From NCBI GenBank assembly GCA_016722515.1, contig JADKJE010000002.1, positions 779,682 through 843,681 of the forward strand: a stretch of DNA of 64,000 nt, read 5' to 3'. The notes under the pieces are model-generated. The model worked only from the letters and a program-made list of their open reading frames with translations, was not told the origin of the DNA and did not search any database. The stretch's first letter is position 1; each line of letters begins with the position of its first letter. This document shows, piece after piece, positions 1 through 64,000 of the stretch. This DNA comes from Alphaproteobacteria bacterium. GTDB lineage: Bacteria; Pseudomonadota; Alphaproteobacteria; Rickettsiales; JADKJE01. The position numbers and the translations under genes are program-made.

Positions 1-1355
1 TGATTACCTTGTTTATTCCTGCTGCTGTGGGAGTAACCATTGCTACGATTATGTTTTCACGCTTGCACCCGTTATTTGGTATCGTTGCCTGTGGTTGGTT
101 TTGCCTCCATTTGGGAATTTGCCTGATTTTTGCTAAGGCCTGTAACCGTTTATCGGTTGAGCATTCAGCCAGTAAAAACAAAATCAATGGACAGATTGTC
201 GATAGTTTTGCCAATATCACGGCGGTTAAATTATTTGCCCGCATGGGGTGGGAATGGCAGCATATCAAGGTTTCACAACAACAGGAACAGGCTAAGCATC
301 ACCGGGTGCTTGATATGGTTTTTAAAATTCGTCTTATTTTGGGTGTCTGTTGTTATTCCTTTATGGGAGTCGGGATGATGATGCTCATGATAAGCCAATG
401 GCAAAAAAATCATATCACGGGTGTTGAATTTGGTTATATTTTCTATGCATCTTGGGGGATCTGTGTTATGGCATGGATTTCTGGCATTGAACTACCTAAT
501 TTCTTTAAAGAAATCGGGAAATGCCAGCAAGCGCTAATCCCCATTCAAAAAGCACATGACGTGACAGATAGTGAAGGTGCTCAAAGGTTGCACGTATCAA
601 AGGGAGATATCCTCTTTGATAATGTAACGTTTCATTATCAACGCAACCACAACCTGTTTGAGAATAAACATGTGCATATTAGCGCAGGCAGTAAAGTGGG
701 CCTGGTTGGCTTTTCAGGTTCAGGTAAAACCACGTTTGTTAACTTGATACTGCGGTTTTTTGATGTTGAAGCAGGACGCATTTTAATCGATGGGCAGGAT
801 ATTGCATTCGTAACACAAGAATCACTGCATGAAGCCATTGCCATGATTCCGCAGGATACATCACTGTTTCATCGTTCGCTGATGGATAATATTCGCTATG
901 GTAATATTGATGCTACAGATGAAGAAGTCATCATCGCTTCCAAACGGGCACATTGCCACGAATTTATCAGTCAACTGCCTCAAGGCTATGATTCAGAAGT
1001 GGGCGAGCGGGGAGTCAAGCTTTCGGGAGGGCAACGTCAACGTATTGCTATTGCGCGTGCCATGCTTAAAAATGCACCTATCCTGATTTTGGATGAAGCC
1101 ACTTCGGCACTGGATTCAGTTACAGAAAAACATATCCAGGAAGGGTTGCACTCCCTGATGCAGGGGCGCACGACCATCGTGATTGCGCATCGGTTATCGA
1201 CCCTTTCGGAAATGGATCGCATATTGGTATTTGACAAAGGCCATGTGATCGAAGATGGCACACATGAACAATTACTAAAAATAAACGGCCATTACGCCAG
1301 GATGTGGCACATGCAGGCAGGCGGATTTTTACCAGAGATACCTCATGTTACGTAA
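1..1355 (+). CDS. ABC transporter, fused permease/ATP-binding protein (MsbA/ABCB-like); 5' end lies outside the window
   Basis: Frame is open to base 3. TM-rich N part, then Walker A GFSGSGKTT, signature LSGGQRQR, Walker B ILILDEATSALD, H-loop IAHRLST. Confidence 0.9.
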   Translation, partial: ITLFIPAAVGVTIATIMFSRLHPLFGIVACGWFCLHLGICLIFAKACNRLSVEHSASKNKINGQIVDSFANITAVKLFARMGWEWQHIKVSQQQEQAKHHRVLDMVFKIRLILGVCCYSFMGVGMMMLMISQWQKNHITGVEFGYIFYASWGICVMAWISGIELPNFFKEIGKCQQALIPIQKAHDVTDSEGAQRLHVSKGDILFDNVTFHYQRNHNLFENKHVHISAGSKVGLVGFSGSGKTTFVNLILRFFDVEAGRILIDGQDIAFVTQESLHEAIAMIPQDTSLFHRSLMDNIRYGNIDATDEEVIIASKRAHCHEFISQLPQGYDSEVGERGVKLSGGQRQRIAIARAMLKNAPILILDEATSALDSVTEKHIQEGLHSLMQGRTTIVIAHRLSTLSEMDRILVFDKGHVIEDGTHEQLLKINGHYARMWHMQAGGFLPEIPHVT

Positions 1356-1430
1356 GAATAAAAGCGATCACATTATTAAACACTATGAAAGTGATGAAGG
1401 CGATTATTTGTTTGTTGTTGGTCAAAAAGC

Positions 1431-2081
1431 ATGATGCAGGCATTTCTTTCAACAATTGAAGCGACTAACGTCAAAGAATGTCTTGGCTCATTAGCCATTT
1501 TACTTACGTTTATCGCTTTCATACCTTATATACGCTCCATTTTGCAGGGACGCACCAAACCTCATGTTTTTTCATGGGTGATATGGAGTGTTGCTACGCC
1601 TATCTTATTCGTTGCTCAACTAGCCGATAAGGGTGGTGCAGGTGCTTGGTCAACCGGAGTATCAGGAGTCATTACACTTTATATAGCTATTCTTGCCTAT
1701 GTCAGAAAGACAGAAATCGTCATAAAGAAAATCGATTGGCTTTTCTTTATTTTGGCGTTATCAGCAATTCCTTTTTGGTATGTGACTTCAAATCCATTAT
1801 GGGCTGTGATCCTTCTTACGAGCATTGATACGGTTGGTTTCTTTCCGACTATTCGAAAGGCTTATTTCAAACCATTCGAAGAACCGATGTTAATGTATAT
1901 GATCGTTGTTGTAAGGGGTTGTATTTCGATCATGGCTTTAGAACATTATTCGCTAACGACCCTGCTATTTCCTGTGACGATTACACTGGTAAGCGTCGCG
2001 CTTATTGGGCTGGTGATCTGGAGGAGACGAAGTTCTCCTCATGATGAAGCATGTGGACTATACTCGTCATTTATCGAGTAG
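1431..2081 (+). CDS. multi-pass inner-membrane protein, function unknown
   Basis: 216-aa ORF, hydrophobic throughout with about seven helix-length stretches; immediately downstream of the ABC gene; no motif I can name. Confidence 0.55.
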   Translation: MMQAFLSTIEATNVKECLGSLAILLTFIAFIPYIRSILQGRTKPHVFSWVIWSVATPILFVAQLADKGGAGAWSTGVSGVITLYIAILAYVRKTEIVIKKIDWLFFILALSAIPFWYVTSNPLWAVILLTSIDTVGFFPTIRKAYFKPFEEPMLMYMIVVVRGCISIMALEHYSLTTLLFPVTITLVSVALIGLVIWRRRSSPHDEACGLYSSFIE

Positions 2082-2288
2082 TCCCTAACCTTTGCCGTGT
2101 ACCTGATTATATTGAGATCGATTTTTCGATGTTCTTTATTTGCAGAATCCCTTGTTTAGTGTTTGATTTAATGAAGAAAATAATTCAACATGTGGCAGTT
2201 GAATTTTACAGGACTCTCAGGTCTTAAAGAGGATGTGAGAAAACTAACCTTGTAAAACCATGAGGACCAATTGCCAAGGAGCCGACCA

Positions 2289-2798
2289 ATGACTCAAGAC
2301 TATCCTGAATTTATTATCACCCGCACTGTCAATGCGCCACGTACTATTGTTTTTAAAGCATGGTCGGATCTTAAGATTCTGGCAAAATGGTGGGGGCCAA
2401 GAGGATTTGAAACGCCTGTATGCGAAGGCAATGTTCGTGAGGAAGGAAAATATCGTATGGTGATGCGTTCGCCTGATGGGGTTGATTATCCAATCAAAGG
2501 TATTTACCTCGAAGTTGAAAAGCCTGAGCGTCTTGTGATGACCCAGGATTGCAGTGAGCATCCGGCAGCCTGGCATGATATGGTGAAACCAAATCGTGCT
2601 AAAAATGATAAAAATCCAGCGGGCGAATTATTGACATCTGTGACGTTTGAAGAGATAAGCGGAAAGACAAAGATAACCATTTGCATTTATTTTGATACGC
2701 TGGAAATTAGGGATGCCATGTTAAAAATGGGGATGAATGACGGATGGTCGCAAAGTCTTGATCGGCTTGAAGAATATCTGAAAATAGCCACATCATAA
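2289..2798 (+). CDS. SRPBCC-superfamily protein (Aha1/AHSA1-like domain)
   Basis: TRTVNAPRTIVFKAWSD...WWGPRGF is typical of AHSA1-type SRPBCC proteins; AAGGAG lies 9 nt upstream of ATG 2289 (ORF opens at 2271). Confidence 0.8.
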   Translation: MTQDYPEFIITRTVNAPRTIVFKAWSDLKILAKWWGPRGFETPVCEGNVREEGKYRMVMRSPDGVDYPIKGIYLEVEKPERLVMTQDCSEHPAAWHDMVKPNRAKNDKNPAGELLTSVTFEEISGKTKITICIYFDTLEIRDAMLKMGMNDGWSQSLDRLEEYLKIATS

Positions 2799-2915
2799 TC
2801 TACAAAAAGTATCTTGCGGTATACTTTCGGTGAATGTATAAGTATTCCTGTGGTGGTGCAAAAGAGGTGTTTTTGTTTAGCTTTTAGCACGTTCGTTTAC
2901 AAGAAGGAAGTTTTT

Positions 2916-3455
2916 ATGTTCAAAATAATGTTAACAATACTTGCGGTAGCTGTGATCGGATTTGTTATGGTGGTTGGTATGCAGCCAGCTGATTTTCGTA
3001 TTTCGCGGACTATGACCATGTCGGCCCCTGCGCCTGTGGTGTTTGAGCAAGTGAATGATTTTCATAAATGGGGTGCCTGGTCGCCATGGGCAAAACTCGA
3101 TCCAAATCAAAAAAATACGTTTGAGGGACCCGAATCGGGAGTGGGTGCTGTTTTGCGTTGGGAAGGCAATCGAGAAGTCGGGGTAGGTAGCATGACTATT
3201 ATCGAAAGCCGCCCCAGTGATTTAGTGCGTATGAAACTTGAATTTCTAAAGCCATTCGCTGCTACAGATACCGCAGAATTTACGTTTAAAGCCAAGGGCA
3301 ACCAAACTGAGGTGACGTGGAGTATGTATGGAAAAAATGATTTCATAGGTAAAGCGATGAACCTGGTGATGAATTGCGATAAAATGGTGGGTGGCATGTT
3401 TGAAAAAGGTCTCACCAACATGAAAGGAACGGTAGAGGCGCCAACAAAAGAATAA
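2916..3455 (+). CDS. membrane-anchored SRPBCC (polyketide cyclase/dehydrase-like) protein
   Basis: N-terminal TM helix MFKIMLTILAVAVIGFVMVV, then an SRPBCC-like core; AAGAAGGAAG RBS before ATG 2916 (ORF opens at 2814). Confidence 0.7.
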   Translation: MFKIMLTILAVAVIGFVMVVGMQPADFRISRTMTMSAPAPVVFEQVNDFHKWGAWSPWAKLDPNQKNTFEGPESGVGAVLRWEGNREVGVGSMTIIESRPSDLVRMKLEFLKPFAATDTAEFTFKAKGNQTEVTWSMYGKNDFIGKAMNLVMNCDKMVGGMFEKGLTNMKGTVEAPTKE

Positions 3456-3659
3456 TGGTTTAAAGGTCCTGTAGGCTATATATTTAATAAGTATAGAGGG
3501 GGGTGACATTAGTTATAGATGCTCTTTGTAGGCAATGATTTGGGCAATTCTAATGATTTATCTATCATAATTAGCATTTTTCTGATAAAAGATTAGTGTG
3601 CGCAGCTTTGCGGGAATAATATCTTTTTAAATTATAGAGTTGCGTTCGGGGGACATATA

Positions 3660-4394
3660 ATGCACAAAAAGAAAAACACTATTCTTGTTGTTGACGATGA
3701 AGCACATGTCCGAAAAATGTTGGGCATTGTTTTAGATGATGAAAATTTAAAAATTGTTGAATGTGATAATGGCCAACAGGCGATACGTCTGTGTGTGTCC
3801 ATTAAGCCAGATCTAATATTGCTTGATCTGGGATTACCAGATATGGATGGCAAGGAGGTAATTGTTGCTATTCGGGAATGGTCACATGTGCCTATTATTG
3901 TCCTATCTGGACGCTTATCGGATGAGGAAGTCGTTGCTGCACTGAATTTGGGTGCCAATGATTATATAACCAAGCCTTTTAATGTGGATGTACTCCTGGC
4001 ACGCATCAATGTGTCTCTGCGATCATCTGCTGTCCATGAGGTAGGGGAACCAGAATTGCATAATGGTCCTTTGCGTATGGATTTGGTAAGGCACGAAGTG
4101 TATTTTAATGATAAATTAGTAGGGCTTACGCCCAAGGAATATGATTTGCTTCGTCATTTTATGATTAATCGAGGTAAAATGCTTACGCATAAGGAGATCC
4201 TCAAAAAAGTGTGGGGCGCATCGCATGATGAAGATACCACTTATTTACGCGTTTATATTGGTCAGATTCGTAAGAAAATAGAAGAGTATGCTATTATACC
4301 TGTTTTTATTGTAACAGAGCCAGGCATTGGTTATCGCATGGAAACGATTCCAATTGAAATTGAAGATGAATATCTAGAAAAGAAAAAGGCATAA
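3660..4394 (+). CDS. OmpR-family response regulator, KdpE-like
   Basis: Receiver domain (VVDDE...DLILLDLGLPDMDG...KPF) plus winged-helix output (LTPKEYDLL...YLRVYIGQIRKKIE...EPGIGYRM); no kinase gene adjacent. Confidence 0.9.
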   Translation: MHKKKNTILVVDDEAHVRKMLGIVLDDENLKIVECDNGQQAIRLCVSIKPDLILLDLGLPDMDGKEVIVAIREWSHVPIIVLSGRLSDEEVVAALNLGANDYITKPFNVDVLLARINVSLRSSAVHEVGEPELHNGPLRMDLVRHEVYFNDKLVGLTPKEYDLLRHFMINRGKMLTHKEILKKVWGASHDEDTTYLRVYIGQIRKKIEEYAIIPVFIVTEPGIGYRMETIPIEIEDEYLEKKKA

Positions 4395-4416
4395 ATCGCT
4401 GATTTATGCCTTTTTT
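4383..4416. terminator. Rho-independent terminator hairpin (bidirectional)
   Basis: Perfect 10-bp stem GGCATAAATC/GATTTATGCC with a 3-nt loop, A-run upstream and T6 downstream; sits between convergent genes. Confidence 0.75.
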
Positions 4417-4446
4417 GGATGAATGAATGCTTAGCTGAAACTGGAA

Positions 4447-4746
4447 CTATTTTTCTTCTATTTCTTGTTCAGTTTCATTGGTTGTTGATTTATTAAACAA
4501 CCCCTTGGGGTCTTTTGTTGTTTTGGATTTAACCACGGCTTTTTTCTTGCCGGTTTTGTCAACGCTCACCTCCGTTGATGATTGTTTCTCAGTTGTGGTT
4601 CCTTGCGCATCCGTTGAACTCACGGTTCTTTCGTATGTACCAGGAGCTTGGTCTAGTACGGTGCGTTGGGGGCGATCTTCTGCGCATGCACTAAGCGTTA
4701 ATGCTAGTACTGAAAGAGCCGTTAAAATGGATAAATTCGTTTTCAT
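4447..4746 (-). CDS. small lipoprotein, function unknown
   Basis: Signal peptide with lipobox LTLSAC; hydrophilic T/S/K/E-rich mature part; AAGGA RBS. Confidence 0.7.
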   Translation of the reverse strand: MKTNLSILTALSVLALTLSACAEDRPQRTVLDQAPGTYERTVSSTDAQGTTTEKQSSTEVSVDKTGKKKAVVKSKTTKDPKGLFNKSTTNETEQEIEEK

Positions 4747-4788
4747 GGGATAGTCCTTTTTAATTAGAAAGTGTTGTATACGATGTCG

Positions 4789-4947
4789 CTAGATACGGCC
4801 GGCTAGTAGCAAGATAAGAAGGATGATAACAAGTAGCCCCATACCTCCACTGGGATAATAACCCCAGTTCTTACTGTGCGGCCATGTTGGCAGAGTTCCC
4901 ACCAAAAAGAGAATTAGAATAATTAACACGATTGCTGATACAGACAT
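4789..4947 (-). CDS. DUF3309-like small membrane protein
   Basis: 52 aa: MSVSAIVLIILILFLVGTLPTWPHSKNWGYYPSGGMGLLVIILLILLLAGRI; AAGGAG RBS before ATG at 4947. Confidence 0.7.
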   Translation of the reverse strand: MSVSAIVLIILILFLVGTLPTWPHSKNWGYYPSGGMGLLVIILLILLLAGRI

Positions 4948-5081
4948 AAAAAATCTCCTTTGTGAGATACCATGGATCACAATGACAGAAGGGGTATAAA
5001 AATGCGATATGAGTTAAGTATGGCAAAATAAGGAAATTATAAAGATAATTGGGTTCAGGGAGGTTGCCCTCTCAAGCCTAT

Positions 5082-5118
5082 AAAAAATGCGCCATTTCGT
5101 TTGAAATGGCGCATTTTA
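5082..5118 (-). terminator. Rho-independent terminator hairpin
   Basis: 13-bp perfect stem AATGCGCCATTTC/GAAATGGCGCATT with loop GTTT, flanked by A/T runs, 25 nt downstream of the 5143-6030 gene. Confidence 0.8.
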
Positions 5119-5142
5119 GATAGGAATAGAAATGCGAAGTGA

Positions 5143-6030
5143 TTAGCGGCGTGCTGACCAACGTTTCAATTCTTTACCCCATTTTTCAAACTTTTTATCG
5201 GTTTTCTCGATCATGGTTGGATCTTTTTTGTCGATATAGTTCTGTAGGTCACTTACGTCTTTACGCATGTTGATAATATCAGGACGATAAGCTTTATAGC
5301 TGGCATTATCCTGCATTTCATTAAGTGCTTCATCGGCATGTTTTAAGGCATAACGAGCACCAGTATAGTTTTTGCCAGCAATAAAATTGCGGGCGAGCGC
5401 TATATTATCATGTGCTTTATCGCTAGGAACCGATACCTGGCTATCTATTTTAACCACCGCATCTGTTAACATGGCAAGTTGATTATCTGCCTCTTTGAGT
5501 TTACCGTTTGTGATCGCGGTGTCTGCATCTCTAAGAAACGAATCTGCTTTATCGCCTGTTAAATCAAGCGTAAGATAAACAATATCCGCATCGGTGACGG
5601 CAAGGTCATTGACTGCCCAGATAGGGCCGCTACTGACTTTTTTCACTTGAACTGGACCGGTTTCAATGGGGAAATAGTGATATTTATATTCTGTATCATA
5701 TTGATAAATGATACGACCGGATTCAACCTGGGTAACACGACGATGTTCAATGGTTGAATGTTTAATCACCGTGATCAGGTTGTGTGCCTGAACCAGATGT
5801 TGTCTGGCTAAGTCGGTGTTTTTCATGGCAAGCGCCACTCGAGCATAATTGATATGTTCGACAAAGCTGCTTGCAGCGATACGAGGGTTGCTTATGGTTT
5901 CGTTGCTGATAGGTTTGGTCGCTGTTCCTACGGTACCAGTTGTGATATCGGCAGCCAAAGATGAAGCAGCAGCGCTCAAAATCAAGCTTGTGCTTAGAAT
6001 GGTTGTGATAAGTAATGGATGTGTTTTCAT
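5143..6030 (-). CDS. periplasmic protein, possibly YfdX-like
   Basis: Signal peptide ...AAASSLAA; helical repeats resembling YfdX (INYARVALAMKNTDLARQHL..., NYTGARYALKHADEAL); family call from memory only. Confidence 0.55.
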   Translation of the reverse strand: MKTHPLLITTILSTSLILSAAASSLAADITTGTVGTATKPISNETISNPRIAASSFVEHINYARVALAMKNTDLARQHLVQAHNLITVIKHSTIEHRRVTQVESGRIIYQYDTEYKYHYFPIETGPVQVKKVSSGPIWAVNDLAVTDADIVYLTLDLTGDKADSFLRDADTAITNGKLKEADNQLAMLTDAVVKIDSQVSVPSDKAHDNIALARNFIAGKNYTGARYALKHADEALNEMQDNASYKAYRPDIINMRKDVSDLQNYIDKKDPTMIEKTDKKFEKWGKELKRWSARR

Positions 6031-6054
6031 CGGAGTCTCTCCTTAGTGAGGGGG

Positions 6055-6315
6055 TTAGTTACGTGGTTGATTGGTTGCTTTTTTAACGTCATCAGTAGCA
6101 TTGTTTGCTGCATCATGAAGTTTATCGCCTGGTGTACGGTCTTCTAATTGTCGAGCGGCTTTATCGGCGCCATTAGGTAATTCATCGACAGCATCGCCAA
6201 TTTTTTGGCCTGCAGTACGACGATCAGGAGCATTGAGTACGTAATAGCCAATGACGGCAACAACGGCAATTAGTAGAGTGATTGTAAAAATTTTTGCTGA
6301 TGATTGATTAGCCAT
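6055..6315 (-). CDS. small membrane-anchored protein with a charged C-terminal tail
   Basis: One N-terminal TM (IFTITLLIAVVAVIGYYVL), then a hydrophilic D/K/A-rich tail; AAAGGAG RBS. Confidence 0.6.
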   Translation of the reverse strand: MANQSSAKIFTITLLIAVVAVIGYYVLNAPDRRTAGQKIGDAVDELPNGADKAARQLEDRTPGDKLHDAANNATDDVKKATNQPRN

Positions 6316-6431
6316 GGAATACTCCTTTTAAATGGGTGAATGAGATTTTAGGGTAGGAGGTATAGTGTTGTTTTTCGATATGGAAAAATAAGATGGATGT
6401 AAGAAATCTATAAAGATTCAAATGTAGGATA

Positions 6432-6466
6432 CAATCAAAAGAAAGCCGGACCTAGGTCCGGCTTTC
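6432..6466 (-). terminator. Rho-independent terminator hairpin
   Basis: Palindrome GAAAGCCGGACC-TA-GGTCCGGCTTTC followed on the minus strand by a U-run. Confidence 0.8.
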
Positions 6467-6493
6467 TTGGGTCGATCAACAAATTGCTTAGAC

Positions 6494-6694
6494 CTAACGA
6501 TTTTGAGGGGCATTGTTAGGTTTAACAGTTTGGTTATTGCCAGGCTTAGCAGGTGCATTATTCGTATTAGGAGTTTTTGCATTGTCTACTTTGCTTTCGG
6601 CAACGATCGGCTGTTGCGCAGCTTGGTCGTTTTTTTGATTTTGATTTTGATTTTGATTTTGATTTTGATTAGTATTAGGTTGATTGTTAGTCAT
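6494..6694 (-). CDS. Asn/Gln-rich low-complexity small protein
   Basis: 66 aa, MTNNQPNTNQNQNQNQNQNQKND...; AAGGAG RBS; own terminator. Confidence 0.5.
   Translation of the reverse strand: MTNNQPNTNQNQNQNQNQNQKNDQAAQQPIVAESKVDNAKTPNTNNAPAKPGNNQTVKPNNAPQNR
6637..6670. repeat. hexanucleotide tandem repeat (GATTTT)x5.7, encoding (NQ)n on the minus strand
   Basis: Read directly: gattttgattttgattttgattttgattttgatt. Confidence 0.95.
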
Positions 6695-6854
6695 ATCAAT
6701 CTCCTTAAAAGTATGAAGTTGAGCCGTGTTACTCGAAGAGAAATACTCTCAACACAATGAAGGCTACAGATTAGTGTATAATGAATCTATGTAGAAATAA
6801 TGATGAGTCGTAATATTTTCGTAAAGATTATGATTTTATATAAGATGGTAGCTA

Positions 6855-6895
6855 TAAAAAATCGCCCGGCTCATTGTCTGCGCCGGGCGATTTTC
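6855..6895. terminator. Rho-independent terminator hairpin (bidirectional)
   Basis: ATCGCCCGGC ... GCCGGGCGAT stem flanked by A6 and T4 runs, just downstream of the CsbD-like gene. Confidence 0.8.
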
Positions 6896-6913
6896 GAATA
6901 CGGGGATCAATGA

Positions 6914-7144
6914 TTATGAAGTTTTTGAATCATGTTTTTGGTTGTGTTCAACATCATCTTCCATCTCTTTAATTTTCTTTTCAGCGTCTTCTTTGCCCAG
7001 GCCATAATGTTCTTTTAATTTGCCTAAGAATTGATCACGTTGACCGTTAAAAAGGGTAACGTCGTTGTCGGTTAACTTACCCCAGGTTTCTTTGATTTTA
7101 CCTTTGAGTTGTGTAAATTTTCCGTCTACTTGTTCTTGATTCAT
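6914..7144 (-). CDS. CsbD-family general stress protein
   Basis: MNQEQVDGKFTQLKGKIKETWGKLTDNDV...GKLKEHYG matches the CsbD pattern; AAGGAG RBS before ATG 7144 (ORF opens at 7195). Confidence 0.85.
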   Translation of the reverse strand: MNQEQVDGKFTQLKGKIKETWGKLTDNDVTLFNGQRDQFLGKLKEHYGLGKEDAEKKIKEMEDDVEHNQKHDSKTS

Positions 7145-7306
7145 AAAAATCTCCTTGAAATTTATGGTTAACATTGTCAAAGACAATGTGTGCATTTAAG
7201 GCACTCTGTATTATCGTTTTCTTCTCAATAAAGAAGCGACAGGACTTATGTTCGGAATGATAAGAAAACGATAAAGAATATGGATAAATACTAATCGGTC
7301 AGCAGG

Positions 7307-8098
7307 TTAAAAAGCGCCAAAGGCATAGGCATCCATGGCAAGTACGCCTAAGGCTACGTCTTTATGCAGATGCTGTGCTTGTAATGGGATGCCAGCGGCA
7401 CCTAAAGCAACAAAGAACGGTAGAAAATGTTCGGGTGTTGGGTGATTTTCGTTGGCATAGGGAGCTAATATGTGCCATTTAAGCAAGCTTTCGATATCAT
7501 CCTTTAGCACGCATTCTTCCACCCATGCAGAGAAGTGGTTAACCCATTCGGGAGTATGAAGATGGTGACCATGAAAGGCTTCTTTCAAATTATGTGTTAA
7601 GTTACCAGTACCTATGATTAAGATATGTTCCTTTTTAAGGGAAGCAAGAGCCTGGCCAATACGATAATGCCATTGTGCATCTTTGTGAGGCTGTACGGAT
7701 AATTCAATAACAGGAACATCAGCATTGGGGTACATCAGGAGCAAGGGGTTCCATACACCATGGTCAAGTCCACGTGAAGGATCAATCTCGGCTTTAAATC
7801 CGTGTGTAACCAATAACGAACGAACCTGATTGGCAAGTGCTGGATTACCAGGGACGGGATAATGTAATGCGTAAAGCGCTTTAGGAAAACCATAAAAATC
7901 ATGAATGGTTTCTGGAAGCGAGGCACCTGTGAGCATGGGGTCATCTGTTTCCCAATGGGCCGATGCTATTACGATAGCGCGTGGCTTGGATATGCGTGTG
8001 CTAAGTCGGCGCAAAAATTGTGAGGTTAGAGCGTCTTCCAATGCCAACATAGGCGAGCCGTGCGAGATAAAGAGTGAGGGAAGATGCGTAGAATTCAT
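7307..8098 (-). CDS. class III extradiol dioxygenase (LigB family, 4,5-DOPA dioxygenase/YgiD-like)
   Basis: 263 aa; FISHGSP near the N-terminus, SAHWE, GTGNLTHNL motifs. Confidence 0.85.
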   Translation of the reverse strand: MNSTHLPSLFISHGSPMLALEDALTSQFLRRLSTRISKPRAIVIASAHWETDDPMLTGASLPETIHDFYGFPKALYALHYPVPGNPALANQVRSLLVTHGFKAEIDPSRGLDHGVWNPLLLMYPNADVPVIELSVQPHKDAQWHYRIGQALASLKKEHILIIGTGNLTHNLKEAFHGHHLHTPEWVNHFSAWVEECVLKDDIESLLKWHILAPYANENHPTPEHFLPFFVALGAAGIPLQAQHLHKDVALGVLAMDAYAFGAF

Positions 8099-8177
8099 AT
8101 AACCAAATTAATCTTTGTGGGGAGCCGCTAGCGGCGATGTAGTATTTGTCTGATATTCTGCTTTTTTATTCGATGGG

Positions 8178-8894
8178 TTAGTTAGATAATGATTGCGCTG
8201 GTACATCTATCACAAGGACTTCTGCATCACTGGTGGCGGCGATGGTGATAATCGATTCACCTGTGACTTCAGCGCCATCGCCTTGCTGCATCTGCATCCC
8301 ATTGATCGTAAAATTGCCTACTGATGCCAGGATATAAGCCTGATGTTTAATGGGTTGTGTAATCACGGTTCCTTTGGTTAAGGTGCCACCATAAATGGCT
8401 GCGTCTTGATGGATAAAGAGTGCATTTTTTCCTGCATGTTGGGCTTGACCCGAAACCAATACGGCAAGTTTATCGGTTACTGGTTCTTTAGGAAATTCTT
8501 TGGCTTTCCACCGCGGCGCTACATTTTTCTCATTAGGCTCAATCCAGATTTGGTACAAAGTGGTGTCCTCTGGTTCAGCATTATATTCCGAGTGGAATAC
8601 ACCTGTGCCAGCACTCATCACCTGAACATCACCGGCTTTGGTGCGACCTTCATTCTTCATACTGTCTTTGTGCGATATGGCACCTTTTTTAACATAGGTG
8701 ATGATTTCCATGTTGTTATGTGGATGTGCGCCAAAACCCTTGCCAGCGGCAATGCGGTCGTCGTTTACCACGCGTAATGCACCAAACTCTAAGCGTTTTG
8801 GATTCCAATAACGGGCAAAGCTAAAATGGTGTCGCGCATTAAGCCAGCCGTGATCGGCATGGCCCAGTGTTTCATATGGATAGAGATGTATCAT
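8178..8894 (-). CDS. pirin-family protein
   Basis: GFGAHPHNNMEIITYV and SAGTGVFHSEYN cupin motifs; 238 aa. Confidence 0.9.
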   Translation of the reverse strand: MIHLYPYETLGHADHGWLNARHHFSFARYWNPKRLEFGALRVVNDDRIAAGKGFGAHPHNNMEIITYVKKGAISHKDSMKNEGRTKAGDVQVMSAGTGVFHSEYNAEPEDTTLYQIWIEPNEKNVAPRWKAKEFPKEPVTDKLAVLVSGQAQHAGKNALFIHQDAAIYGGTLTKGTVITQPIKHQAYILASVGNFTINGMQMQQGDGAEVTGESIITIAATSDAEVLVIDVPAQSLSN

Positions 8895-9000
8895 CTATCA
8901 ACTCCTTAAACTGGTTTAGTTATAAGGCTAGTTTGACTCATTCCAATACAAATGTTAATATTGAATAATGTTAATTGATTAGTTCCAAATGGTTATTAAT

Positions 9001-9906
9001 ATGCAAACACTGGGTCGCCTGTCTATTTTTTTGGAAGTTGCCAAATTACAGAGTTTTGCTAAAGCGGCACAAAATCTTGGCATTACCGGTCCTGCAGCTA
9101 GTAAGCAGGTGGTGGCGCTTGAGGATGAACTGGGAGTAAAGCTGCTTCACCGTACAACTCGGCTCGTTACGCTTACGGAAGAAGGGGCTGTCTATTATGA
9201 ACGGGCACGCCATGCGGTTGAGGAGTTGAAAGAAGCCGCTGAGCAATTACACGACATGAAAACCACGGCCAAAGGATTGCTTAAAGTGAACGTTCCTCTT
9301 TCGTTTGGGCAGGCGCATTTATTGCCGGTACTGGCTGGATTTGCTAAACAAAATCCTCACGTTACCATGGAAGTGATATTGGATGACAAAATGGTAGATG
9401 TGATAGCTGATGGATATGATGTTGTGATACGGATTGGTGTTTTGAACGATTCAACCTTGGTTTCCAAACATTTAGGCGATTGTGCTGTGTTACCGGTGGC
9501 ATCTCCTTCTTATATTGATGCACATGGAATACCGAAAACGCCGGCAGAGTTAAAACAACATCGCCTTATTACATACACACATCAAGGAGCCACTATGGAA
9601 TGGCGTTATCAGCATCACAATGGAGCAATCGGTACGGTTCGGGGTGATGGTGTTTTTCGATCCAATAATACCGAAATGATGTTGCAGGCTGCCCTGGATG
9701 GTTTAGGCATTGCGATCCTGCCGATATTTACGATATCAACCCATTTAAAAGCGCAGCAATTAGTGCATGTGTTGCCCGAATACGAAACATACCCAAAACG
9801 TCAAATCACGGCACTCATGCCGCCAAACCGCTATCGTTTAGCTAAGGTAAAATTATTACTGGATTGGATCGGGCAATCATGTAAGGCCATGCCGCTTAGC
9901 TTATAA
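9001..9906 (+). CDS. LysR-family transcriptional regulator
   Basis: N-terminal HTH (LSIFLEVAKLQSFAKAAQNLGITGPAASKQVVALEDELGVKLLHRTTR) plus substrate-binding domain; divergent from the pirin gene; alternative ATG at 8989. Confidence 0.9.
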   Translation: MQTLGRLSIFLEVAKLQSFAKAAQNLGITGPAASKQVVALEDELGVKLLHRTTRLVTLTEEGAVYYERARHAVEELKEAAEQLHDMKTTAKGLLKVNVPLSFGQAHLLPVLAGFAKQNPHVTMEVILDDKMVDVIADGYDVVIRIGVLNDSTLVSKHLGDCAVLPVASPSYIDAHGIPKTPAELKQHRLITYTHQGATMEWRYQHHNGAIGTVRGDGVFRSNNTEMMLQAALDGLGIAILPIFTISTHLKAQQLVHVLPEYETYPKRQITALMPPNRYRLAKVKLLLDWIGQSCKAMPLSL

Positions 9907-9907
9907 C

Positions 9908-10558
9908 TTACTTACTTTTGGTTTTTACATATAACTCTGGAAATGTTTTTTGCAACGTGATTAGTTTGGGCGCATCGTTGATCACAATATAGGGGTCATA
10001 CGGATGGAGTGTTGCATAGTTTTGATGGTAATCTTCGGCAGGATAAAAATGGTTCAGAGGTTCGATGGTGGTCACAATGGGATCTGGAAATAACGTGCTT
10101 TGCCTAAGGGATGCAATTTTAGCCGCAAATACTTTTTGTTGTGCAGGCGAGTTATAAAAGACAGCAGAACGATATTGTGTTCCATGATCTGGTCCTTGAT
10201 AATTAAGTTGCGTAGGATTATGCGCTACCATAAAGAAGACATCGAGTAATGTATCTAGGGAAATTTGATTAGGATCATAGGTCACTAATACCGATTCTGC
10301 ATGTCCAGTGTTGCCATCGCTGACGATATCATAATAGGCTGTGTTGGATTGTCCTCCTGCATAACCAGATGTTGCAGATAGAACACCTTTGGTATGTTGA
10401 AACACGGCTTGGATTCCCCAAAAACATCCCCCGGCAACGACGATAGATCCTGAGGAATGAAGGGTGTTTTGTTTTGCCTGCGCAAAGGCATGAGCACTTA
10501 ATCCAACGGTAAGTATGAGTGATATGAATGCAAAGACATATTTCATTGTTTGAATCAT
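9908..10558 (-). CDS. msrA: peptide-methionine (S)-S-oxide reductase MsrA with signal peptide
   Basis: GGCFWGIQAVF active-site motif, GYAGG, HQNY; N-terminal secretion signal ...SAHAFA. Confidence 0.9.
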   Translation of the reverse strand: MIQTMKYVFAFISLILTVGLSAHAFAQAKQNTLHSSGSIVVAGGCFWGIQAVFQHTKGVLSATSGYAGGQSNTAYYDIVSDGNTGHAESVLVTYDPNQISLDTLLDVFFMVAHNPTQLNYQGPDHGTQYRSAVFYNSPAQQKVFAAKIASLRQSTLFPDPIVTTIEPLNHFYPAEDYHQNYATLHPYDPYIVINDAPKLITLQKTFPELYVKTKSK

Positions 10559-10635
10559 GGCAATAATCCTTGTGCAAAGAATTGATAGGATACACCATTT
10601 CGGTCATAAAGTAAGATACTTTACCAATAGAAGAT

Positions 10636-11355
10636 CTATTGCACCAAATGTGTGGTTAGTTTTTCAATCATTAAGGCCAGGATGATGGCCAATCCTAAAT
10701 ACAGCACACTATATTCAATTCGCGTGGATAGTTTAACTGCATAATAAGCTTTATTCTCTGGTAAATGAGGATCATATTTCCAGGCTTTGATTAATTGAGG
10801 GGCAGAGAGAACCGCAATAATAATAAGGATAGGGCTTGGGAAATAAAACCAGACGGCAACAAGCAAAGGAACGCCCACAAACCAGACACGAGGCGATATT
10901 ACGGATGTAATACGCCCGCCATCCAGTGGATGAAGTGGAATGAGATTAAATAAATTGATGATGAATCCAGCTTGAGCTAAGGCGATTAGCAAATGATTGC
11001 CATTTGACATTCCTAAAAAATACACGGCAAAGGATGCAACCGTGCCAACGAATGGTCCCGCATAAGCAACATAGGCTTCTACCTCGGCATTCATGGGTTG
11101 TTCTTTTAGCTGAATCCACGCTCCTAAAAAAGGAATGAACGTCGGTAGCCCTACATTTAATTTTTTTTGTTTAGCGGCCAAATAATGTCCCATTTCATGA
11201 CAAAAGATTAAGGCGACAAATCCAGCCGCATATCTCCATCCATAAAGCATAGCATAGGTACCGATTGAGAGTATGATACTACTGGCAGATAGAAGAATTT
11301 TACCAAGTTTGGCATAACTAAAGATATTAATAAGCAAGAGAATCAATAATTTCAT
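10636..11355 (-). CDS. site-2 protease family (M50) membrane metalloprotease
   Basis: HEMGHY zinc motif in a polytopic membrane protein; LHPLDGG second motif. Confidence 0.8.
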   Translation of the reverse strand: MKLLILLLINIFSYAKLGKILLSASSIILSIGTYAMLYGWRYAAGFVALIFCHEMGHYLAAKQKKLNVGLPTFIPFLGAWIQLKEQPMNAEVEAYVAYAGPFVGTVASFAVYFLGMSNGNHLLIALAQAGFIINLFNLIPLHPLDGGRITSVISPRVWFVGVPLLVAVWFYFPSPILIIIAVLSAPQLIKAWKYDPHLPENKAYYAVKLSTRIEYSVLYLGLAIILALMIEKLTTHLVQ

Positions 11356-11361
11356 GATGGG

Positions 11362-12297
11362 TCAGAATCCTCGCAAGTGGAACTTCCAGCTAAACAATCC
11401 ATTAATTTTAGCAATAATGAGGATAAAACCAATCACAATTAATACCCCAAATTTTTCTATTAAAGAACGTCCCTCATCCAATAGCCCTGCATTTTTATTA
11501 ACCACACCGGTTACCAACGTGGCAATGCCATATTGAGCAACGCGATCGGTTTGTTCAGAAAAGTCTTCATAGCGTTTTCCGTCATTATAAACTAAGGAAT
11601 TCAGCAACTCAATCGCATGTGGTTTTATATGACCTATCGATGAGCTCGGTGCAACCAGGCCCATGACAAAATAGCCTTCTTTGCCTAAAATATACATATT
11701 ATAATTGACCATTTGTTCATCGTAAGGAGCAGCGGAGCGATTATTCATTTGTACTGACCATCTCAAGGTATGGGAAGACCCATTATAGATTGGTTTTTCT
11801 ATCCAGCCACTGACTTCCAGAGGGGGGATGCCATCTTTTGTGAATGTTGTATTATTGTTTTGGATTAAGTCCTGCAGTTTTTTTAGATCATCATCAGAAC
11901 CCCATTGCTTTGCAGCTTCATCACTAATGTGTCCCACGCGATGATATCCAATTAATATACTCCATGTTTCTTGGTGTTTGCTGGTTTTGTTTTTAGCTGG
12001 AAAGATAACACCTACCAAAGTAGGGCTTTTTATGTTTAACAGCGATGCTACTTCTTTTTTAGGGATAAAAATATAACCTACAGGCAATGTCAAGGTACCT
12101 TGATCCAGCAATGGAATATGAGCAGGACCAGTTATGGCAGCATGAGTAGCATTCGTCAGTGCTTTTAGATATTCGGGTTGCTGTGAAAAAAGGGGTGAGG
12201 GAATTAATGGCTGTGCGCGAACTGTTGAGGTGTAAAAAATGATAATAATAACAGTCAATATGCTGGTGATTAGTCCTTGTTTTATATGAAGATTCAT
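11362..12297 (-). CDS. membrane-anchored protein, possibly DUF2167-like
   Basis: N-terminal signal/TM, globular middle, C-terminal TM pair; 6 nt upstream of the M50 gene (likely co-transcribed); family call from memory. Confidence 0.5.
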   Translation of the reverse strand: MNLHIKQGLITSILTVIIIIFYTSTVRAQPLIPSPLFSQQPEYLKALTNATHAAITGPAHIPLLDQGTLTLPVGYIFIPKKEVASLLNIKSPTLVGVIFPAKNKTSKHQETWSILIGYHRVGHISDEAAKQWGSDDDLKKLQDLIQNNNTTFTKDGIPPLEVSGWIEKPIYNGSSHTLRWSVQMNNRSAAPYDEQMVNYNMYILGKEGYFVMGLVAPSSSIGHIKPHAIELLNSLVYNDGKRYEDFSEQTDRVAQYGIATLVTGVVNKNAGLLDEGRSLIEKFGVLIVIGFILIIAKINGLFSWKFHLRGF

Positions 12298-12748
12298 GCC
12301 GCCTCGGTTTGCTTTAAATGGGTTGTATTGTATTAAAATACTAATAAATGTCAAGCTTTATGAAAAATTTATGACTTGTAATTGAAATATACGATAAGAT
12401 GAGGTTGTTTCATATTCATCTATCAATAGCCTATGGCTAGCGAGAACGCCTTGATATCTATAGTATGTTGGTCGGTGTTATAGCAAAGTTGCAGCCTGTA
12501 GAAATAAGGATGATGGTATGTGGAAACCACGGCTATCCATGATTGACCGAAGCTATTGCCACGGTGGCAACATTTGGTTGCTGGGAAGTCGATTTGATAA
12601 GCCTTTGTAGGGATCTGAACCTAATTCTTGTCCCAAGGGAAAAACAAACCATTAAATAGATGATCAATAGTCATGGAAATACCTTTTAAACGATAAATAA
12701 ATCGATTAAACATAGAGAGCAGATGGTTTATTATAGGAAAATAATCTC

Positions 12749-14971
12749 ATGCCTGATTTCCCCGACGGTTCTCCCAAAAAATGTTGTGGTCATTCAAAAT
12801 CGGATGTTAATCATCATGCACCCTCAGTTACACACTCGGGTGATAGTTCTTCAGATGGTGACGTGATCTACACATGTCCAATGCACCTTCAGGTAAAACA
12901 AAAAGGGCCCGGTCATTGTCCCATGTGTGGGATGGCGTTGGAACCAGAAACATTTTCGCAAGACACGGTGGTTAATCACGAATTAGTTGATATGGCGCGT
13001 CGATTTTGGATATCGGCTTTAGTTGCAGCGCCGTTGGCATTTTTTGTCATGGGTGCACATTTTATACCTGGATTTCCTCATGGGTGGGTCGATTCAACGA
13101 TTTCACACTGGGTGCAGATGGTGGTTGCAACACCTGTGGTCGTGTGGGGAGGGTGGCCGTTTTTTGTACGCGCGGTCGCGTCCATCAAGCATCGTAGCTT
13201 CAATATGTTTACCCTGATTGCCCTGGGTATGGCAGTCTCTTATCTTTATAGTGTGATACTGACGCTTTTTCCACACATCATGGCCCAATTTGCAGGTGGG
13301 ATGAAGCTGGCTGTTTATTTTGAAGCTGCTGCTGTTATCACGGCATTAGTGCTTCTTGGCCAGGTGTTGGAACTGAAAGCCCGTGAACAAACTACGAATG
13401 CTATGCGTGCGTTGCTTGATTTAGCTCCCAAGGTGGCGCGGATGATTGACGATATGGGTAGGGAAAAAGATATACCTCTTGCGCAGGTACAAAAAGGGAA
13501 TCTTCTTCGCGTGCGCCCCGGTGAAAAGATACCTGTAGATGGTGTGGTGACTGAGGGTAGCAGCACTATAGATCAATCAATGCTTACAGGCGAATCAATG
13601 CCTGTAGAAAAAAACGTCGGTGATAAAGTAACCGGTGCAACATTGAATGGCACGGGTAGTTTTATCATGCGTGCAGAGCATGTGGGCAGTGAAACCATGT
13701 TGGCACGCATCGTTGAAATGGTAGCCAAAGCACAACGGACGCGAGCGCCGATTCAACGTTTGGCTGATAGTGTCTCTGGTTATTTTGTGCCCATTATTAT
13801 TGCCATTGCCCTGTTAACAGCTATCTCATGGTGGATATGGGGACCCGAACCTAAACTGGCTTATGCTATTGTCAATGCGGTTGCTGTGTTGATTATTGCG
13901 TGTCCTTGTGCGCTTGGGCTTGCAACGCCAATGTCGATTATTGCAGGAACTGGGCGTGGTGCGTTTGCTGGTGTGCTGATTAAAAATGCCGAATCTCTGG
14001 AGATTATGGAAAAAGTAGATACGCTTATCATCGATAAAACAGGCACTCTTACGGAAGGAAAACCAACATTAATGGATGTGATTGTGCTTAAGGGCTTTGA
14101 TAAAGACCTCATCTTGAAATGGATAGCAAGCCTTGAAAGAAACAGTGAACACCCACTTGCCTCAGCCATAGTCACTGCGGTTGAAGCACAGGGCATAACG
14201 CTTGTTTCCGTTGTGAATTTTTTATCAATGACAGGCAAGGGCGTACAGGGCATTATTGACGGCCATACCATTGCACTGGGTAATGCGGCGCTACTGTCTT
14301 CGCTCAACATTGATCTAAGCCCACTGACTGAGCAGGCCGATCAATTACGTCTCAAAGGCCAAACGACTATGTTTGTTGCAGTCGATGGTGTTCCAGCGGC
14401 TATGATTGGCGTTGCTGATCCCATAAAAGCAACTACCGCTGAAGCACTGCGTCAATTAAAAGCGCTTGGGTTGCATATTGTGATGCTCACAGGCGATAAT
14501 GTAATAACCGCCCAAGCGATAGCCAGCCAGCTTGCTATTGATGAGATTGAGGCAGATGTGTTGCCTGAGCGTAAGAGTGAAATTATACGCCAGCTCCAGG
14601 AAAAAGGCAGAAAAGTTGCCATGGCTGGTGATGGTGTGAATGATGCTCCGGCACTTGCACAAGCCCATGTGGGAATTGCCATGGGAACGGGTACGGATGT
14701 GGCCATCGAAAGTGCAGGCATCACCTTAGTTAAAGGCGATTTATTAGGCATTGTGCGTGCGCGTCGCCTAAGTCAGGCTACGATGCAAAATATCAGACAA
14801 AATCTCTTCTTTGCCTTTGTCTATAACGTGCTTGGAGTGCCGGTGGCAGCAGGTATTCTTTATCCATTCTTTGGATTGTTGTTGAGCCCGGTAATAGCAA
14901 GCGCTGCCATGACGTTTAGTTCGGTATCGGTCATTATCAACTCACTAAGGCTGCGTTCTGCCAAATTATGA
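12749..14971 (+). CDS. copA: copper-translocating P1B-type ATPase
   Basis: CPC in TM6 ([12 protein letters not shown]), [19 protein letters not shown]; N-terminal His/Cys-rich tail with CPMH...CPMCGM. Confidence 0.9.
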
Positions 14972-14983
14972 CGTTGTGGCGTA

Positions 14984-16738
14984 TTAAAATGCGTCACGCT
15001 GGCGACCCGTAGATGGATGGAGCATTTCGTGTTGATTGGTTTCGCTATAATTTCCACAGCAACCTTCAACGCACATAATCTCACTCCAGCAACTTTTAAG
15101 GTACGGCGTATTCGTTGCTGAGGCGTCAAATATGATGTTTGTATCCTTCACTGTTGCTCTAAATTCTTGACCTTTATGGTGCACAGTTATGGTTGCATCA
15201 ACGTCACTGACTTTTTCTATTCCTTCTGCTTTATAACCGCAACGTATGCGAATGGAGTAATCGTCATCGCCAGGATTTCCAGATACCTCAATAATCAGCG
15301 TACCAGAAAGCTCCTTTTCTGCAAATGCGACTCCTCTTTTTTGAAGGACATAAACCGTTGCATGGGTCTCATCAAAGTCGCTACCCCAGCAATGCTCATC
15401 GTTAAAGGCGCAACGTAACTCATATAAGGATGAAGGGGAGATTTTGATATTAGATGGAAGGCCCAGAATGGATGCAGATTTTTCACGGCTAAGTTTAATT
15501 TTTCCAGTGAAGGTTTCATCACGGTTGTTTTGAAGTGAAGGCGCGGGTGATTGAATAAGACGCGATTGTTTAGGCTGCGTGTATGCCCGATGATGGATGG
15601 CAGGCAAGCCATTTTTGATATAGCTATCAACTTCTGCCCTTGATGCACTTAAATAAGTCTGTTCTTGTTCATGATCTAGTATGCGTACGTCCGTACTAAG
15701 CTGAGGTGTTCCTTCGGGAAAACATGATTTAGTCACTAGTTGGGTGTTGCCGCCCTTGCCCAAATATAAGACTTCTCCGGGGCTGAGCGCATCGTTTTTA
15801 TGAATAGAGAATACGGCATATTCTTCATGACTGAGTGCTTGTGGGACAAGTAGTTGCAATTGTTTTGTTTGTGATAATTCCATTCCAATGGCGTGTCCAT
15901 GATCGGCTTGAAACCAACTATACCAATGTTGTCCTTTTGTGTGGGGCAGGCTGCCCAGTGCAGGTGGGAGCATTGCGTCTTGTTGTGTGAGCATGCTCAT
16001 TGCTCTGGCCATATCCATCGAGAATGTTTTAGGGCATTGGGTATGGCGAAGTTTTTCTATGATGGTTTTAAACGCGTCCTGGCTACCTGTGGGTATGCGG
16101 TATATAGCAACAAAATGGGGAGAAAATTGTGTTTCTATCCTCTGTAATGCTTCTTTATGAACACGAGTGCAAACCTCTTTTATATTATACTCAGGAAATG
16201 GGTTGGATGCTGTATTTGATGGTGTTGGTTCTGCTTCGAGATTGGTAGAGTGAGCCTTTGCCTCAGCAGGCTTTCTCGTTCTTTTTTCAGGAGCGGGCCT
16301 AATGCTTGTTGGGTCAACTCTTACCATCGGAAAGGGGCCGGTTCCATAAAATTGAGGTTGCCCTTTTTGGATAATGACAAGTTGTCTTTGTGTGTCATCG
16401 GGAATGATGCAATCGACGCCTGGACCAGGAAAAATATCCCAGGAGCCATTGGCATTTTTGCGATAGGTAACCTGTTGATCCGTATGATCAGGGTGACGAT
16501 AGATAAACGTATCGTCGGTGCTTGAGACCAATATAAATTCTATTGTATGGCTCTTTAGTTCATCAAAAAGCTGCTGTACACGTTCGGTTTTGACATTGAT
16601 TCTAGATGGCGTTGAAAGTTCGTCAATTAAGGTTGTTATCAGTTGGGTTGAAGCTACGTTATCCGTGATTGCCAGACTATTAGGAATGGCTATTGCGGGT
16701 GATTCTTCTTCATAGAGATTTTTTTTACGAGTTTTCAT
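14984..16738 (-). CDS. hypothetical protein (584 aa), no recognisable domain
   Basis: Long ORF; best start is ATG 16738 with AAGGA 6 nt upstream (the RBS overlaps the upstream gene's stop); Cys-rich C-terminus. Confidence 0.7.
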   Translation of the reverse strand: MKTRKKNLYEEESPAIAIPNSLAITDNVASTQLITTLIDELSTPSRINVKTERVQQLFDELKSHTIEFILVSSTDDTFIYRHPDHTDQQVTYRKNANGSWDIFPGPGVDCIIPDDTQRQLVIIQKGQPQFYGTGPFPMVRVDPTSIRPAPEKRTRKPAEAKAHSTNLEAEPTPSNTASNPFPEYNIKEVCTRVHKEALQRIETQFSPHFVAIYRIPTGSQDAFKTIIEKLRHTQCPKTFSMDMARAMSMLTQQDAMLPPALGSLPHTKGQHWYSWFQADHGHAIGMELSQTKQLQLLVPQALSHEEYAVFSIHKNDALSPGEVLYLGKGGNTQLVTKSCFPEGTPQLSTDVRILDHEQEQTYLSASRAEVDSYIKNGLPAIHHRAYTQPKQSRLIQSPAPSLQNNRDETFTGKIKLSREKSASILGLPSNIKISPSSLYELRCAFNDEHCWGSDFDETHATVYVLQKRGVAFAEKELSGTLIIEVSGNPGDDDYSIRIRCGYKAEGIEKVSDVDATITVHHKGQEFRATVKDTNIIFDASATNTPYLKSCWSEIMCVEGCCGNYSETNQHEMLHPSTGRQRDAF

Positions 16739-16746
16739 ATTCATCC

Positions 16747-18297
16747 TTAGTGGCATGTACAGACGATGCCTTCAGTATTGGCAACGGCTTGCTGTAAAAT
16801 GGCTTGCGCAAAGCCGGATGTATTGGATTGGTTGTTTTCTAATAATTGCTTTCGTGTCACTCCGCTGGTTGCCAATTGTTCGGCAAAACTGGCTGGTGTG
16901 TTTGAGTTGATTGGAATGGATGCTTTAGAATCTGCGAATACGGATTGTTGACGATCATTATGCTGTGCTACAGTGTGTCGTTCAGAAAATGATCTATTTT
17001 CTAAAGGTTGTATTATGTGAGATTGATGCGCAAGATTATGTGCGTTTTGTTGGGGACTCATGTCTATCAAGGGTAAAACTGATTGTGTAGCACTTAATCC
17101 GGGATTCACGGTTGCAGGCTGTTCCATGTGCGAATGAGTAGTGGCCTGAATGGATTGCCCCTGGTTATAGATGCCTTGTTCCGCCGCAATGAAATTTGCA
17201 ATAGACTGTGGCGTGTTATTGGCCTGGCTGGCTTGATGTTCTACACCGATGGCTTGAATGGATGGTTGAAACGAATTCGACGTGTCGTACAATTGGCTTG
17301 GCATGTTGCTTATGGCAGTCATTGATTGGATATAGGTCATTTGCTGGCTATCTATAGCAGCCAGTCTTGTTTGCAGCTGTGAGAATCTATCTGCATAGAA
17401 GGATGCTTGTTGCAAAGCCTGTTGTGATTGTTCTAGAGCCTGGCGCACTGAATCACTGACACCTTGATTTGCTAGCAATTGGTTTATGTGTTGTTGAGTG
17501 ACTTCCAGCATTTGCTTGACCAGATTACCATCGAGCAAAGGGTCGCGTGCAAGGTTTTCGCGCAAAGACTGTAGGCGTTCTATTGATTCCTGAAGTTGCT
17601 TGATGGCCTCCTGGTGTTCTTCTGGGTTTAATTGGCCTGGATCATTTTTGAGGGCTTCCAGGGCTGCCAGCAACGCATTTTCAGCCTGCAATAATTGATT
17701 GAGCATGGCAGCTTGTGCCTTATACAGGAGAAGATTTTGCTGCAGCCGTTGTTGTGCCAGCTCTTGCAGCATTTGCTGCTGTGTTGCTAAGCGCTGCTGG
17801 ATATTTTCAGCGATGATTCTGCCGTCCAAAAGACCATGCTGCGCACATTGCTGCATCATCTGTATGGCGGCAAAGATGGCCATGAATTCCTTCAAATGCG
17901 ATTCGCTACGTAGAAGCGATATTTTATCTTTCCACTCCACGAGAAAATCTTCATAATCATGAGTCATGGCGGCTAGTTCTTCGAGAGTCGTGACTTCGGT
18001 TAGACGTTTTAGTAAGTGTTCAACGGAATAGGCTTCAATGGCGGTTTCTAATGCGGCTTCTTCCTTTGTTTTTGAGCGTGGCTTCTGGCTCATAGTGGCT
18101 CGCTTTGCGCGAGTCTCTTGGTGATGTAATTTCACATTTTCACTGTTTTCCTGGGATGCGGTTACTTGCGAAATCACATGGGCCATCCCTGATTCAGCCA
18201 TCCGTTGTTCGTCAAGCATGATTCCATGCTGCTTACTATTGGTGCCCCACGCATCCTGTCGTTTAAATGCAAATTTTTTCACGAATGACACTACCAT
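16747..18297 (-). CDS. hypothetical Gln-rich coiled-coil protein (516 aa)
   Basis: Long ORF; central heptad-like Q/L/A-rich region (QQMLQELAQQRLQQNLLLYKAQAAMLNQLLQAENALLAALEAL). Confidence 0.7.
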   Translation of the reverse strand: MVVSFVKKFAFKRQDAWGTNSKQHGIMLDEQRMAESGMAHVISQVTASQENSENVKLHHQETRAKRATMSQKPRSKTKEEAALETAIEAYSVEHLLKRLTEVTTLEELAAMTHDYEDFLVEWKDKISLLRSESHLKEFMAIFAAIQMMQQCAQHGLLDGRIIAENIQQRLATQQQMLQELAQQRLQQNLLLYKAQAAMLNQLLQAENALLAALEALKNDPGQLNPEEHQEAIKQLQESIERLQSLRENLARDPLLDGNLVKQMLEVTQQHINQLLANQGVSDSVRQALEQSQQALQQASFYADRFSQLQTRLAAIDSQQMTYIQSMTAISNMPSQLYDTSNSFQPSIQAIGVEHQASQANNTPQSIANFIAAEQGIYNQGQSIQATTHSHMEQPATVNPGLSATQSVLPLIDMSPQQNAHNLAHQSHIIQPLENRSFSERHTVAQHNDRQQSVFADSKASIPINSNTPASFAEQLATSGVTRKQLLENNQSNTSGFAQAILQQAVANTEGIVCTCH

Positions 18298-18687
18298 GAT
18301 GATTCCCTGTCACATTGGTTGAAACAAAATTGTATCAATAAAAATTCATGTGGGAATGTGACAAAATGTCACTGTGGCAAACTGTCGCAGCTGGACATGC
18401 CCCTGGATAACCTGCCAGCTACGATGATGCAAGCACTGCAGCATCGCATGTCCATGATGAAGCAATTTGCATAAAATATCCGTCTTCAACGGGCATCAAT
18501 GAAAACAATGTTGCATTGGTTTTCCCATTACTAACAGATGATCCTTCGTACGCGTTTGCTTGTTACCTCAACAAACAATGAGGAGCTGCGCATGATAAAG
18601 AAACAAAAAATAGCAACTTCCCCACAAACCATCTGAGATAATGGTATAAATGTATAGAACGGAAGGGGGGGGATGCTGCATAAAAAG

Positions 18688-19254
18688 TTAAATTTTTATA
18701 ATTCCTAAATGCTTGCACAGGATCGTGGTACCAATGGCTATGAGGCACAATCCACCCAGTATCTCGGCAATTCGCCCTGCTTTAGTACCTATATAATGGC
18801 CGATCATAACGCCCAGTGTAGCCATCATAAATGTTGCTGTACCAATCATGGCTGCGGTAATCCAGATATTAGCATCCAGAAGAGCAAGTGATACGCCTAC
18901 AGCCATCGCATCAATGCTGGTCCCTATTGCCGTGAGTATCAAGATGTGTAATTGATGCGATTCCGCTCGTGGTTTATCTTCATGCTTTAGTCCTTCATAG
19001 ATCATTTTTCCACCAATGATGGCAAGGATAATGAAGGCTACCCAATGGTCGATTGATTCAATAAACCGGCTGGCAAGGATTCCGATAAGCCATCCAATAA
19101 TAGGTGTAAGCGTTTCAATGCTTCCGAAAATAAATCCTATCCGCAGCGCTTCGGTGAATTTAGGCTTACGAAGAATAACCCCCTTGCTAACTGCAGCAGC
19201 AAAGGCATCGGCAGACATACTGAACGCTAACATAGTATTTGAAATGAGAGACAT
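18688..19254 (-). CDS. mntP: manganese efflux pump MntP
   Basis: Aligns by eye to E. coli MntP (LAFSMSADAFAAAVSKG..., TSIDAMAVGVSLA..., AEILGGLCLIAIG); start moved to ATG 19254 (ORF opens at 19371, inside the riboswitch). Confidence 0.85.
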   Translation of the reverse strand: MSLISNTMLAFSMSADAFAAAVSKGVILRKPKFTEALRIGFIFGSIETLTPIIGWLIGILASRFIESIDHWVAFIILAIIGGKMIYEGLKHEDKPRAESHQLHILILTAIGTSIDAMAVGVSLALLDANIWITAAMIGTATFMMATLGVMIGHYIGTKAGRIAEILGGLCLIAIGTTILCKHLGIIKI

Positions 19255-19269
19255 ACATACTCCAGCTGG

Positions 19270-19420
19270 CATTACAGATAATACAAAACGCAAGGCTGCC
19301 AGTTTAAGCCTTGAGAAATGCATCAGTCTCGCCAAACGCTCAAAGCGCCGATTCAACCATGTGCATCGCACAAGTATGTTGGCTGAATCCCAAAAGGAGG
19401 CTACTCCCCAATTACGTTTA
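19270..19420 (-). promoter_or_regulatory. yybP-ykoY (Mn2+) riboswitch
   Basis: Minus-strand RNA carries UUGGGGAGUAGCC, CAACAUACUUG and UUUGGCGAGACUGAUG, the conserved cores of the yybP-ykoY motif, directly 5' of mntP. Confidence 0.75.
19278..19313 (-). terminator. riboswitch expression-platform terminator
   Basis: Minus-strand RNA CAAGGCU-N9-AGCCUUG followed by CGUUUUGUAUUAU, between the aptamer and the mntP start. Confidence 0.6.
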
Positions 19421-19516
19421 CAAAATAGCGTGTTATCTTTCAGGAAGCAAGTGCATTGAAGTTATGTTAATACAATATCGATTATTAATTCTATCAACCC
19501 AAAGTTGCGGCTTTGA

Positions 19517-19831
<315 letters not shown>

Positions 19832-20023
19832 TATGAACAACAGGAGGCCCTCTTGTTATCGTTTACGCAGTGAATCGTATCATTGAAAAGATGATTATGT
19901 TGATTAATATGAAGTAAATTGTATTGTTGTTCGGTTGCCTGTTGTTGTTATTTAATAATTGACTTATAAACAATAATACATAATAAATATATCCATTATA
20001 ATCTAGTGGAATAAAATGAGTTT

Positions 20024-21886
20024 ATGAAATTTTTATTAAGAGATTCAGAAGTCTATATCAGAATGGGGGATATACAGAGTTTTAAATATGCGCTTGAGTT
20101 AAATGTAAATGAATTTCTACATTTTACTAATACCGAGCATCTAGTGAGACTGATATTAGACTATACTATTAATTCGAAAAAATCAAATATGCTCAATACA
20201 TATTATGATTATCTTCAACAATGTTTGACGGATAGAAATAATGCGCCTCGCTCGGAGGTAAATCAATTAGCAATTGGATGCATTGTTGATAAAATTAAAG
20301 AAATTTATCAAACGGAACCACACACATTATTGAGATCGTTATTAATAGTGAATGATGATCGTTATTTAGATAAATTATTAGAAAAAATATCATTTTTACC
20401 AATTATAAAAACTGATATACTTAAAGAGTTGCCTTGGTATGCAGCCACCTTAGTGAAAAATGACAATTTAAAAAACATGGATTGTTTTCTGCATGTATTG
20501 AGTGGTGATATTAAAGGTAAGTTGCATTTTATATTAAATGTTATGTACTACTCCGTCATGGATCAGAAAACTAATATTCTTGAAAAGGCATTGAGTGAAT
20601 TTAATCACTATTCTATTCCACCGGATAAAAAACAGTCTTTGTTATCCAGCATGCCATGGCAATTACATCCCTTCATTGAGGAAAGCGAAGATGATCGGTT
20701 TGCGACACTGGTAGAGGCATTATGGTTAGCCGCTCTTGATGGTGCCAATGACGATATTATTGATAAGATATTGACGTTTCTAAAGTATCATAATGTTTGT
20801 GTTAGCGATTTTTGGTTATTAAATGAAGGCCAAGCAATTGCCGATTTAATTGAAAAAAATAAACTAGGTACGATTAAGACATGGGGAATGATCAGCCTAG
20901 AAACGCAAATGCAAAAAAATGCATTTTATCAAAACTTTATGCATTTCTATCACTGCGCAACGTTTACTGAAAATAAAGAGTCAATCGAATATTTGAAAGA
21001 TTTATTAAGAGAAAATCAGCCTAATACCCTTGATTCATTTTGTGAGCTGCAGGCTAAAGAAGAGGGTGAGTATGTCTTTAATGACTTCGTTGAGCTCTTG
21101 TCAAATAAAGTATGCCATGAAAATTGGGGGATTGCAGAGGTTATTTTCTCTGCAGCTCAAACATGTGTCGTCCAACCTCAAGAGCCAAGCGTTGCATTAG
21201 AAGACAGCGTTGCATTAGAAGAGTGTGATGGTGATGACACGCCCATATTCACGAAAAGAAATGTGCTTGATACGCAATGGCTTCAAGGTTTTATTCGTGA
21301 TACTAACAATTATAAAGCTGTTTTTAATTTTATAAATGAACAGCAGAGTGATGATTCTTCGTTGAGCAAAGCAGAAATATCGACTGTTTGTCGGAATATG
21401 GCTACGATAGCTATTCATGAAGGAAATACGGAATTGATGGTCTATCTAGATTCTGATGCATCCTTAAAACCTTTTCTGGATAAAGCCATAATGGAATGGG
21501 AAGGCAAAACATATCATTGGTGTTGGCGCGATCGGCAAAATAATATGTTTGTTTTGCTTAAGAATGTGATTGGTCTTACATCCGAGGACACTATTCGTTA
21601 TGCTATAAAACTCGCTGCAAGCAAGAGAAACGTACATGATATCTATGTTGAAATTAGGGATAATTATATAAATTACTGTCATAATGAAGAGTATGCTTGT
21701 AAGCATATCATGCGATCAAAACTTTTTGATATGGGATGTGGCCTTAAAAAAGATATAGATTGGAAAAATTTTGCTAAAGGGTATCTTGATCTTGCCTATT
21801 CGTTGTCACTCACACCGTCCCTTTTGAGCAAAAGAAAGCAAAATCAATCGATTGACAATTCTAGTAAAAAACAGCGGTCGTTGTAA
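20024..21886 (+). CDS. hypothetical protein (620 aa), effector-like orphan
   Basis: Long uninterrupted ORF in very AT-rich DNA; no recognisable motif. Confidence 0.65.
   Translation: MKFLLRDSEVYIRMGDIQSFKYALELNVNEFLHFTNTEHLVRLILDYTINSKKSNMLNTYYDYLQQCLTDRNNAPRSEVNQLAIGCIVDKIKEIYQTEPHTLLRSLLIVNDDRYLDKLLEKISFLPIIKTDILKELPWYAATLVKNDNLKNMDCFLHVLSGDIKGKLHFILNVMYYSVMDQKTNILEKALSEFNHYSIPPDKKQSLLSSMPWQLHPFIEESEDDRFATLVEALWLAALDGANDDIIDKILTFLKYHNVCVSDFWLLNEGQAIADLIEKNKLGTIKTWGMISLETQMQKNAFYQNFMHFYHCATFTENKESIEYLKDLLRENQPNTLDSFCELQAKEEGEYVFNDFVELLSNKVCHENWGIAEVIFSAAQTCVVQPQEPSVALEDSVALEECDGDDTPIFTKRNVLDTQWLQGFIRDTNNYKAVFNFINEQQSDDSSLSKAEISTVCRNMATIAIHEGNTELMVYLDSDASLKPFLDKAIMEWEGKTYHWCWRDRQNNMFVLLKNVIGLTSEDTIRYAIKLAASKRNVHDIYVEIRDNYINYCHNEEYACKHIMRSKLFDMGCGLKKDIDWKNFAKGYLDLAYSLSLTPSLLSKRKQNQSIDNSSKKQRSL
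21188..21223 (+). repeat. 18-bp tandem duplication inside a CDS (SVALED/SVALEE)
   Basis: agcgttgcattagaagac agcgttgcattagaagag read directly. Confidence 0.9.
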
Positions 21887-21979
21887 ATATTGTAAATTTA
21901 TAAGTGGAATACTTATAAATTTGCTCGTTTTGTCTTGAATCATGATAAATCAAGTGGTAGATTGTCTTGTTATTAATAG

Positions 21980-22200
21980 ACCCTCATTGAGTTTAACGAT
22001 GCTTACGATAACCGGCTATGTGCTCATTGTCCTCCTGGATTAAATCCCGTGGAAAGATTCTGGCAATAGCTCAAGCGTCGAGCCATCAGAAACCAAATCT
22101 ATGATTCAATAGAGGAGCTTGAAGTTGCCTTTTGCACAGCCATTTAAGACTTCACTCCAGAGAAGATTGCTCCTATTGGCTCGATTAATTCGTTTATGTA
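21980..22200 (+). pseudogene. IS630-family transposase C-terminal remnant
   Basis: Translates to ...CPPGLNPVERFWQ*LKRRAIRNQIYDSIEELEVAF..., matching the IS630 PPYSP.LNPIE..W..LK motif, with in-frame stops. Confidence 0.7.
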
Positions 22201-22268
22201 AATAAGCGACTTGTATTGACGCTGTAGCTTGTAGTTATTTTTGTAAAATAATGGTGGGTGAGGTTATA

Positions 22269-22349
22269 ATGATTGCCAAAACATATCCAGTGTACACCAT
22301 TTGTCGGGAGCTTATGCGCAATGATTCACGCTGTGTCAGTATAAAGTAA
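22269..22349 (+). pseudogene. IS30-family transposase N-terminal HTH remnant
   Basis: ccagtgtacaccatttgtcgggagcttatgcgcaatga versus ccagtgtgtaccgtttatcgggagctaaagcgcaatga in the IS30 copy at 34.3 kb (PVYTICRELMRN versus PVCTVYRELKRN). Confidence 0.45.
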
Positions 22350-22451
22350 TAAAAATATGTTATTTAAAAAAAACTTTAATTAAATTGCGTTCTGTAGTAT
22401 ATGTAATAATATAATAAAGTAAATTAAAAATTATTATAGGACATAGAAAGC

Positions 22452-25400
22452 ATGAAAAATCATTATAGAGAACTGTTTGAAAAAGCTCTTCAATCAAATG
22501 ATATGGACTTATTTAAAGAACTATCTGACATCCTTCTTACTCGTAGCTCCTCTAGATATCAACTATTTTTAGACATCACGGCTCTAGTCCTAGACTATGA
22601 CAATGATAATGCGTTTATTTTACTTCTTAATATGGGATTGCCAGATAATAAAAAAAGGAAATACATTTTATCTTTAGCAGCAAGATATGCCTCAGGTGAT
22701 ACCATCAAAAAGCTGATAGAAGACCATCGGGATTTAGTAAATAAAAAAAATTGGTCTATTTCGTCAATGGCAGAGGCCCAATTAGCGCTGAATATTTCAG
22801 CAGCAAAAGTTTTTCTGGATAGAATGTTGTGGCAAGAACATACTCCCAAACAAATTTTGAAAGAAAAGTATGAGCTCATAAGAAGCTGCATCAGGGAGAA
22901 GGATCGTGATAAACTTTCACAGGCCATTGCATCGTTTCCTGAAGCGCTTCACGGGGAAAATGAATTTTCCAATTCTGAACAAACAAATCTATTGGTCTTT
23001 GCCTGCATACACAAATCTAATTACGCACTAATCAAGCTTATCAAAGCAGGGGTAATTTTCAATAACAGAAAACCACGCTTGTCACTTATGTATAGGGCGG
23101 CAGAGTTCGCAAACTTTAAAGCTATGAAGTATGTTATAGAGCTTGGTGGAGATATAAATGCCAAATATGGCGATGAGAATCAAACAGCGCTTGATATTGC
23201 ACTGCAACACAAAAAGTTTCCTGCGGCAATCGCACTTTTAGAGCATGGCGCACAAAGCTCGCAAGTGGCTAAATATGCACAACGATTATACGTTGAAGCC
23301 ATTAAAATGGGGAAATATAAGATGGCTAGCACGTTGATCAATGCACATCCGAGCCGCATTGATAAGAACAAGGCGGTTGCACCTGTAAAAAACTTTATTC
23401 CGGAGGTTAATCAGCCCATTCGTACCCGACTCTATGCGGGAGAAGCATTTCCTATTGCTCCCATGGGAAATCATACTCATGAAAAAGTACCGCTGCAATA
23501 TTCTGCTGGATTTATATCAAATAATAAGATTAAAGAATTGATTCAGTGCGTGTTGAATATTAAAGATCCAGAGAACCTATCAAAATATAACCAATTAATA
23601 CAAGCAATTGGATCGCATTTTATCCATGAGAAAGACTATGAAAACTTTAAAACTTTATTTTCGAATGATCTTGATATTTTCAAGCATAACAACGGAAATT
23701 TTCAATCTAACCGCAATCAATTTATGTATTGTGCAATCCAGAATAGGGATGAAGTTGCCTTACGAATGCTCGTAGATATGGGAGCAGATGTTAAAGAAAA
23801 CATAGAATACATTTTACCGCCTGGATTCGGCAATCCAGTTAGTGAAAATTTGTTTTTATTAATAGCTCCTTTTGCCAGTGTAGAGATGATCGAACATCTT
23901 GTTTCCCAAGGAGCCATTTTCAGCGATTCCACTCAGATGCTTAACGATTATTCTAACGAAAGAGTAACCGATTTACCCTTTTATCGTGCGCTTATAAATG
24001 GAAACTTCGCCGCAGCTGAACTATTTCTGAAGTATGATGAAAGGACCAAACAATGTAAAGATTTTGGAGGAAATTTTGGCTATAAATCATTAATAGAAAG
24101 TATTTTATGGAGCTTTCGATACGATGATAACGAAAAAATCTCATCACTTATTGAGGCTTCCAGTCCGATCGGAGATTTAAACGATGGGAGACTGGATGGT
24201 TGTGCGTCCAAATTTATGGCTTTATTTCAACCCGAATCTCATATAGTCCCATCAATTAAATTCCTTCATGGCTTGAACGCTAATATTGAAAATAATTTTT
24301 CAGAGTCAATCAATACTGGTCCATATGGTTGTAATGTTGACGATACACCACTACGTCATGCCTTAATCACGTGTAATTTCGAGGCCTTCTTTGCGTTAAT
24401 TAAGCTAGGTGCTACTAGAGACACTGCCTGCCTTCGTCGGCTAGCAGAGACGGCGAAAATCCCTGGCCTTACCTATGGGGGGCGAAGGTTAGCGTCATTC
24501 TTGGCAATAGATGCGGTAAACTCTCTTGATAGTGAAGCATTAGAATTAGCTATGCATAACAAAGATTACGACAAATGTAGAAAACTGATTGCACAAGGTG
24601 CGCCTATTGATTATCGCGACGGTAACGGTAACACGCTATTACACCGTATGATTAAGCAAAATAGACGTGTCGACGATATTTACACTATTCTTGGTTTAAT
24701 TCTTGAATTAGGTGCTGGTATTAATGAACAGTCGTATGCCGGAAACTCAGCCCTGCATTTGGCTGTAAGCTTCGGATCCCCAGAGCTTGTGATTTTTCTT
24801 CTACAAGAAGGGGCTGCTGTTGATATTGTAAATAATAAAGGTAATACCCCGCTGCATTTGGCTGTGTTGAAAAACGAACCATCTATTATCGAGGCTCTCT
24901 ATGGTGTCGGAGCAGATGTTGCGATCAAAAATTACAAAGGCAAGACTCCGCTTGCGATGGCTGGCAAAGAACAAAATACTAAGCTTAGGGATTTAATCGA
25001 AAAGGCATACCCTTGTGATGGACTGGGCCGAAATAAACTCCATCATCACGTTGTGGATAAAGAGAGTCTTAAGTGTCTCAGCGAATGGATTAAAAAAGGA
25101 CTGGATATTTCAAAACAAGATCTGTTTGGACGTACACCGCTTCATTTTGCTGTCTTATACCAAAACGACGAAGCCGTTAGTGAGCTGCTTAAACATAAAG
25201 TCTCTTGCGATGTTAAAGATGTATGTGGTGCCACAGCTTTGCACCATGCTGCAATATTAGGCAAAGATAAGATTGTTGAGCTGCTAATTAAGAGTGGTGC
25301 TTCTATTAATGCCACCGATGAAGCTGGCTTTACGCCACTAGACCATGCTAAGAGAGGTTGCGATGCTAATAAGTCGAAAGTTGTTCAAAAAATCCTTATA

Positions 25401-25571
25401 AGAGAGAACGGTGTTCGCGGCAAAAAGGCGGAGATTAAAGATAAACTCTCGGAAATGCAGAGAGCAGATACAGAAAAATACGAGAAAATCAGGGATGGAG
25501 ATCAATCTACCACCAAATTAGGAAAGGAGCGCTTTAAAAAGTCACAGGGTCCAGCATTTTCAGCATTATAA
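22452..25571 (+). CDS. ankyrin-repeat protein (1039 aa), effector candidate
   Basis: Tandem 33-aa ANK repeats in the C-terminal third (GNTLLHRMI, GNSALHLAV, GNTPLHLAV, GRTPLHFAV, GATALHHAA, GFTPLDHA) and looser ANK-like repeats N-terminally; basic C-terminal tail. Confidence 0.9.
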   Translation: MKNHYRELFEKALQSNDMDLFKELSDILLTRSSSRYQLFLDITALVLDYDNDNAFILLLNMGLPDNKKRKYILSLAARYASGDTIKKLIEDHRDLVNKKNWSISSMAEAQLALNISAAKVFLDRMLWQEHTPKQILKEKYELIRSCIREKDRDKLSQAIASFPEALHGENEFSNSEQTNLLVFACIHKSNYALIKLIKAGVIFNNRKPRLSLMYRAAEFANFKAMKYVIELGGDINAKYGDENQTALDIALQHKKFPAAIALLEHGAQSSQVAKYAQRLYVEAIKMGKYKMASTLINAHPSRIDKNKAVAPVKNFIPEVNQPIRTRLYAGEAFPIAPMGNHTHEKVPLQYSAGFISNNKIKELIQCVLNIKDPENLSKYNQLIQAIGSHFIHEKDYENFKTLFSNDLDIFKHNNGNFQSNRNQFMYCAIQNRDEVALRMLVDMGADVKENIEYILPPGFGNPVSENLFLLIAPFASVEMIEHLVSQGAIFSDSTQMLNDYSNERVTDLPFYRALINGNFAAAELFLKYDERTKQCKDFGGNFGYKSLIESILWSFRYDDNEKISSLIEASSPIGDLNDGRLDGCASKFMALFQPESHIVPSIKFLHGLNANIENNFSESINTGPYGCNVDDTPLRHALITCNFEAFFALIKLGATRDTACLRRLAETAKIPGLTYGGRRLASFLAIDAVNSLDSEALELAMHNKDYDKCRKLIAQGAPIDYRDGNGNTLLHRMIKQNRRVDDIYTILGLILELGAGINEQSYAGNSALHLAVSFGSPELVIFLLQEGAAVDIVNNKGNTPLHLAVLKNEPSIIEALYGVGADVAIKNYKGKTPLAMAGKEQNTKLRDLIEKAYPCDGLGRNKLHHHVVDKESLKCLSEWIKKGLDISKQDLFGRTPLHFAVLYQNDEAVSELLKHKVSCDVKDVCGATALHHAAILGKDKIVELLIKSGASINATDEAGFTPLDHAKRGCDANKSKVVQKILIRENGVRGKKAEIKDKLSEMQRADTEKYEKIRDGDQSTTKLGKERFKKSQGPAFSAL

Positions 25572-25620
25572 TAATTATAGGCTGGCTGCTCAAATGATAA
25601 GCTAAAAACGCTTAGAAAAA

Positions 25621-25700
25621 TGGTGTGCCTAAAGGGATTCTTCCCCCCGGACACTCAGCTTAGAAGGCTTGCGCGAACCATAATTGCCAACAGATGACAC
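25621..25700 (-). pseudogene. degenerate tRNA-Arg(UCU)-like remnant
   Basis: Minus strand GTGTCATCTG...GCAAGCCTTCTAAGCTGAG...GGGGGGAAGAATCCCTTTAGGCACACCA: CCTTCTAAG anticodon loop, T-arm-like GGGGG/GAAGAAT/CCCTT, 3' CACCA; the stems are imperfect. Confidence 0.4.
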
Positions 25701-25744
25701 AGACTATTCATTAAACTGTGTCAAGCAATGTTAAGCGTGGATTC

Positions 25745-26050
25745 TGCCATTATAGGGGCGATTGAGCTGAGAGACGGTAGTAGTCAAATTAGCGACAGGC
25801 ACTGTCTATTTTAGCAGAATCTTCTGTAGGCACAATAGACCAATTTGATCAATGCGTTTTCAGAAGTAAAAGGAGCGTTAGTTTTGGTATATTTGAGTAT
25901 CATCCGGTGTGTTCCCTATACAGCATTTGTGGTGTAGATGATTTTTCGGATATGGTCTTCCTATTTGAAGAAGTTGGTCAATGCGTCCTAATTATTTTGC
26001 CAAGAGCGCAGGACAACGGTATGTTCTTTACCCCAATTCTCACCTAAATT
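25745..26050 (-). pseudogene. IS256-family transposase C-terminal remnant
   Basis: Minus-strand translation ...NWGKEHTVVLRSWQNN*DALTNFFK*EDHIRKIIYTTNAV*GTHRMILKYTKTNAPFTSENALIKLVY... matches the IS256 IRK.IYTTN..E motif; several stops. Confidence 0.7.
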
Positions 26051-26141
26051 GAGCACTATCCTAATTTTGATAAATATTCACAACACTTACTTAGTATACT
26101 GCGTTTGTTCATTGTTTTAAACTTATTAAAGGACTAAAAAT

Positions 26142-27029
26142 ATGTCAAAAAGAAAAGATGAAGGCAGAAAAGAAGAAGGCAGAAATCAAGACCAAAACGA
26201 AAAGAAGAAATCTGGAATAAAATTTTTAACTTCTAAAATTAGTAGTGTCGCAAATAAAATTAGAGGAAAAGATCGCGATAATAATGAAGAAAGAGCAGGG
26301 TTTTCTGAAAAATTAATAGAGCAAATAAATATAAAATTAAATGAAAACGGCACGGTTGTTGTCCGTCTTCTAGATGATGCTTACGCGAATATCTTTTTAG
26401 ATGGTCCAAGTGCTGAAGCTCTGGACGGAGCGTTTCAAAGATGTTTTGGTAAAAAAGCTGTGATGTACACTAAACAACATCCAAATGATTCTGGTCTTGA
26501 ATTTACTGGTGTACCGGCTGATGAGATAGAGCATTTCTTTGTGAATGAACTGAAATTTTATAAAACAGGTTCGCTTATTAAAGATACGACGCCTTATGTT
26601 GTTGTTGAAACTGGAACTTATGAAAAAACAGTAGATATTAAGAGTGCGAATACTAATGTAGTCAGACCTTCAGGTTTTTCTGAAAGTAAAAACGAAAAAG
26701 AAGAAAGTGTAGCGGGACATTCTTCTAAGATTCCCACGCCTGCTAACAGTTATGCCTCACAGGTATCACCTACTATTACCGTGCCAGGAGTTGCTTCTGT
26801 AGTTCCTCAGGAATTCATAAAAAAAGCATATACGGTTGTTTTATACAGATTTGAATTTGATACACCTGAAGCTGCAGAGAAATTTCATACAGAAAATCAA
26901 GATAAATATACAAATAAAGAAAAAATGATTCAAGTTGATCCAGAACGTGGTACTCATTTTTTAATGATTACCAAAAACGAATTGAATAAGATTGCTCCAC
27001 AATCTCAGGCTCAGGGTATCTCTTCATAG
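26142..27029 (+). CDS. hypothetical protein (295 aa) with a Lys/Glu-rich N-terminus, effector-like orphan
   Basis: Clean ORF with AAAGGA RBS; no recognisable domain. Confidence 0.65.
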   Translation: MSKRKDEGRKEEGRNQDQNEKKKSGIKFLTSKISSVANKIRGKDRDNNEERAGFSEKLIEQINIKLNENGTVVVRLLDDAYANIFLDGPSAEALDGAFQRCFGKKAVMYTKQHPNDSGLEFTGVPADEIEHFFVNELKFYKTGSLIKDTTPYVVVETGTYEKTVDIKSANTNVVRPSGFSESKNEKEESVAGHSSKIPTPANSYASQVSPTITVPGVASVVPQEFIKKAYTVVLYRFEFDTPEAAEKFHTENQDKYTNKEKMIQVDPERGTHFLMITKNELNKIAPQSQAQGISS

Positions 27030-27162
27030 ATTATTATCCATATTCAAAACACGTTAAAAACTCCTGTCATATAAGGGGTTTTTAACGTGAGACTATTCAA
27101 GTGCACAATTTACAGCATTTGTTTGTATAATGTCTTGTTTCAAAACATAGGTTATAAGAAAC

Positions 27163-27549
27163 ATGAAGTTTAATAAAATATTCTATTACGCACAAAAGCT
27201 CGAAGATGAACAATTTAATGCCAATCCGCCAGAAGAGATAGACGTTAACCGCCTGATTCAAAAGGAGCCCTACTATCGTAATATATCCGAGTCAGATGTT
27301 TTCAAACCTAAGACCTTAATTATTTCAGATTGGACTGCAAATCAATGGTATCTTTGGGAAAAGCGACATGCGCGTAGAGTATTAGAGCAGTGGATGGCTC
27401 AAGACGGGGGGCAAGTCCTGTACTGGAGAATGTGTTCCTTAGTGCCTTTAACAAGGGAATCGCTTTATAAATTGAGAAAACACACAGTTTATCCGTACTC
27501 GTTGGACGCATTGAACAGCATCAAGGCAAAACTCTTCCTGTTATATTAA
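27163..27549 (+). CDS. hypothetical protein; probably the N-terminal part of the downstream AAA ATPase gene (frame break)
   Basis: 128-aa ORF ends 30 nt before the next ORF; the downstream frame is already open from 27471 and overlaps it. Confidence 0.5.
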   Translation: MKFNKIFYYAQKLEDEQFNANPPEEIDVNRLIQKEPYYRNISESDVFKPKTLIISDWTANQWYLWEKRHARRVLEQWMAQDGGQVLYWRMCSLVPLTRESLYKLRKHTVYPYSLDALNSIKAKLFLLY

Positions 27550-27578
27550 CCCGTGACTTAACTGAGAATCAATGGGCG

Positions 27579-29783
27579 ATGCTCCTTACCGAGTGCCATA
27601 AACACAAGGTTACGCTGGCTGTGTCTAACTACCTTGAATCTAACTTAGCCTTACGAAATGGCTCAATACTCCCTCCAGTTACGTTGCCAAAGCAATGCTA
27701 TTCACATACAACGGTGATTGAAAGCAACGACCCTGATACTACGATTGGGCTGATAAAGGCAGATATGGCAGAAGGTGCTTCATGCTGCATCATTGATGTG
27801 TCTGAGTTGCGTAGTGCCGACCTTTTGGTTAAACGTGCGGGCGAGTACGACAGTAATAAACAGTGTTTTATCTTTAGTGAAACCAACGGAGCCTTGCGTC
27901 ACGCTTTGGATAATAATCAGAATATAATACTAAAGGGTCATTTTTCTGCTGAATTATGCGATGCTTTAGCGCCGCTTTTGATAGCACGTAGCCGTGACCC
28001 TAATCTAGTAAACAAGCTCATACTGCTCAGTGATGGTCCTAGTGAACTTAGGTATCTACCTTATGAAACCGACAATGTTGGAAAAAACAAAAAATGTCAG
28101 ATTTTGGGCGAAGCGCATCATCTATTGACAGATGAACAGCTAGAAAAAGAACCACTTCGCACGTTAGAGGCACGCTTGCGTTATTTGAAACAACATCCTG
28201 AGCAAAGTAGTGAAGGGGCGGCGTGGGCGGGTGTTTATACTCTGCCCAATGGGGTAACTATTGCTGATTTCGATTTAGAAAACAGTGCGGACATTACCCA
28301 AGCCTTTAAGGCGAACCGTTTGAGCCAAGTGAATGCCGTTCTTGAACATTCTCCCTTTGTGTTGTTAACGGGATTGACCGGGGTTGGTAAAACCACGTTT
28401 GTGCAGCAAGAACTTGTTCCTGATAACAAAGGTCTCTATGAAGGGGTATCGCAATTAAGCCAGTGGGCAAAAGATAAAACCCCAGGACGCAAAATCCTAT
28501 TTATTGATGAAGCAAATATCACCACACGCAACTGGAGTGAATTTGAAGGATTGTTTGATAATAACCCGCCTTCAATCGTTATTGATGGGGTCTATCATGA
28601 ACTTACGGCGGATCATAAAGTTGTCTTTGCCGCTAATCCACTAAGTTATGGAGCAGCACGTACGCTTCCAACCCTCTTTAAGCGTCACGGTAATGCCGTG
28701 CTGTTTGAGCCTATGCCTGCAGAGATGATTTATGAAACACAGTTAAAGCCGCTGTTTAAGGGGAGCGTGCTTGAACCCAGGACGCGGGAACTTGCGCCAC
28801 TCTTCCTTAATACCTATCGTGATGTGTGCTCATACTCCAAAGATGAAGTGCTCATCTCGCCACGTGAGGTACAGATGATGGCGCTTCTGACGCTGGCTTA
28901 TTGCAAACAACGCCAGAAAGCTGATCCTAAACAGGTGGCTCATCATTACGCCTACCGTGTCGCACATTCACTGGTACCTGCTAATTATATCCGTCAATTT
29001 GAAGAGAAACATAAGCCAGAAGGATCTTTAGTTCGTAAGGAAATCAAATGGCCTGTTAATAATGAATTTGTCGTTACTCCTTCCCGGTATGCTATTGCTC
29101 AGCCCATGAATGATTTACTTAATGTTCGGTTGATGCGCCAGGCTGATCGTGAGCTGGCGAACTTTCCTGGATTGGGAGGGATCGTTCTTGAAGGCAAGCC
29201 AGGAGTGGGTAAAAGTGAGTTAGTATTTAACCTCCTAAAAGCTAAGGGCTATGTTGAAGCCTCACAAGCCGATGTAAACACGGCATCAAAAATCTATTAT
29301 GTTATTCCTGCTAGTATGCAGTATAACATGAAGCGCGACACGCTATTGAAGGCCTTCAATGAGGGTGCTGTGGTGGTTATGGATGAGTTTAATTGTGCCT
29401 CCATGATGGAATCACTTCTTAATGCGTTGCTTAATGGTAAAACGCCGGAGGGGCAACCACCCCAAAGGCCAGGATTTACGATTATTGGAACACAAAACCC
29501 TCCGAGTATGGCGGGAAGGGCTCTAAAAAGCCATGCGCTTTCTCGGCGACTTATGGCTGATCACGTTCCTGAATATACTAAAAAGGAGGTAAGAGAGGTG
29601 CTGAGTCAGAAGGGTGTTGAGAGCTTCGATGCAAAAGCAGCAAGCAGTGTGTATGTTAACATTCTAGCTGGGGATCCCCAAACAGCTTTAAGCTTCAGGG
29701 AATTAGTGAGGAAGACTACTCGCTTACCGGGCAATAATAAATCTGTTGGAAGTGCAGCAAACGTATGCCACATGCAAGTTTGA
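27579..29783 (+). CDS. double AAA+ (AAA_5/MoxR-dynein-like) ATPase
   Basis: Walker A GLTGVGKTT + Walker B ILFIDEAN; second Walker A GKPGVGKSE + Walker B VVVMDEFN; a decayed paralog lies at 58.9-59.9 kb. Confidence 0.75.
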   Translation: MLLTECHKHKVTLAVSNYLESNLALRNGSILPPVTLPKQCYSHTTVIESNDPDTTIGLIKADMAEGASCCIIDVSELRSADLLVKRAGEYDSNKQCFIFSETNGALRHALDNNQNIILKGHFSAELCDALAPLLIARSRDPNLVNKLILLSDGPSELRYLPYETDNVGKNKKCQILGEAHHLLTDEQLEKEPLRTLEARLRYLKQHPEQSSEGAAWAGVYTLPNGVTIADFDLENSADITQAFKANRLSQVNAVLEHSPFVLLTGLTGVGKTTFVQQELVPDNKGLYEGVSQLSQWAKDKTPGRKILFIDEANITTRNWSEFEGLFDNNPPSIVIDGVYHELTADHKVVFAANPLSYGAARTLPTLFKRHGNAVLFEPMPAEMIYETQLKPLFKGSVLEPRTRELAPLFLNTYRDVCSYSKDEVLISPREVQMMALLTLAYCKQRQKADPKQVAHHYAYRVAHSLVPANYIRQFEEKHKPEGSLVRKEIKWPVNNEFVVTPSRYAIAQPMNDLLNVRLMRQADRELANFPGLGGIVLEGKPGVGKSELVFNLLKAKGYVEASQADVNTASKIYYVIPASMQYNMKRDTLLKAFNEGAVVVMDEFNCASMMESLLNALLNGKTPEGQPPQRPGFTIIGTQNPPSMAGRALKSHALSRRLMADHVPEYTKKEVREVLSQKGVESFDAKAASSVYVNILAGDPQTALSFRELVRKTTRLPGNNKSVGSAANVCHMQV

Positions 29784-30019
29784 ATTGCAACGCCACATTC
29801 ATGTTTTAGGTATAGGGCATGGATTGGGTTGATTGTTTTTGGGGGAGATATTTTAAAATTTTGAAATTACCTCCAGCATCATCATTTATGTAAAAAATAT
29901 ATTCAGGTGAATTTATCGCATTGTTTCATTACATCAAAGCGATTAAATATTATTCTGCTAAGAGTAATGTTTAAATAATTAACCAGTTCGCAATGCGGAC
30001 ACGAGAAAGGAGAAAACGT

Positions 30020-30376
30020 ATGACAAATGAAATTTTATTGTCGGCCTCAACACTTAATGGTAATGATGTAAAAAATGCTGAAGGAGAAAATCTTGGTCAT
30101 GTAAAAGATATCATGATTGACACGGAAAATAATCGTGTATCCTATTATGTTTTGTCGTTTGGTGGCATTCTAGGCATGGGAGACAAGCTGTTTGCGATTC
30201 CACCAGAAGCCATGAAGTTAAATAGGAATGATAAATGTTTTATACTGAATATTGATAAAGACAGGCTGAAAAACGAAAACGGATTTGACAAGGATAAATG
30301 GCCCAATATGGCTGATGAGACATTTCGCAGTAATCTTTATCATCACTACAACATTACCGACCATAACGCTGCATAA
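30020..30376 (+). CDS. PRC-barrel domain protein
   Basis: LNGNDVKNAEGENLGHVKDIMIDTENNRVSYYVLSFGGILGMGDKLFAIP is typical PRC-barrel; AAGGAG RBS before ATG 30020. Confidence 0.8.
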   Translation: MTNEILLSASTLNGNDVKNAEGENLGHVKDIMIDTENNRVSYYVLSFGGILGMGDKLFAIPPEAMKLNRNDKCFILNIDKDRLKNENGFDKDKWPNMADETFRSNLYHHYNITDHNAA

Positions 30377-30431
30377 CACGTTGCATATCCAAACGCTTCT
30401 TCATTTGCATGAAGGAGCGTTTGGAGTGCGG

Positions 30432-30521
30432 GGCCTGTTCTAAAATGAAGTGCAACATCTTTTTGATTATCTGTTTCACAACAAACACCATAAGGTGTCG
30501 CGCTTCATTTTAGAACAGGCC
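30432..30521 (-). mobile_element. 90-bp MITE derived from IS30-family ends (copy A)
   Basis: GGCCTGTTCTAAAATGAAGTGCAACA...CGCTTCATTTTAGAACAGGCC terminal inverted repeats; the interior equals the first ~70 bp of the IS30 copy at 34123, inverted. Confidence 0.8.
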
Positions 30522-30528
30522 GGCTCAT

Positions 30529-30947
30529 TTAGTCCGACTTTGCGATACTCCGCACATAATGCGTCCCACGCCCCGTACCTTTTGCTTCAATAAGACCGAA
30601 ACCCAGCAACTTCTCAATATCCAGTTTCCGAGAAGCCAGGCTGCGGGAAGAAATAGCCTGATATTCACGCTGGGTTATGCTGCCATGCTCATTAATATAG
30701 TCTAAAACGAGCTGGTGATGTGGTTCAAGGCGGGGCTTAGCTTCTGCATTATCAGGTAGCATTTTATGCACGCGCTTCAATTCATCGAGGCATAGGTCGA
30801 CATTTCCCTGGCATTTAATTCTAGTTGCGCCAGCGACTTTGGTGTCAGATGCAGGCTCTTGATCTCACCAAGAGCCTCACCAATTTCACGAATGGTAAAA
30901 AGAAGCTTGTCAGTAATGGTATATCGAGGTTTCCATGGCATAACCAT
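30529..30947 (-). pseudogene. Fic-family protein remnant (N-terminal stub + C-terminal winged helix, Fic core deleted)
   Basis: 30947-30777 encodes MVMPWKPRYTITDKLLFTIREIGEALGEIKSLHLTPKSLAQLELNAREMSTYASMN*. A frame shift then leads into an 83-aa wHTH tail (HHQLVLDYINEHGSITQREYQAISSRSLASRKLDIEKLLGFGLIEAKGTGRGTHYV). No HPFxDGNGR motif. Confidence 0.6.
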
Positions 30948-30992
30948 AAATTAGCCGTAAATTAGCCAGTAATCAAGTCTTTAAACATCATC

Positions 30993-31082
30993 GGCCTGTT
31001 CTAAAATGAAGTGAAACACCTTATGATGTTTGTTGTGAAACAGATATTCAAAAAGATGTTGCACTTCATTTTAGAACAGGCC
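30993..31082 (+). mobile_element. 90-bp MITE derived from IS30-family ends (copy B)
   Basis: Same termini as copy A, interior in the opposite orientation; collinear with the IS30 left end at 34123. Confidence 0.8.
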
Positions 31083-31184
31083 AAGTGCCGAGGCTTTGGA
31101 TAGAAGATATTCACGAAAAGGGTCACACATTTATCGAACTCGATATAGCTTATCTCTGAAAATGACAGATAACGTGTTATAACC

Positions 31185-31250
31185 AGGTTTAGTAGTTAAT
31201 GAGACTTTCCTAAAAAATGTCAGAGTGTTGCTCTTCAAACGTGAACTAAG
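31185..31250 (+). mobile_element. IS30-family right-end remnant
   Basis: taatgagactttcctaaaaaatgtcagagtgttgctcttcaaacgtgaa versus taatgaggcattcctaaaaaaatgtcagaggtttgcacttcaaacttgaa at 35133-35183. Confidence 0.5.
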
Positions 31251-31313
31251 GCAGCTGAAGAATACTATCGCTAACTTAATGAATGAGACCGTAGTAAAGC
31301 TAGAAATAAAAAA

Positions 31314-31967
31314 CTAACCACATTGCCACAAGAATTTTCCTTTATCACCATTCGTGTTAATAAAAGCATACGCCACACCACAAGTACCAAAGTTAATTTC
31401 AAAAGGCAGTTGTGTCGAATCCAGTTGCAGAAGTAAAACCCAATCATCTCCCTCAGGAGATTCATCTCCCTGGATGAAAAGAGGGGTGCCACCTATCTTG
31501 TTTCCAGCAATAGAATTCATGATTTCTTCATAATTTGGGTCGTCCACATCAATACTTTCTAATGCAGGGGCGGCGATATCATTAACAATTTTTAATTGAA
31601 CATCATATTCAGAAGCTATAGTTGGTCCTACCGCAATTTCTTGAACGTCAGCCTCCAAAACATGGCTAGGTTGGATAATAACGGCATTCTCTCCGCTTTC
31701 TGGATCCCACGTTTCAGCATCTCCACCATCTTCATCACCTGTCATAAAAATATAAGCCATTTTACCTTTAGCATTTGGGAAGATGCTCGTATCGATAGCA
31801 ATTTGACAAATAAAGTTCATTGGCTTGCCGGTTGACCTGCTAATGGGCCACGATGCTTTTTCAAGCCAGACAGGGTTTCCACCAAACTTTGTTTTCAGAG
31901 CATCAATTGGCTCGTTAGTTTCTATAAAATTGATGTAAGCCGCAACATTAGTCATATTAGACTGCAT
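31314..31967 (-). CDS. YwqG/DUF1963-family protein (immunity-type)
   Basis: FGGNPVWLE...PMNFICQI...KIGGTPLFIQGDE...WVLLLQLDS...FGTCGVAYAFI pattern of DUF1963. Confidence 0.7.
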   Translation of the reverse strand: MQSNMTNVAAYINFIETNEPIDALKTKFGGNPVWLEKASWPISRSTGKPMNFICQIAIDTSIFPNAKGKMAYIFMTGDEDGGDAETWDPESGENAVIIQPSHVLEADVQEIAVGPTIASEYDVQLKIVNDIAAPALESIDVDDPNYEEIMNSIAGNKIGGTPLFIQGDESPEGDDWVLLLQLDSTQLPFEINFGTCGVAYAFINTNGDKGKFLWQCG

Positions 31968-32068
31968 CCGTTATTAATTATTGTTACTATTGCTAAGTAG
32001 TATATTTTTAACCGTGCGTCAAGTTTTTTATGTATCCTGTATCTTGATTGATGGACATTGATGGACTT

Positions 32069-32568
32069 TGAGGTCATAATCCAAGTGCACATTATTATGG
32101 GGGATAAATGCTTAGCGAAAATGAATTAATAGATGCACTTTGCGTGTATCTAAAAAGCTATGATTATAAAATTGTGGTAGCCCGCACAACGAAAGAGAAG
32201 GGAATCGATGTGATTGCTAAAAAGGGGACTAGCCGACTCTTAATAGAAACCAAAGGTGGAACCAGCTCTTTTAATGGTAGTAAGAGATATGAAAAAACGT
32301 TTAGTCCTTCTCAGATTTCAACAAGAGTTTCAAGAGGTTCTTATACAGCGGCTGATTTACGCAGTAACGAGCACCAAGGGGAAGATAAAATTGCTCTAGC
32401 ATTTCCAGATCATCCTACTTATCTTAAGTTTATAGCCAAAATCAGGCTGGTATTGGAAGAGCTTGATATTACTGTCTTTCTTATTGGTGATGATCGATCT
32501 GTAAAGTGTTTGCAAGGTCACGAATGTTGGAGATCATTTGATGTTGCTGCTGTTGATAACATCTTGTC
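32069..32568 (+). repeat. 0.5-kb cassette, copy 1 (diverged), G5 tract at 32099-32103
   Basis: Shares sharp left (TGAGGTCATAATCCAAGTGCAC) and right (GATAACATCTTGTC) boundaries with the copies at 41913-42413 and 50268-50769. Confidence 0.9.
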
Positions 32569-32584
32569 CATACCGGGTACATAA
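32108..32584 (+). CDS. small PD-(D/E)xK (Mrr/restriction-endonuclease-like) protein, copy 1
   Basis: GIDVIAKKGTSRLLIETKG gives D...ExK spacing typical of the PD-(D/E)xK fold; the C-terminal tail (IPGT*) lies beyond the repeat boundary. Confidence 0.55.
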   Translation: MLSENELIDALCVYLKSYDYKIVVARTTKEKGIDVIAKKGTSRLLIETKGGTSSFNGSKRYEKTFSPSQISTRVSRGSYTAADLRSNEHQGEDKIALAFPDHPTYLKFIAKIRLVLEELDITVFLIGDDRSVKCLQGHECWRSFDVAAVDNILSIPGT

Positions 32585-32721
32585 GGTTCCCCATGAAAAT
32601 TCACCGCATTGTTGAATAGGGTTGAGCATGCACCTATGGTTTTATCGCACCCAGCAATGGCGTTAAAGGTGTTACCGATGACTATGTTATTTCCTGACTT
32701 CTGCCAAATTTGGCTAGCACT

Positions 32722-33033
32722 TTATTCTTTAAATTGAGGGGAGTAAGAAAATTCAACTTCAAACTGATTACCAAGCTGATTATTGAGTGTTTCGCAGAGT
32801 CGCTTGCCTTCTGAAATAAAAAAGCTTTCTTCTTCTGTAGAATTAAATCCAGAATTTGAGGGATTATCCCAATTTAATGTTTTATCCCATTGTGCTGCCC
32901 ACTTCATTAAGTCATTTCCCAATTGTAATGAAATCGGAAGAGAAAAGGGATTAATGTTATACTCCTTAGTGTTTGGTTCCCAAATAGGATAACATTGATA
33001 ATCAGCCATTAATTTTAATTTTCTCATACGCAT
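32722..33033 (-). CDS. small immunity-type protein
   Basis: 103 aa, starts 2 nt after the stop of the toxin-domain remnant; MADYQCYPIWE... acidic/aromatic; paralog at 35147-35452. Confidence 0.55.
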   Translation of the reverse strand: MRMRKLKLMADYQCYPIWEPNTKEYNINPFSLPISLQLGNDLMKWAAQWDKTLNWDNPSNSGFNSTEEESFFISEGKRLCETLNNQLGNQFEVEFSYSPQFKE

Positions 33034-33035
33034 TC

Positions 33036-33515
33036 CTATCTTGGGTTTGCTCCTACGATATAACCATTATTGCCAATGGTGATAGCTACATTATATGGTT
33101 TTCCATTATATGTGAAAGCGTAAACGGGCCTACCTGTTCCAGTACCCTGGTGGCCTACTATTTTTCCATTCTTCACAGCAGTCATAAGAAAATCGGGAAG
33201 TTCTTCTTCTGAAATGCCTAGCTGTGCAAATTGTATGCCGTGTTCCTCAATTATGTGTTGAAGTCCTGCAGATGAATTTCCTGTTTCCAGAAAGACGATT
33301 TACCCATCTGCAGTTTTAGTGATTCCAATAATATTTTCAGGAGTATTTTAAACTCCCTTTGATACTAACTCTTGTATCAGTGTATCTTTGGTAGGTGTTG
33401 TTGCAGGAGCTCCGGATGAAAGAACCTCTGCTCCAATTCCCTTTGATTTAATAACTCCCATAACAGTTTTAATCGATATAGCACTTGCATAAGCGCCGGC
33501 GATTACTGTCTTAAC
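33036..33515 (-). pseudogene. orphan polymorphic-toxin C-terminal domain remnant (two in-frame TAA)
   Basis: Minus frame reads ...GAPATTPTKDTLIQELVSKGV*NTPENIIGITKTADG*IVFLETGNSSAGLQHIIEEHGIQFAQLGISEEELPDFLMTAVKNGKIVGHQGTGTGRPVYAFTYNGKPYNVAITIGNNGYIVGANPR*; stops at 33348-33350 and 33300-33302; no start codon. Confidence 0.6.
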
Positions 33516-34045
33516 TTAGCAGGTTTTGGAAGGCCATAATCATTATCTTTGGTGGCAAACCAAAAAGGGACACCCTCATGTTCGTCATATTCTGGCAAGG
33601 TCCTTAGGCTCTCATACATATACCAGGCTGTATCTGTAAATATTATTTTGACGGGTTCATTTTCGTTATATCTTCTATAAAAATCCAAACAGGATTCTAC
33701 ACATACTTCAAATGCACTAAAATAAACTTCAAATAGCTCAAATAGGTTATGTTTTTTAATGTCCAGCTTTGTATTTTTAATATCCAATTCTAATTCAGTA
33801 AAATTTATTTCCTGACATGAGATGGTCTTCAAAATACTTTTTATTTTTTCCATCAACATCGTGGCTTTTTCTAATTCTTCAATTTTTAAATACCTTCGAT
33901 ATAATCTATCTGTTATAGGATTATAGTCTGTATTGTTATCGCTTTGTAAAACAAACTTGCTGATAGCATTAAAAAATGCTTGCATATCTGAAGATGATCC
34001 TAATTCAATAATTCGACTTCCACCACAAAATCCGACCATTCGCAT
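33503..34045 (-). CDS. all-alpha immunity-type protein (180 aa), family uncertain
   Basis: Clean ORF in the toxin/immunity array; its upstream region is cut by the IS30 left end. Confidence 0.45.
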   Translation of the reverse strand: MRMVGFCGGSRIIELGSSSDMQAFFNAISKFVLQSDNNTDYNPITDRLYRRYLKIEELEKATMLMEKIKSILKTISCQEINFTELELDIKNTKLDIKKHNLFELFEVYFSAFEVCVESCLDFYRRYNENEPVKIIFTDTAWYMYESLRTLPEYDEHEGVPFWFATKDNDYGLPKPAKLRQ

Positions 34046-34122
34046 TTAAATAACCCCTTTCCAAATCATTATATTACTTCAAGGGCAAAAAAATAATGTA
34101 ATATTGATCACCAAGTTCAGTT

Positions 34123-35189
34123 GGCCTGTTCTAAAATGAAGTGCAACACCTTATGATGTTTGTTGTCAAAACAGATAATCAAAAAGATGTTGCGTATGAA
34201 AAGATATAACCATTTAAGTTATGATGAAAGAGTAAAGATATCTCAGCTGAAGCAATCTGGCCTGCAGCAGGCCAGATTGCTTCAGCGATCGGCCGTCCAG
34301 TGTGTACCGTTTATCGGGAGCTAAAGCGCAATGAAGCACCGCCAGGTCAATATTGGCCGGATACGGCACATCGCCTGGCAGCTGGCCGCCGTTGCCGTCA
34401 AGCGCGACTCGACAAGGATATCAAGCTCCAGGAATTTGTTATGGAACACATGCAGAACCATTTCTGGACACCTGAGCAAATCGCCGGTCATCTTAAGCAT
34501 GGTCAAACCGAGCTAAAATCCATTTGTCACGAAACGATCTACCACTGGATTTATCAGGGTTCCAGACGAAAAGAGAAAATCTGGAAGTTCCTTCCGCGGC
34601 ATAAAGCAAAGCGGGGACTAAGGAAATCTAAAGGCGCTGGTGCTTCACGTATACCAAACAGAGTCTCTATCCATCAACGGCCCAAGCACATTGATAAGCG
34701 GACAACATTTGGTCACTGGGAAGGGGATTTGATGAGCTTCTGTAAGGGCTCTCAACATATTCTGGTTCTCAGGGAAAGACAGACCATGTTTACCCTCAGC
34801 AAGCAATTGCCCAGTAAAAAGGCCGATGACGTTGCAAACGCAATCCTTAACCTGCTAACCAAAATACCTCAAAAAGCACGCAAGTCGTTGACTTTGGATA
34901 ATGGTGGTGAATTTACCCGTCACCAGTTATGGGGGTACAGCACTGGACATCAAAACCTTCTTCTGCGACCCATATGCATCATGGCAAAAGGGCGGCGTCG
35001 AGAATACCAATGGAAGACTGCGAAGAGACTTACCCAGAAAAACAAACATTCACACATACAACAAGGAGGATTTCAATGAAACCATTGATAACTATAACCT
35101 AACACCACGCAAAAAACTCAATTGGATAACTCCTAATGAGGCATTCCTAAAAAAATGTCAGAGGTTTGCACTTCAAACTTGAATGTGGC
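34123..35189 (+). mobile_element. IS30-family insertion sequence (about 1.07 kb), transposase inactivated
   Basis: IRL GGCCTGTTCTAAAATGAAGTGCAAC; imperfect IRR ...TGCACTTCAAACTTGAATGTGGC; transposase spread over three frames. Confidence 0.85.
34196..35182 (+). pseudogene. IS30-family transposase with at least two frameshifts
   Basis: MKRYNHLSYDERVKISQLKQSGL | GQIASAIGRPVCTVYRELKRN...DNGGEFTRHQLWG | ...DPYASWQKGGVENTNGRLRR...; DDE region recognisable; breaks near 34265 and 34930. Confidence 0.85.
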
Positions 35190-35452
35190 GTTTGCAATAG
35201 CAGAGAAAGTTCGTTCCCCCTTTTATTATGGGCTATTAATTCGTCTAAACTTTTAAAACATGAATCTGGGGGATAATCATCTGAAAAAGTTTCTTGATAT
35301 TGTTGATTCCAAAGATCAATTTGCCATTTTAACACATCAGATATCCTTAAATCAGCTAGGTCAACGTAGCCCATACTTTCTAAACCTGGATCAAAAATAG
35401 GAGGAGCACCATAAGTTGCTCCGAATCTTAAAATCTTCATAATGGCTTCCAT
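35147..35452 (-). CDS. small immunity-type protein; 3' end replaced by the IS30 right end
   Basis: Paralog of 32722-33033 by context and size; the last ~14 codons (TPHSSLKCKPLTFF) are antisense IS30 sequence. Confidence 0.5.
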   Translation of the reverse strand: MEAIMKILRFGATYGAPPIFDPGLESMGYVDLADLRISDVLKWQIDLWNQQYQETFSDDYPPDSCFKSLDELIAHNKRGNELSLLLQTPHSSLKCKPLTFF

Positions 35453-35625
35453 ACGCTTACTGGATTTGCACGAACGATATATCCATTAGATCCAATGCCA
35501 ATGGCTAGTTCTTGAATAATTCCATTATATACCACTTGGTATACCGGTGCCGATCCATTCGTTCCAATTATAGTGCCTTTTGATACTGCCTATGGCTGAA
35601 AGGTTTCTTGGTCTATTTCTCCCCA
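35437..35625 (-). pseudogene. second orphan toxin C-terminal stub
   Basis: WGEIDQETFQP*AVSKGTIIGTNGSAPVYQVVYNGIIQELAIGIGSNGYIVRANPVSVWKPL* aligns with the end of the 33036-33515 remnant; in-frame TAG at 35590-35592. Confidence 0.55.
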
Positions 35626-35628
35626 AAA

Positions 35629-35985
35629 TTATGCTTGATAGTCTTCAAATTCCCAGGCACAAATTTTACCAATCTTAACGGCTAATTGTTGCCAATCATT
35701 ACCTGTGCATGTTGATAAATAATCTTCTATTTTATCGCGGATAATCTGAATATCGTATGATGAAACAATCAATAAATGACGTCCCCAAAGTGCTTGTAAC
35801 GTACATTCATTCTTAAGCCATTCTGGTGTACATACTGTTAGATAAAATATGTCTGTGGCATCAGAATCATTTGCTCCAATATCCAGCCAAAGTTGGATCA
35901 TAAAACAATCATCTTGTTCTGGTTCATATTTCTCCAAATCCGGTATATTTGGAGAAAACACATTTTTCAATATAGGTTTAATCAT
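35629..35985 (-). CDS. Imm8-like immunity protein
   Basis: 118 aa; FYLTVCTPEWL...LLIVSSYD...CAWEFEDY pattern recalled from the Imm8 family; ATGA overlap with the upstream gene. Confidence 0.6.
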   Translation of the reverse strand: MIKPILKNVFSPNIPDLEKYEPEQDDCFMIQLWLDIGANDSDATDIFYLTVCTPEWLKNECTLQALWGRHLLIVSSYDIQIIRDKIEDYLSTCTGNDWQQLAVKIGKICAWEFEDYQA

Positions 35986-36725
35986 TTTATATTTAGGTGA
36001 CTATTGCTGGTTACGTTTCCATTCGGTTCATAAGGAGGGATGTCTACTCCATCTGTAACGCTGGTTATTTTAAAGTCAAATTGTTCTAAAAAGCGGATTA
36101 GTCCTTGGGCAAAATAAGGATCTCCTGCTTTGAATTTTTCGGTTTTAATTACTCCTTCTCCATAGGGTTCAAAAGGATACAGTCCCGAAGGATCAGAAAG
36201 CAGAAATTTTCTCTCTTTATTCAAAATTGAAGTTAAAAAGAATACTTCCCAACGTAAAGGATTATCTTCAGGGTAAGTCAAAATGTAATGTTTTTTATCC
36301 ACAATGATACATCCCGCATCCGTTACTGGAGCAATATCTTCTAGATCATATGGCTCTTCTCCTGCATGATCATTTAAGATATACTTAAGATAATTTTTTC
36401 CTAGATATGAATACTTCTTGAAAATTACTTCCCTGCTCTCTGAGACCAGCAATTTATTAAAGAAGTTTTTATCTTTAATAATAATATCTCTTGTCGTCGC
36501 GAAGCTCTGTATCGCATCTTTCCTATCATATTGCGTTTTTTCTTCAAAGACATACTGCATACAGAGTCTTACAGGATAATGATATTTAGTATTTTCAATT
36601 GGCCATACTCCTTCCTGTAAAAAGGCCATTGCGTTGTTGGCATACAAATTAATCATGATGAATGATAATAGCAATAATATGGAGGAATTATTTCTCTTTA
36701 TATAATTAATAAATATCATGATCAC
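35982..36725 (-). CDS. secreted protein (247 aa), unknown function; paralog of 42584-43303
   Basis: Signal peptide ...ANNAMA; C-terminal GDPYFAQGLIRFLEQFDFKITSV versus KDPYFAHGVIGYLEDRDFEITGV in the paralog. Confidence 0.6.
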   Translation of the reverse strand: MIMIFINYIKRNNSSILLLLSFIMINLYANNAMAFLQEGVWPIENTKYHYPVRLCMQYVFEEKTQYDRKDAIQSFATTRDIIIKDKNFFNKLLVSESREVIFKKYSYLGKNYLKYILNDHAGEEPYDLEDIAPVTDAGCIIVDKKHYILTYPEDNPLRWEVFFLTSILNKERKFLLSDPSGLYPFEPYGEGVIKTEKFKAGDPYFAQGLIRFLEQFDFKITSVTDGVDIPPYEPNGNVTSNSHLNIK

Positions 36726-36813
36726 GGCCTAGATTAATATGTGTAATTAAAGTGCAAAATATACTCAGGGGTTCTTTTGAAAAATGGCATTGAATATTTA
36801 AACCATAAATAAA

Positions 36814-37401
36814 TCATCTGTATATATCCATGATACTGATAAAATCAGTATCAATATGAATTCCACTACTTTGGAGACTGCTAATATTAATTTCTAAAAC
36901 AGTCTCTTTGTGCCCATTTGAACGAATAAAGAATCCGGCAATTCCTCCATTCTTTGCAAACCCTCTAATATCACTCATCGTAAGAATGGGTTTTCCCTTA
37001 GTGCTGGCTATGACCTCATCAATATGATCATTATTACCTTCACTGACAAAAAGGATATGGCAACCATAAAATGAATCTTTATATCCGACCTTCTTAACGG
37101 TAAGAGTATAAGGACTATGTTCTTTGGATGCAGCCTTGGGGATATATTCTTCCAACGGATCTCCTCGAAACAAGCATATCGTTAAAGGTTCTTTCTTAGA
37201 AGGTAAAACGCTTGTAGGCCATACGACATAATTTAGATACTTGATGATGAGAGATGCCTTCGTTGCTGGCCAAATATTCACTTTGGCAGCCGATACTTGA
37301 GAAAATGCGTCTGAAGAGGATATTAATATAAGCAATGAACACATAAGAAGCCGTATCAATGCGTATAGAACTTGCCTGTATTCGAATAAGGTGAAACTCA
37401 C
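36814..37401 (-). CDS. YfiR-like (DUF4154) periplasmic protein, module A
   Basis: Signal peptide; YVVWP, LTICL, CHILFVS, PILTMSD...GGIAGF, LEINISSLQSSGIHID match the YfiR pattern; GTG start abuts the TBDR stop. Confidence 0.8.
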   Translation of the reverse strand: MSFTLFEYRQVLYALIRLLMCSLLILISSSDAFSQVSAAKVNIWPATKASLIIKYLNYVVWPTSVLPSKKEPLTICLFRGDPLEEYIPKAASKEHSPYTLTVKKVGYKDSFYGCHILFVSEGNNDHIDEVIASTKGKPILTMSDIRGFAKNGGIAGFFIRSNGHKETVLEINISSLQSSGIHIDTDFISIMDIYR

Positions 37402-39324
37402 TTAGAACTCCCAAACTACTTTTCCATAGATACTTCTACCTATTTCTGATGCCTTGGAATATAAGTCAGGACTAAATTCTTGATGTCGATTATCCAGTAG
37501 ATTTTGACCAGCCACGCTCAATTCTAGTCCTCGTACAGGTTTCCAGGCTAAATGCAAATCAAAGCGTGTATACGCATTAATCCCAAGGGTACGAAGATTG
37601 TCGACAAAATATAATGTTTGATCAAATTCCACATTGTGAGAGAGGTTAATACTAGATTGAATCTTGTATTGATTTTGGGGGGATGCGCCCTCATCTTTTT
37701 CATTTAGGATATCCGTACTTCCAGATTTATTATCGATATCCAGATGCAAATAGGAGTATGATCCCTGTAGATACCATAAGCCTGGTAAAACAGTCCATTG
37801 AGCTGCAACTTCAATGCCATGAGATTTTCCGGATGCTTGATTTTCAACGAGCATGTTGAGTCCACTAAATTCAAGGCTTCTCAAATCCTGATATACGTTA
37901 TAAAACGCAGAAACATCAAAAGTAAGTGAAGGAATAATTTTATTTCTATAGCCCAATTCATAAGCAGTTAGCTTTTCTGAATCATAGCCTGGTTGACCGA
38001 CCTGCCTTATGAGTCCAAAACCTGTATTGGCTACAGCAAGGTTAATTGTCCGCTCTGCACGACTCGGAATTCTTATTGCTCTTGAAATAGATGACCAGAT
38101 GGTTTGCTTTTCATCAGGAAGATAACTAAGTCGAATAGTGGGTTGTGTTTCCCAGTCAGTATAGTAATTATGCTCAAATTTTGATCCTAGGGTTAATAAC
38201 AATTTATCAGGAATAATAGACCACTGATCCTGTAGAAATACGCTGTATAAGTCATTATCAGTCTTGTCAGGGGTATAGTCAATAAACGTAACACCTGAAA
38301 CTGGAAGACTTTTTAAGTTATCTCTAAAGTAGTGATATCCCAATCCCCAAGATAATTCATGACTGGGGTTGACTGTCCACACATCTTGAAAGTCAAGATC
38401 AAAAGTTAAGTATTTTTGTTCTAAGAAAACAGAATCACGCGATGTGTAGTCAACATAAGCATTTGTCGTAATTGAATGGTTAGTCAGATTCCTTTGCCAT
38501 TTTACCATCTGGTTTGCACCAATGATTTCTTCATCACTGGTAACCGCAGTGGGTAGTGATGGAGGGTTTAACGTATAATCTTCATAACCGTTACTTATAT
38601 CACCCTGAAATGTTATTAGGTCATTGGGGCTTGCGTCCCAATCCATACGATATCCTGTTCTGCCATTTTCCCAGGTGTCATTCCCATTAGTTTTATCAGT
38701 AAAGTGACTATCATCACGGTGGTCATATTTTCCATAAACACGATAATGCAGTTTATCATTGATTCGACCGCCATGTCTAAAAGCTAAATTTCCCCTTTGC
38801 TCATTACCGTAAACAGCAGATGCAAGATTGCCTTGAGTACCTTTTGAGGAATAAGTAATAATATTTATGACACCGTTTACGGCATTTGTTCCCCAAATAG
38901 TTGCCCCGGGGCCCCTGACAACTTCAATGCGCTCAATATCTTCAATCATTAAATCTTGCATATCCCAATAAACTCCAGCAAACAAAGGGGTATAAACAGT
39001 CCTTCCATCAATGAGAACAAGCATTTTATTGACAAATTGACGATTAAATCCTCTGCTAGTAATGGCCCATTTATTGGAATCTATCTGGGCAACTTCTACT
39101 CCAGGTGCAAGTCTGAGTGCTTCTGGAACTGTGGTTATGCCAGCTCTTCTTATATCTTCTTGGGAAATAACATAAATGGCAGAAGCCGCTTGAAATGCAT
39201 TTTCAGGCTTTTTCGATAAGGTGAATACTTCATCATCTGTTACTTGAAATTGCTGTTTGATAGTCGGATCATTTGCAAATGCTATGGTAGGAGTAAGTAT
39301 ACATAGGAAAAACAATTTACGCAT
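37402..39324 (-). CDS. TonB-dependent outer-membrane receptor, module A
   Basis: Signal peptide MRKLFFLCILTPTIAFA; plug (IYVISQEDIRRAGITTVPEALRLAPGVEV...RGFN...LIDGRTVYTP); 22-strand-size barrel ending in ...YGKVVWEF. Confidence 0.9.
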   Translation of the reverse strand: MRKLFFLCILTPTIAFANDPTIKQQFQVTDDEVFTLSKKPENAFQAASAIYVISQEDIRRAGITTVPEALRLAPGVEVAQIDSNKWAITSRGFNRQFVNKMLVLIDGRTVYTPLFAGVYWDMQDLMIEDIERIEVVRGPGATIWGTNAVNGVINIITYSSKGTQGNLASAVYGNEQRGNLAFRHGGRINDKLHYRVYGKYDHRDDSHFTDKTNGNDTWENGRTGYRMDWDASPNDLITFQGDISNGYEDYTLNPPSLPTAVTSDEEIIGANQMVKWQRNLTNHSITTNAYVDYTSRDSVFLEQKYLTFDLDFQDVWTVNPSHELSWGLGYHYFRDNLKSLPVSGVTFIDYTPDKTDNDLYSVFLQDQWSIIPDKLLLTLGSKFEHNYYTDWETQPTIRLSYLPDEKQTIWSSISRAIRIPSRAERTINLAVANTGFGLIRQVGQPGYDSEKLTAYELGYRNKIIPSLTFDVSAFYNVYQDLRSLEFSGLNMLVENQASGKSHGIEVAAQWTVLPGLWYLQGSYSYLHLDIDNKSGSTDILNEKDEGASPQNQYKIQSSINLSHNVEFDQTLYFVDNLRTLGINAYTRFDLHLAWKPVRGLELSVAGQNLLDNRHQEFSPDLYSKASEIGRSIYGKVVWEF

Positions 39325-39382
39325 AAATAAACACCCCCAAAGATAACGATAGCCCCTTATATAGCATTCCCCACTTACTATA

Positions 39383-40090
39383 TTATGAAGCAACTGTTTC
39401 CTTGTCCAGGAATAATTTATCTTGAGTATTGGTATGTTCTAATAATTTTCTTTGTTGGATTCTTGTATCTTTGGGACGTATAAAAGAGATTGAGATATAG
39501 ATTCCTTGCTTATTTAGAGCTTCATAAATATGTTTTATAGGCACAGAAACGTGTTTAATTAACATATGTTCCATGCCCAGTCTTGTCCCAATTATCCTAT
39601 TTATTCGGAAAACAGGTAAGGTTGAAATCGTAAATTGAAAATAACAACCTCTCTCTAGGGCATTCATTACAAGAAGCTTATTAATGTTAAAATTGATATC
39701 AGTGTGACGGTAATTGGGGGCCACAACAGTACGACCTATTTCAAAATATCCATGTCTGTTGAGCTCAAGTTCTGGAAATAAGTCTTTTACCATAAAACCA
39801 TCTTCTTCAAGAGGCAATATACATGGGTTATTAATAAGTGAGACAACTAGTCGACTCCCGCCAATCACAATATGGCCCAGTCTGGCAATAGCTATAGTGC
39901 CTTTATTATCAAAAGCATCGCATCCACCAGAAAAATTTTTTAAACCCAAATCCTGCTTATAGCATTGTTCGCGTAGTACAAAGTATTGGTTAATGAAATC
40001 TTGATTATCGGTGATTTCAATGATGAGATCAGTCGTTTCGAGATCACGGTACGTGATCAAGGATATTTTTTTTGGGTGAGATTTCTGCAT
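39383..40090 (-). CDS. GNAT-fold N-acyltransferase, LuxI/FeeM/OlsB-like (putative N-acyl amino acid or acyl-HSL-type synthase), module A
   Basis: FVLREQCYKQDLGL...CDAFD...IGGSRLV...LPLEEDGF...YFEIGRTVVAPNYR resembles the acyl-ACP-dependent N-acyl synthase pattern (R..VF..LGW..D.FD...G..RL...P.E...E.SR.AV...R). Confidence 0.5.
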   Translation of the reverse strand: MQKSHPKKISLITYRDLETTDLIIEITDNQDFINQYFVLREQCYKQDLGLKNFSGGCDAFDNKGTIAIARLGHIVIGGSRLVVSLINNPCILPLEEDGFMVKDLFPELELNRHGYFEIGRTVVAPNYRHTDINFNINKLLVMNALERGCYFQFTISTLPVFRINRIIGTRLGMEHMLIKHVSVPIKHIYEALNKQGIYISISFIRPKDTRIQQRKLLEHTNTQDKLFLDKETVAS

Positions 40091-40294
40091 TTAGTTTCCC
40101 AATGAGAAGTAAGTAAACTCGAAGGGTATATAAACAAATATTTAAGGCTATTCAAGACATATTTAAGATAAATTAATAATTATTCAATATATGCAATATA
40201 CTATTGTATATACATTAATTATTAATATGCAATAAAGTTTGTTGTTATTTTTGTATAAATTGGTTAGGGTTGGAGGCATATTAAGGAGGGAGAG

Positions 40295-41806
40295 GTGTTT
40301 TCTAAGCTTGCTATTCGAACAAAACTTGTTGTGATGATGATGGCAATGCTTTTTGTCGCCCTATCGATTGTTTCCTTTTCATTTATTTTCTATGATCTCA
40401 GAACAACGAAATCATCAATTGTTAATGAAATAAATTTGCTTTCTACAGTCGTTGGGAAAAGATTAGCACCAGCGATTGTGCTTGGAGATGAATTTAGAAT
40501 TCATGATATAATTGAAGATGTTGCGACTAAGAGTTCTATCGTTAACGCGTGCATATATGGCGTGGAGGGCAAGCTTCTTGCAGAATTGAATGAAGGAAGA
40601 AAATATAAATGTTTCAAGAAAAATAAAGAAATAATTATGGCTGGAGATTATATATATGTTTATAAAGAAATAAAATCAAAAAATTCTATTGTTGTTGGCT
40701 ATATATTTATCATTTCGGATGAAAAAGACATAAGAGAGCATTTAATTAGGTTGATATATATTGTTTCTATTTCATTTGTATTGTTGTTAATAATATTCTA
40801 TATAGCTATAAAATATACTCAGCCTATTATTACATATCCTATTACAAGATTGGTTGAGGTTGCTGCAAAAGTTAAAGAGGGTGATTATTCGATTAGAGCG
40901 AATAAATTTAGCGAAGACGAAATGGGAACATTGGCGGACACATTCAATTCCATGCTAAACACAATACATGATCGAGATATGAATCTAAAGGATATGAACC
41001 AATCCTTAGAACAAAAAGTCCAAGAACGCACTGAAGACCTAGAATACGCTCTAAAAGTAAAAGGAGATTTCCTCTCCAACATGAGCCACGAAATCCGCAC
41101 GCCCATCCATGGTGTTCTCAGTTTCATCCGGCTTTTGGTAGAAGAATGGGATACTGCGGATGATGCCTTGCTATTCAACTATGCCCAGCGATCCCGTAAA
41201 TCCGGTGAGCGGCTGTTGCTTTTGATTAATAACCTGTTAGATATGTCTAAATTTGAGAAAGGGGCGGTACAGCTGGAGCGTAAAGAATTGCTGTTCAGTG
41301 ATCTGATTCAAACCGTTATTGCAGAAACCAGCGGAGTAGTCCAAGCAAAACATGAGAAGCTAGTGTTTCAACCCATGGCCAACGAACCATTAGTGGAAGT
41401 AGACGAGGGACGGATGGCGCAGGTGATGACCAATTTAATTGGTAATGCTGTTAAATATTCTGAGAAGGGCACCATAAGGATTTCCCAGAGTGTTAATCCA
41501 GAAGCTATTTTTCTTGAGGGGGTGGCTCAAGCACCAGGTATGATCATTTCAATATCAGACGAAGGGATTGGTATCCCTGAAGATGAATTGGTCAAAATAT
41601 TTGATAAATTCTTTGAGAGCAGCCTTACTAAAACTAAAGCCGGTGGAACAGGTTTAGGACTTGCCATCTCTAGAGAAATTGTTAAGGCGCATTTAGGTAC
41701 CATTTGGGCAGAGAATAATAAGAATGGAGTAGGAAGCACATTTACTTTCGTGTTTCCCTTAAAGGAGATTCCAGGCATCACTCAGGCCACTGAGAAGTAT
41801 GTATAG
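40295..41806 (+). CDS. sensor histidine kinase (2 TM + periplasmic CHASE8-like domain, HAMP, HisKA, HATPase_c), module A
   Basis: AGGAGG RBS + GTG; TM1 aa 12-32, TM2 about aa 150-172, HAMP (PITRLVEVAAKVKEGDYS...FNSM), H-box SHEIRTPIHG, N-box LIGNAVKY, G1 DEGIGI, G2 GGTGLGL. Confidence 0.9.
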   Translation: MFSKLAIRTKLVVMMMAMLFVALSIVSFSFIFYDLRTTKSSIVNEINLLSTVVGKRLAPAIVLGDEFRIHDIIEDVATKSSIVNACIYGVEGKLLAELNEGRKYKCFKKNKEIIMAGDYIYVYKEIKSKNSIVVGYIFIISDEKDIREHLIRLIYIVSISFVLLLIIFYIAIKYTQPIITYPITRLVEVAAKVKEGDYSIRANKFSEDEMGTLADTFNSMLNTIHDRDMNLKDMNQSLEQKVQERTEDLEYALKVKGDFLSNMSHEIRTPIHGVLSFIRLLVEEWDTADDALLFNYAQRSRKSGERLLLLINNLLDMSKFEKGAVQLERKELLFSDLIQTVIAETSGVVQAKHEKLVFQPMANEPLVEVDEGRMAQVMTNLIGNAVKYSEKGTIRISQSVNPEAIFLEGVAQAPGMIISISDEGIGIPEDELVKIFDKFFESSLTKTKAGGTGLGLAISREIVKAHLGTIWAENNKNGVGSTFTFVFPLKEIPGITQATEKYV

Positions 41807-42413
41807 GAAGCGGTTATAAAGTGTAAACGTTAATCAGCCAAGAAGTGCATAACGTTGACTGAGGCATAGCGGATACAGAAACCATCGTCAATGACAGGCT
41901 GTACAGTTCCAATGAGGTCATAATCCAAGTGCACATTATTATGGGGGGATAAATGCTTAGCGAAAATGAATTAATAGATGCACTATGCATGTATCTAAAA
42001 AGCCATGATTATAAAATTGTGGTAGCTCGCACAACGAAAGAGAAGGGAATCGACGTGATTGCTAAAAAGGGGACTAGCCGACTTTTAATCGAAGCCCAAG
42101 GTGACCCCGGCTCTTTTAAGGGTAGTAAGCGATATGAAAGAACGTTTAGTCCTTCTCAGATTTCAACAAGCGTTTCCACAGATTTATATCCCGCGGCTGA
42201 TTTAAGCAGTCACGAGCGCCAAGGCGAAGATAAAATTGCTCTAGCATTTCCAAATCATCCTACCTATCTTACGTTTATAGCCAAAATCAGGCCGGTATTG
42301 GATGAGCTTGATATTACGGTCTTTCTTATCGGTGATGATCGATCTGTCACGTGTTTGCAAGGTCATGAATGTTGGAGATCATTTGATGTTGCCGCTGTTG
42401 ATAACATCTTGTC
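41221..42413 (+). repeat. near-identical segmental repeat, copy A (kinase 3' half + cassette copy 2)
   Basis: Essentially identical to 49495-50769 apart from a few substitutions, two 1-nt indels, one G in the G-tract and an 81-bp block. Confidence 0.9.
41913..42413 (+). repeat. 0.5-kb cassette, copy 2, G6 tract at 41943-41948
   Basis: Same boundaries as copies 1 and 3. Confidence 0.9.
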
Positions 42414-42474
42414 GGCTTTTTTTACATCAGACTGTACTTTATACGCTGTTGACTCAATAGGCTGTTGTTCGTAA
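41953..42474 (+). CDS. small PD-(D/E)xK-like protein, copy 2 (ExK lysine replaced: IEAQG)
   Basis: Paralog of 32108-32584; tail after DNILS differs (AFFTSDCTLYAVDSIGCCS*). Confidence 0.5.
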   Translation: MLSENELIDALCMYLKSHDYKIVVARTTKEKGIDVIAKKGTSRLLIEAQGDPGSFKGSKRYERTFSPSQISTSVSTDLYPAADLSSHERQGEDKIALAFPNHPTYLTFIAKIRPVLDELDITVFLIGDDRSVTCLQGHECWRSFDVAAVDNILSAFFTSDCTLYAVDSIGCCS

Positions 42475-42572
42475 TCAGCTATGCTTTTTTCATCACCTGA
42501 ATTAGGCTCTTTTAACAGCTTGATATAATTAGTACCATCTTGTGATAACTTAAAAGGCTGATTGAGATTCAA
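42363..42572 (-). pseudogene. ORF fragment: C-terminal tail paralogous to 43325-43553, running antisense into cassette copy 2
   Basis: DGTNYIKLLKEPNSGDEKSIADYEQQPIESTAYKVQSDV versus DGDNYIELLPKTDSGYKKRRDDYGKQPIESTAYQVQNTV. Confidence 0.35.
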
Positions 42573-42583
42573 AAGAAGTGTTA

Positions 42584-43303
42584 TTATTCCTTGAAATCTT
42601 TAGGATTAAAATCAACATTCTCCTCTACACCTGTTATTTCAAAATCTCTATCTTCTAAATATCCAATAACTCCATGTGCAAAATAAGGGTCTTTAGCTTC
42701 AAATGTTTGACCCCCATCAAGATCATATTGACCGATGGGGGGCTCTGGTACAATTTGTCCATTCTGGTCATAAGTTGGTAGTGAAAAGTTTCGACTGACT
42801 TTACCAGATCTGTTTATAAGACTTATATCACTGTATAACAGCCATTCAGCAGGTCCATTTTTAAGAAAAGGCCAAATAAAACCATCTTTATCGATGATAA
42901 TATAACCACAATCCAATGGACCATCCATTTCCCAATTTTCGTATCCTTCATTACCGCTATCAGGACGCATTAAATACTTATAATACCCCCCTCTAAATCC
43001 TTTATAATTTTCTAGAATCTGATCCTTTGAATGAGTTGCGTTTAAGCTCATTAACTTCTGTTTGTCCTTAAGAAGATAACTTCTTGGTTGCTTCAATCGT
43101 TCTTTGAAATAATTATTGCTGTTTTTTCCAGGTATTCCATATATAAGATTGCCCCAATATTTAATTTCTATTTTTATTGGATATATGTAGCTTGTATGCT
43201 TTTCTTCCAGTGGAGAATATCTTTCTTCAGCAAAAGAGTTGCTGCATGCGCATATGATAAATACCATAAAAAGACAATTAACGATTTTTATAAATTTTCT
43301 CAT
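42584..43303 (-). CDS. lipoprotein (239 aa), unknown function; paralog of 35982-36725
   Basis: Signal peptide with lipobox-like IICAC; GGAG RBS; conserved C-terminal block shared with the 247-aa protein. Confidence 0.6.
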   Translation of the reverse strand: MRKFIKIVNCLFMVFIICACSNSFAEERYSPLEEKHTSYIYPIKIEIKYWGNLIYGIPGKNSNNYFKERLKQPRSYLLKDKQKLMSLNATHSKDQILENYKGFRGGYYKYLMRPDSGNEGYENWEMDGPLDCGYIIIDKDGFIWPFLKNGPAEWLLYSDISLINRSGKVSRNFSLPTYDQNGQIVPEPPIGQYDLDGGQTFEAKDPYFAHGVIGYLEDRDFEITGVEENVDFNPKDFKE

Positions 43304-43324
43304 TTATTATTTGACTCCACATGT

Positions 43325-43553
43325 TTAAGGATTTAACCACGCATTAACTGCGGCTCTGACAGTGTTTTGCACTTGGTATGCAGTTGACTCAATAGGCTGT
43401 TTTCCGTAATCATCTCTCCTTTTCTTATAACCTGAATCGGTCTTTGGTAACAGCTCAATATAATTATCACCATCTTGATTTATTCCAAAAATAACGGCCT
43501 GCAGCATTGCTTCAGAATTCAAGGAAGAATCATCAATTGATGAATAAGGAGAG
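43325..43553 (-). pseudogene. 3' fragment of an unknown gene truncated by IS3
   Basis: Open frame runs out of the IS3 left end; ends ...GKQPIESTAYQVQNTVRAAVNAWLNP*, 21 nt before the lipoprotein gene. Confidence 0.4.
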
Positions 43554-43623
43554 TGACGTGCTCCCCAAAAATTGGTCCACAAAAAAGTAGAGTCTGTTAA
43601 CTTTAACCTAAAAGGAGCAGACT

Positions 43624-43887
43624 ATGAAAAAGCGTTACACGGAAGATCAAATCATTCGCATACTTCATGAGCATGAAAGCGGTACTGGAACAGGAGATTT
43701 ATGCCGGAAATATGGGATAAGTTCAGCAACATTTTATAAATGGAAATCGAAGTACGGTGGGCTTGGTGTATCTGAAGCAAGCAGATTGAAGGCGCTTGAT
43801 GAAGAGAACCGTCGTTTGAAGAAGCTTTTAGCTGAGGCTGAATTAGACAAAGCGATATTGAAGGAAGCCCTGTCAAAAAAGTGGTAA
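43624..43887 (+). CDS. IS3-family transposase OrfA (HTH)
   Basis: [20 protein letters not shown]...[20 protein letters not shown]...[20 protein letters not shown] is typical IS3 OrfA. Confidence 0.9.
43875..43881 (+). promoter_or_regulatory. programmed -1 ribosomal frameshift heptamer AAAAAAG
   Basis: A6G lies in the orfA/orfB overlap, 4 nt before the orfA stop. Confidence 0.75.
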
Positions 43888-44771
43888 AGCCTGCATCTCG
43901 GCGTTTGTTGGTAGAAGATATCTGCCAAACGAAAGGTTTATCAGAGCGTCGCGTTTGCAGGCTATTAGGATTTGCTCGCAGCACCCACCGTCATAAGCGG
44001 AAGCATGATGATAGTGAGCTGCGTGCTGTCCTAAAGAAACTTGCGCACGAGCGTTGCCGTTTTGGTTACCGTCGTTTGGCTATTTTATTGAAACGAGAAG
44101 GTTATGTTATCAATTTGAAGAAAGTTTACCGATTATACCGAGAAGAAAATTTATCTGTTAAACGTCGCAAGGGCAGGAAACGCGCATTGGGAAGCCGCGT
44201 TCCCTTGCCATGCTCTCGCCGATTGCACGAAGTGTGGTCACTTGATTTTATGAGTGATGCTTTAGCAGATGGCAGAAGATTCCGTATCCTTGGGATTATG
44301 GATCACTATAGCCGCCAATGCCTTAACCTCGTTGCAGACCTGTCGATTGGGGGTCACCGCGTCGTACGTGAACTTGACGTTCTGATTAAGCGATATGGAA
44401 AGCCGGGGACAATCATCAGTGATAATGGTACAGAATTGACAAGCAAAGCGGTGTTAATGTGGGCAGAGCATCATGGGATCAAATGGCACTATATCCGTCC
44501 TGGAAAGCCTTCAGAGAATGGTTTTACAGAAAGTTTAAATGGGAGGATCAGCGATGAATGTTTAAATGAAAACTGGTTTACAAGTCTGCGGGAAGCCAGG
44601 GCAATGATTGAAGAATGGAGGCAGGATTATAACCATGTGCGCCCCCATTCCAGCCTGGGTTACCAGACACCCGCACAATTCGCCGCGATCAACACCGCAT
44701 TGGGCATGCCCAATGCGGTGTTGATCTCGAAACCAAAAGCAGTTATAAAGAACTCAAGACCCTACTTCTAA
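43881..44771 (+). CDS. IS3-family transposase OrfB (DDE integrase core)
   Basis: WSLDFMSD...[11 protein letters not shown]...[18 protein letters not shown]...[15 protein letters not shown]. Confidence 0.9.
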
Positions 44772-44807
44772 CTGGTACAACAATTGGGAGCACCTCAGGA
44801 GAAGTTT

Positions 44808-45068
44808 CTATGTATTGCTATAATTTATGAGCAGAAGACACCCGCCAAGGCAACGATTTCCTTTGTGAGCAACAAGCACATAAGTCTCTAGCTCGTAATC
44901 AATACCTTGATCAAGGGAAAGTGTCTTCTCAGTGACAGGCTTAGAAGCAAATATTCGCTTTCTTAGGTCGATATACTGTTTAATAAGATTGGCATCGTCA
45001 GTTGCTTCAAATATAATTTCCTCAGAAAGTTGTGCCTCAAATTCAGTTTTCTCTAGTCCCAATCTCAT
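44808..45068 (-). pseudogene. N-terminal fragment of a third LuxI/FeeM-like N-acyltransferase paralog, truncated at the IS3 right end
   Basis: IIFEATDDANLIKQYIDLRKRIF...YVLVAHKGNRCLGGCLLLI aligns with LIIEITDNQDFINQYFVLREQCY...IAIARLGHIVIGGSRLVV of 39383-40090. Confidence 0.6.
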
Positions 45069-45345
45069 ACCTTTCCTGGATCAACATTAAAATGTGCTTC
45101 CTATCAATCTTTCTTAAGTCAGTATCTCATGTTTATTAAATCCGTCTCATATTAGGTTAAGGAATTTGAATTCGCAAACTTTGGAGTTTCACATTTTGAA
45201 AATGTTTTTAGTCTTTAGCTATTTTTTATGTCTAAACAATTAAATCAAACATGATGGAATTATCAATTTGTTAAGAGAAAGAGTCGGTTACAAAACATTC
45301 TATGATTCGTGATGGAATGGCTACGTAATTTGACAATTTTTTAAT

Positions 45346-45372
45346 ATTGTATTAATATCTCATTAATACAAT
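45346..45372. promoter_or_regulatory. perfect 11-bp inverted repeat ATTGTATTAAT-N5-ATTAATACAAT upstream of TBDR-B
   Basis: Read directly; ends 16 nt before ATG 45389. Confidence 0.35.
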
Positions 45373-45388
45373 GGTCCGTTGAATTTGT

Positions 45389-47386
45389 ATGGGGGACATT
45401 ATGCGGTTTTCTTTTTGGGTAGGCTTTTGCGCTTGTTTAATTTTCAGTTTCCAAGCACTTGCAGCGGATGATTCAGATGAGCTTATGAAAATGGATTTAA
45501 AAGATCTTTCTTCATTGAAGGTTACTTCTGTTGGAAAAGTTGAAGAAAATGCGTTTGATGCCGCAGCTGCTATTTATGTGATAACTGAAGAAGACATTAG
45601 GAATTCCGGAGCAACTTCCGTGCCAGAATTGTTGAGAACTGTTCCTGGTGTTCAGGTTACAAGAACAGATTCAAGCCGTTGGCGTATTTCAATAAGAGGA
45701 TTTAATGAAGCTTTTACCAATAAGCTTTTGGTTCTAATCGATGGTAGAAGTGTATATACACCGCTCTTCTCTGGAGTTTATTGGGATACACAAAATGTTT
45801 TATTGGAGGATATCGCAAGAATTGAAGTTATAAGGGGGCCTGGTGGCACAATGTGGGGTGCCAACGCTGTGGCGGGGGTTATTAATATTATTCGCAAAAG
45901 CGCGTCTCAAACTCAAGGGGGATTTGTTAAGGCTTTATATGGAAATGTTGAAAGAGGAGCATTATCAGGTCGTTATGGGGGGAAAATAGGTGACAAAGGT
46001 TATTTTAAAACCTATGCAGAAACATTCGATCGTGATGAATCATTAAGGCCAGACGGAACTGGACTAAATAATGATTGGAGAGTGTCTACTGGTGGTTTTC
46101 GGATGGATTTTGATTCAATTAATAACAATCAAATCACATTTCAGGGGGATATTTATAACGGTATTAAGGATGGTGTATCTTATTTGCCCGATCTTCCCTA
46201 CCCGACAATAAACACAGTTGTAAGAGACGAAGAATTGAGTGGTGCAAATTTACTCACCCGATTTAACCATCACCATGAAGATGATTCTACAAGCCAAATT
46301 CAGGCTTATATTGATTATACCAGAAGAAATAATATCTCTTTAGATCAACGGATATATACTTTGGATTTGGATTATCAACGTTCTTGGATTGGAAATGGAA
46401 AGAATGACATTGTCGTTGGAGGGGGTGTAAGAGTTATCAAAGACTCACTTGATGAGACAGCTTACATCCGATATTCAGAAAGTAATAGAACAGATGAAAT
46501 TTTCAATGTGTTTGCTCAAGATAAAATTTCGCTTATTCCCGATAAGTTATTTGCTACATTGGGAACAAAGCTTGAATATAACCAGTATACAAATATAGAG
46601 CTTCAGCCCTCGGCCAAGATCTCATACAAACCAAAAGAAAATCAAACAGTTTGGACTTCTCTAAGTAGGTCTGTACGAACACCTTCACGAACGGAGCAAG
46701 ATGTATCCGTTATTGTTGCAGGCATTCCAGGAGGATTTGCAACATGGAATGGAAATAAAGATTTAGATAGTGAAAAGTTGATTAGTTTGGAGGGAGGATA
46801 TCGGATTAAGCCGACCAAACAAACAATGCTTGATTTCACTACTTTTGTGAATTGGTATGACAACCTTAGAACCACAGAAAAGGGAGCCGGTTTTCTTGAT
46901 ACAACTACCACATTCCCTCCGCATATAAATTTGCCATTTACTTTTGAGAATTTAGGTGCGGCTGAAGTTTTTGGAACTGAGTTATCAGGAAGTTGGAATG
47001 TAACAAAGAAGTTGAGCTTATCAGGTAGTTATAGTTATCTGCGCTTAAATTTACACCGTGATGTAGGTAGTAACGATACGTCATTTGAAAAAGCAGAGGA
47101 TCAGTCGGCACAAAATCAATTCAATCTATCTTCTGTCTATAAATTTACTCCAAGTCTTTCTATGAGCAATATATTGTCTTATGTAAGTGAGCTTAAAGGT
47201 TTTTCTGCACCTAGTTATTGGAGATTTGATACCTCAGTTAATTGGAACCCTATTGAGCATCTAGATTTCAGCCTTGTTGGACAAAATTTGCTTGATCCAT
47301 CTCATCCTGAAACGAGCGCACCGCTTTATGGTGAAGAATCCGAAATCAGAAGAAGTGTCTATGGTAAAGTAACATGGCATTTCTAA
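45389..47386 (+). CDS. TonB-dependent outer-membrane receptor, module B
   Basis: Signal peptide ...FQALAADD; plug (IYVITEEDIRNSGATSVPELLRTVPGVQV...RGFN...LIDGRSVYTP); ends ...YGKVTWHF; full-length paralog of 37402-39324. Confidence 0.9.
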   Translation: MGDIMRFSFWVGFCACLIFSFQALAADDSDELMKMDLKDLSSLKVTSVGKVEENAFDAAAAIYVITEEDIRNSGATSVPELLRTVPGVQVTRTDSSRWRISIRGFNEAFTNKLLVLIDGRSVYTPLFSGVYWDTQNVLLEDIARIEVIRGPGGTMWGANAVAGVINIIRKSASQTQGGFVKALYGNVERGALSGRYGGKIGDKGYFKTYAETFDRDESLRPDGTGLNNDWRVSTGGFRMDFDSINNNQITFQGDIYNGIKDGVSYLPDLPYPTINTVVRDEELSGANLLTRFNHHHEDDSTSQIQAYIDYTRRNNISLDQRIYTLDLDYQRSWIGNGKNDIVVGGGVRVIKDSLDETAYIRYSESNRTDEIFNVFAQDKISLIPDKLFATLGTKLEYNQYTNIELQPSAKISYKPKENQTVWTSLSRSVRTPSRTEQDVSVIVAGIPGGFATWNGNKDLDSEKLISLEGGYRIKPTKQTMLDFTTFVNWYDNLRTTEKGAGFLDTTTTFPPHINLPFTFENLGAAEVFGTELSGSWNVTKKLSLSGSYSYLRLNLHRDVGSNDTSFEKAEDQSAQNQFNLSSVYKFTPSLSMSNILSYVSELKGFSAPSYWRFDTSVNWNPIEHLDFSLVGQNLLDPSHPETSAPLYGEESEIRRSVYGKVTWHF

Positions 47387-47904
47387 GAAAAAATTTAGCT
47401 TTAATAATGATTGGTTTGGGGTTGCTAATGAGCCAATCTTATCGGGTTTTAGCAGCAGATATTTATTTTGTTAAATCGCTTTATATATATAACTTCATTA
47501 TGGCAACTGAATTTTATCCTGCCTTGAAGCATACCATAACTATTTGTACAATTGGAGATGATCATTTTGGTACAAGTTTAGATAAGGCTTCTGAGAAACT
47601 TTCATCTCGCTATGAGATAATTATCAAAAGGGGTGTATTAATCGATGATATTCCTCATTGCAATGCTTTATTTGTCGGCTCTTCTGAGGCATATCGATTA
47701 GAAAAAATCTTTTTTAAGATGGCCGATCTTCCTATTCTTTCTATTTCAGAAATTAAGGATTTCGTCAATAAGGGTGGGATAATCGAGTTCAGAGATATGA
47801 GGGATGGAAAAATAGGATTTGCTGTGAATATAAAGACAGCTAAGCAACTAAAGTTAAAGTTTGATCCTGGGCTTTTGGAGTTAGCCGTTGAAATTGTCCA
47901 TTAG
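47374..47904 (+). CDS. YfiR-like (DUF4154) periplasmic protein, module B
   Basis: Signal peptide ...YRVLAAD; ITICTIG, CNALFVGS, PILSISE...GGIIEF, FAVNIKTAKQLKLKFDPGLLELA; 13-nt overlap with TBDR-B. Confidence 0.8.
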   Translation: MAFLRKNLALIMIGLGLLMSQSYRVLAADIYFVKSLYIYNFIMATEFYPALKHTITICTIGDDHFGTSLDKASEKLSSRYEIIIKRGVLIDDIPHCNALFVGSSEAYRLEKIFFKMADLPILSISEIKDFVNKGGIIEFRDMRDGKIGFAVNIKTAKQLKLKFDPGLLELAVEIVH

Positions 47905-48493
47905 ATGAGTTAGTGACATCTTTTAAACAGAGCATCACTAGGTTCTTTTTATATCGAGTGTTTAAAAAATCATTTTTAAAAGGATAGTTAAAGCAATTTA
48001 TATCTAGTCCTAGTTTTTTTATTGATCTTCTGTAATTTATAGTGTGAATTTTAGATGATTTAGCAAATATACTTGATATATTATTGTCTAGGCTCCGAAT
48101 TATTATATAGCGAAATAGATCGGCTACTAATCCTTGTTTTCTAAATTCAGGCAGTACAGCGAGTCTTGATATCTCAGAGTAAGCATGGTATTGTAAATCA
48201 GGTATAAAAGTTGAAAGTGGAAAATTTTCATTTTCTAGGGGGATAAGATTCTTATTTTTTGGATATGATGTTGTAATTCTGGCTCCGCCAACACATACTC
48301 CATTCGATAGAATTATTAAGAAGTCACTTTGGAAATCAAATTCGTCAGGATCAACTTCAGGAAGGTTAATATTGCGTATATGCATTTCATTTCTATAAAC
48401 ATTTTTAACAATATCATAATAATCTTTGATGACGTGAACGTCCGTGGAGAACGAAAATTGCAAAGACCCTAGCGTGTTTTGAGAGACTAACAT
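47840..48493 (-). CDS. GNAT-fold N-acyltransferase, LuxI/FeeM/OlsB-like, module B
   Basis: DEFDFQSDFLIIL...VGGARIT...IPLENENF...YSEISRLAVLPEFRKQGL; 3' end overlaps the YfiR-like gene's 3' end by 65 nt. Confidence 0.5.
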   Translation of the reverse strand: MLVSQNTLGSLQFSFSTDVHVIKDYYDIVKNVYRNEMHIRNINLPEVDPDEFDFQSDFLIILSNGVCVGGARITTSYPKNKNLIPLENENFPLSTFIPDLQYHAYSEISRLAVLPEFRKQGLVADLFRYIIIRSLDNNISSIFAKSSKIHTINYRRSIKKLGLDINCFNYPFKNDFLNTRYKKNLVMLCLKDVTNSSNGQFQRLTPKAQDQTLTLVA

Positions 48494-48556
48494 TTGTTCC
48501 TCCTGCCCAGTTTAGTTGATGAGTATAGTTAAAATAGCTAGTTTGGAAACAAGATT

Positions 48557-50080
48557 ATGAATGGTTATATCAAGAACTTAATTGGAAATAAATCGCTCAG
48601 ATCAAAATTGCTTATACTCTCACTGGGATCATGTGGAAGCATTATCATGGTACTATATGTAGCATTCGTTATAACAACCTATTTTGACTCAAGAAACGGT
48701 TTATCACATGAATTAAAACTTCTAGCTCAACTGGTTGGAAACAGAAACGCCGTCTTGATGAGCTTTCAAGATTATGATGAAATCAGAAAAAATCTTAAGA
48801 TTTTTGATGTTAAAAAAGATGTTATAGCTTCTTGTATTTATTCAAAGAATCAAGAGTTGGTTGTGTCCTTAATTAAGGATGGGAATCCATTTTCTTGTAG
48901 TCCTTATGCGACAAAAAATTGGAATTACCTGACTGTTAACGAAGATATAGAACTAAATAATGTAATCTTAGGTAAAATAATTATTTATGCAAAAACAAAT
49001 TATATAATAAAAGATCTTATAATTCGCTTAACATATGCATCTGGTATATTTATAATAATATCAATAATTGTTATTTTGTTTTCTTATAAAATTCAAACAT
49101 TTATCTCAATCCCGATTGATAATTTAATAAATATAACTTCTTCAATTAAGACGGGGAATTATAATATACGTGCGAAAAAATTATATGAAGACGAAATTGG
49201 GATTTTGACAGAATCGTTTAATTCAATGTTGACCACAATTCATGAGAGGGATTTAAATCTAAAGGAAATGAACCAATCGTTAGAACAAAAAGTTCAAGAA
49301 CGCACCGAGGATCTAGAATACGCTCTCAAAGTCAAAGAAGACTTCCTCTCGAATATGAGCCACGAAATTCGCACTCCTATTCATGGAGTAATTAGTTTTG
49401 TGCGCCTTTTGGTCGAAGAATGGAATACCTCAGATGATGATATACTGTTTAATTATGCTCAGCGTGCTCATAAATCGAGTGATCGGCTTTTGGCTTTGAT
49501 TAATAACCTGTTAGATATGTCTAAATTTGAGAAAGGGGCGGTACAGCTGGAGCGTAAAGAATTGCTGTTCAGTGATCTGATTCAAACCGTTATTGCAGAA
49601 ACCAGCGGAGTAGTCGAGGCAAAACATGAGAAGCTAGTGTTTCAACCCATGGCCAACGAACCATTAGTGGAAGTAGACGAGGGACGGATGGCGCAGGTGA
49701 TGACCAATTTAATTGGTAATGCTGTTAAATATTCTGAGAAGGGCACCATAAGGATTTCCCAGAGTGTCAATCCAGAAGCTATTTTTCTTGATGGGGGTGG
49801 CTCAAGCACCAGGTATGATCATTTCAATATCAGACGAAGGATTGGTATCCCTGAAGATGAATTGGTCAAAATATTTGATAAATTCTTTGAGAGCAGCCTT
49901 ACTAAAACTAAAGCCGGTGGAACAGGTTTAGGACTTGCCATCTCTAGAGAAATTGTTAAGGCGCATTTAGGTACCATTTGGGCGGAGAATAATAAGAATG
50001 GAGTAGGAAGCACATTTACTTTCGTGTTTCCCTTAAAGGAGATTCCAGGCATCACTCAGGCCACTGAGAAGTATGTATAG
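48557..50080 (+). CDS. sensor histidine kinase, module B (G1 ATP-lid box disrupted by a compensated frameshift)
   Basis: Same architecture as 40295-41806; the sensor half is highly diverged and the 3' half near-identical; residues FLDGGGSSTRYDHFNIRRRIGI replace FLEGVAQAPGMIISISDEGIGI. Confidence 0.85.
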   Translation: MNGYIKNLIGNKSLRSKLLILSLGSCGSIIMVLYVAFVITTYFDSRNGLSHELKLLAQLVGNRNAVLMSFQDYDEIRKNLKIFDVKKDVIASCIYSKNQELVVSLIKDGNPFSCSPYATKNWNYLTVNEDIELNNVILGKIIIYAKTNYIIKDLIIRLTYASGIFIIISIIVILFSYKIQTFISIPIDNLINITSSIKTGNYNIRAKKLYEDEIGILTESFNSMLTTIHERDLNLKEMNQSLEQKVQERTEDLEYALKVKEDFLSNMSHEIRTPIHGVISFVRLLVEEWNTSDDDILFNYAQRAHKSSDRLLALINNLLDMSKFEKGAVQLERKELLFSDLIQTVIAETSGVVEAKHEKLVFQPMANEPLVEVDEGRMAQVMTNLIGNAVKYSEKGTIRISQSVNPEAIFLDGGGSSTRYDHFNIRRRIGIPEDELVKIFDKFFESSLTKTKAGGTGLGLAISREIVKAHLGTIWAENNKNGVGSTFTFVFPLKEIPGITQATEKYV

Positions 50081-50769
50081 GAAGCGGTTATAAAGTGTAA
50101 ACGTTAATCAGCCAAGAAGTGCATAACGTTGACTGAGGCATAGCGGATACAGAAACCATCGTCAATGACAGGCTGTACAGTTCCAATGATGGCATCTACC
50201 CAGCTGGTCTGCCAAGCCATGTGCAGGCGTGGGTAACAATATCTTTTTGTTTACATAAGATTGTGTTTGAGGTCATAATCCAAGTGCACATTATTATGGG
50301 GGGGATAAATGCTTAGCGAAAATGAATTAATAGATGCACTATGCATGTATCTAAAAAGCCATGATTATAAAATTGTGGTAGCTCGCACAACGAAAGAGAA
50401 GGGAATCGACGTGATTGCTAAAAAGGGGACTAGCCGACTTTTAATCGAAGCCCAAGGTGACCCCGGCTCTTTTAAGGGTAGTAAGCGATATGAAAGAACG
50501 TTTAGTCCTTCTCAGATTTCAACAAGCGTTTCCACAGATTTATATCCCGCGGCTGATTTAAGCAGTCACGAGCGCCAAGGCGAAGATAAAATTGCTCTAG
50601 CATTTCCAAATCATCCTACCTATCTTACGTTTATAGCCAAAATCAGGCCGGTATTGGATGAGCTTGATATTACGGTCTTTCTTATCGGTGATGATCGATC
50701 TGTCACGTGTTTGCAAGGTCATGAATGTTGGAGATCATTTGATGTTGCCGCTGTTGATAACATCTTGTC
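49495..50769 (+). repeat. near-identical segmental repeat, copy B (kinase 3' half + cassette copy 3)
   Basis: See 41221-42413; contains an extra 81-bp block at 50190-50270. Confidence 0.9.
50268..50769 (+). repeat. 0.5-kb cassette, copy 3, G7 tract at 50298-50304
   Basis: Same boundaries; the right boundary abuts an IS30 IRL. Confidence 0.9.
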
Positions 50770-50800
50770 GGCCTGCTCTAAAATGAAGTGCAACACCTAA
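50309..50800 (+). CDS. small PD-(D/E)xK-like protein, copy 3 (IEAQG); tail encoded by the IS30 IRL
   Basis: Identical to copy 2 up to DNILS, then ACSKMKCNT* read from GGCCTGCTCTAAAATGAAGTGCAAC. Confidence 0.5.
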   Translation: MLSENELIDALCMYLKSHDYKIVVARTTKEKGIDVIAKKGTSRLLIEAQGDPGSFKGSKRYERTFSPSQISTSVSTDLYPAADLSSHERQGEDKIALAFPNHPTYLTFIAKIRPVLDELDITVFLIGDDRSVTCLQGHECWRSFDVAAVDNILSACSKMKCNT

Positions 50801-50885
50801 TGATGTTTGTTGTTAAAGACAAGGATATCAAGCTCCAGGAATGTGTTATGGAACACATGCAGAACCATTTCTGGACACCTGAGCA
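50770..50885 (+). mobile_element. internally deleted IS30-family fragment (IRL + internal piece)
   Basis: GGCCTGCTCTAAAATGAAGTGCAACACCTAATGATGTTTGTTGT, then DKDIKLQECVMEHMQNHFWTPEQ (equals 34410-34475 of the full copy). Confidence 0.8.
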
Positions 50886-51005
50886 ATTCGCCGCGATCAA
50901 CACCACATTGGGCATGCCCAATGCGGTGTTGATCGCGAAACCAAAAGCAGTTATAAGAAACTCAGGACTCTACTTCTAACTGGTACAACATTTGGGAGCA
51001 CCTCA
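50886..51005 (+). mobile_element. IS3-family right-end remnant (120 bp)
   Basis: ttcgccgcgatcaacacc...ctggtacaacatttgggagcacctca matches 44678-44797. Confidence 0.85.
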
Positions 51006-51057
51006 GAACTTAGAAAAGTGGATTGCGCAGATGTGGCTGATTTAATGGAGGTATAAG

Positions 51058-51663
51058 ATGGTATTGGAAAATAAGCTGAACATCACCAACCAAGTTGAAC
51101 TTGGCAGAGCTGAGGAAAAAATCAGCAAGCAAAAAGCCAAACAGCTTTTTGATACTGAGGAAATCAACAAGATTGAGGTCGGGACATTTGCAGGGCTGGC
51201 GCAGATTCATAGAATCCTATTTGAAGATATTTATGATTTTGCAGGCAAAATCCGTGAGGTGAATATCGCCAAGGGCAATTTCCGCTTCGCTCCGCTGATG
51301 TATTTGAAGCCGTCGCTGGAACATATCGACGCAATGGCGCAAGGCAGCTTTGATGAAATTATTGAAAAATATGTTGAGATGAACATTGCCCATCCCTTCA
51401 GAGAGGGCAATGGACGCGCAACGCGCATCTGGCTTGATGTTATACTGAAAGCAAACATCCAAAAAGTGATTGATTGGAATCTGGTGGATAAGGAAGCATA
51501 CTTATCCGCCATGGAACGCAGCGTGGTGAAGGACGTTGAAATTAAGCAACTTCTTGGAGCTGCGCTCACCGATAAAATTCATGACCGCGAAACCTTCATG
51601 AAAGGCATTGACGTCAGCTATTACTATGAGGGCTATAGCGAATTCAAAACCAAGGATTTGTAA
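51058..51663 (+). CDS. fic: Fic-domain protein (AMPylase family), class III-like with a C-terminal inhibitory motif
   Basis: HPFREGNGRATR Fic motif; C-terminal SYYYEG fits (S/T)xxxE(G/N); 201 aa single-domain. Confidence 0.85.
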   Translation: MVLENKLNITNQVELGRAEEKISKQKAKQLFDTEEINKIEVGTFAGLAQIHRILFEDIYDFAGKIREVNIAKGNFRFAPLMYLKPSLEHIDAMAQGSFDEIIEKYVEMNIAHPFREGNGRATRIWLDVILKANIQKVIDWNLVDKEAYLSAMERSVVKDVEIKQLLGAALTDKIHDRETFMKGIDVSYYYEGYSEFKTKDL

Positions 51664-51780
51664 CGAGAGGAATTCAGTGTGGTTTTATGAGCTTTATGCA
51701 TAAGTTCCTATGATCCTTTATGGATCGAATTATACCCCTCACACCTCAAGAGTTAGGATGTTGGTCAAGGAGAAGAAATA

Positions 51781-52536
51781 ATGACAGCAGAAAACCAATC
51801 ATGGAATGTGGGACTGTACAATCAAAATGCTTCCTTCGTATCTGAATACGGACAGGAAGTTTTAGAGTGGCTTGCGCCAAAATCGGGAGAAAGAATTCTA
51901 GATGTGGGCTGCGGTGAGGGAACGCTAGCCCTCATCATGTCGGAATGCAAAGCACATGTTGTGGGAATCGATGCTAGTGAGGATATGGTAGAGGCCGCCA
52001 AAAAGAAAGGAGTGGAGGCCTATGTAATGGACGCGGCAGCCTTATCCTATAAACAAGCATTTGATGCTGTGTTTTCAAATGCTACTTTGCACTGGGTTAA
52101 GCCACCTGAAAAGGCGGTAGAAGGAATCTTTAACGCGCTAAAAGACGGAGGGCGCTTTGTGGCCGAATTTGGGGGAAAGGGGAATGTTGAAACCATTCAA
52201 ACTGCTCTTATAGAATCCGTTTCAAAACGAGACAAGGATGGAAAGGAACTTAATCCCTGGTATTTTCCCTCGCCCGATGAATATAAAAATCTACTTGAAG
52301 CGCAAGGGTTCAGCGTTGAAAAATGTGAACTATTTATACGTCCTACCCCGCTTAAAACCGGTATTGAAGGATGGCTGCGAACCTTTGCAAATCCGTTTCT
52401 ATCATCATTCTCAGAACAGGAAGCCAAGGATATTATAACAGAAGTGATTGTGCAGGTACGCCCTATCCTTTGGAATCAGGATATGGGATGGTTTGCCGAT
52501 TATGTACGTCTTAGGGTGAAGGCAATAAAAGGTTAA
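51781..52536 (+). CDS. class I SAM-dependent methyltransferase (Tam-like)
   Basis: ILDVGCGEGTL motif I, IDASEDM, NATLHW. Confidence 0.8.
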   Translation: MTAENQSWNVGLYNQNASFVSEYGQEVLEWLAPKSGERILDVGCGEGTLALIMSECKAHVVGIDASEDMVEAAKKKGVEAYVMDAAALSYKQAFDAVFSNATLHWVKPPEKAVEGIFNALKDGGRFVAEFGGKGNVETIQTALIESVSKRDKDGKELNPWYFPSPDEYKNLLEAQGFSVEKCELFIRPTPLKTGIEGWLRTFANPFLSSFSEQEAKDIITEVIVQVRPILWNQDMGWFADYVRLRVKAIKG

Positions 52537-52541
52537 TAAAG

Positions 52542-52979
52542 ATGACTCATATTAACACCTGTGCCCGTGCGTGCGTCGTTCATGAAAATAAATTGCTGCT
52601 GGTCAGCAATGACGGCAGCTACTGGTATTTACCAGGCGGGCATATGGAACCACGAGAGAATCTTGCGGTATGTGTTAAGCGTGAAGTTTTTGAAGAAACT
52701 GGGTACGAAGTAGAACTTCAGGATATTCTTTATGTTTTTGAATTTTACGATAAACGCATTGATAGCCATAAAATAGAATGTGTTTTCCGTGGTGTTATTG
52801 ATGCCCATCCAGAAACACATGCATGGTTTGATTTAGGACATGATAAATCTGTTACCCTGAAACAGTGGTTTACCTTGGAAGAAATTCAAGCCAGAAATGA
52901 TGTAAAACCACAATTCCTCAAAGATGGAAAGTGGCTAGTGAAGGAAAATAATAAGGTGTACAAGGGCTGCTATGAATAA
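52542..52979 (+). CDS. NUDIX hydrolase
   Basis: Nudix box GGHMEPRENLAVCVKREVFEETG. Confidence 0.85.
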   Translation: MTHINTCARACVVHENKLLLVSNDGSYWYLPGGHMEPRENLAVCVKREVFEETGYEVELQDILYVFEFYDKRIDSHKIECVFRGVIDAHPETHAWFDLGHDKSVTLKQWFTLEEIQARNDVKPQFLKDGKWLVKENNKVYKGCYE

Positions 52980-54732
52980 TCAAAATAACACCGCTAATAC
53001 AGCCAAACTCTCCCTTTACCTTACCTCGCTTTTGATGCGGTATAAGGTCTATATTTTCTCATTGGTGATCATAGCGATTGGTGCTGCAATATCGTTTATC
53101 TCCCTGAATTATAAGATTAAAGAAATTATCGATACCATCGCATTAAAAAACGGTGATAATGTTGGTGTATTATTAGCATTATTTGTGTTTTATAAACTAA
53201 TACGGCACGGATTATATTTTATTTCCAGGCTGCTCGATATTAAATATAAGCCGGTCATACTTGCTGAAGTGGTAAGCGATATGTATACGAAAACACTTGG
53301 GCATTCGCTCCATTGGTTTGATTCGCATTTATCGGGTGAGATATCGAGTAAAATAATTGATTTCCAGAACATCGTCATTACGATTATAACCATGTGTTTC
53401 CGCGCACTGATTAACCTGGCGGTGGTGGTAATCAGTATGATTTATCTTTTGCATATTAGCCCCGCGTCTGCCGCAGTAGTTGCTGTGTTTATCTTGGTTT
53501 ATACGCCTGTGGTATGCATTTTACTTAAAAAACAACTGCAACTTCAAGAACAATATACATCGGCAAGGCAGGAAACTGTCGGTATTATCAATGATTCAAT
53601 TGCCAATGTTTTTGGTATAAAAATTATTGGCAATCTGTGGTCAGAATTTAAGCTCAAACTAACACCCTCACTACTACGTTGGAGTGGCTGGGATAGGAAA
53701 ACCCGTATTTTTGATGCATGGTGGGTTGATAATGCCGACACAATCATGGGAACAATCATGAGTGCCGTACAAATTTACCTACTGGCATACCTGTATCAAA
53801 GCGGAAAAATAACGGCAGGTGGCTTTGCCTTCATTGCAATGACAACCTCCAGTATCCACAGCGAACTTGAGACATTTTTGGAAAGTTTATTGTTCAGCAT
53901 AATTCCAGGCATTGCTACCATGAAATCATCATTCGCATTTGTGAGTGCCGGTTATGATACTGCCGATAAGACGGATGCAAAAATCCTTTCTAATGTGAGA
54001 GGCAATATAGCATTTTCTAATATAAATTTTGCGTATAAAAAAAGTGGAAAGGATATATTTAATGGATTCCACTTGGAGATTCCTGCCGGACAACGCATAG
54101 GAATCGTCGGTAAATCAGGAGCAGGCAAAACCACCTTGATTAAATCTCTGCTTCGGTATTTTGATGTACAAGGTGGGCAAATTCTAGTTGATGGTCAAAA
54201 TATCGCTGAAGTCACCCAGGAATCGTTGCGTGCTAATATTTCGTTGATTCCGCAGGATATTACCATGTTCCACCGTAGCATCCTTGAAAACCTTCAACTG
54301 GCAAAGCATGATGCAAGTTTTGAAGAAATTGTCGAGGCATGTAAACATGCAAAAATTCATGACGACATTATGGGGATGGATAAAGGCTATGATTCAATTG
54401 TGGGGGAACGTGGTGTTAAGGTCAGCGGCGGTCAGAGGCAGCGTATTGCCATTGCCAGAGCAATATTAAAGAATGCGCCTATTTTGATTCTAGATGAGGC
54501 AACCAGTGCATTAGATACGCCAACCGAACAACTAATCCAGACATCTCTCAATGAACTGCTTGAAACAAGCAATGCCACAGTCATTGCTGTTGCCCATCGG
54601 CTTTCAACACTTAAGCACATGGATAGAATTATTGTGCTAGATAAGGGGAAAATTATGGAAGAAGGCAGCCATGATGTGTTGATAGCAAAAAACGGCTTAT
54701 ATAAGAAATTATGGGAAATGCAGGCGATATGA
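52972..54732 (+). CDS. ABC transporter, fused permease/ATP-binding protein (MsbA-like); paralog of the first gene in the window
   Basis: Six-TM N half; Walker A GKSGAGKTT, LSGGQRQR-type VSGGQRQR, ILILDEATSALD; 8-nt overlap with the Nudix gene. Confidence 0.9.
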   Translation: MNNQNNTANTAKLSLYLTSLLMRYKVYIFSLVIIAIGAAISFISLNYKIKEIIDTIALKNGDNVGVLLALFVFYKLIRHGLYFISRLLDIKYKPVILAEVVSDMYTKTLGHSLHWFDSHLSGEISSKIIDFQNIVITIITMCFRALINLAVVVISMIYLLHISPASAAVVAVFILVYTPVVCILLKKQLQLQEQYTSARQETVGIINDSIANVFGIKIIGNLWSEFKLKLTPSLLRWSGWDRKTRIFDAWWVDNADTIMGTIMSAVQIYLLAYLYQSGKITAGGFAFIAMTTSSIHSELETFLESLLFSIIPGIATMKSSFAFVSAGYDTADKTDAKILSNVRGNIAFSNINFAYKKSGKDIFNGFHLEIPAGQRIGIVGKSGAGKTTLIKSLLRYFDVQGGQILVDGQNIAEVTQESLRANISLIPQDITMFHRSILENLQLAKHDASFEEIVEACKHAKIHDDIMGMDKGYDSIVGERGVKVSGGQRQRIAIARAILKNAPILILDEATSALDTPTEQLIQTSLNELLETSNATVIAVAHRLSTLKHMDRIIVLDKGKIMEEGSHDVLIAKNGLYKKLWEMQAI

Positions 54733-54889
54733 GGTGTCGGTACAATTTTATTTGCATGCCCAAAGAAAATGGTCTGTAAGCAGTAACTTAGGTTTGAACT
54801 GTAAAAAATTTCTTTGCAGTTGTCTCCTAGGGCGTTTCGTCAATTATGCTTTTGCACATAAAATGGCTGCAAATTAGCTGAATAAGTGA

Positions 54890-55245
54890 GATTGTTTCTT
54901 AATATTGAAGGGAGGTTTTACCTATGGTGCGACAATTTTTAAGCGATTCAATCTGGGAACAACTTCAAAGGACAATGATCGTGCAGTTATGGAAGCCATT
55001 TTATGGAAGCTTCGTACAGGAGCTCCCTGGCGAGATGTTCCCGAGGAATTTTGTCCCTGGAAAACAGCCTATAATCGCTTTAACCGTTGGGCTTCGAAAG
55101 GGGTGTAGGAGAATTTTTTTTTGAGCTACGAGGTGAAATTGATACGGAGTGGGGTATTCGCCGACGGAAGTTATGTCAGTGCTCATCAGCATGCAAGTGG
55201 AGCTCGGGGTGGCGAAGAACAGGCCCAGTGTTTATTGGGGTAAGG
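54890..55245 (+). pseudogene. IS5-family (IS427-like) transposase 5' remnant with multiple frameshifts
   Basis: MVRQFLSDSIWEQL / NDRAVMEAILWKLRTGAPWRDVPEEFCPWKTAYNRFNRWASKGV / ENFFFELRGEIDTEW / ADGSYVSAHQHASGARGG spread over different frames; truncated. Confidence 0.75.
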
Positions 55246-55441
55246 ATACTTTTTATATCATCGCGGATTTAGGGGTGAAGAAAGCTACTGCGTCTATTCT
55301 TTATCAATCACTTCATTCCTCTTTCACCAGGATGCTCAGGACCCTTATTAATTCGGGGATGTGGGGGGTGTTTAGGGAGCAATGCTGCTGATTGAGATTC
55401 ATTCGATATGGTTTTATGAGTATAGGATTCTTTTAACAACT

Positions 55442-57685
55442 TTACTTTTTCGTTAGCATCTTTTTTAGATTCTTCTGCATAATTAAGGGAGTTTTGTTCT
55501 TACTATCCTTAGCATGAATCGCGTCTTTATTGATGGTTTGAAGTACTTCCTCTAACGTCTCCTTAGATCCTTTTTGAGCTATGAGATGGAGTGCGGTTAT
55601 TTCGTTTTTGTCTGCAAGTGCAGGATTTGCCCCTGCTTCCAGAAGAGGTTTTACCAAGCTAAAATTTGCAGTGGAACGCAAGGCCTGATGTAAAGGGGTT
55701 GATAGATCATCAGCCTGTTGGTTTATTTGTATTCCATCTTGTTTGAGAAGGTAATTCGCTACATCAAGTTTATTTTTATAGAGAGCACGGTCTAATGGAG
55801 TACGCCCTCTGAGATCATGCTGATTAATGTCTGCTTGTGCTGATACCAGCTTCTTGACTGCCTCAAGTTTACCGTAGAATGATGCCACATAGAGAGGTGT
55901 TATTCCTTTGGCGGTGGCATTAACGTCTGCTCCTGCAGTTACGAGCAGATCTATTATCGTTCCGGAATCGCTTTTGGCAGCAAAATGCAGAGGAGTATAG
56001 TCAGCCTCATCTTTGCCATTGAGGGGAACCTGTTGCTTTATACACTCCTCGACAAGCGTAACCATTTTATTCTTTACTGCATAATGCAGGGGGCTGTTAT
56101 TATCTTCCCAGCCTATATCCATGCTTGCATTATAAGATGTGAGGAGATTAACTATTTCTTTTTGCTCGTGAGCAGCTGCATAATATAAAGGAGTATGTCC
56201 TGTATTATCCAGTGCATTGAAATCTGCTTTATTTTCAATCAGTAAGGTTACCAAGTCTGCATGACCTTTCATGGCTGCTATATGGAGTGGTGTATGCCCT
56301 TTGCTGTCGGGGATGTTGGGATCGGCTCCTTTTTCCAGAAAAACCTGAGCAATATTGGTTTTTCCATGTTTTGCAAGCACATGCAGAGATGTTTGTTCTT
56401 TAGGGGCAAATTGCCTATCCAGATTACTGGGTAAATCGAGATATTCCTGTGTTTTTTCATCAAATTGGTTACGTATCGACCAATGAAGGGGAAATAACTT
56501 ATATTGCATGAGCGCCTCAGCAAAATTGGCTTTCCCATTATCGTGTGCGAAGGCAAATAAGGTTTTCCCGTTAAACTCCTTATCTGTAGAAGCGCCATAC
56601 CGCAACAGAGTATTAAAGAACATTAGATTGTCATGTCTGATGGCGTCATGTAACAGTGAGTCTCCTGATCTTGAGATATGATTTGGATTAGCTCCACGCT
56701 CAAGTAGCGAGTTGCAATCCTGTATGAAGCCGTTATCTGAAAAAATGGCAAGTAAAGAAGCATTATTCAAATTCACTTGATCTGGATGTCTACCTGTTTT
56801 ATCTAAAAAATCTATTAAAGGTCTTTTGCGAATGTAGCAGTGAAAAACATCTAAATTTGCCAGGTAGGTATGTGCTTCTGGGTCACTCACTTTTTTTTCG
56901 GCTAAGTAGTCCACGGATTGTTTGATTATATTTTCTTCTTGTGGTGTCGATACTGGAAGTTTTTTACACCAATCCAGATAGGTACTTGTTTGTGTGTTTT
57001 CTAAATATAATTTCACAGCATCTGCGGTAGCTAACGGGTGTTTATGGGGTGCACGCATGCTTATCGTTTGTTTGGAATGCCCAAGTAATAATGTGTGAGT
57101 CTCTGGAGTTGTTCTCCAATCTTCAGCAAAATTGGACAGGACGGTGCGTGAAGGATCCTGCGTTTTGATGGAATGGACAATTCCATCAATATTCCTTTGT
57201 GTAGAAGTAGGATATTCCTTACCGCCATGAATTATTAAGGCACAGTAATGCGGTAAACGTTCACCATCCAAAACAGACATGCCCCCATAACAGCTCTTGA
57301 GTGAAAGCTGCATACCGTTAAGGGGAGAGGCAGTAGGGGCATCTACGGCGCACTGAGCTAAGATATCAAATACCCCAAATGTCTGCATAAGCTTTTGTTC
57401 ATTCAACAGCTGTATAATATGTTTTTTATTTTGAACCGTACCATGCGCCATGAGATGTATTTGAGTACCAGGGCCAATGCGCCCTTTTAAAGATTTAAGT
57501 TCATTTTCACTTACATAATCTTTTCCATTTCCGATGATAAGATAGGAAAAACTATCAACCTCTGAGGTTTTATGGGTGCAGGCGGCCTGTATTGTTTCAG
57601 CTATTTTTTCCTCAGAAAAATCGGGCCCAATAATAAAAACCATGTCATAGAGGCCTGCGTCAGGCGTTGATTTTGTTGACTTCAT
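55442..57685 (-). CDS. ankyrin-repeat protein (747 aa) with an unknown N-terminal domain, effector candidate
   Basis: About 10 ANK repeats (GDSLLHDAI, GHTPLHIAA, GHTPLYYAA, NNSPLHYAV, DYTPLHFAA, GITPLYVAS, GRTPLDRAL, LSTPLHQAL, EITALHLIA); the N-terminal ~300 aa are non-ANK. Confidence 0.9.
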   Translation of the reverse strand: MKSTKSTPDAGLYDMVFIIGPDFSEEKIAETIQAACTHKTSEVDSFSYLIIGNGKDYVSENELKSLKGRIGPGTQIHLMAHGTVQNKKHIIQLLNEQKLMQTFGVFDILAQCAVDAPTASPLNGMQLSLKSCYGGMSVLDGERLPHYCALIIHGGKEYPTSTQRNIDGIVHSIKTQDPSRTVLSNFAEDWRTTPETHTLLLGHSKQTISMRAPHKHPLATADAVKLYLENTQTSTYLDWCKKLPVSTPQEENIIKQSVDYLAEKKVSDPEAHTYLANLDVFHCYIRKRPLIDFLDKTGRHPDQVNLNNASLLAIFSDNGFIQDCNSLLERGANPNHISRSGDSLLHDAIRHDNLMFFNTLLRYGASTDKEFNGKTLFAFAHDNGKANFAEALMQYKLFPLHWSIRNQFDEKTQEYLDLPSNLDRQFAPKEQTSLHVLAKHGKTNIAQVFLEKGADPNIPDSKGHTPLHIAAMKGHADLVTLLIENKADFNALDNTGHTPLYYAAAHEQKEIVNLLTSYNASMDIGWEDNNSPLHYAVKNKMVTLVEECIKQQVPLNGKDEADYTPLHFAAKSDSGTIIDLLVTAGADVNATAKGITPLYVASFYGKLEAVKKLVSAQADINQHDLRGRTPLDRALYKNKLDVANYLLKQDGIQINQQADDLSTPLHQALRSTANFSLVKPLLEAGANPALADKNEITALHLIAQKGSKETLEEVLQTINKDAIHAKDSKNKTPLIMQKNLKKMLTKK

Positions 57686-57756
57686 ATTTTAATTGTTGCA
57701 TATATTTATTTCTTAATTATTAATATTGGTTGTAATAGCTAGAGGAAAATCTATTT

Positions 57757-58554
57757 ATGCGTGAACAAATGCTTGAGAATTCTGAAGTTAATTGGTCCAA
57801 CACCCCTGTTGATGAAGAAGAATTACGTGAATTATGCGTGCAATTAAAGGCGCCTGAATGCTCAATTAAAGCGATTATCCTTGATAATTCAGCCTCTCCG
57901 ATTGGCGGAGCTGAACAAAATGGTATGGAATACCGCCTGCTTTTTAAAGCCTTGCAGGTTAATCGTTCAGTGACTTACCTGAGTCTTATAGGTAATCATA
58001 TGACGTCTGAAGCCATTACTACCTGTCTTGTGCCGATGCTGAAGGCAAATAGTACCCTGCAACAGCTGAACCTTCAGGACAATAAACTATATGGCAGCGA
58101 TCTGCTGGCAGTCACAGAAGCGCTGAGAACAAACCCTCAATCGGCCTTGTCAGTATTAATCCTAACCGCTAATCCAGTTGGGAAGATCCAGGGGTTTAAT
58201 CTTAAAATATCGGAAGCTACTTTTAATGGTATCACTCAAAACCTTGAGGCAAATAGCACCATCCAAGAGGTGAAGATTGATCGGGAATCCATGAGCGAAT
58301 CCCGGTTAAGGCAAGTTGAACGGGCAGCTAATAAAATCCACCATAAGCTTTATAATGCGATAAGCAGCTTAGATCGCCTCCTTGTTTTAAATCTGTTAAA
58401 GGACTATGGAAGCCAATTGCAGCCGCGTGATAAACAATATCAAGGTGCTGATGGAAGAGGGGATTCGTTATTTTCCAGGATTAATAATGATTCTGAATAT
58501 AAACAAGCGTTTAAAACCGCCCTCAGCCAAGCAAACATTCACTCCATCTCCTGA
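57757..58554 (+). CDS. leucine-rich-repeat protein (RNI/NLR-type repeats); 3' end abuts an IS30 fragment
   Basis: About 28-aa repeats: VTYLSLIGNHMTSEAITTCLVPMLKANSTLQQLNLQDNKLYGSDLLAVTEALRTN...LILTANPVG. Confidence 0.8.
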   Translation: MREQMLENSEVNWSNTPVDEEELRELCVQLKAPECSIKAIILDNSASPIGGAEQNGMEYRLLFKALQVNRSVTYLSLIGNHMTSEAITTCLVPMLKANSTLQQLNLQDNKLYGSDLLAVTEALRTNPQSALSVLILTANPVGKIQGFNLKISEATFNGITQNLEANSTIQEVKIDRESMSESRLRQVERAANKIHHKLYNAISSLDRLLVLNLLKDYGSQLQPRDKQYQGADGRGDSLFSRINNDSEYKQAFKTALSQANIHSIS

Positions 58555-58888
58555 TAACCAAAACACCTCAAAAAGCACGCAAGTCGTTGACTTTGGATAA
58601 TGGTGGTGAATTTACCCGTCACCAGTTATGGGGTAAAGCACTGGACATCAAAACCTTCTTCTGCGACCCATATGCATCATGGCAAAAGGGCAGCGTCGAG
58701 AATACCAATGGAAGACTGCGAAGAGACTTACCCAGAAAAACGAACATTCACACATACAACAAGGAGGATTTCAATGAAACCATTGATAACGATAACCTAA
58801 CACCACGCAAAAAACTCAATTGGATAACTCCTCATGAGGCATTCCTAAAAAAATGTCAGAGGTTTGCACTTCAAACGTGAATGTGGCG
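58555..58888 (+). mobile_element. IS30-family 3' fragment (C-terminal third of the transposase + right end)
   Basis: Matches 34856-35190; here the frame is intact (LDNGGEFTRHQLWGKALDIKTFFCDPYASWQKGSVENTNGRLRR...FALQT*). Confidence 0.85.
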
Positions 58889-59916
58889 GCTCACCCCAGG
58901 ACAAGGTTGAACCTTAATCAGATCCCTAAAGCTGATGGTGTTTTTACTCGCTAGCTCAACATACACCTCACTGGCTGCTTTTGCTTCTTCATTTGTAAAC
59001 TGTTTAATGTCGCTCAAGATATGTTTGACTTCCTTCTTACCATACTCAGGCACATCAACGCTCATCAGGCGGTGCGACAATGCGTTACTTTGCGCAGTGC
59101 GTCCTGCCATACTGATTGGATTTTGCGTACCAATAACGGTAAGCCTGGCGTATCTGGCATTTTTCCGTCTGGAGTCTTACCGTTGAGTAATGCATTCAGT
59201 AACGATTCCATCATCGAGGCACTGTTACATTCATCCATAACCACCACAGCTCCTTCATGGAAGGCTTTTAGTAGTAAGGTGCGTTTTTCGCTCGGCTGCA
59301 TACTCGCTGGTATCATGTAATAGTCTTGATCTTTGACTAAGCCCTTGGACTGCAACAAACCAATCACCATTTCGCTTTTGCCTACACCTGGTTTACCTTC
59401 CAGAATTACCCCCCCAAGACCCGCACAGCTTACTTGTCCTGGGTTGGCACGTTTGAAGGACCTAAGATTCACTATATCATTAAGCAAATACATCACTGGC
59501 CTACGAGATGAGGTCATGATGTAGTCATCGGGAAGACCTTTGATTTTCGCACGTGGTAGTCTTTGTTGTGGTTTATGCTCATCATTAAACTTTACACTTT
59601 GATTGCGCGGTACATGTTGATACGCTACCTGATATGCATAATGTGTCGCTGCTAGAATCGGATCTGCTTAATCCCCACGTCTTTTGCAATATGCCAAGGT
59701 CAGAAGAGCCATCTGCTGGATCTCACGTGGAGATAATAAAATCTCTGACTTTGAGTATCCAGGCACTCCATAGTTGAACTGCAACTTCTTATCAGCAATA
59801 CAGCGATTCCCCCTGGATGGTAAACTCGCTTCTTTAAATTTTACTATGTCCTTTAGGTGGCAATATATAACACCTAAGGGACATGAAACATACAGAAAGT
59901 GAGAATGATATCTCAA
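58889..59916 (-). pseudogene. decayed paralog of the double-AAA ATPase (C-terminal ~330 codons, frameshifted)
   Basis: SPREIQQMALLTLAYCK / LGGVILEGKPGVGKSE...AVVVMDECNSASMMESLLNALLNGKTPDG / MAGRTAQSNALSHRLMSVDVPEYGKKEV in three frames, collinear with residues ~420-720 of 27579-29783. Confidence 0.8.
59846..59884. promoter_or_regulatory. palindromic operator-like repeat 1 upstream of abiEi
   Basis: ATGTCCTTTAGGTGGCAATATATAACACCTAAGGGACAT (one mismatch in the 14-bp arms). Confidence 0.6.
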
Positions 59917-59951
59917 CTAGTAACGCTTGACCAATAGGCATTTATTTCCTA

Positions 59952-59994
59952 CTATGTCCTCTAGGTGTCAATAAATAACACCTAGAGGACATAG
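59952..59994. promoter_or_regulatory. palindromic operator-like repeat 2, abutting the abiEi start codon
   Basis: CTATGTCCTCTAGGTGT-CAATAAATA-ACACCTAGAGGACATAG, perfect 17-bp arms; ends 1 nt before ATG 59996. Confidence 0.65.
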
Positions 59995-59995
59995 T

Positions 59996-60799
59996 ATGTT
60001 TGAAGAATATCTGGATAACTTGCGCTCATCGGGAAAGCGGTATTTTACCTTTTCACAGGTAATTGCAGACCTTAGCACCTCGGTTAATAGCGCAAAATCG
60101 GGCTTATATCGATTGAAAACCGAAGGAAAACTCATTACCCCTGCTAAAGGGCTTTATGTAATAGTGCCGCCAGAACACCGGCCTCAAGGCTCTATTCCCG
60201 CTGAGGAACTGGCACCCATCCTGATGAAATATTTAAAAGCAGAGTACTATGTCTCCCTGCTTTCAGGAGCGGCATATTATGGAGCATCTCATCAAAAACC
60301 AGCACGTTTTCAAATCATTACCAACAAACGCATCAAGCATCCGTTGGAATTTGGGCAAATAAAATTAGAGATAATTTATAAGAAGTCCATGACCGGGCTT
60401 CCTATGCAAGATATCGTTGTGAACACTGGCTACTTAAAAATTGCAAGCCCTGAACTTATTGCCTTCGATCTTCTTACCTACCCAAGCCGTGTCGGGGGCT
60501 TAAGTCATATTGCCACTGTCTTATCCGAACTCATAGAGGCAATAGATGCCGATAAACTTATCAAACTGGCTATAATGGTAGGAGCAAAAGCCTGGTTACA
60601 ACGGCTTGGGTTCATTCTGGAAAAAATTGATTCGATGGATGAAGAAAAACGAGTTGGGCTTATAGCCAGCCTGCAAACATATCTCGATGGAAAAATGTCC
60701 GTATTTGTTCCTCTTGCTTCAGAGTTGCCGAAAACCGGCTATCCTCGCATAAGGAAATGGAAAATTATTGAGAATACCGATATTGAGGGGGATTTATGA
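59996..60799 (+). CDS. abiEi: type IV toxin-antitoxin system AbiEi-family antitoxin/transcriptional regulator
   Basis: 267 aa; N-terminal wHTH-like region; ATGA overlap with a DUF1814 nucleotidyltransferase gene; twin palindromes upstream. Confidence 0.7.
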   Translation: MFEEYLDNLRSSGKRYFTFSQVIADLSTSVNSAKSGLYRLKTEGKLITPAKGLYVIVPPEHRPQGSIPAEELAPILMKYLKAEYYVSLLSGAAYYGASHQKPARFQIITNKRIKHPLEFGQIKLEIIYKKSMTGLPMQDIVVNTGYLKIASPELIAFDLLTYPSRVGGLSHIATVLSELIEAIDADKLIKLAIMVGAKAWLQRLGFILEKIDSMDEEKRVGLIASLQTYLDGKMSVFVPLASELPKTGYPRIRKWKIIENTDIEGDL

Positions 60800-61581
60800 T
60801 TCCGGAAAGTTTTATAGAAAGCTGGCGCGCGGTTGCCAAATGGCAAACCCTTGGCATGGTTGAACAGGATCTGGTCATTAGCCGAGCACTTGTATGCTTG
60901 TATAATGATCCAACCATTAAAAATAGCCTTGTATTTCGTGGTGGTACGGCATTGAACAAGTTATTCCTGAAGCCACCGGAACGCTACAGTGAAGATATTG
61001 ATTTTGTTCAAAGACAGCCACAACCTATAGGTTCAACCATCGATACTATTCGCGAGATATTAACACCCTGGCTTGGGGAACCAAAAAGGAAAATTACAGA
61101 GCGTAGCGCAAAACTTGTGTACCAGTATCAAGCCATAGGTGGATTGCCGGCTAAATTAAAAATAGAGATTAATACGACAGAGCATTTTCAGGTGCTGCCC
61201 ATTAGGTTGGAACCATTACAGGTAGAATCGGAATGGTTTAAAGGCGATGCTTCCATTGTCACCTGCGAGCTTGAGGAACTGATCGCAACAAAACTCCGGG
61301 CACTCTATCAAAGACGCAAAGGGCGGGATCTGTTTGATTTGTGGCATGTTTTTAAGCGAGAGATGGTGGATATCGATGTGGTTATTGATATCTTTCAGCA
61401 ATACTGTGTCAATGATGGTATTACCATCTCCAAAGAATTATTTCACAAGAATATGGAGATGAAGCGTTTAAATAGAGATTTTCAAACCGATATGAACATC
61501 CTGCTGCCACATAACACGCACTGGCATTTTGATGAAGCATTTGATTTTGTTCAAAGCCGTATTATTAGCCAATTGCCCTAA
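60796..61581 (+). CDS. abiEii: AbiEii/AbiGii-family nucleotidyltransferase toxin (DUF1814)
   Basis: FRGGTALNKLF...RYSEDIDF nucleotidyltransferase motifs; KLRALYQRRKGRDLFDL. Confidence 0.8.
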   Translation: MIPESFIESWRAVAKWQTLGMVEQDLVISRALVCLYNDPTIKNSLVFRGGTALNKLFLKPPERYSEDIDFVQRQPQPIGSTIDTIREILTPWLGEPKRKITERSAKLVYQYQAIGGLPAKLKIEINTTEHFQVLPIRLEPLQVESEWFKGDASIVTCELEELIATKLRALYQRRKGRDLFDLWHVFKREMVDIDVVIDIFQQYCVNDGITISKELFHKNMEMKRLNRDFQTDMNILLPHNTHWHFDEAFDFVQSRIISQLP

Positions 61582-61615
61582 TGATTTCTCTAGACACGCT
61601 AAACGGTAAAATACT

Positions 61616-62032
61616 ATGAAACGAAAAAGACAATGGGTACGGGTTCCTCCCAAACCGGCTAAACAGAAAGTATCACCGGAATTCATGAGGATGGTAGATA
61701 AAGCAGTAACAACGTGTATTGAAACCACCCTTAAGCCCCGCTATTTTTCAGAAAAACCATTCGACGAAGCTCGCAGACTGGTGAATATTTATGCGAAATG
61801 GCACCAGCAGCATTTTGTACATTTTCTGGCTGAGTTCCATGATACCAGGCCGAACGTAATACAGGAACATTATAGCGATCCTTTTGCCCGTATGGCGTAT
61901 ATGGGTGATGAACGGTTTAACCTTGCGTATATGCGGCATACGGGACAATGGTGGGATAAATATCAGAATATTCCATTAAAGGATTGCCTTGATGCCATTA
62001 AAAACGATGATTTTTTCATGATCCATGTGTAA
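61616..62032 (+). CDS. hypothetical protein (138 aa), possibly DUF3024-like
   Basis: Clean ORF; FARMAYMGDERFNLAYMRHTGQWWDKY pattern recalled from DUF3024; low certainty. Confidence 0.4.
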   Translation: MKRKRQWVRVPPKPAKQKVSPEFMRMVDKAVTTCIETTLKPRYFSEKPFDEARRLVNIYAKWHQQHFVHFLAEFHDTRPNVIQEHYSDPFARMAYMGDERFNLAYMRHTGQWWDKYQNIPLKDCLDAIKNDDFFMIHV

Positions 62033-62044
62033 AAGGAGACTAAA

Positions 62045-62569
62045 GTGACAAACAAGCGTATCCCACAAGCAATGCAAGGCTATTATGATGCCATTACTAT
62101 ACTCACTGATACATTCTGCAAGGAACGGTTAAGCAACGAATATGCAGAACTTGTACGAAAGGCAACCGCAGCTTTATGCCGCAAGCGTCCATCGCCACTA
62201 CTTAGCGGAAAAACTGAATCATGGGCATGTGGTATTATCCAGGCCGTTGGATATGTAAACTGGATGTTTGATAAATCCAATCCATTTTATACAAACGCAC
62301 AAACGATACAGGAGTTTTTCGTTGTATCCAAAAGTACCGCCGGGCTTCGGGCAAAGACAGCAAGAGAAGCACTGGGTATGGATCATATACTTAATACAGA
62401 ATGGATGTTGCAGGCAACCCAGGATTCCAACCCTATGCTCTGGTTTGTAAAAGTCGACGGTTTTATTTGCGATATACGCACCTTACCCCGCGAGATTCAG
62501 GAACAGGCCTATGAAGATGGTATTATCCCTTACATTCCAGCAGATAAAGAGGAAGAAGTGGTGGGATAA
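62045..62569 (+). CDS. hypothetical protein (174 aa), possibly DUF6398-like
   Basis: Clean ORF, GTG start; ...LCRKRPSPLLSGKTESWACGIIQAVGYVNWMFD... ; family call from memory. Confidence 0.4.
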   Translation: MTNKRIPQAMQGYYDAITILTDTFCKERLSNEYAELVRKATAALCRKRPSPLLSGKTESWACGIIQAVGYVNWMFDKSNPFYTNAQTIQEFFVVSKSTAGLRAKTAREALGMDHILNTEWMLQATQDSNPMLWFVKVDGFICDIRTLPREIQEQAYEDGIIPYIPADKEEEVVG

Positions 62570-62598
62570 ACTACCGCTCCAACAATTTTACACATTCC

Positions 62599-63885
62599 AT
62601 GCGCCTTTCCACCTTTGATAAACCACGTATTATCAGTTGTGCCGAAATCTTCAAGAAATATATCGGCTTACCGCGTGGTTGTTATGATGAAGCCAAAGAA
62701 TTACTGGAATCTTTAGGAATCAAGGTGGTAGTTGAGGATAAAAGGAACAATGGTTCTGGGGTGAAAGTCGCATTCCTTGGCTAATTAACCGATGAGCAGC
62801 AAGACGCAGCAAAGACTTTGCTGAAACATGATACTGGCATACTCGCCGCAACCACCGCGTTTGGCAAAACCGTGGTTGCAGCAAATATCATTGCTTACCG
62901 GCAGGTGAACACATTGGTGCTGGTACACCGCCGTCAATTACTCGATCAATGGGTAGCAAGATTACAGATTTTTCTCAATATTCCGGAAAAAAATATCGGC
63001 ATAATCGGTGGCGGCAAGCGTAAGCCGACTGGTATTATTGATGTCGCGTTAATCCAAAGCCTTGTGCGCAGGAATGAGGTTGATGATATCGTTGCAGATT
63101 ATGGGCAGCTCATAGTGGATGAATGTCACCATTTATCTGCTGTAAGCTTTGAAGCGGTAGCACGTGCAAGTAAGGCACGTTATGTACTTGGTTTGACCGC
63201 TACAGCAACACGTAAAGACGGCCATCATCCGATTATTAGCATGCAATGCGGCCCTATACGCTATCGTGTGGATGCAAAGAAACAAGCAGGACTCAGACCA
63301 TTTACACACAAAGTTGTAATACGAAATACGACCTTCAAATTTTCAGCCCTAACAGATAAAGCTCCAACCATCACTCAATTATATGCAGCTATTGCTAATG
63401 ATGAAATACGAAACCAGGGAATTTTTGATGATGTACTGAAGTCACTGGAATCTGGCCGCAATCCTATTCTCATTACGGAACGCAAAAATCATGTATCTGC
63501 GTTCGCAGAGCAATTTTCCAAGTTCTGCAAGCATGTTGTGGTGATGGTAGGCGGACAAAACACAAAGCAGCGTGAAAAAGTGAGAGAACAGCTTGCATCC
63601 ATTCCAGAAACTGAAGAACGCCTGTTAATAGCCACAGGCCGTTATATTGGCGAAGGGTTTGATGATCATAGGTTAGACACACTGTTTCTTACTATGCCTG
63701 TCTCATGGCATGGAACGCTTGCACAATACGCGGGTCGCCTGCACCGGCTCCATCCCGGTAAGAAAGAAGTTATTATCTACGATTATGTAGATCAAGCCGT
63801 TCCAATGCTTGCCAAAATGGCCGATAAAAGGCGTAAAGGCTATGAGAGGCTGGGATATACATTTTCTACCCCCGATGTCACTTAA
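62599..63885 (+). pseudogene. SF2 DEAD/DEAH-box helicase (type III restriction res-subunit-like), N-terminally truncated with an in-frame TAA
   Basis: Two ORFs in the same frame, separated by TAA at 62782-62784 (AFLG*LTDEQQDA); motif I AATTAFGKT, motif II DECHH, motif VI QYAGRLHR. Confidence 0.75.
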
Positions 63886-64000
63886 GCGTTGAAATGTCCA
63901 TTCTTGTCCAATTATTCACAGAGGCTCTTACCCCACTAACCCGGATATTTCATGAAGGCATGAAGTAATAGGTTGGCGGAACCGCCTTTATCTTATATAT

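What the first reader, a model, noticed from the sequence alone, without database searches (positions are those of the whole stretch)
44808..50080. Module B: a second, rearranged and strongly diverged copy of the same four-gene set, plus a third acyltransferase stub
TBDR-B (45389-47386) and YfiR-like-B (47374-47904) overlap by 13 nt on the plus strand. Acyltransferase-B (47840-48493) is convergent, and its 3' end overlaps the YfiR-like 3' end by 65 nt. Kinase-B (48557-50080) is divergent from it across only 63 bp. A third acyltransferase paralog (44808-45068, N-terminal 86 codons) sits divergently upstream of TBDR-B and is cut at the IS3 right end. Every A/B pair aligns end to end but is heavily diverged in the ligand-facing parts: TBDR loops, YfiR-like proteins, kinase sensor domains and acyltransferases. 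Wholesale duplication of a synthase/receptor/sensor set followed by divergence is what would be expected for paralogous signal-receptor specificities. It argues that the four genes form one functional unit.
Basis: seen in the sequence. Interest (0 to 1): 0.8.

Follow-up and report, generated by a model that had tools for sequence, protein, structure and literature searches.

The report
Second acyl-synthase/receptor/kinase signalling cassette
This stretch holds a second, very old copy of a four-gene set (a LuxI/FeeM-like acyltransferase, an outer-membrane TonB-dependent receptor, a YfiR-like periplasmic protein and a sensor kinase) that recurs as a unit in unrelated bacteria and looks like an undescribed self-made-signal sensing system.

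Summary
An independent short-read contig matches 44768-49339 at 100%.

TBDR, YfiR-like protein and CHASE8-type sensor form a trio that NCBIfam already models (NF053590/91/92), and about 60 of 80 related metagenome loci show it in that order. The acyltransferase is the unusual addition. It belongs to an unmodelled LuxI/FeeM-like GNAT clade. It sits beside the receptor in five further loci, and three of those (two lacking the acyltransferase gene) hold 2 of the 80 TBDR-seeded loci. Both the A and the B gene orders occur elsewhere.

Modules A and B are not a recent duplication. TBDR is 42% identical, YfiR 24-28% and the acyltransferases 23%. Each is no closer to its partner than to foreign homologues.

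The kinases are the exception. They are mosaics: the sensor is 29% identical, the DHp region about 90% at protein level with dS about 1.3, and the last 700 bp plus a repeated downstream ORF about 99% at DNA level. I read this as gene conversion.

Kinase B carries a compensated +1/-1 frameshift that erases the ATP-binding G1 box. The third acyltransferase was already dead before IS3 cut it. The proposed mechanism, a YfiBNR-like relay fed by a self-made acyl signal, is inferred.

The parts
43554..44797 (+). IS3-family insertion sequence: orfA 43624-43887, orfB 43881-44771, imperfect terminal repeats TGACGTGCTCCC / TGAGGTGCTCCC. It truncates the third acyltransferase.
   Evidence: Pfam HTH_Tnp_1, rve and rve_3. 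Ends read from the sequence. The right end is fixed by where L097 identity stops.
44798..45068 (-). Acyl-C, the dead remnant of a third LuxI/FeeM-like acyltransferase. It comprises 86 codons, an in-frame TAG (44808-44810) and 3 more homologous codons up to the IS3 junction.
   Evidence: 100% identical to L097, which carries the full 204-codon gene with the same TAG. The full allele also lacks conserved residues: GGxR becomes GGCL and E-x-S-R becomes Y-C-G-H.
45389..47386 (+). TBDR-B, a TonB-dependent outer-membrane receptor of the TOL_0244-like family.
   Evidence: Plug plus barrel. NF053590 scores 601 bits against a cut-off of 645. N-terminal signal-like segment. Clusters with the other acyl-linked TBDRs.
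47374..47904 (+). YfiR-like-B, a periplasmic DUF4154 protein. Its start overlaps the end of TBDR-B by 13 nt.
   Evidence: PF13689 at E 1e-25. NF053591 scores 66 bits against a cut-off of 125. Hits solved YfiR 4YN7/5Y61 at E 1.4e-3 with both Cys positions aligned.
47840..48493 (-). Acyl-B, a cytoplasmic LuxI/FeeM-like GNAT N-acyltransferase. It is convergent with YfiR-B, and its non-conserved, low-confidence tail supplies the 65-nt overlap.
   Evidence: Pfam Acetyltransf_5 and weak FeeM. Family of 628 representatives. Profile hits to the AHL synthases BjaI, MesI, RpaI and LasI. AF2 model with pLDDT 84; the best full-length fold matches are BjaI, LasI, TofI, EsaI and FeeM. No hydrophobic segment.
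48494..48556 (.). 63-bp divergent intergenic region between acyl-B and kinase-B.
   Evidence: Coordinates. The same divergent acyl/kinase arrangement occurs in module A (204 bp), L034 (90 bp) and L007 (280 bp). The promoter scan is not above chance.
48557..50080 (+). Kinase-B: two TM helices around a periplasmic domain of about 120 aa (CHASE8-like), then HAMP, HisKA and HATPase_c.
   Evidence: NF053592 (YfiR-like-associated sensor domain) scores 105 bits against a cut-off of 194.
49792..49838 (+). Out-of-frame patch in kinase-B. A +1 T at 49792 and a -1 G after 49838, relative to kinase-A, turn GVAQAPGMIISISDEG into GGGSSTRYDHFNIRRR and remove the G1 box (DEGIGI).
   Evidence: DNA and protein alignments. 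L007 and kinase-A keep ADEGIGIPEDE.
49497..50772 (+). Tract nearly identical to module A (41223-42416), apart from 4 substitutions, the two 1-nt indels and an insert of about 72 bp in B. It covers the kinase catalytic domain, the stop codon and the downstream repeated ORF.
50309..50800 (+). Repeated ORF of unknown family. Other copies lie at 41953-42474 and 32108-32584. This copy is cut by an IS30-like terminal repeat at 50767.
   Evidence: No Pfam, NCBIfam or PDB match.
50767..51006 (.). Patch of IS debris: an IS30-like end, a 76-nt IS30-like fragment and an IS3 right-end fragment (92% identical to 44666-44798). It closes module B on the right.
36814..41806 (.). Module A, used for comparison: YfiR-A 36814-37401(-), TBDR-A 37402-39393(-) with a likely ATG start at 39321, acyl-A 39383-40090(-), kinase-A 40295-41806(+).

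Best explanation
Module B is a second, anciently diverged member of a conserved signalling cassette.

Core. The core is the trio that NCBIfam models as TOL_0244 TBDR, TOL_0243 YfiR-like protein and a YfiR-associated sensor. It parallels YfiBNR. A periplasmic YfiR-like protein is paired with an inner-membrane sensor whose periplasmic domain is of the YfiN (CHASE8) type. A TonB-dependent receptor takes the outer-membrane place of YfiB, and a histidine kinase replaces the diguanylate cyclase.

Addition. A small sub-clade of these cassettes, including A and B, has gained a cytoplasmic LuxI/FeeM-like N-acyltransferase. In these loci the gene is co-transcribed with, or sits beside, the receptor, and the kinase has moved to a divergent position next to it.

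Inferred mechanism:
1. The acyltransferase makes an N-acylated small molecule.
2. The dedicated TBDR binds or imports it.
3. This changes the hold of the YfiR-like protein on the kinase's periplasmic domain.
4. The kinase signals to an unlinked response regulator.

Relation between A and B. They differ in every part that could read a ligand. They share an almost identical transmitter because gene conversion, seeded by a repeated ORF just downstream, has homogenised the 3' halves. If both are active, they would feed the same regulator.

Signs of decay in module B:
- Kinase-B's G1 box is destroyed by a compensated frameshift.
- Acyl-B lacks a 90%-conserved Arg.
- Acyl-C is a pseudogene that was later cut by IS3.

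Shown: family assignments, synteny across genomes, mosaic kinase structure, pseudogene status of acyl-C. Inferred: the chemistry of the product, the ligand-receptor link and the direction of signalling.
For: Families: the top NCBIfam models for the three proteins are NF053590, NF053591 and NF053592. DUF4154 and weak CHASE8 with HAMP-HisKA-HATPase_c. YfiR-B hits solved YfiR.

Topology: signal-like N-termini on the TBDR and YfiR, two TM helices in the kinases, none in the acyltransferases.

YfiBNR logic and the reclassification of YfiN's periplasmic domain as CHASE8: PMC4655355 and PMC8085984.

Canonical order: TBDR, then YfiR, then sensor in about 60 of 80 metagenome loci. Tandem duplicated trios occur in L091 and L095; L064 and L074 carry extra TBDR copies.

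Acyl linkage:
- L006 and L007 were found by an acyl-specific DNA motif, and both have the TBDR immediately downstream.
- L034 has kinase(-), then acyl(+), TBDR(+), YfiR(+).
- L049 has TBDR(+), YfiR(+), acyl(-).
- L098 has acyl, acyl, TBDR.
- The six acyl-linked TBDRs lie within a split of 8 of 88 taxa. No set of 6 random taxa out of 200 did as well, and the four full-length ones stay within 10 taxa or fewer in 91 of 100 bootstraps.

Enzyme: the family has 628 representatives. PDB profile hits are to BjaI (E 1.2e-5), MesI, RpaI and LasI, with the R / D..D / GGxR / E-x-S/T-R motifs aligned. Fold matches have TM 0.55-0.64 to AHL synthases and FeeM. Of 45 members, 40 give weak FeeM hits and 35 weak exosort_acyl hits.

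Mosaic kinases: sensor 29% identical. DHp codons 230-309 give dN 0.08 and dS 1.3. From 41223/49497 onward the DNA is about 99% identical through the stop codon into the repeated ORF.

Acyl-C.
Against: - No experiment on any member of the trio or the acyl clade was found in the searchable literature.
- All three trio proteins score below NCBIfam's curated cut-offs.
- Neither acyltransferase reaches the Pfam thresholds for FeeM or Autoind_synth.
- No response regulator lies near either kinase. The only REC ORF in the window is at 3597-4391.
- Only 2 of 80 TBDR-seeded loci carry the acyl gene, so the trio works without it in most organisms.
- L049 has no kinase within 7 kb of its acyl gene.
- The acyl-first sample is small: five foreign loci.
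- The TBDR has no N-terminal signalling extension that would obviously reach a periplasmic partner.
- The two indels in kinase-B lie in a repeat where long-read MAG polishing is weakest, so they may be errors.
Confidence: 0.5

Rival explanations
1. One reading: a recent duplication of the whole four-gene set inside this genome, followed by fast, selection-driven divergence of the ligand-facing parts.
For: - The two sets lie 8 kb apart in one genome and hold the same four families.
- The kinase sensor domains are reciprocal best hits, though by a hair: 100 against 99.8 bits.
- TBDR-A and TBDR-B are sisters in 25 of 100 NJ bootstraps.
- dS in the DHp region is about 1.3, below full saturation.
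Against: - Acyl-A is 47% identical to L098 but 23% to acyl-B.
- The YfiR pair ranks 55th-56th of about 67 for each other, and the TBDR pair 15th-17th of 86.
- TBDR-A groups with L006, and TBDR-B with L034, L049 and L081.
- Both gene orders exist independently elsewhere.
- L034 sits beside a TrwC relaxase, which shows the cassette moves horizontally.
- The high identity in the kinase 3' halves continues into non-coding DNA and a neighbouring repeat, which marks it as conversion rather than shared recent ancestry of whole modules.
Confidence: 0.15
2. The acyltransferase is an envelope-lipid enzyme, for example an OlsB-like aminolipid N-acyltransferase. Its expression would be coupled to a YfiR-type envelope-stress sensor. 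In that case it is an output or a co-regulated function, not a signal synthase.
For: - Pfam Acetyltransf_5, the best Pfam hit, is a generic long-chain N-acyltransferase family.
- One family member weakly hits an OlsB model.
- YfiBNR responds to envelope state (PMC4655355).
- Most trios lack the acyl gene.
Against: - The best sequence-profile and full-length fold matches are AHL synthases and FeeM, not OlsB.
- No OlsA-like partner was noted among the neighbours scanned.
- The acyl gene is co-inherited specifically with one TBDR sub-clade.
- Tandem or multiple diverged acyl paralogues per receptor (L098; acyl-B plus acyl-C) fit diversified ligands better than a housekeeping lipid step.
Confidence: 0.2
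3. Module B is a decaying, non-functional relic in an IS-rich island. Its tight spacing and overlaps then carry no regulatory meaning.
For: - The compensated frameshift removes kinase-B's G1 box.
- Acyl-B has Val at the 90%-conserved Arg column.
- Acyl-C is dead.
- The module is bracketed by IS3 and IS30 debris and is AT-richer than its flanks.
- The 65-nt convergent overlap is not conserved in L049.
Against: - All four long ORFs are intact.
- The second indel restores the frame, which suggests continuing selection on the kinase C-terminus.
- The TBDR-YfiR start/stop overlap is typical of the family.
- The indels lie in a repeat where MAG polishing errors are likely.
Confidence: 0.2

Closest known systems
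NCBIfam trio NF053590 (TOL_0244 family TonB-dependent receptor), NF053591 (TOL_0243 family YfiR-like periplasmic protein) and NF053592 (sensor histidine kinase, YfiR-like protein-associated)
   Same: These are the best-scoring NCBIfam models for the three proteins of both modules. The same TBDR-to-YfiR coupling occurs in about 60 of 80 related loci.
   Different: All scores fall below the curated cut-offs: 601-621 against 645, 66-69 against 125, 105-133 against 194. The kinase is not downstream of YfiR but divergent from an inserted acyltransferase gene. The acyltransferase is not part of the described trio.
YfiBNR (TpbB) tripartite system of Pseudomonas aeruginosa and HmsCDE of Yersinia
   Same: A DUF4154/YfiR periplasmic protein, with direct similarity to solved YfiR including both Cys positions. 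It is paired with an inner-membrane sensor built as TM, periplasmic CHASE8-type domain, TM, HAMP. An outer-membrane third partner is present.
   Different: The outer-membrane partner is a 22-strand TonB-dependent receptor rather than the OmpA/Pal-like lipoprotein YfiB. The output is HisKA/HATPase_c rather than GGDEF. An acyltransferase is added.
LuxI-type acyl-homoserine-lactone synthases (BjaI, LasI, EsaI, TofI, MesI, RpaI)
   Same: Best full-length fold matches (TM 0.55-0.64) and the only significant PDB profile hits, with the R, D..D, GGxR and E-x-S/T-R motifs aligned. The genetic logic is synthase next to its presumed receptor.
   Different: No Pfam Autoind_synth hit for A, B or C. No LuxR-type receptor gene is adjacent. 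The conserved Trp of LuxI enzymes is not conserved in the profile consensus. The product is unknown.
FeeM-type N-acyl amino acid synthases, and the PEP-CTERM/exosortase-associated acyltransferase TIGR03694
   Same: Weak but consistent family-wide hits: 40 of 45 members to FeeM and 35 of 45 to TIGR03694. Fold match to FeeM structure 2G0B.
   Different: Scores are well below the cut-offs: 19.8 against 27 and 26 against 112. The genomic partners differ, being TBDR, YfiR and HK rather than fee clusters or exosortase loci.
Parallel quorum-sensing channels converging on one phosphorelay (Vibrio harveyi LuxN/LuxQ/CqsS to LuxU). This comparison rests on my own knowledge, not on a tool result.
   Same: Two sensors have unrelated input domains but near-identical transmitter domains (89% aa). 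That would let two signals feed one regulator.
   Different: No shared regulator has been identified. One kinase may be catalytically dead. The similarity here arises from gene conversion.

Membership tests
TOL_0244 / TOL_0243 / YfiR-associated HK trio (NCBIfam NF053590-92) | Each protein scores above the curated NCBIfam cut-off. | tested here: not met
   TBDR-A/B score 621/601 against 645. YfiR-A/B score 69/66 against 125. HK-A/B score 133/105 against 194. All three are nonetheless the top or family-specific hit.
TOL_0244 / TOL_0243 / YfiR-associated HK trio (NCBIfam NF053590-92) | Co-directional gene order TBDR, then YfiR-like, then sensor. | tested here: not met
   The TBDR-to-YfiR step is kept, with a 13-nt overlap. 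The kinase is separated by a convergent (B) or upstream (A) acyl gene and is transcribed divergently from it. The canonical order is seen in about 60 of 80 related loci.
YfiBNR-type tripartite signalling | Periplasmic DUF4154/YfiR protein. | tested here: met
   PF13689 scores 85 and 90 bits against a cut-off of 24.9. phmmer hit to solved YfiR at E 1.4e-3. Signal-like N-terminus.
YfiBNR-type tripartite signalling | Inner-membrane partner with a CHASE8 (YfiN-type) periplasmic domain and HAMP. | tested here: inconclusive
   CHASE8 scores 25.5 and 19.8 bits against a cut-off of 27. HAMP is above its cut-off. Two TM helices flank about 120 aa.
YfiBNR-type tripartite signalling | OmpA/Pal-like lipoprotein YfiB and a GGDEF output. 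| tested here: not met
   No such gene is in either module. The outer-membrane partner is a TBDR and the output is HisKA plus HATPase_c.
LuxI-type AHL synthase (Pfam PF00765) | Match to the Autoind_synth model. | tested here: not met
   No hit at E <= 0.01 for acyl-A, acyl-B or acyl-C. Only 4 of 45 family members give weak hits.
LuxI-type AHL synthase (Pfam PF00765) | LuxI fold and conserved N-terminal R/D/D/R and E-x-S/T-R residues. | tested here: inconclusive
   Fold TM is 0.55-0.64 to BjaI, LasI, TofI and EsaI. The motifs align in profile hits to BjaI and MesI. Acyl-B has Val at the first Arg column and acyl-A has Gly at the Ser column.
LuxI-type AHL synthase (Pfam PF00765) | Makes an acyl-homoserine lactone from SAM and acyl-ACP or acyl-CoA. 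| not testable with these tools
   Needs enzymology or metabolite analysis.
FeeM-type N-acyl amino acid synthase (PF21926) | Match above the Pfam gathering score. | tested here: not met
   Acyl-B scores 19.8 bits against 27, and acyl-A has no hit. 40 of 45 relatives hit weakly.
IS3 family insertion sequence | Overlapping orfA (HTH_Tnp_1) and orfB (rve), with TG...CA terminal inverted repeats. | tested here: met
   Pfam hits. The ends TGACGTGCTCCC... and ...GGGAGCACCTCA were read. No convincing target duplication was found, and the 3' part of the interrupted gene is absent from the window.

The most novel reading that the evidence does not exclude
The acyl-linked cassettes are a previously unrecognised kind of cell-to-cell signalling system. 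A LuxI/FeeM-like synthase makes an acylated autoinducer. That signal is not read by a cytoplasmic LuxR. It is captured by a dedicated TonB-dependent outer-membrane receptor and relayed through a YfiR-like periplasmic protein to a CHASE8 histidine kinase. This genome would run two such channels with different signal and receptor specificities. Their kinases are kept on the same downstream regulator by concerted evolution of the transmitter domain.
Probability: 0.27. Interest if true: 0.85.

Novelty: new variant of a known kind. Interest (0 to 1): 0.6.

Why it matters
The TBDR / YfiR-like / sensor trio is common in environmental bacteria, with more than 500 hits in one metagenome scan, yet I found no experimental work on it. 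The acyl-linked variant offers a handle on what the trio senses. If the neighbouring enzyme makes the ligand, expressing it gives the signal molecule directly. The receptor, the periplasmic adaptor and the kinase can then be tested against it.

This would also extend TonB-dependent receptors from nutrient uptake and FecA-type sigma signalling to a YfiR-mediated two-component relay. It would add a LuxR-independent way of reading LuxI-like products. The two modules here, with unrelated inputs but a converted, shared transmitter, are a natural experiment in how signalling channels are kept insulated at the input and merged at the output.

Tried and rejected
- The search for homologous proteins with acyl-B, and with a 45-sequence profile, returned only the window's own proteins plus P0003 and P0151. 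Wider context sampling by that route failed.
- The search for related loci with acyl alignments failed twice for lack of a conserved stretch. A third attempt, on metagenomes, confirmed no hit.
- tblastn of acyl-A and the L049 acyl protein against plasmids gave no match.
- Of 15 hits to the degenerate acyl motif in genomes, 13 were chance matches.
- The promoter and terminator scan of 44700-50400 found no more sites than shuffled sequence.
- I first read GGAGA on both IS3 flanks as a target-site duplication. I rejected that because the uninterrupted allele L097 continues with sequence that is absent from the window.
- The SAM-methyltransferase after L034's module and the one at window 51781-52536 are only 26% identical, so I did not count it as a fifth component.
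- Exact-product look-ups of kinase-A, kinase-B and acyl-A found nothing on record, so the frameshift could not be checked independently.
- Literature searches for the trio, or for the acyl/TBDR combination, found nothing relevant.

Full report
OBSERVATION

The ORF map matches the finding exactly:
- Stub at 44808-45068(-).
- TBDR-B at 45389-47386(+).
- YfiR-like-B at 47374-47904(+), with a 13-nt overlap.
- Acyl-B at 47840-48493(-), with a 65-nt convergent overlap.
- Kinase-B at 48557-50080(+), across a 63-bp divergent gap.

Module A lies at 36814-41806 in the order YfiR(-), TBDR(-), acyl(-), kinase(+). Pfam and NCBIfam confirm the four families in both modules. An independent short-read contig (L001, Logan SRR11673995) is 100% identical to window 44768-49339. 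The tight spacing, the overlaps and the stub are therefore not MAG assembly artefacts. The source is an 858-kb contig of a MAG labelled Alphaproteobacteria bacterium.

PAIRWISE RELATIONS

| Pair | Identity | E-value |
|---|---|---|
| TBDR-A / TBDR-B | 42% over 659 aa | 4e-177 |
| YfiR-A / YfiR-B | 28% over 103 aa | 4e-13 |
| Acyl-A / acyl-B | 23% over 128 aa | 1e-12 |
| Kinase-A / kinase-B | 61% over 500 aa | 0.0 |

Paralogy is not in doubt.

The kinase figure hides a mosaic:
- The TM-periplasmic-TM-HAMP part is 29% identical.
- Codons 230-309 (DHp) are about 90% identical in protein but heavily diverged at synonymous sites (dN 0.08, dS about 1.3).
- From 41223/49497 onward the DNA is about 99% identical, with 4 substitutions and 2 one-base indels in about 700 bp.

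This last tract runs through the stop codon and across non-coding DNA. B carries an extra 72 bp or so there. The tract then continues into a 173-codon ORF of unknown family (41953-42474 and 50309-50800, 99.8% identical). That ORF has a third copy at 32108-32584 (92%).

High identity that ignores the gene boundary and ends in a dispersed repeat is the signature of gene conversion or recombination seeded in that repeat. It is not evidence for the age of the modules. The intermediate DHp zone fits either an older conversion or strong selection to keep the same partner specificity.

Inside the 99% tract, kinase-B has a +1 T at 49792 and a -1 G after 49838. The 47-nt out-of-frame patch replaces GVAQAPGMIISISDEG with GGGSSTRYDHFNIRRR. 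This removes the DxGxG G1 box, which kinase-A and the L007 homologue keep. I could not verify the indels independently. They lie in a repeat where polishing is unreliable, so their reality is open.

THE THIRD ACYLTRANSFERASE

The 86-codon stub is too diverged to hit acyl-A or acyl-B by tblastn. It does match other family members at E 1e-12.

The decisive evidence is contig L097 (GCA_020049755.1). It is 100% identical to window 45092-44798 and then continues with 114 more codons of a clear family member (P0151, 204 aa; 36% identity and E 5e-35 to P0139). Identity ends exactly at the IS3 right end.

The in-frame TAG at codon 87 (window 44808-44810) is present in L097 as well. The full allele has also lost conserved residues: GGxR is GGCL, and E-x-S-R is Y-C-G-H. 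Acyl-C was therefore already a pseudogene when the IS3 element (43554-44797) cut it. The 3' part of the gene is nowhere in the window, so the insertion was accompanied by a deletion or rearrangement.

Module B is closed on its right side by IS30-like and IS3 fragments at 50767-51006.

WHAT THE CASSETTE IS

The best NCBIfam models for the three non-enzyme proteins are a curated set:
- NF053590, TOL_0244 family TonB-dependent receptor.
- NF053591, TOL_0243 family YfiR-like periplasmic protein.
- NF053592, sensor histidine kinase, YfiR-like protein-associated.

All scores are somewhat below the cut-offs.

A metagenome scan seeded with the TBDRs returned more than 500 relatives. About 60 of the 80 best loci show the co-directional order TBDR, then YfiR, then CHASE8-type sensor. 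Tandem duplicated trios occur in L091 and L095, and L064 and L074 carry extra TBDR copies. The trio is thus a known and common neighbourhood, and having more than one copy per genome is ordinary.

YfiR-B matches solved P. aeruginosa YfiR directly, with both Cys positions aligned. YfiR binds the periplasmic domain of YfiN, a domain since reclassified as CHASE8, and is sequestered at the outer membrane by YfiB (PMC4655355, PMC8085984).

Hydropathy fits the expected placement. The TBDR and YfiR-like proteins have signal-like N-termini. The kinases have two TM helices around a loop of about 120 residues. The acyltransferases have no hydrophobic segment.

THE ACYLTRANSFERASE

A full HMMER scan found 628 cluster representatives, 368 of them at E <= 1e-10. 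They share a distinctive consensus: QYYxLRE...FSGxEDxYD...GGARL...LPLE...F...FPEL...YxExSRxAVLPxxR.

No curated model covers this family. Members give only sub-threshold hits to FeeM (40 of 45), Acetyltransf_5 (39 of 45), TIGR03694 (35 of 45) and, rarely, Autoind_synth or TraI.

A profile search of the PDB hits only LuxI-type AHL synthases at significant E-values: BjaI at 1.2e-5 and MesI at 7e-5, then RpaI and LasI. The hallmark R, D..D, GGxR and E-x-S/T-R positions align. An AlphaFold2 model of acyl-B (pLDDT 84) finds its best full-length fold matches in BjaI, LasI, TofI, EsaI and FeeM, at TM 0.55-0.64.

It is therefore a LuxI/FeeM-like N-acyltransferase outside the defined families. Its product cannot be named from sequence.

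IS THE FOUR-GENE SET A UNIT?

An acyl-specific DNA motif found two true hits among genomes of 185,579 species, and both have the TBDR immediately downstream:
- L006, an Alphaproteobacteria MAG.
- L007, a Rickettsiales MAG. It also has a divergent kinase, followed by two REC proteins.

Among the 80 TBDR-seeded loci, two carry the acyl gene:
- L034 has kinase(-), then acyl(+), TBDR(+), YfiR(+). This is the module-A order, and it sits next to TrwC relaxase and NikA genes.
- L049 has TBDR(+), YfiR(+), acyl(-). This is the module-B order, with no overlap and no kinase nearby.

The closest relative of acyl-A (P0003, 47% identical) sits on L098 as acyl, acyl, TBDR.

In an NJ tree of 88 TBDRs, the six acyl-linked receptors fall inside a split of 8 taxa. 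None of 200 random six-taxon sets came within 10 taxa. The four full-length acyl-linked TBDRs stay within 10 taxa or fewer in 91 of 100 bootstraps.

The acyl gene has thus been co-inherited with one sub-clade of the receptor. It is usually operonic with the receptor, and the kinase has moved next to it. This supports a functional unit, although the sample is small.

DUPLICATION OR OLD PARALOGUES?

Outside the kinase 3' half, A and B are not each other's nearest relatives:
- Acyl-A is 47% identical to L098 against 23% to acyl-B. Acyl-A, acyl-B and acyl-C are 23-30% identical to one another, the same range as to foreign loci.
- YfiR-A and YfiR-B rank 55th-56th of about 67 for each other. The TBDRs rank 15th-17th of 86. 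The kinase sensors are reciprocal best hits only by 0.2 bits.
- TBDR-A tends to pair with L006. TBDR-B tends to pair with L034, L049 and L081. A and B are sisters in 25% of bootstraps.
- Synonymous sites are saturated.

The modules are therefore ancient paralogues or separate acquisitions from within the acyl-linked sub-clade. They were later tied together by conversion of the transmitter.

MECHANISM (INFERRED)

By analogy with YfiBNR, the YfiR-like protein would hold the kinase's CHASE8-type loop in one state. The TBDR would take YfiB's role as the outer-membrane input. The neighbouring enzyme would supply the acylated ligand that the TBDR binds or imports. YfiR has a periplasmic-binding-protein-like fold (PMC4655355), so it might also bind the imported ligand itself.

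The near-identical DHp and catalytic halves imply that both kinases address the same unlinked regulator. The only REC ORF in the window is at 3597-4391.

Rival readings are set out in the report sections: a lipid-modifying enzyme under envelope-stress control, a decaying relic, and a recent duplication.

NOVELTY

The trio is curated but, as far as the searchable literature shows, uncharacterised. I found no description of the acyl-linked form. I rate this a new variant of a known kind, with moderately high interest. The value lies in the cassette as a testable candidate signalling system, more than in the duplication itself.

Noticed in passing
window 32108-32584, 41953-42474, 50309-50800: A 158-173-codon ORF with no Pfam, NCBIfam or PDB match is present three times (92-99.8% DNA identity). 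It sits directly 3' of both kinases. The 50.3-kb copy is cut by an IS30-like terminal repeat. It looks like the homology that seeds conversion between the kinases.
   Followed up: partly
window 30429-30522, 30990-31082, 34120-34170, 50767-50817; also 34411-34486 / 50818-50893: There are several copies of an IS30-like terminal repeat (GGCCTGTTCTAAAATGAAGTGCAACACC), and a 76-nt fragment of the IS at 34300-35079. The whole 30-51 kb region is an IS-riddled island.
   Followed up: no
window 50874-51006: A fragment of the IS3 right end, 92% identical to 44666-44798 and in the same orientation. Module B is therefore bracketed by two IS3 right ends.
   Followed up: no
window 31314-31967, 33503-34045, 35629-35985, 51058-51663, 55442-57685: The neighbours are DUF1963, an Imm70-like protein, an Imm8 immunity protein, a Fic/DOC protein and a 747-aa ankyrin-repeat protein. 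This gene content is reminiscent of host-associated or toxin-immunity islands.
   Followed up: no
L097 (GCA_020049755.1, JAHZTO011239260.1) 25-639: The public 204-aa product P0151 was called straight through an in-frame TAG, so the locus does not translate to it under table 11. Either a different genetic code was used for that assembly or the stop was ignored.
   Followed up: partly
L034 3700-7155: The four-gene cassette, plus a SAM-methyltransferase, lies beside a TrwC relaxase and a NikA-like gene. That places it on a conjugative or mobilisable element.
   Followed up: partly
L098 191-1994: Two tandem, 55%-identical acyltransferase paralogues precede the TBDR. Multiple synthase genes per receptor therefore recur outside this window.
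   Followed up: partly
L007 3773-5416: The kinase of the Rickettsiales cassette is followed by two receiver proteins: REC with a weak HATPase_c_2-like region, and REC-DnaJ. They are candidate outputs that are missing next to the window's kinases.
   Followed up: no
window 36000-42000 and 46000-50000: Both modules are AT-richer (34-37% GC) than the surrounding DNA (40-44% GC).
   Followed up: no
window 37402-39393: The listed TTG start of TBDR-A overlaps acyl-A by 11 nt. The signal-peptide-like sequence begins at the ATG at 39321, which is the more likely start.
   Followed up: no

Follow-up and report, generated by a model that had tools for sequence, protein, structure and literature searches.

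Gene conversion between dispersed paralogs is well known in bacteria, for example between tufA and tufB of Salmonella and among the rRNA operons. Many-to-one phosphorelays, in which several sensor kinases serve a single partner, are represented by LuxN, LuxQ and CqsS of Vibrio, which act on LuxU, and by KinA-E of Bacillus, which act on Spo0F. That histidine kinases expand in a lineage-specific way and shuffle their domains was reportedly described by Alm, Huang and Arkin in 2006 (PLoS Comput Biol).

The locus analysed here lies in a 64,000-nt stretch (the window) of a metagenome-assembled genome (MAG) of an uncultured alphaproteobacterium, with locus tags IPP74. As in tufA/tufB and the rRNA operons, a sharp block of near-identity is set in diverged paralogs, its silent sites are homogenised and the resulting direct repeats may also give rise to deletion or duplication. 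In contrast to those systems, the tract exits the kinase gene, takes in a spacer plus a second gene and stops at a junction past which homology is absent, and the 5' halves of the two kinase genes differ completely. The locus shares with histidine-kinase expansion and shuffling the presence of several kinases in one genome in which unrelated sensor domains are joined to a common transmitter. It differs in having a dated, base-resolved junction and in that whole accessory sets (receptor, YfiR-like protein, GNAT) differ with the sensor. The likeness to many-to-one phosphorelays is that the transmitters of several sensors stay matched to a single partner, here a putative one. Literature searches on conversion or concerted evolution among histidine kinase genes, and on a DUF4154/TonB receptor/kinase module, returned nothing relevant.

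The two kinase modules

Kinase A (503 aa; 40295-41806, plus strand) consists of a CHASE8-like sensor, HAMP, HisKA and HATPase_c domains, and its catalytic boxes are all intact (H-box SHEIRTP, N, G1 DEGIG at 422, F and G2). Kinase B (507 aa; 48557-50080, plus strand) has the same architecture without the DxGxG G1 box, and equals P0002 (IPP74_08585) over all 477 aa of that record, which begins further downstream. Relative to A, the kinase B gene carries one extra nucleotide at 49792 and lacks one at 49838, each in a G run. The 46-nt stretch between them (49792-49838, plus strand) is read out of frame, changing EGVAQAPGMIISISDEGIG to DGGGSSTRYDHFNIRRRIG. These two compensating indels scramble the ATP-binding G1 box, leaving kinase B without an intact H/N/G1/F/G2 set. 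Judged from its sequence, kinase B may be catalytically dead; both indels, lying in G runs, could also be long-read errors. The possibility that the kinases are truncated hybrid kinases was rejected, as many homologues of about 500 aa stop at the same point. The sole response regulator among the ORFs scanned is of the OmpR type (3660-4394), 36 kb from the kinases.

Each kinase is accompanied by the same three kinds of partner. In module A (36814-40090, minus strand) these are a YfiR-like protein (36814-37401), a TonB-dependent receptor (37402-39393) and a GNAT acyltransferase (39383-40090). In module B (45389-48493, mixed strands) the receptor (45389-47386) and the YfiR-like protein (47374-47904) are encoded on the plus strand and the GNAT acyltransferase (47840-48493) on the minus strand, so that neither gene order nor orientation is the same in the two modules. 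Protein identity between modules is 42% for the receptors, 25-27% for the YfiR-like proteins and 23% for the GNAT proteins. Partner proteins only 23-42% identical, together with the different gene arrangement, indicate that the modules are old.

The gene neighbourhood agrees with the names of two NCBIfam families, NF053592 ('sensor histidine kinase, YfiR-like protein-associated') and NF053591 ('TOL_0243 family YfiR-like periplasmic protein'). The kinase N-terminal halves match the former with scores of 133 and 105 against a curated cut-off of 194, and the YfiR-like proteins match the latter with 69 and 66 against 125; with all scores under the cut-offs, the proteins are relatives of these families and not members. 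A search of 39000-52000 against Rfam gave no RNA family.

A step in identity between the kinase genes

A sequence-only reading of the window had proposed that the 3' halves of the two kinase genes and the sequence downstream of them form near-identical direct repeats, and its coordinates and details were correct throughout. Copy A (41221-42413, plus strand) comprises the last 586 nt of the kinase A gene, a 106-nt spacer and a nuclease-like unit of about 500 bp. Copy B (49495-50769, plus strand) has the same content with an additional 81-bp block. MAFFT alignment, sliding windows and a repeat search agreed on about 99.7% identity, and the two copies, in the same orientation, were placed about 8.3 kb apart as claimed, with a start-to-start spacing of 8274 nt.

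The sequence-only reading had also described a sharp step rather than uniform divergence, and the sliding-window comparison resolved three zones. The sensor halves show little similarity, as had been noted, at about 35-55%, a level at which the alignment is unreliable. Directly ahead of the tract, where identity of about four-fifths had been estimated by eye, 40896-41220 and 49170-49494 are 77.5% identical (73 differences in 325 nt). From 41221 on, only 4 of 1195 aligned nucleotides differ between the copies. A maximum chi-square scan placed the breakpoint at 41221, with 22.5% differences before it and 0.33% after (Fisher p = 6.8e-47).

The differences within the tract are of the kinds already noted by eye and comprise four substitutions, three 1-nt indels in G runs and the 81-bp block. 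Two substitutions (41342 C/G and 41344 A/G) share one codon, which encodes Q349 in A and E in B, and the other two (41494 T/C and 41710 A/G) each fall at a third codon position. Besides the two indels within the kinase gene, a G tract 4 nt 5' of the small ORF start contains six G in A (41943-41948), seven in B (50298-50304) and five in a third copy of the unit, copy C. The 81-bp block occupies 50187-50267 on the plus strand of copy B or, equivalently through a TGA microhomology, 50190-50270. On its right it stops no more than 3 nt from where the nuclease-like unit starts, and it contains a -35-like TTTACA located 18 nt ahead of the CATAAT of the unit. The position of this right end hints at a process particular to the junction, as opposed to deletion at random.

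Silent sites show the same step. In the 325 nt directly upstream of 41221, 48% of third codon positions differ, and the frequency of third-position differences at identical residues is 0.01 within the tract, against 0.43 for the HisKA region and 0.45 for the sensor half. The DHp region of the two kinases is 85% identical as protein though its silent sites are near-saturated. An older layer of conversion in the HisKA region was rejected, since silent sites there have diverged as much as in the sensor half. Near-identity of the tract continues across the non-coding spacer (41807-41912), which is identical in A and B, into the second gene. Because silent sites, the spacer and the second gene are all homogenised, purifying selection is ruled out as the cause of the identity; from the sequence, only a recent transfer between the two loci would explain it.

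The abrupt step, the silent-site contrast and the diverged partner genes support the proposed recent recombination between old paralogs. Non-reciprocal homologous recombination (gene conversion) between ancient paralogous modules is the preferred origin of the shared tract, with a probability of roughly three in four. Under this reading, modules A and B are ancient paralogs, each with a TonB-dependent receptor, a YfiR-like protein, a GNAT protein and a CHASE8/HAMP histidine kinase, in an IS-rich variable region of a symbiont-like alphaproteobacterium. One locus would recently have been overwritten from the other, presumably by RecA-type conversion, of which both mechanism and direction are our inference. 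The left end of the exchange would have been resolved in the kinase core at codon 309 (A) or 313 (B), just past the DHp helix, and the copied segment would have run from the catalytic domain through the stop codon and the spacer to the small nuclease-like gene. The four substitutions, the G-run indels and the 81-bp difference would have arisen after the event, and an IS would later have either entered the right-hand edge or rearranged it.

Kinase paralogs and a possible exchange of sensors

The MAG encodes at least five paralogous kinases, the others being P0001 (MBL0320058), P0003 (IPP74_08285) and P0004 (MBL0318904). Protein identity among the five is 21-33% in the sensor halves and 79-100% in the transmitter halves. 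Against homologues from other organisms the same halves are 25-35% and 47-53% identical respectively, so that the sensor halves within the MAG are no closer to each other than to outside homologues. The kinases thus show, at the protein level only, the pattern of concerted evolution in which the transmitter half is alike and the sensor half is not. P0001 has a third sensor type, and its transmitter is identical in protein sequence to that of kinase B over about 240 residues, except in the scrambled stretch of B. Homogenisation of silent sites at the DNA level is seen for the kinase A/B tract only, the HisKA region of this pair being near-saturated. Conversion among the other three paralogs would be read solely from protein identity, and the HisKA region of kinases A and B indicates that proteins can stay highly identical while their silent sites approach saturation. 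Searches for closer relatives in genome contigs gave none, only kinases 25-32% identical from unrelated MAGs, and a plasmid collection gave no meaningful match.

The mosaic may have arisen by conversion of the 3' half or by replacement of the 5' sensor modules. According to the latter explanation, the shared 3' half and the unit are what is left of a recent duplication of one kinase locus, in which the 5' halves and the receptor, YfiR-like and GNAT genes were later replaced from other, AT-richer modules of the same genome or from outside. The occurrence of five different sensors on a single transmitter type and the differing gene orders of the modules favour such replacement. So does base composition: GC3 is low in the sensor halves (0.25-0.27) and in the partner genes (0.24-0.33) compared with the transmitter half, at 0.35-0.49, and with ordinary window genes, at 0.39-0.42. 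However, this gap may stem simply from the amino-acid make-up of membrane and sensor segments or from GC-biased conversion, and the replacements would have to be larger and more numerous events that yield the same final mosaic as conversion. Replacement of the sensor modules is considered unlikely.

The nuclease-like unit and the right-hand edge

The last 500 bp or so of the tract form a discrete unit, of which copies A, B and C share both ends. Small ORF A (173 aa, IPP74_08545; 41953-42474, plus strand) and small ORF B (163 aa, IPP74_08590; 50309-50800, plus strand) are the same over residues 1-155, after which ORF B runs into an IS end. Copy C (32067-32568, plus strand; ORF 32108-32584, IPP74_08485) has 92% DNA identity and begins with TTTGAGG and ends with CTTGTC as A and B do, but its flanks are unrelated and no kinase is nearby. 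To the right, the three copies thus adjoin three unrelated contexts, and to the left two. Units A and B differ in the G tract only.

The product of the small ORF has a PD-(D/E)xK nuclease fold, with an alpha-beta-beta-beta-alpha-beta core, in an AF2 model of mean pLDDT 86, and both this core and the motif of the superfamily were recognised. The motif in the family, whose members have about 135 aa and mostly a single domain, is D34...E47-x-K49. Copies A and B are without the nearly invariant K49, T52 and S53 and have Q49 (E-A-Q), whereas copy C retains E-x-K (E-T-K) and TSS. The top Foldseek matches were an fdxN-element excision factor (2okf), UPF0102 and tRNA-splicing endonucleases, with 3fov also matched and Hjc resolvases lower. 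The family has the fold and the D...E-x-K motif in common with nucleases of the YraN/UPF0102, Mrr_cat, Hjc and XisH types, but all sequence matches to these are sub-threshold and copies A and B have Q for K. The small downstream gene belongs to a widespread, unnamed nuclease-fold family.

Beyond 42413 and 50769 identity falls to the level of unrelated sequence. A further GGC match (42414-42416 and 50770-50772) is due to chance, as an IS terminal repeat opens with these bases in B. This left terminal repeat, GGCCTGYTCTAAAATGAAGTG, directly follows copy B and belongs to an IS fragment with an HTH_32/rve transposase (50770-50893, plus strand). A right-end fragment of the IS3-family element, with the terminal repeat of that element, occupies 50874-51005 (plus strand) and is 92% identical to 44666-44798. 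The IS3-family element itself (43555-44797, plus strand; orfA 43624-43887, orfB 43881-44771) lies between the repeat copies. In A the tract cuts the end of a minus-strand ORF fragment (42363-42572), where the end of copy A takes the place of the last seven or so codons; a homologue lies at 43325-43582. The 3' edge is thus not a fading-out of homology, and older homology flanks the tract on the 5' side only, not on both sides as in a classical conversion. With a 3' edge common to the third unit copy and, in B, to an IS end, the tract is no simple two-ended conversion within continuous homology.

These features raise the question of a mobile or homing-type element whose spread by break repair co-converted the adjoining kinase 3' half. 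Three copies with identical ends in differing contexts, a product with a nuclease fold from a family with the D...E-x-K motif, and A and B units alike save for the G tract all speak for it. Yet inspection of the three junction pairs revealed neither terminal inverted repeats nor target-site duplications, so that the unit lacks the hallmarks of an IS or MITE; no recombinase adjoins the units; K49, T52 and S53 are missing from copies A and B; and the family consists mostly of single-domain proteins. Break repair would also require right-hand homology, which is missing. This explanation is distinctly improbable, and it is highly improbable that the unit is an unrecognised selfish element with fixed ends that moves by break-induced repair and drags neighbouring sequence with it. 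If it were, the nuclease cassette, and not ordinary RecA-mediated conversion, would drive homogenisation of the transmitter halves. An integron gene cassette was rejected: the 3' 100 nt of the unit folds no better than shuffled sequence (z = -0.11), giving no attC-like hairpin, and comparison of about 50 ORFs of the window with Pfam revealed no tyrosine-recombinase or phage-integrase family, the sole integrase-type matches being rve transposase domains of the IS elements. A scan of viral and metagenome contigs for the 30 nt at the 5' end of the unit gave no match.

Assembly of the repeats

The least probable explanation is an assembly or polishing artefact, in which two strain variants were stitched in tandem or divergent copies were homogenised by short-read polishing: the source is a MAG, the three 1-nt indels all lie in G runs, a typical context of long-read errors, and kinase A and several module-A proteins were not found in protein and contig collections in which their neighbours were, but the flanks of the copies differ to both left and right, the copies are distinguished by an 81-bp indel and four substitutions, the intervening 8.3 kb contains unique genes, polishing is unable to make about 22% divergence identical across 1.2 kb, and a short-read Logan contig (L006, SRR11673995) is 100% identical to 44768-49339, joining the IS3 end, module B and the sensor half of kinase B. 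As the copies can be told apart by the substitutions and the 81-bp indel, they are not one collapsed sequence. Assembly or polishing may have altered the exact number of differences between them.

That this contig stops at 49339 gives a hint of a further exact repeat, at least 31 nt long. No independent contig was found to cross the junctions, and a scan of metagenome contigs for the degenerate junction peptide EQKVQERTEDLEYA gave no match. Exact-protein look-ups returned no record for kinases A and B, small ORF B, P0001, P0002, the 239-aa ORF and GNAT-A.

Significance

The mechanism of gene conversion is itself textbook, and the locus is a tidy example of a well-known kind of event. From the direct orientation of the repeats and their spacing of 8274 nt, standard homologous recombination is predicted to yield deletion or duplication products. 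It is plausible that recombination between the repeats could delete or duplicate the intervening 8.3 kb, leaving an A-type sensor on the shared transmitter. The 8.3-kb segment is thereby predicted to be structurally unstable, and the repeats are a hazard for assembly and polishing of the MAG.

The presence of one transmitter type on unrelated sensors fits a system in which several sensors signal to one partner, although such convergent signalling is inferred. It also fits a common transmitter kept partly by selection and partly by conversions of this kind. The locus provides a base-resolved case of recombination remodelling two-component sensors, in which unrelated sensor modules are set on one transmitter, and suggests a route by which new input channels may be gained without rewiring the output.

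Two paralogous kinase modules

Kinase A (40295-41806, plus strand, 503 aa) and kinase B (48557-50080, plus strand, 507 aa) both have the classical architecture of a membrane histidine kinase, comprising a CHASE8-like sensor and HAMP, HisKA and HATPase_c domains. The N-terminal halves of both match the NCBIfam model 'sensor histidine kinase, YfiR-like protein-associated', with scores under the cut-off. Each kinase adjoins genes for a TonB-dependent receptor, for a periplasmic protein of the DUF4154/YfiR-like kind and for a GNAT acyltransferase (Acetyltransf_5 / N-acyl amino acid synthase type). Including the kinases, the resulting modules A and B occupy 36814-41806 and 45389-50080 respectively. 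Receptor, YfiR-like protein, acyltransferase and CHASE8 kinase could together form a make-and-sense signalling set. No response regulator lies next to either kinase, and the only one among the ORFs scanned is of the OmpR type (3660-4394). Between the modules, protein identity is 42% for the TonB-dependent receptors, 25-27% for the YfiR-like proteins and 23% for the acyltransferases, and gene order and orientation are also unlike; thus, the modules are old paralogs. Although intact in the window, kinase A was not found in protein collections, where neighbours from the same metagenome-assembled genome (MAG; locus tags IPP74) are present. The deposited record may list it as a pseudogene or lack a call for it.

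A recently recombined tract

A sequence-only reading of this region had claimed a sharp step in identity between the two kinase loci, with recent recombination between old paralogs as its cause. The segments 39900-43000 and 48160-51300 were aligned globally and read per 50-column window; divergence is not uniform, and three zones were found, the last of which begins with an abrupt step. The sensor halves are 34-56% identical, and identity rises to 68-90% starting near 40896/49170. From 41221/49495 to 42413/50769 (copies A and B of the tract) it reaches 96-100% in every window except two across an 81-bp block, and past 42413/50769 it falls to 20-46%. A maximum chi-square scan placed the breakpoint at 41221, with differences at 73 of 325 nt before it versus 4 of 1195 aligned nt after it (Fisher p = 6.8e-47). 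The same blocks, spaced by 8274 and 8356 nt, were recovered by an independent repeat search.

The full list of differences within the tract also agrees with the earlier description. Four substitutions separate the copies; those at 41342 and 41344 share one codon (Q349 in kinase A, E in kinase B), and those at 41494 and 41710 are both in third positions. Copy B carries 1-nt indels at 49792 (+1) and 49838 (-1), one extra G in the G tract ahead of the downstream ORF, and the exclusive 81-bp block (50187-50267), whose placement can be shifted by 3 nt owing to a TGA microhomology.

Third-position differences at codons for the same amino acid amount to 45% in the sensor half, 43% in the S-helix/HisKA segment (kinase A residues 238-308) and 1% in the tract; the corresponding protein identities are 34%, 85% and 98-99%. 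The HisKA segment, with silent sites as diverged as those of the sensor, is thus as old as the sensor and strongly constrained, whereas the tract is young. Near-identity also runs past the kinase stop codon, through a 106 nt spacer and a second gene, and so is not explicable through selection on the kinase. A transfer of about 1.2 kb between the two loci in the recent past is the only reading that fits these sequence comparisons. The claimed cause therefore holds, given the silent-site contrast, the near-identity across spacer and second gene, and the diverged partner proteins: the tract is the product of recent recombination between old paralogous kinase modules, and it extends across a small nuclease-like gene. 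As direct repeats, the two copies could, by inference, delete or duplicate the intervening 8.3 kb.

The assembly in this region is partly supported by a short-read Logan contig, L006 (SRR11673995), which matches 44768-49339 with zero mismatches, starting in the final 30 nt of an IS3 element and ending inside the conserved kinase core. This contig backs both the sequence of module B and the connection of that module to the IS3 element; it does not span the repeats, and a strain-mixture chimera is an improbable formal alternative. The contig's end at 49339 has no 31-mer in common with kinase A, which points to a repeat shared exactly with another paralog, most likely P0001, a further kinase of the same MAG. 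Assembly collapse fails as an explanation of the identical tract, because the copies have different flanks and internal differences and so are not one collapsed sequence.

The downstream nuclease-like unit

The tract closes with a ~500-bp unit that carries small ORF A (41953-42474; IPP74_08545) in copy A and small ORF B (50309-50800; IPP74_08590) in copy B. A third copy, C (32067-32568; IPP74_08485), is 92% identical to these in DNA and 86% in protein. It has the same ends, starting TTTGAGG and finishing CTTGTC, and lies in unrelated flanks with no kinase nearby. The stop codons of all three ORFs fall outside the unit, in differing flanking DNA.

A word-based search returned only these three copies, and a full HMMER search returned 600 relatives of ~135 aa. 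In their alignment D34 and G32 are invariant, and E47-A48-K49 and T52-S53 nearly so, constituting a PD-(D/E)xK motif. Weak sequence links exist to YraN/UPF0102, Mrr_cat, MTES_1575, NucS_C and Hjc. The AlphaFold model (mean pLDDT 86) best matches an fdxN-element excision factor (2okf), UPF0102 (3fov) and tRNA-splicing endonucleases; Hjc resolvases rank further down the list. Copy C, with E-T-K-G-G-T-S-S, keeps the catalytic E-x-K of the family; copies A and B, with E-A-Q-G-D-P-G-S, have lost three nearly invariant residues.

The G tract 4 nt ahead of the ATG is G6 in copy A (41943-41948), G7 in B (50298-50304) and G5 in C (ATG at 32108), with slippage in the ribosome-binding region and sequencing error as the alternative explanations. 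The 81-bp block gives copy B a -35-like TTTACA at a distance of 18 nt upstream of the unit's CATAAT (50250-50279). By eye, TGGACA stands 17 nt upstream in copy C, and copy A lacks a good -35. The three copies may be differently expressed.

The left edge of the tract lies within continuous homology, as a conversion end would look; the right edge is unlike this. In copy B, the unit is followed directly by GGCCTGCTCTAAAATGAAGTG, the left terminal repeat of an IS, and downstream of this IS fragment is the right-end fragment of an IS3 element. A longer copy of the former IS, itself without a right end, starts at 34123 and contains a truncated transposase (HTH_32 + rve; 34300-35079). The terminal repeat (GGCCTGTTCTAAAATGAAGTG), found at 34123 and 50770, also occurs back-to-back in two ~90-bp MITE-like elements (30432-30521 and 30993-31082). 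In copy A, the neighbour of the unit is a minus-strand ORF fragment that has lost its last ~7 codons to the unit, as judged from the fragment's homologue at 43325-43582. At the other side of the unit, one end of the 81-bp block lies within 3 nt of the left end. Three different right flanks meeting at one nucleotide, with this left-end coincidence, suggest that the ends of the unit are preferred junctions. Mobility of the unit is treated as a minority hypothesis, since no terminal inverted repeats, target duplications, attC-like fold or recombinase were found for it.

The surrounding variable region

The window contains genes for large ankyrin-repeat proteins, immunity proteins and toxin-antitoxin systems as well as IS elements, which points to a symbiont-like organism and to a genome region of variable content. 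The variable zone (22452-25571, 31314-36000, 51058-51663, 55442-57685 and 59996-61581) includes immunity-type genes (DUF1963, Imm70 and Imm8), a Fic/DOC gene and an AbiEi/AbiEii pair and also encodes two large ankyrin-repeat proteins, a content that suggests a host-associated lifestyle. A 46-nt near-perfect palindrome occurs at the 3' end of the IS3 transposase gene (44684-44729) and in the fragment past copy B (50892-50937). A 239-aa ORF on the minus strand within 42363-43582 is a distant relative of 35982-36725, which adjoins an Imm8 gene. On either side of the 239-aa ORF lies one of two homologous C-terminal ORF fragments; the IS3 insertion cuts one of them near 43555, and the end of repeat copy A cuts the other. 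Together with a 69-aa fragment, the 239-aa ORF may be a single frameshifted gene.

Kinase B and the kinase family

Recombination of this kind is already well known as a mechanism; the additions made here are its setting in a kinase family, the discrete unit downstream and a possibly dead kinase B. The two indels of kinase B offset each other, so that the frame is shifted only over the 46 nt between them (EGVAQAPGMIISISDEGIG becoming DGGGSSTRYDHFNIRRRIG). In this stretch (49792-49838) 15 residues are scrambled and the DxGxG G1 box for ATP binding is lost. Relative to P0001 (D-G-V), a G4 run is one G longer in kinase B and a G3 run one G shorter, and the scrambled stretch is also present in the deposited protein, IPP74_08585. 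Kinase B may be a pseudo-kinase; otherwise the indels would be long-read homopolymer errors beyond the reach of polishing inside a repeat.

At least five kinases of this type are found in the MAG (P0001, P0003 and P0004 besides kinases A and B). Their sensor halves are 21-33% identical and so no closer to one another than to homologues from other organisms (25-35%), whereas their transmitter halves are 79-100% identical among themselves versus 47-53% to outside homologues. P0001 has a third sensor type, and its transmitter is identical in protein to that of kinase B across ~240 residues, except in the scrambled stretch. Conversion and selection may each account for part of this pattern; selection alone can keep a protein sequence constant, as the HisKA segment shows. 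GC3 is 0.25-0.27 in the sensor halves (40295-41005 and 48557-49279), 0.24-0.33 in partner genes and 0.35-0.49 in the transmitter halves (41006-41803 in kinase A), versus 0.39-0.42 in ordinary genes of the window. This contrast is compatible with GC-biased conversion of the shared part or with a different origin of the sensor modules. The tract shared by kinases A and B is the most recent event that can be seen in this family, whose members combine one transmitter type with unrelated sensors.
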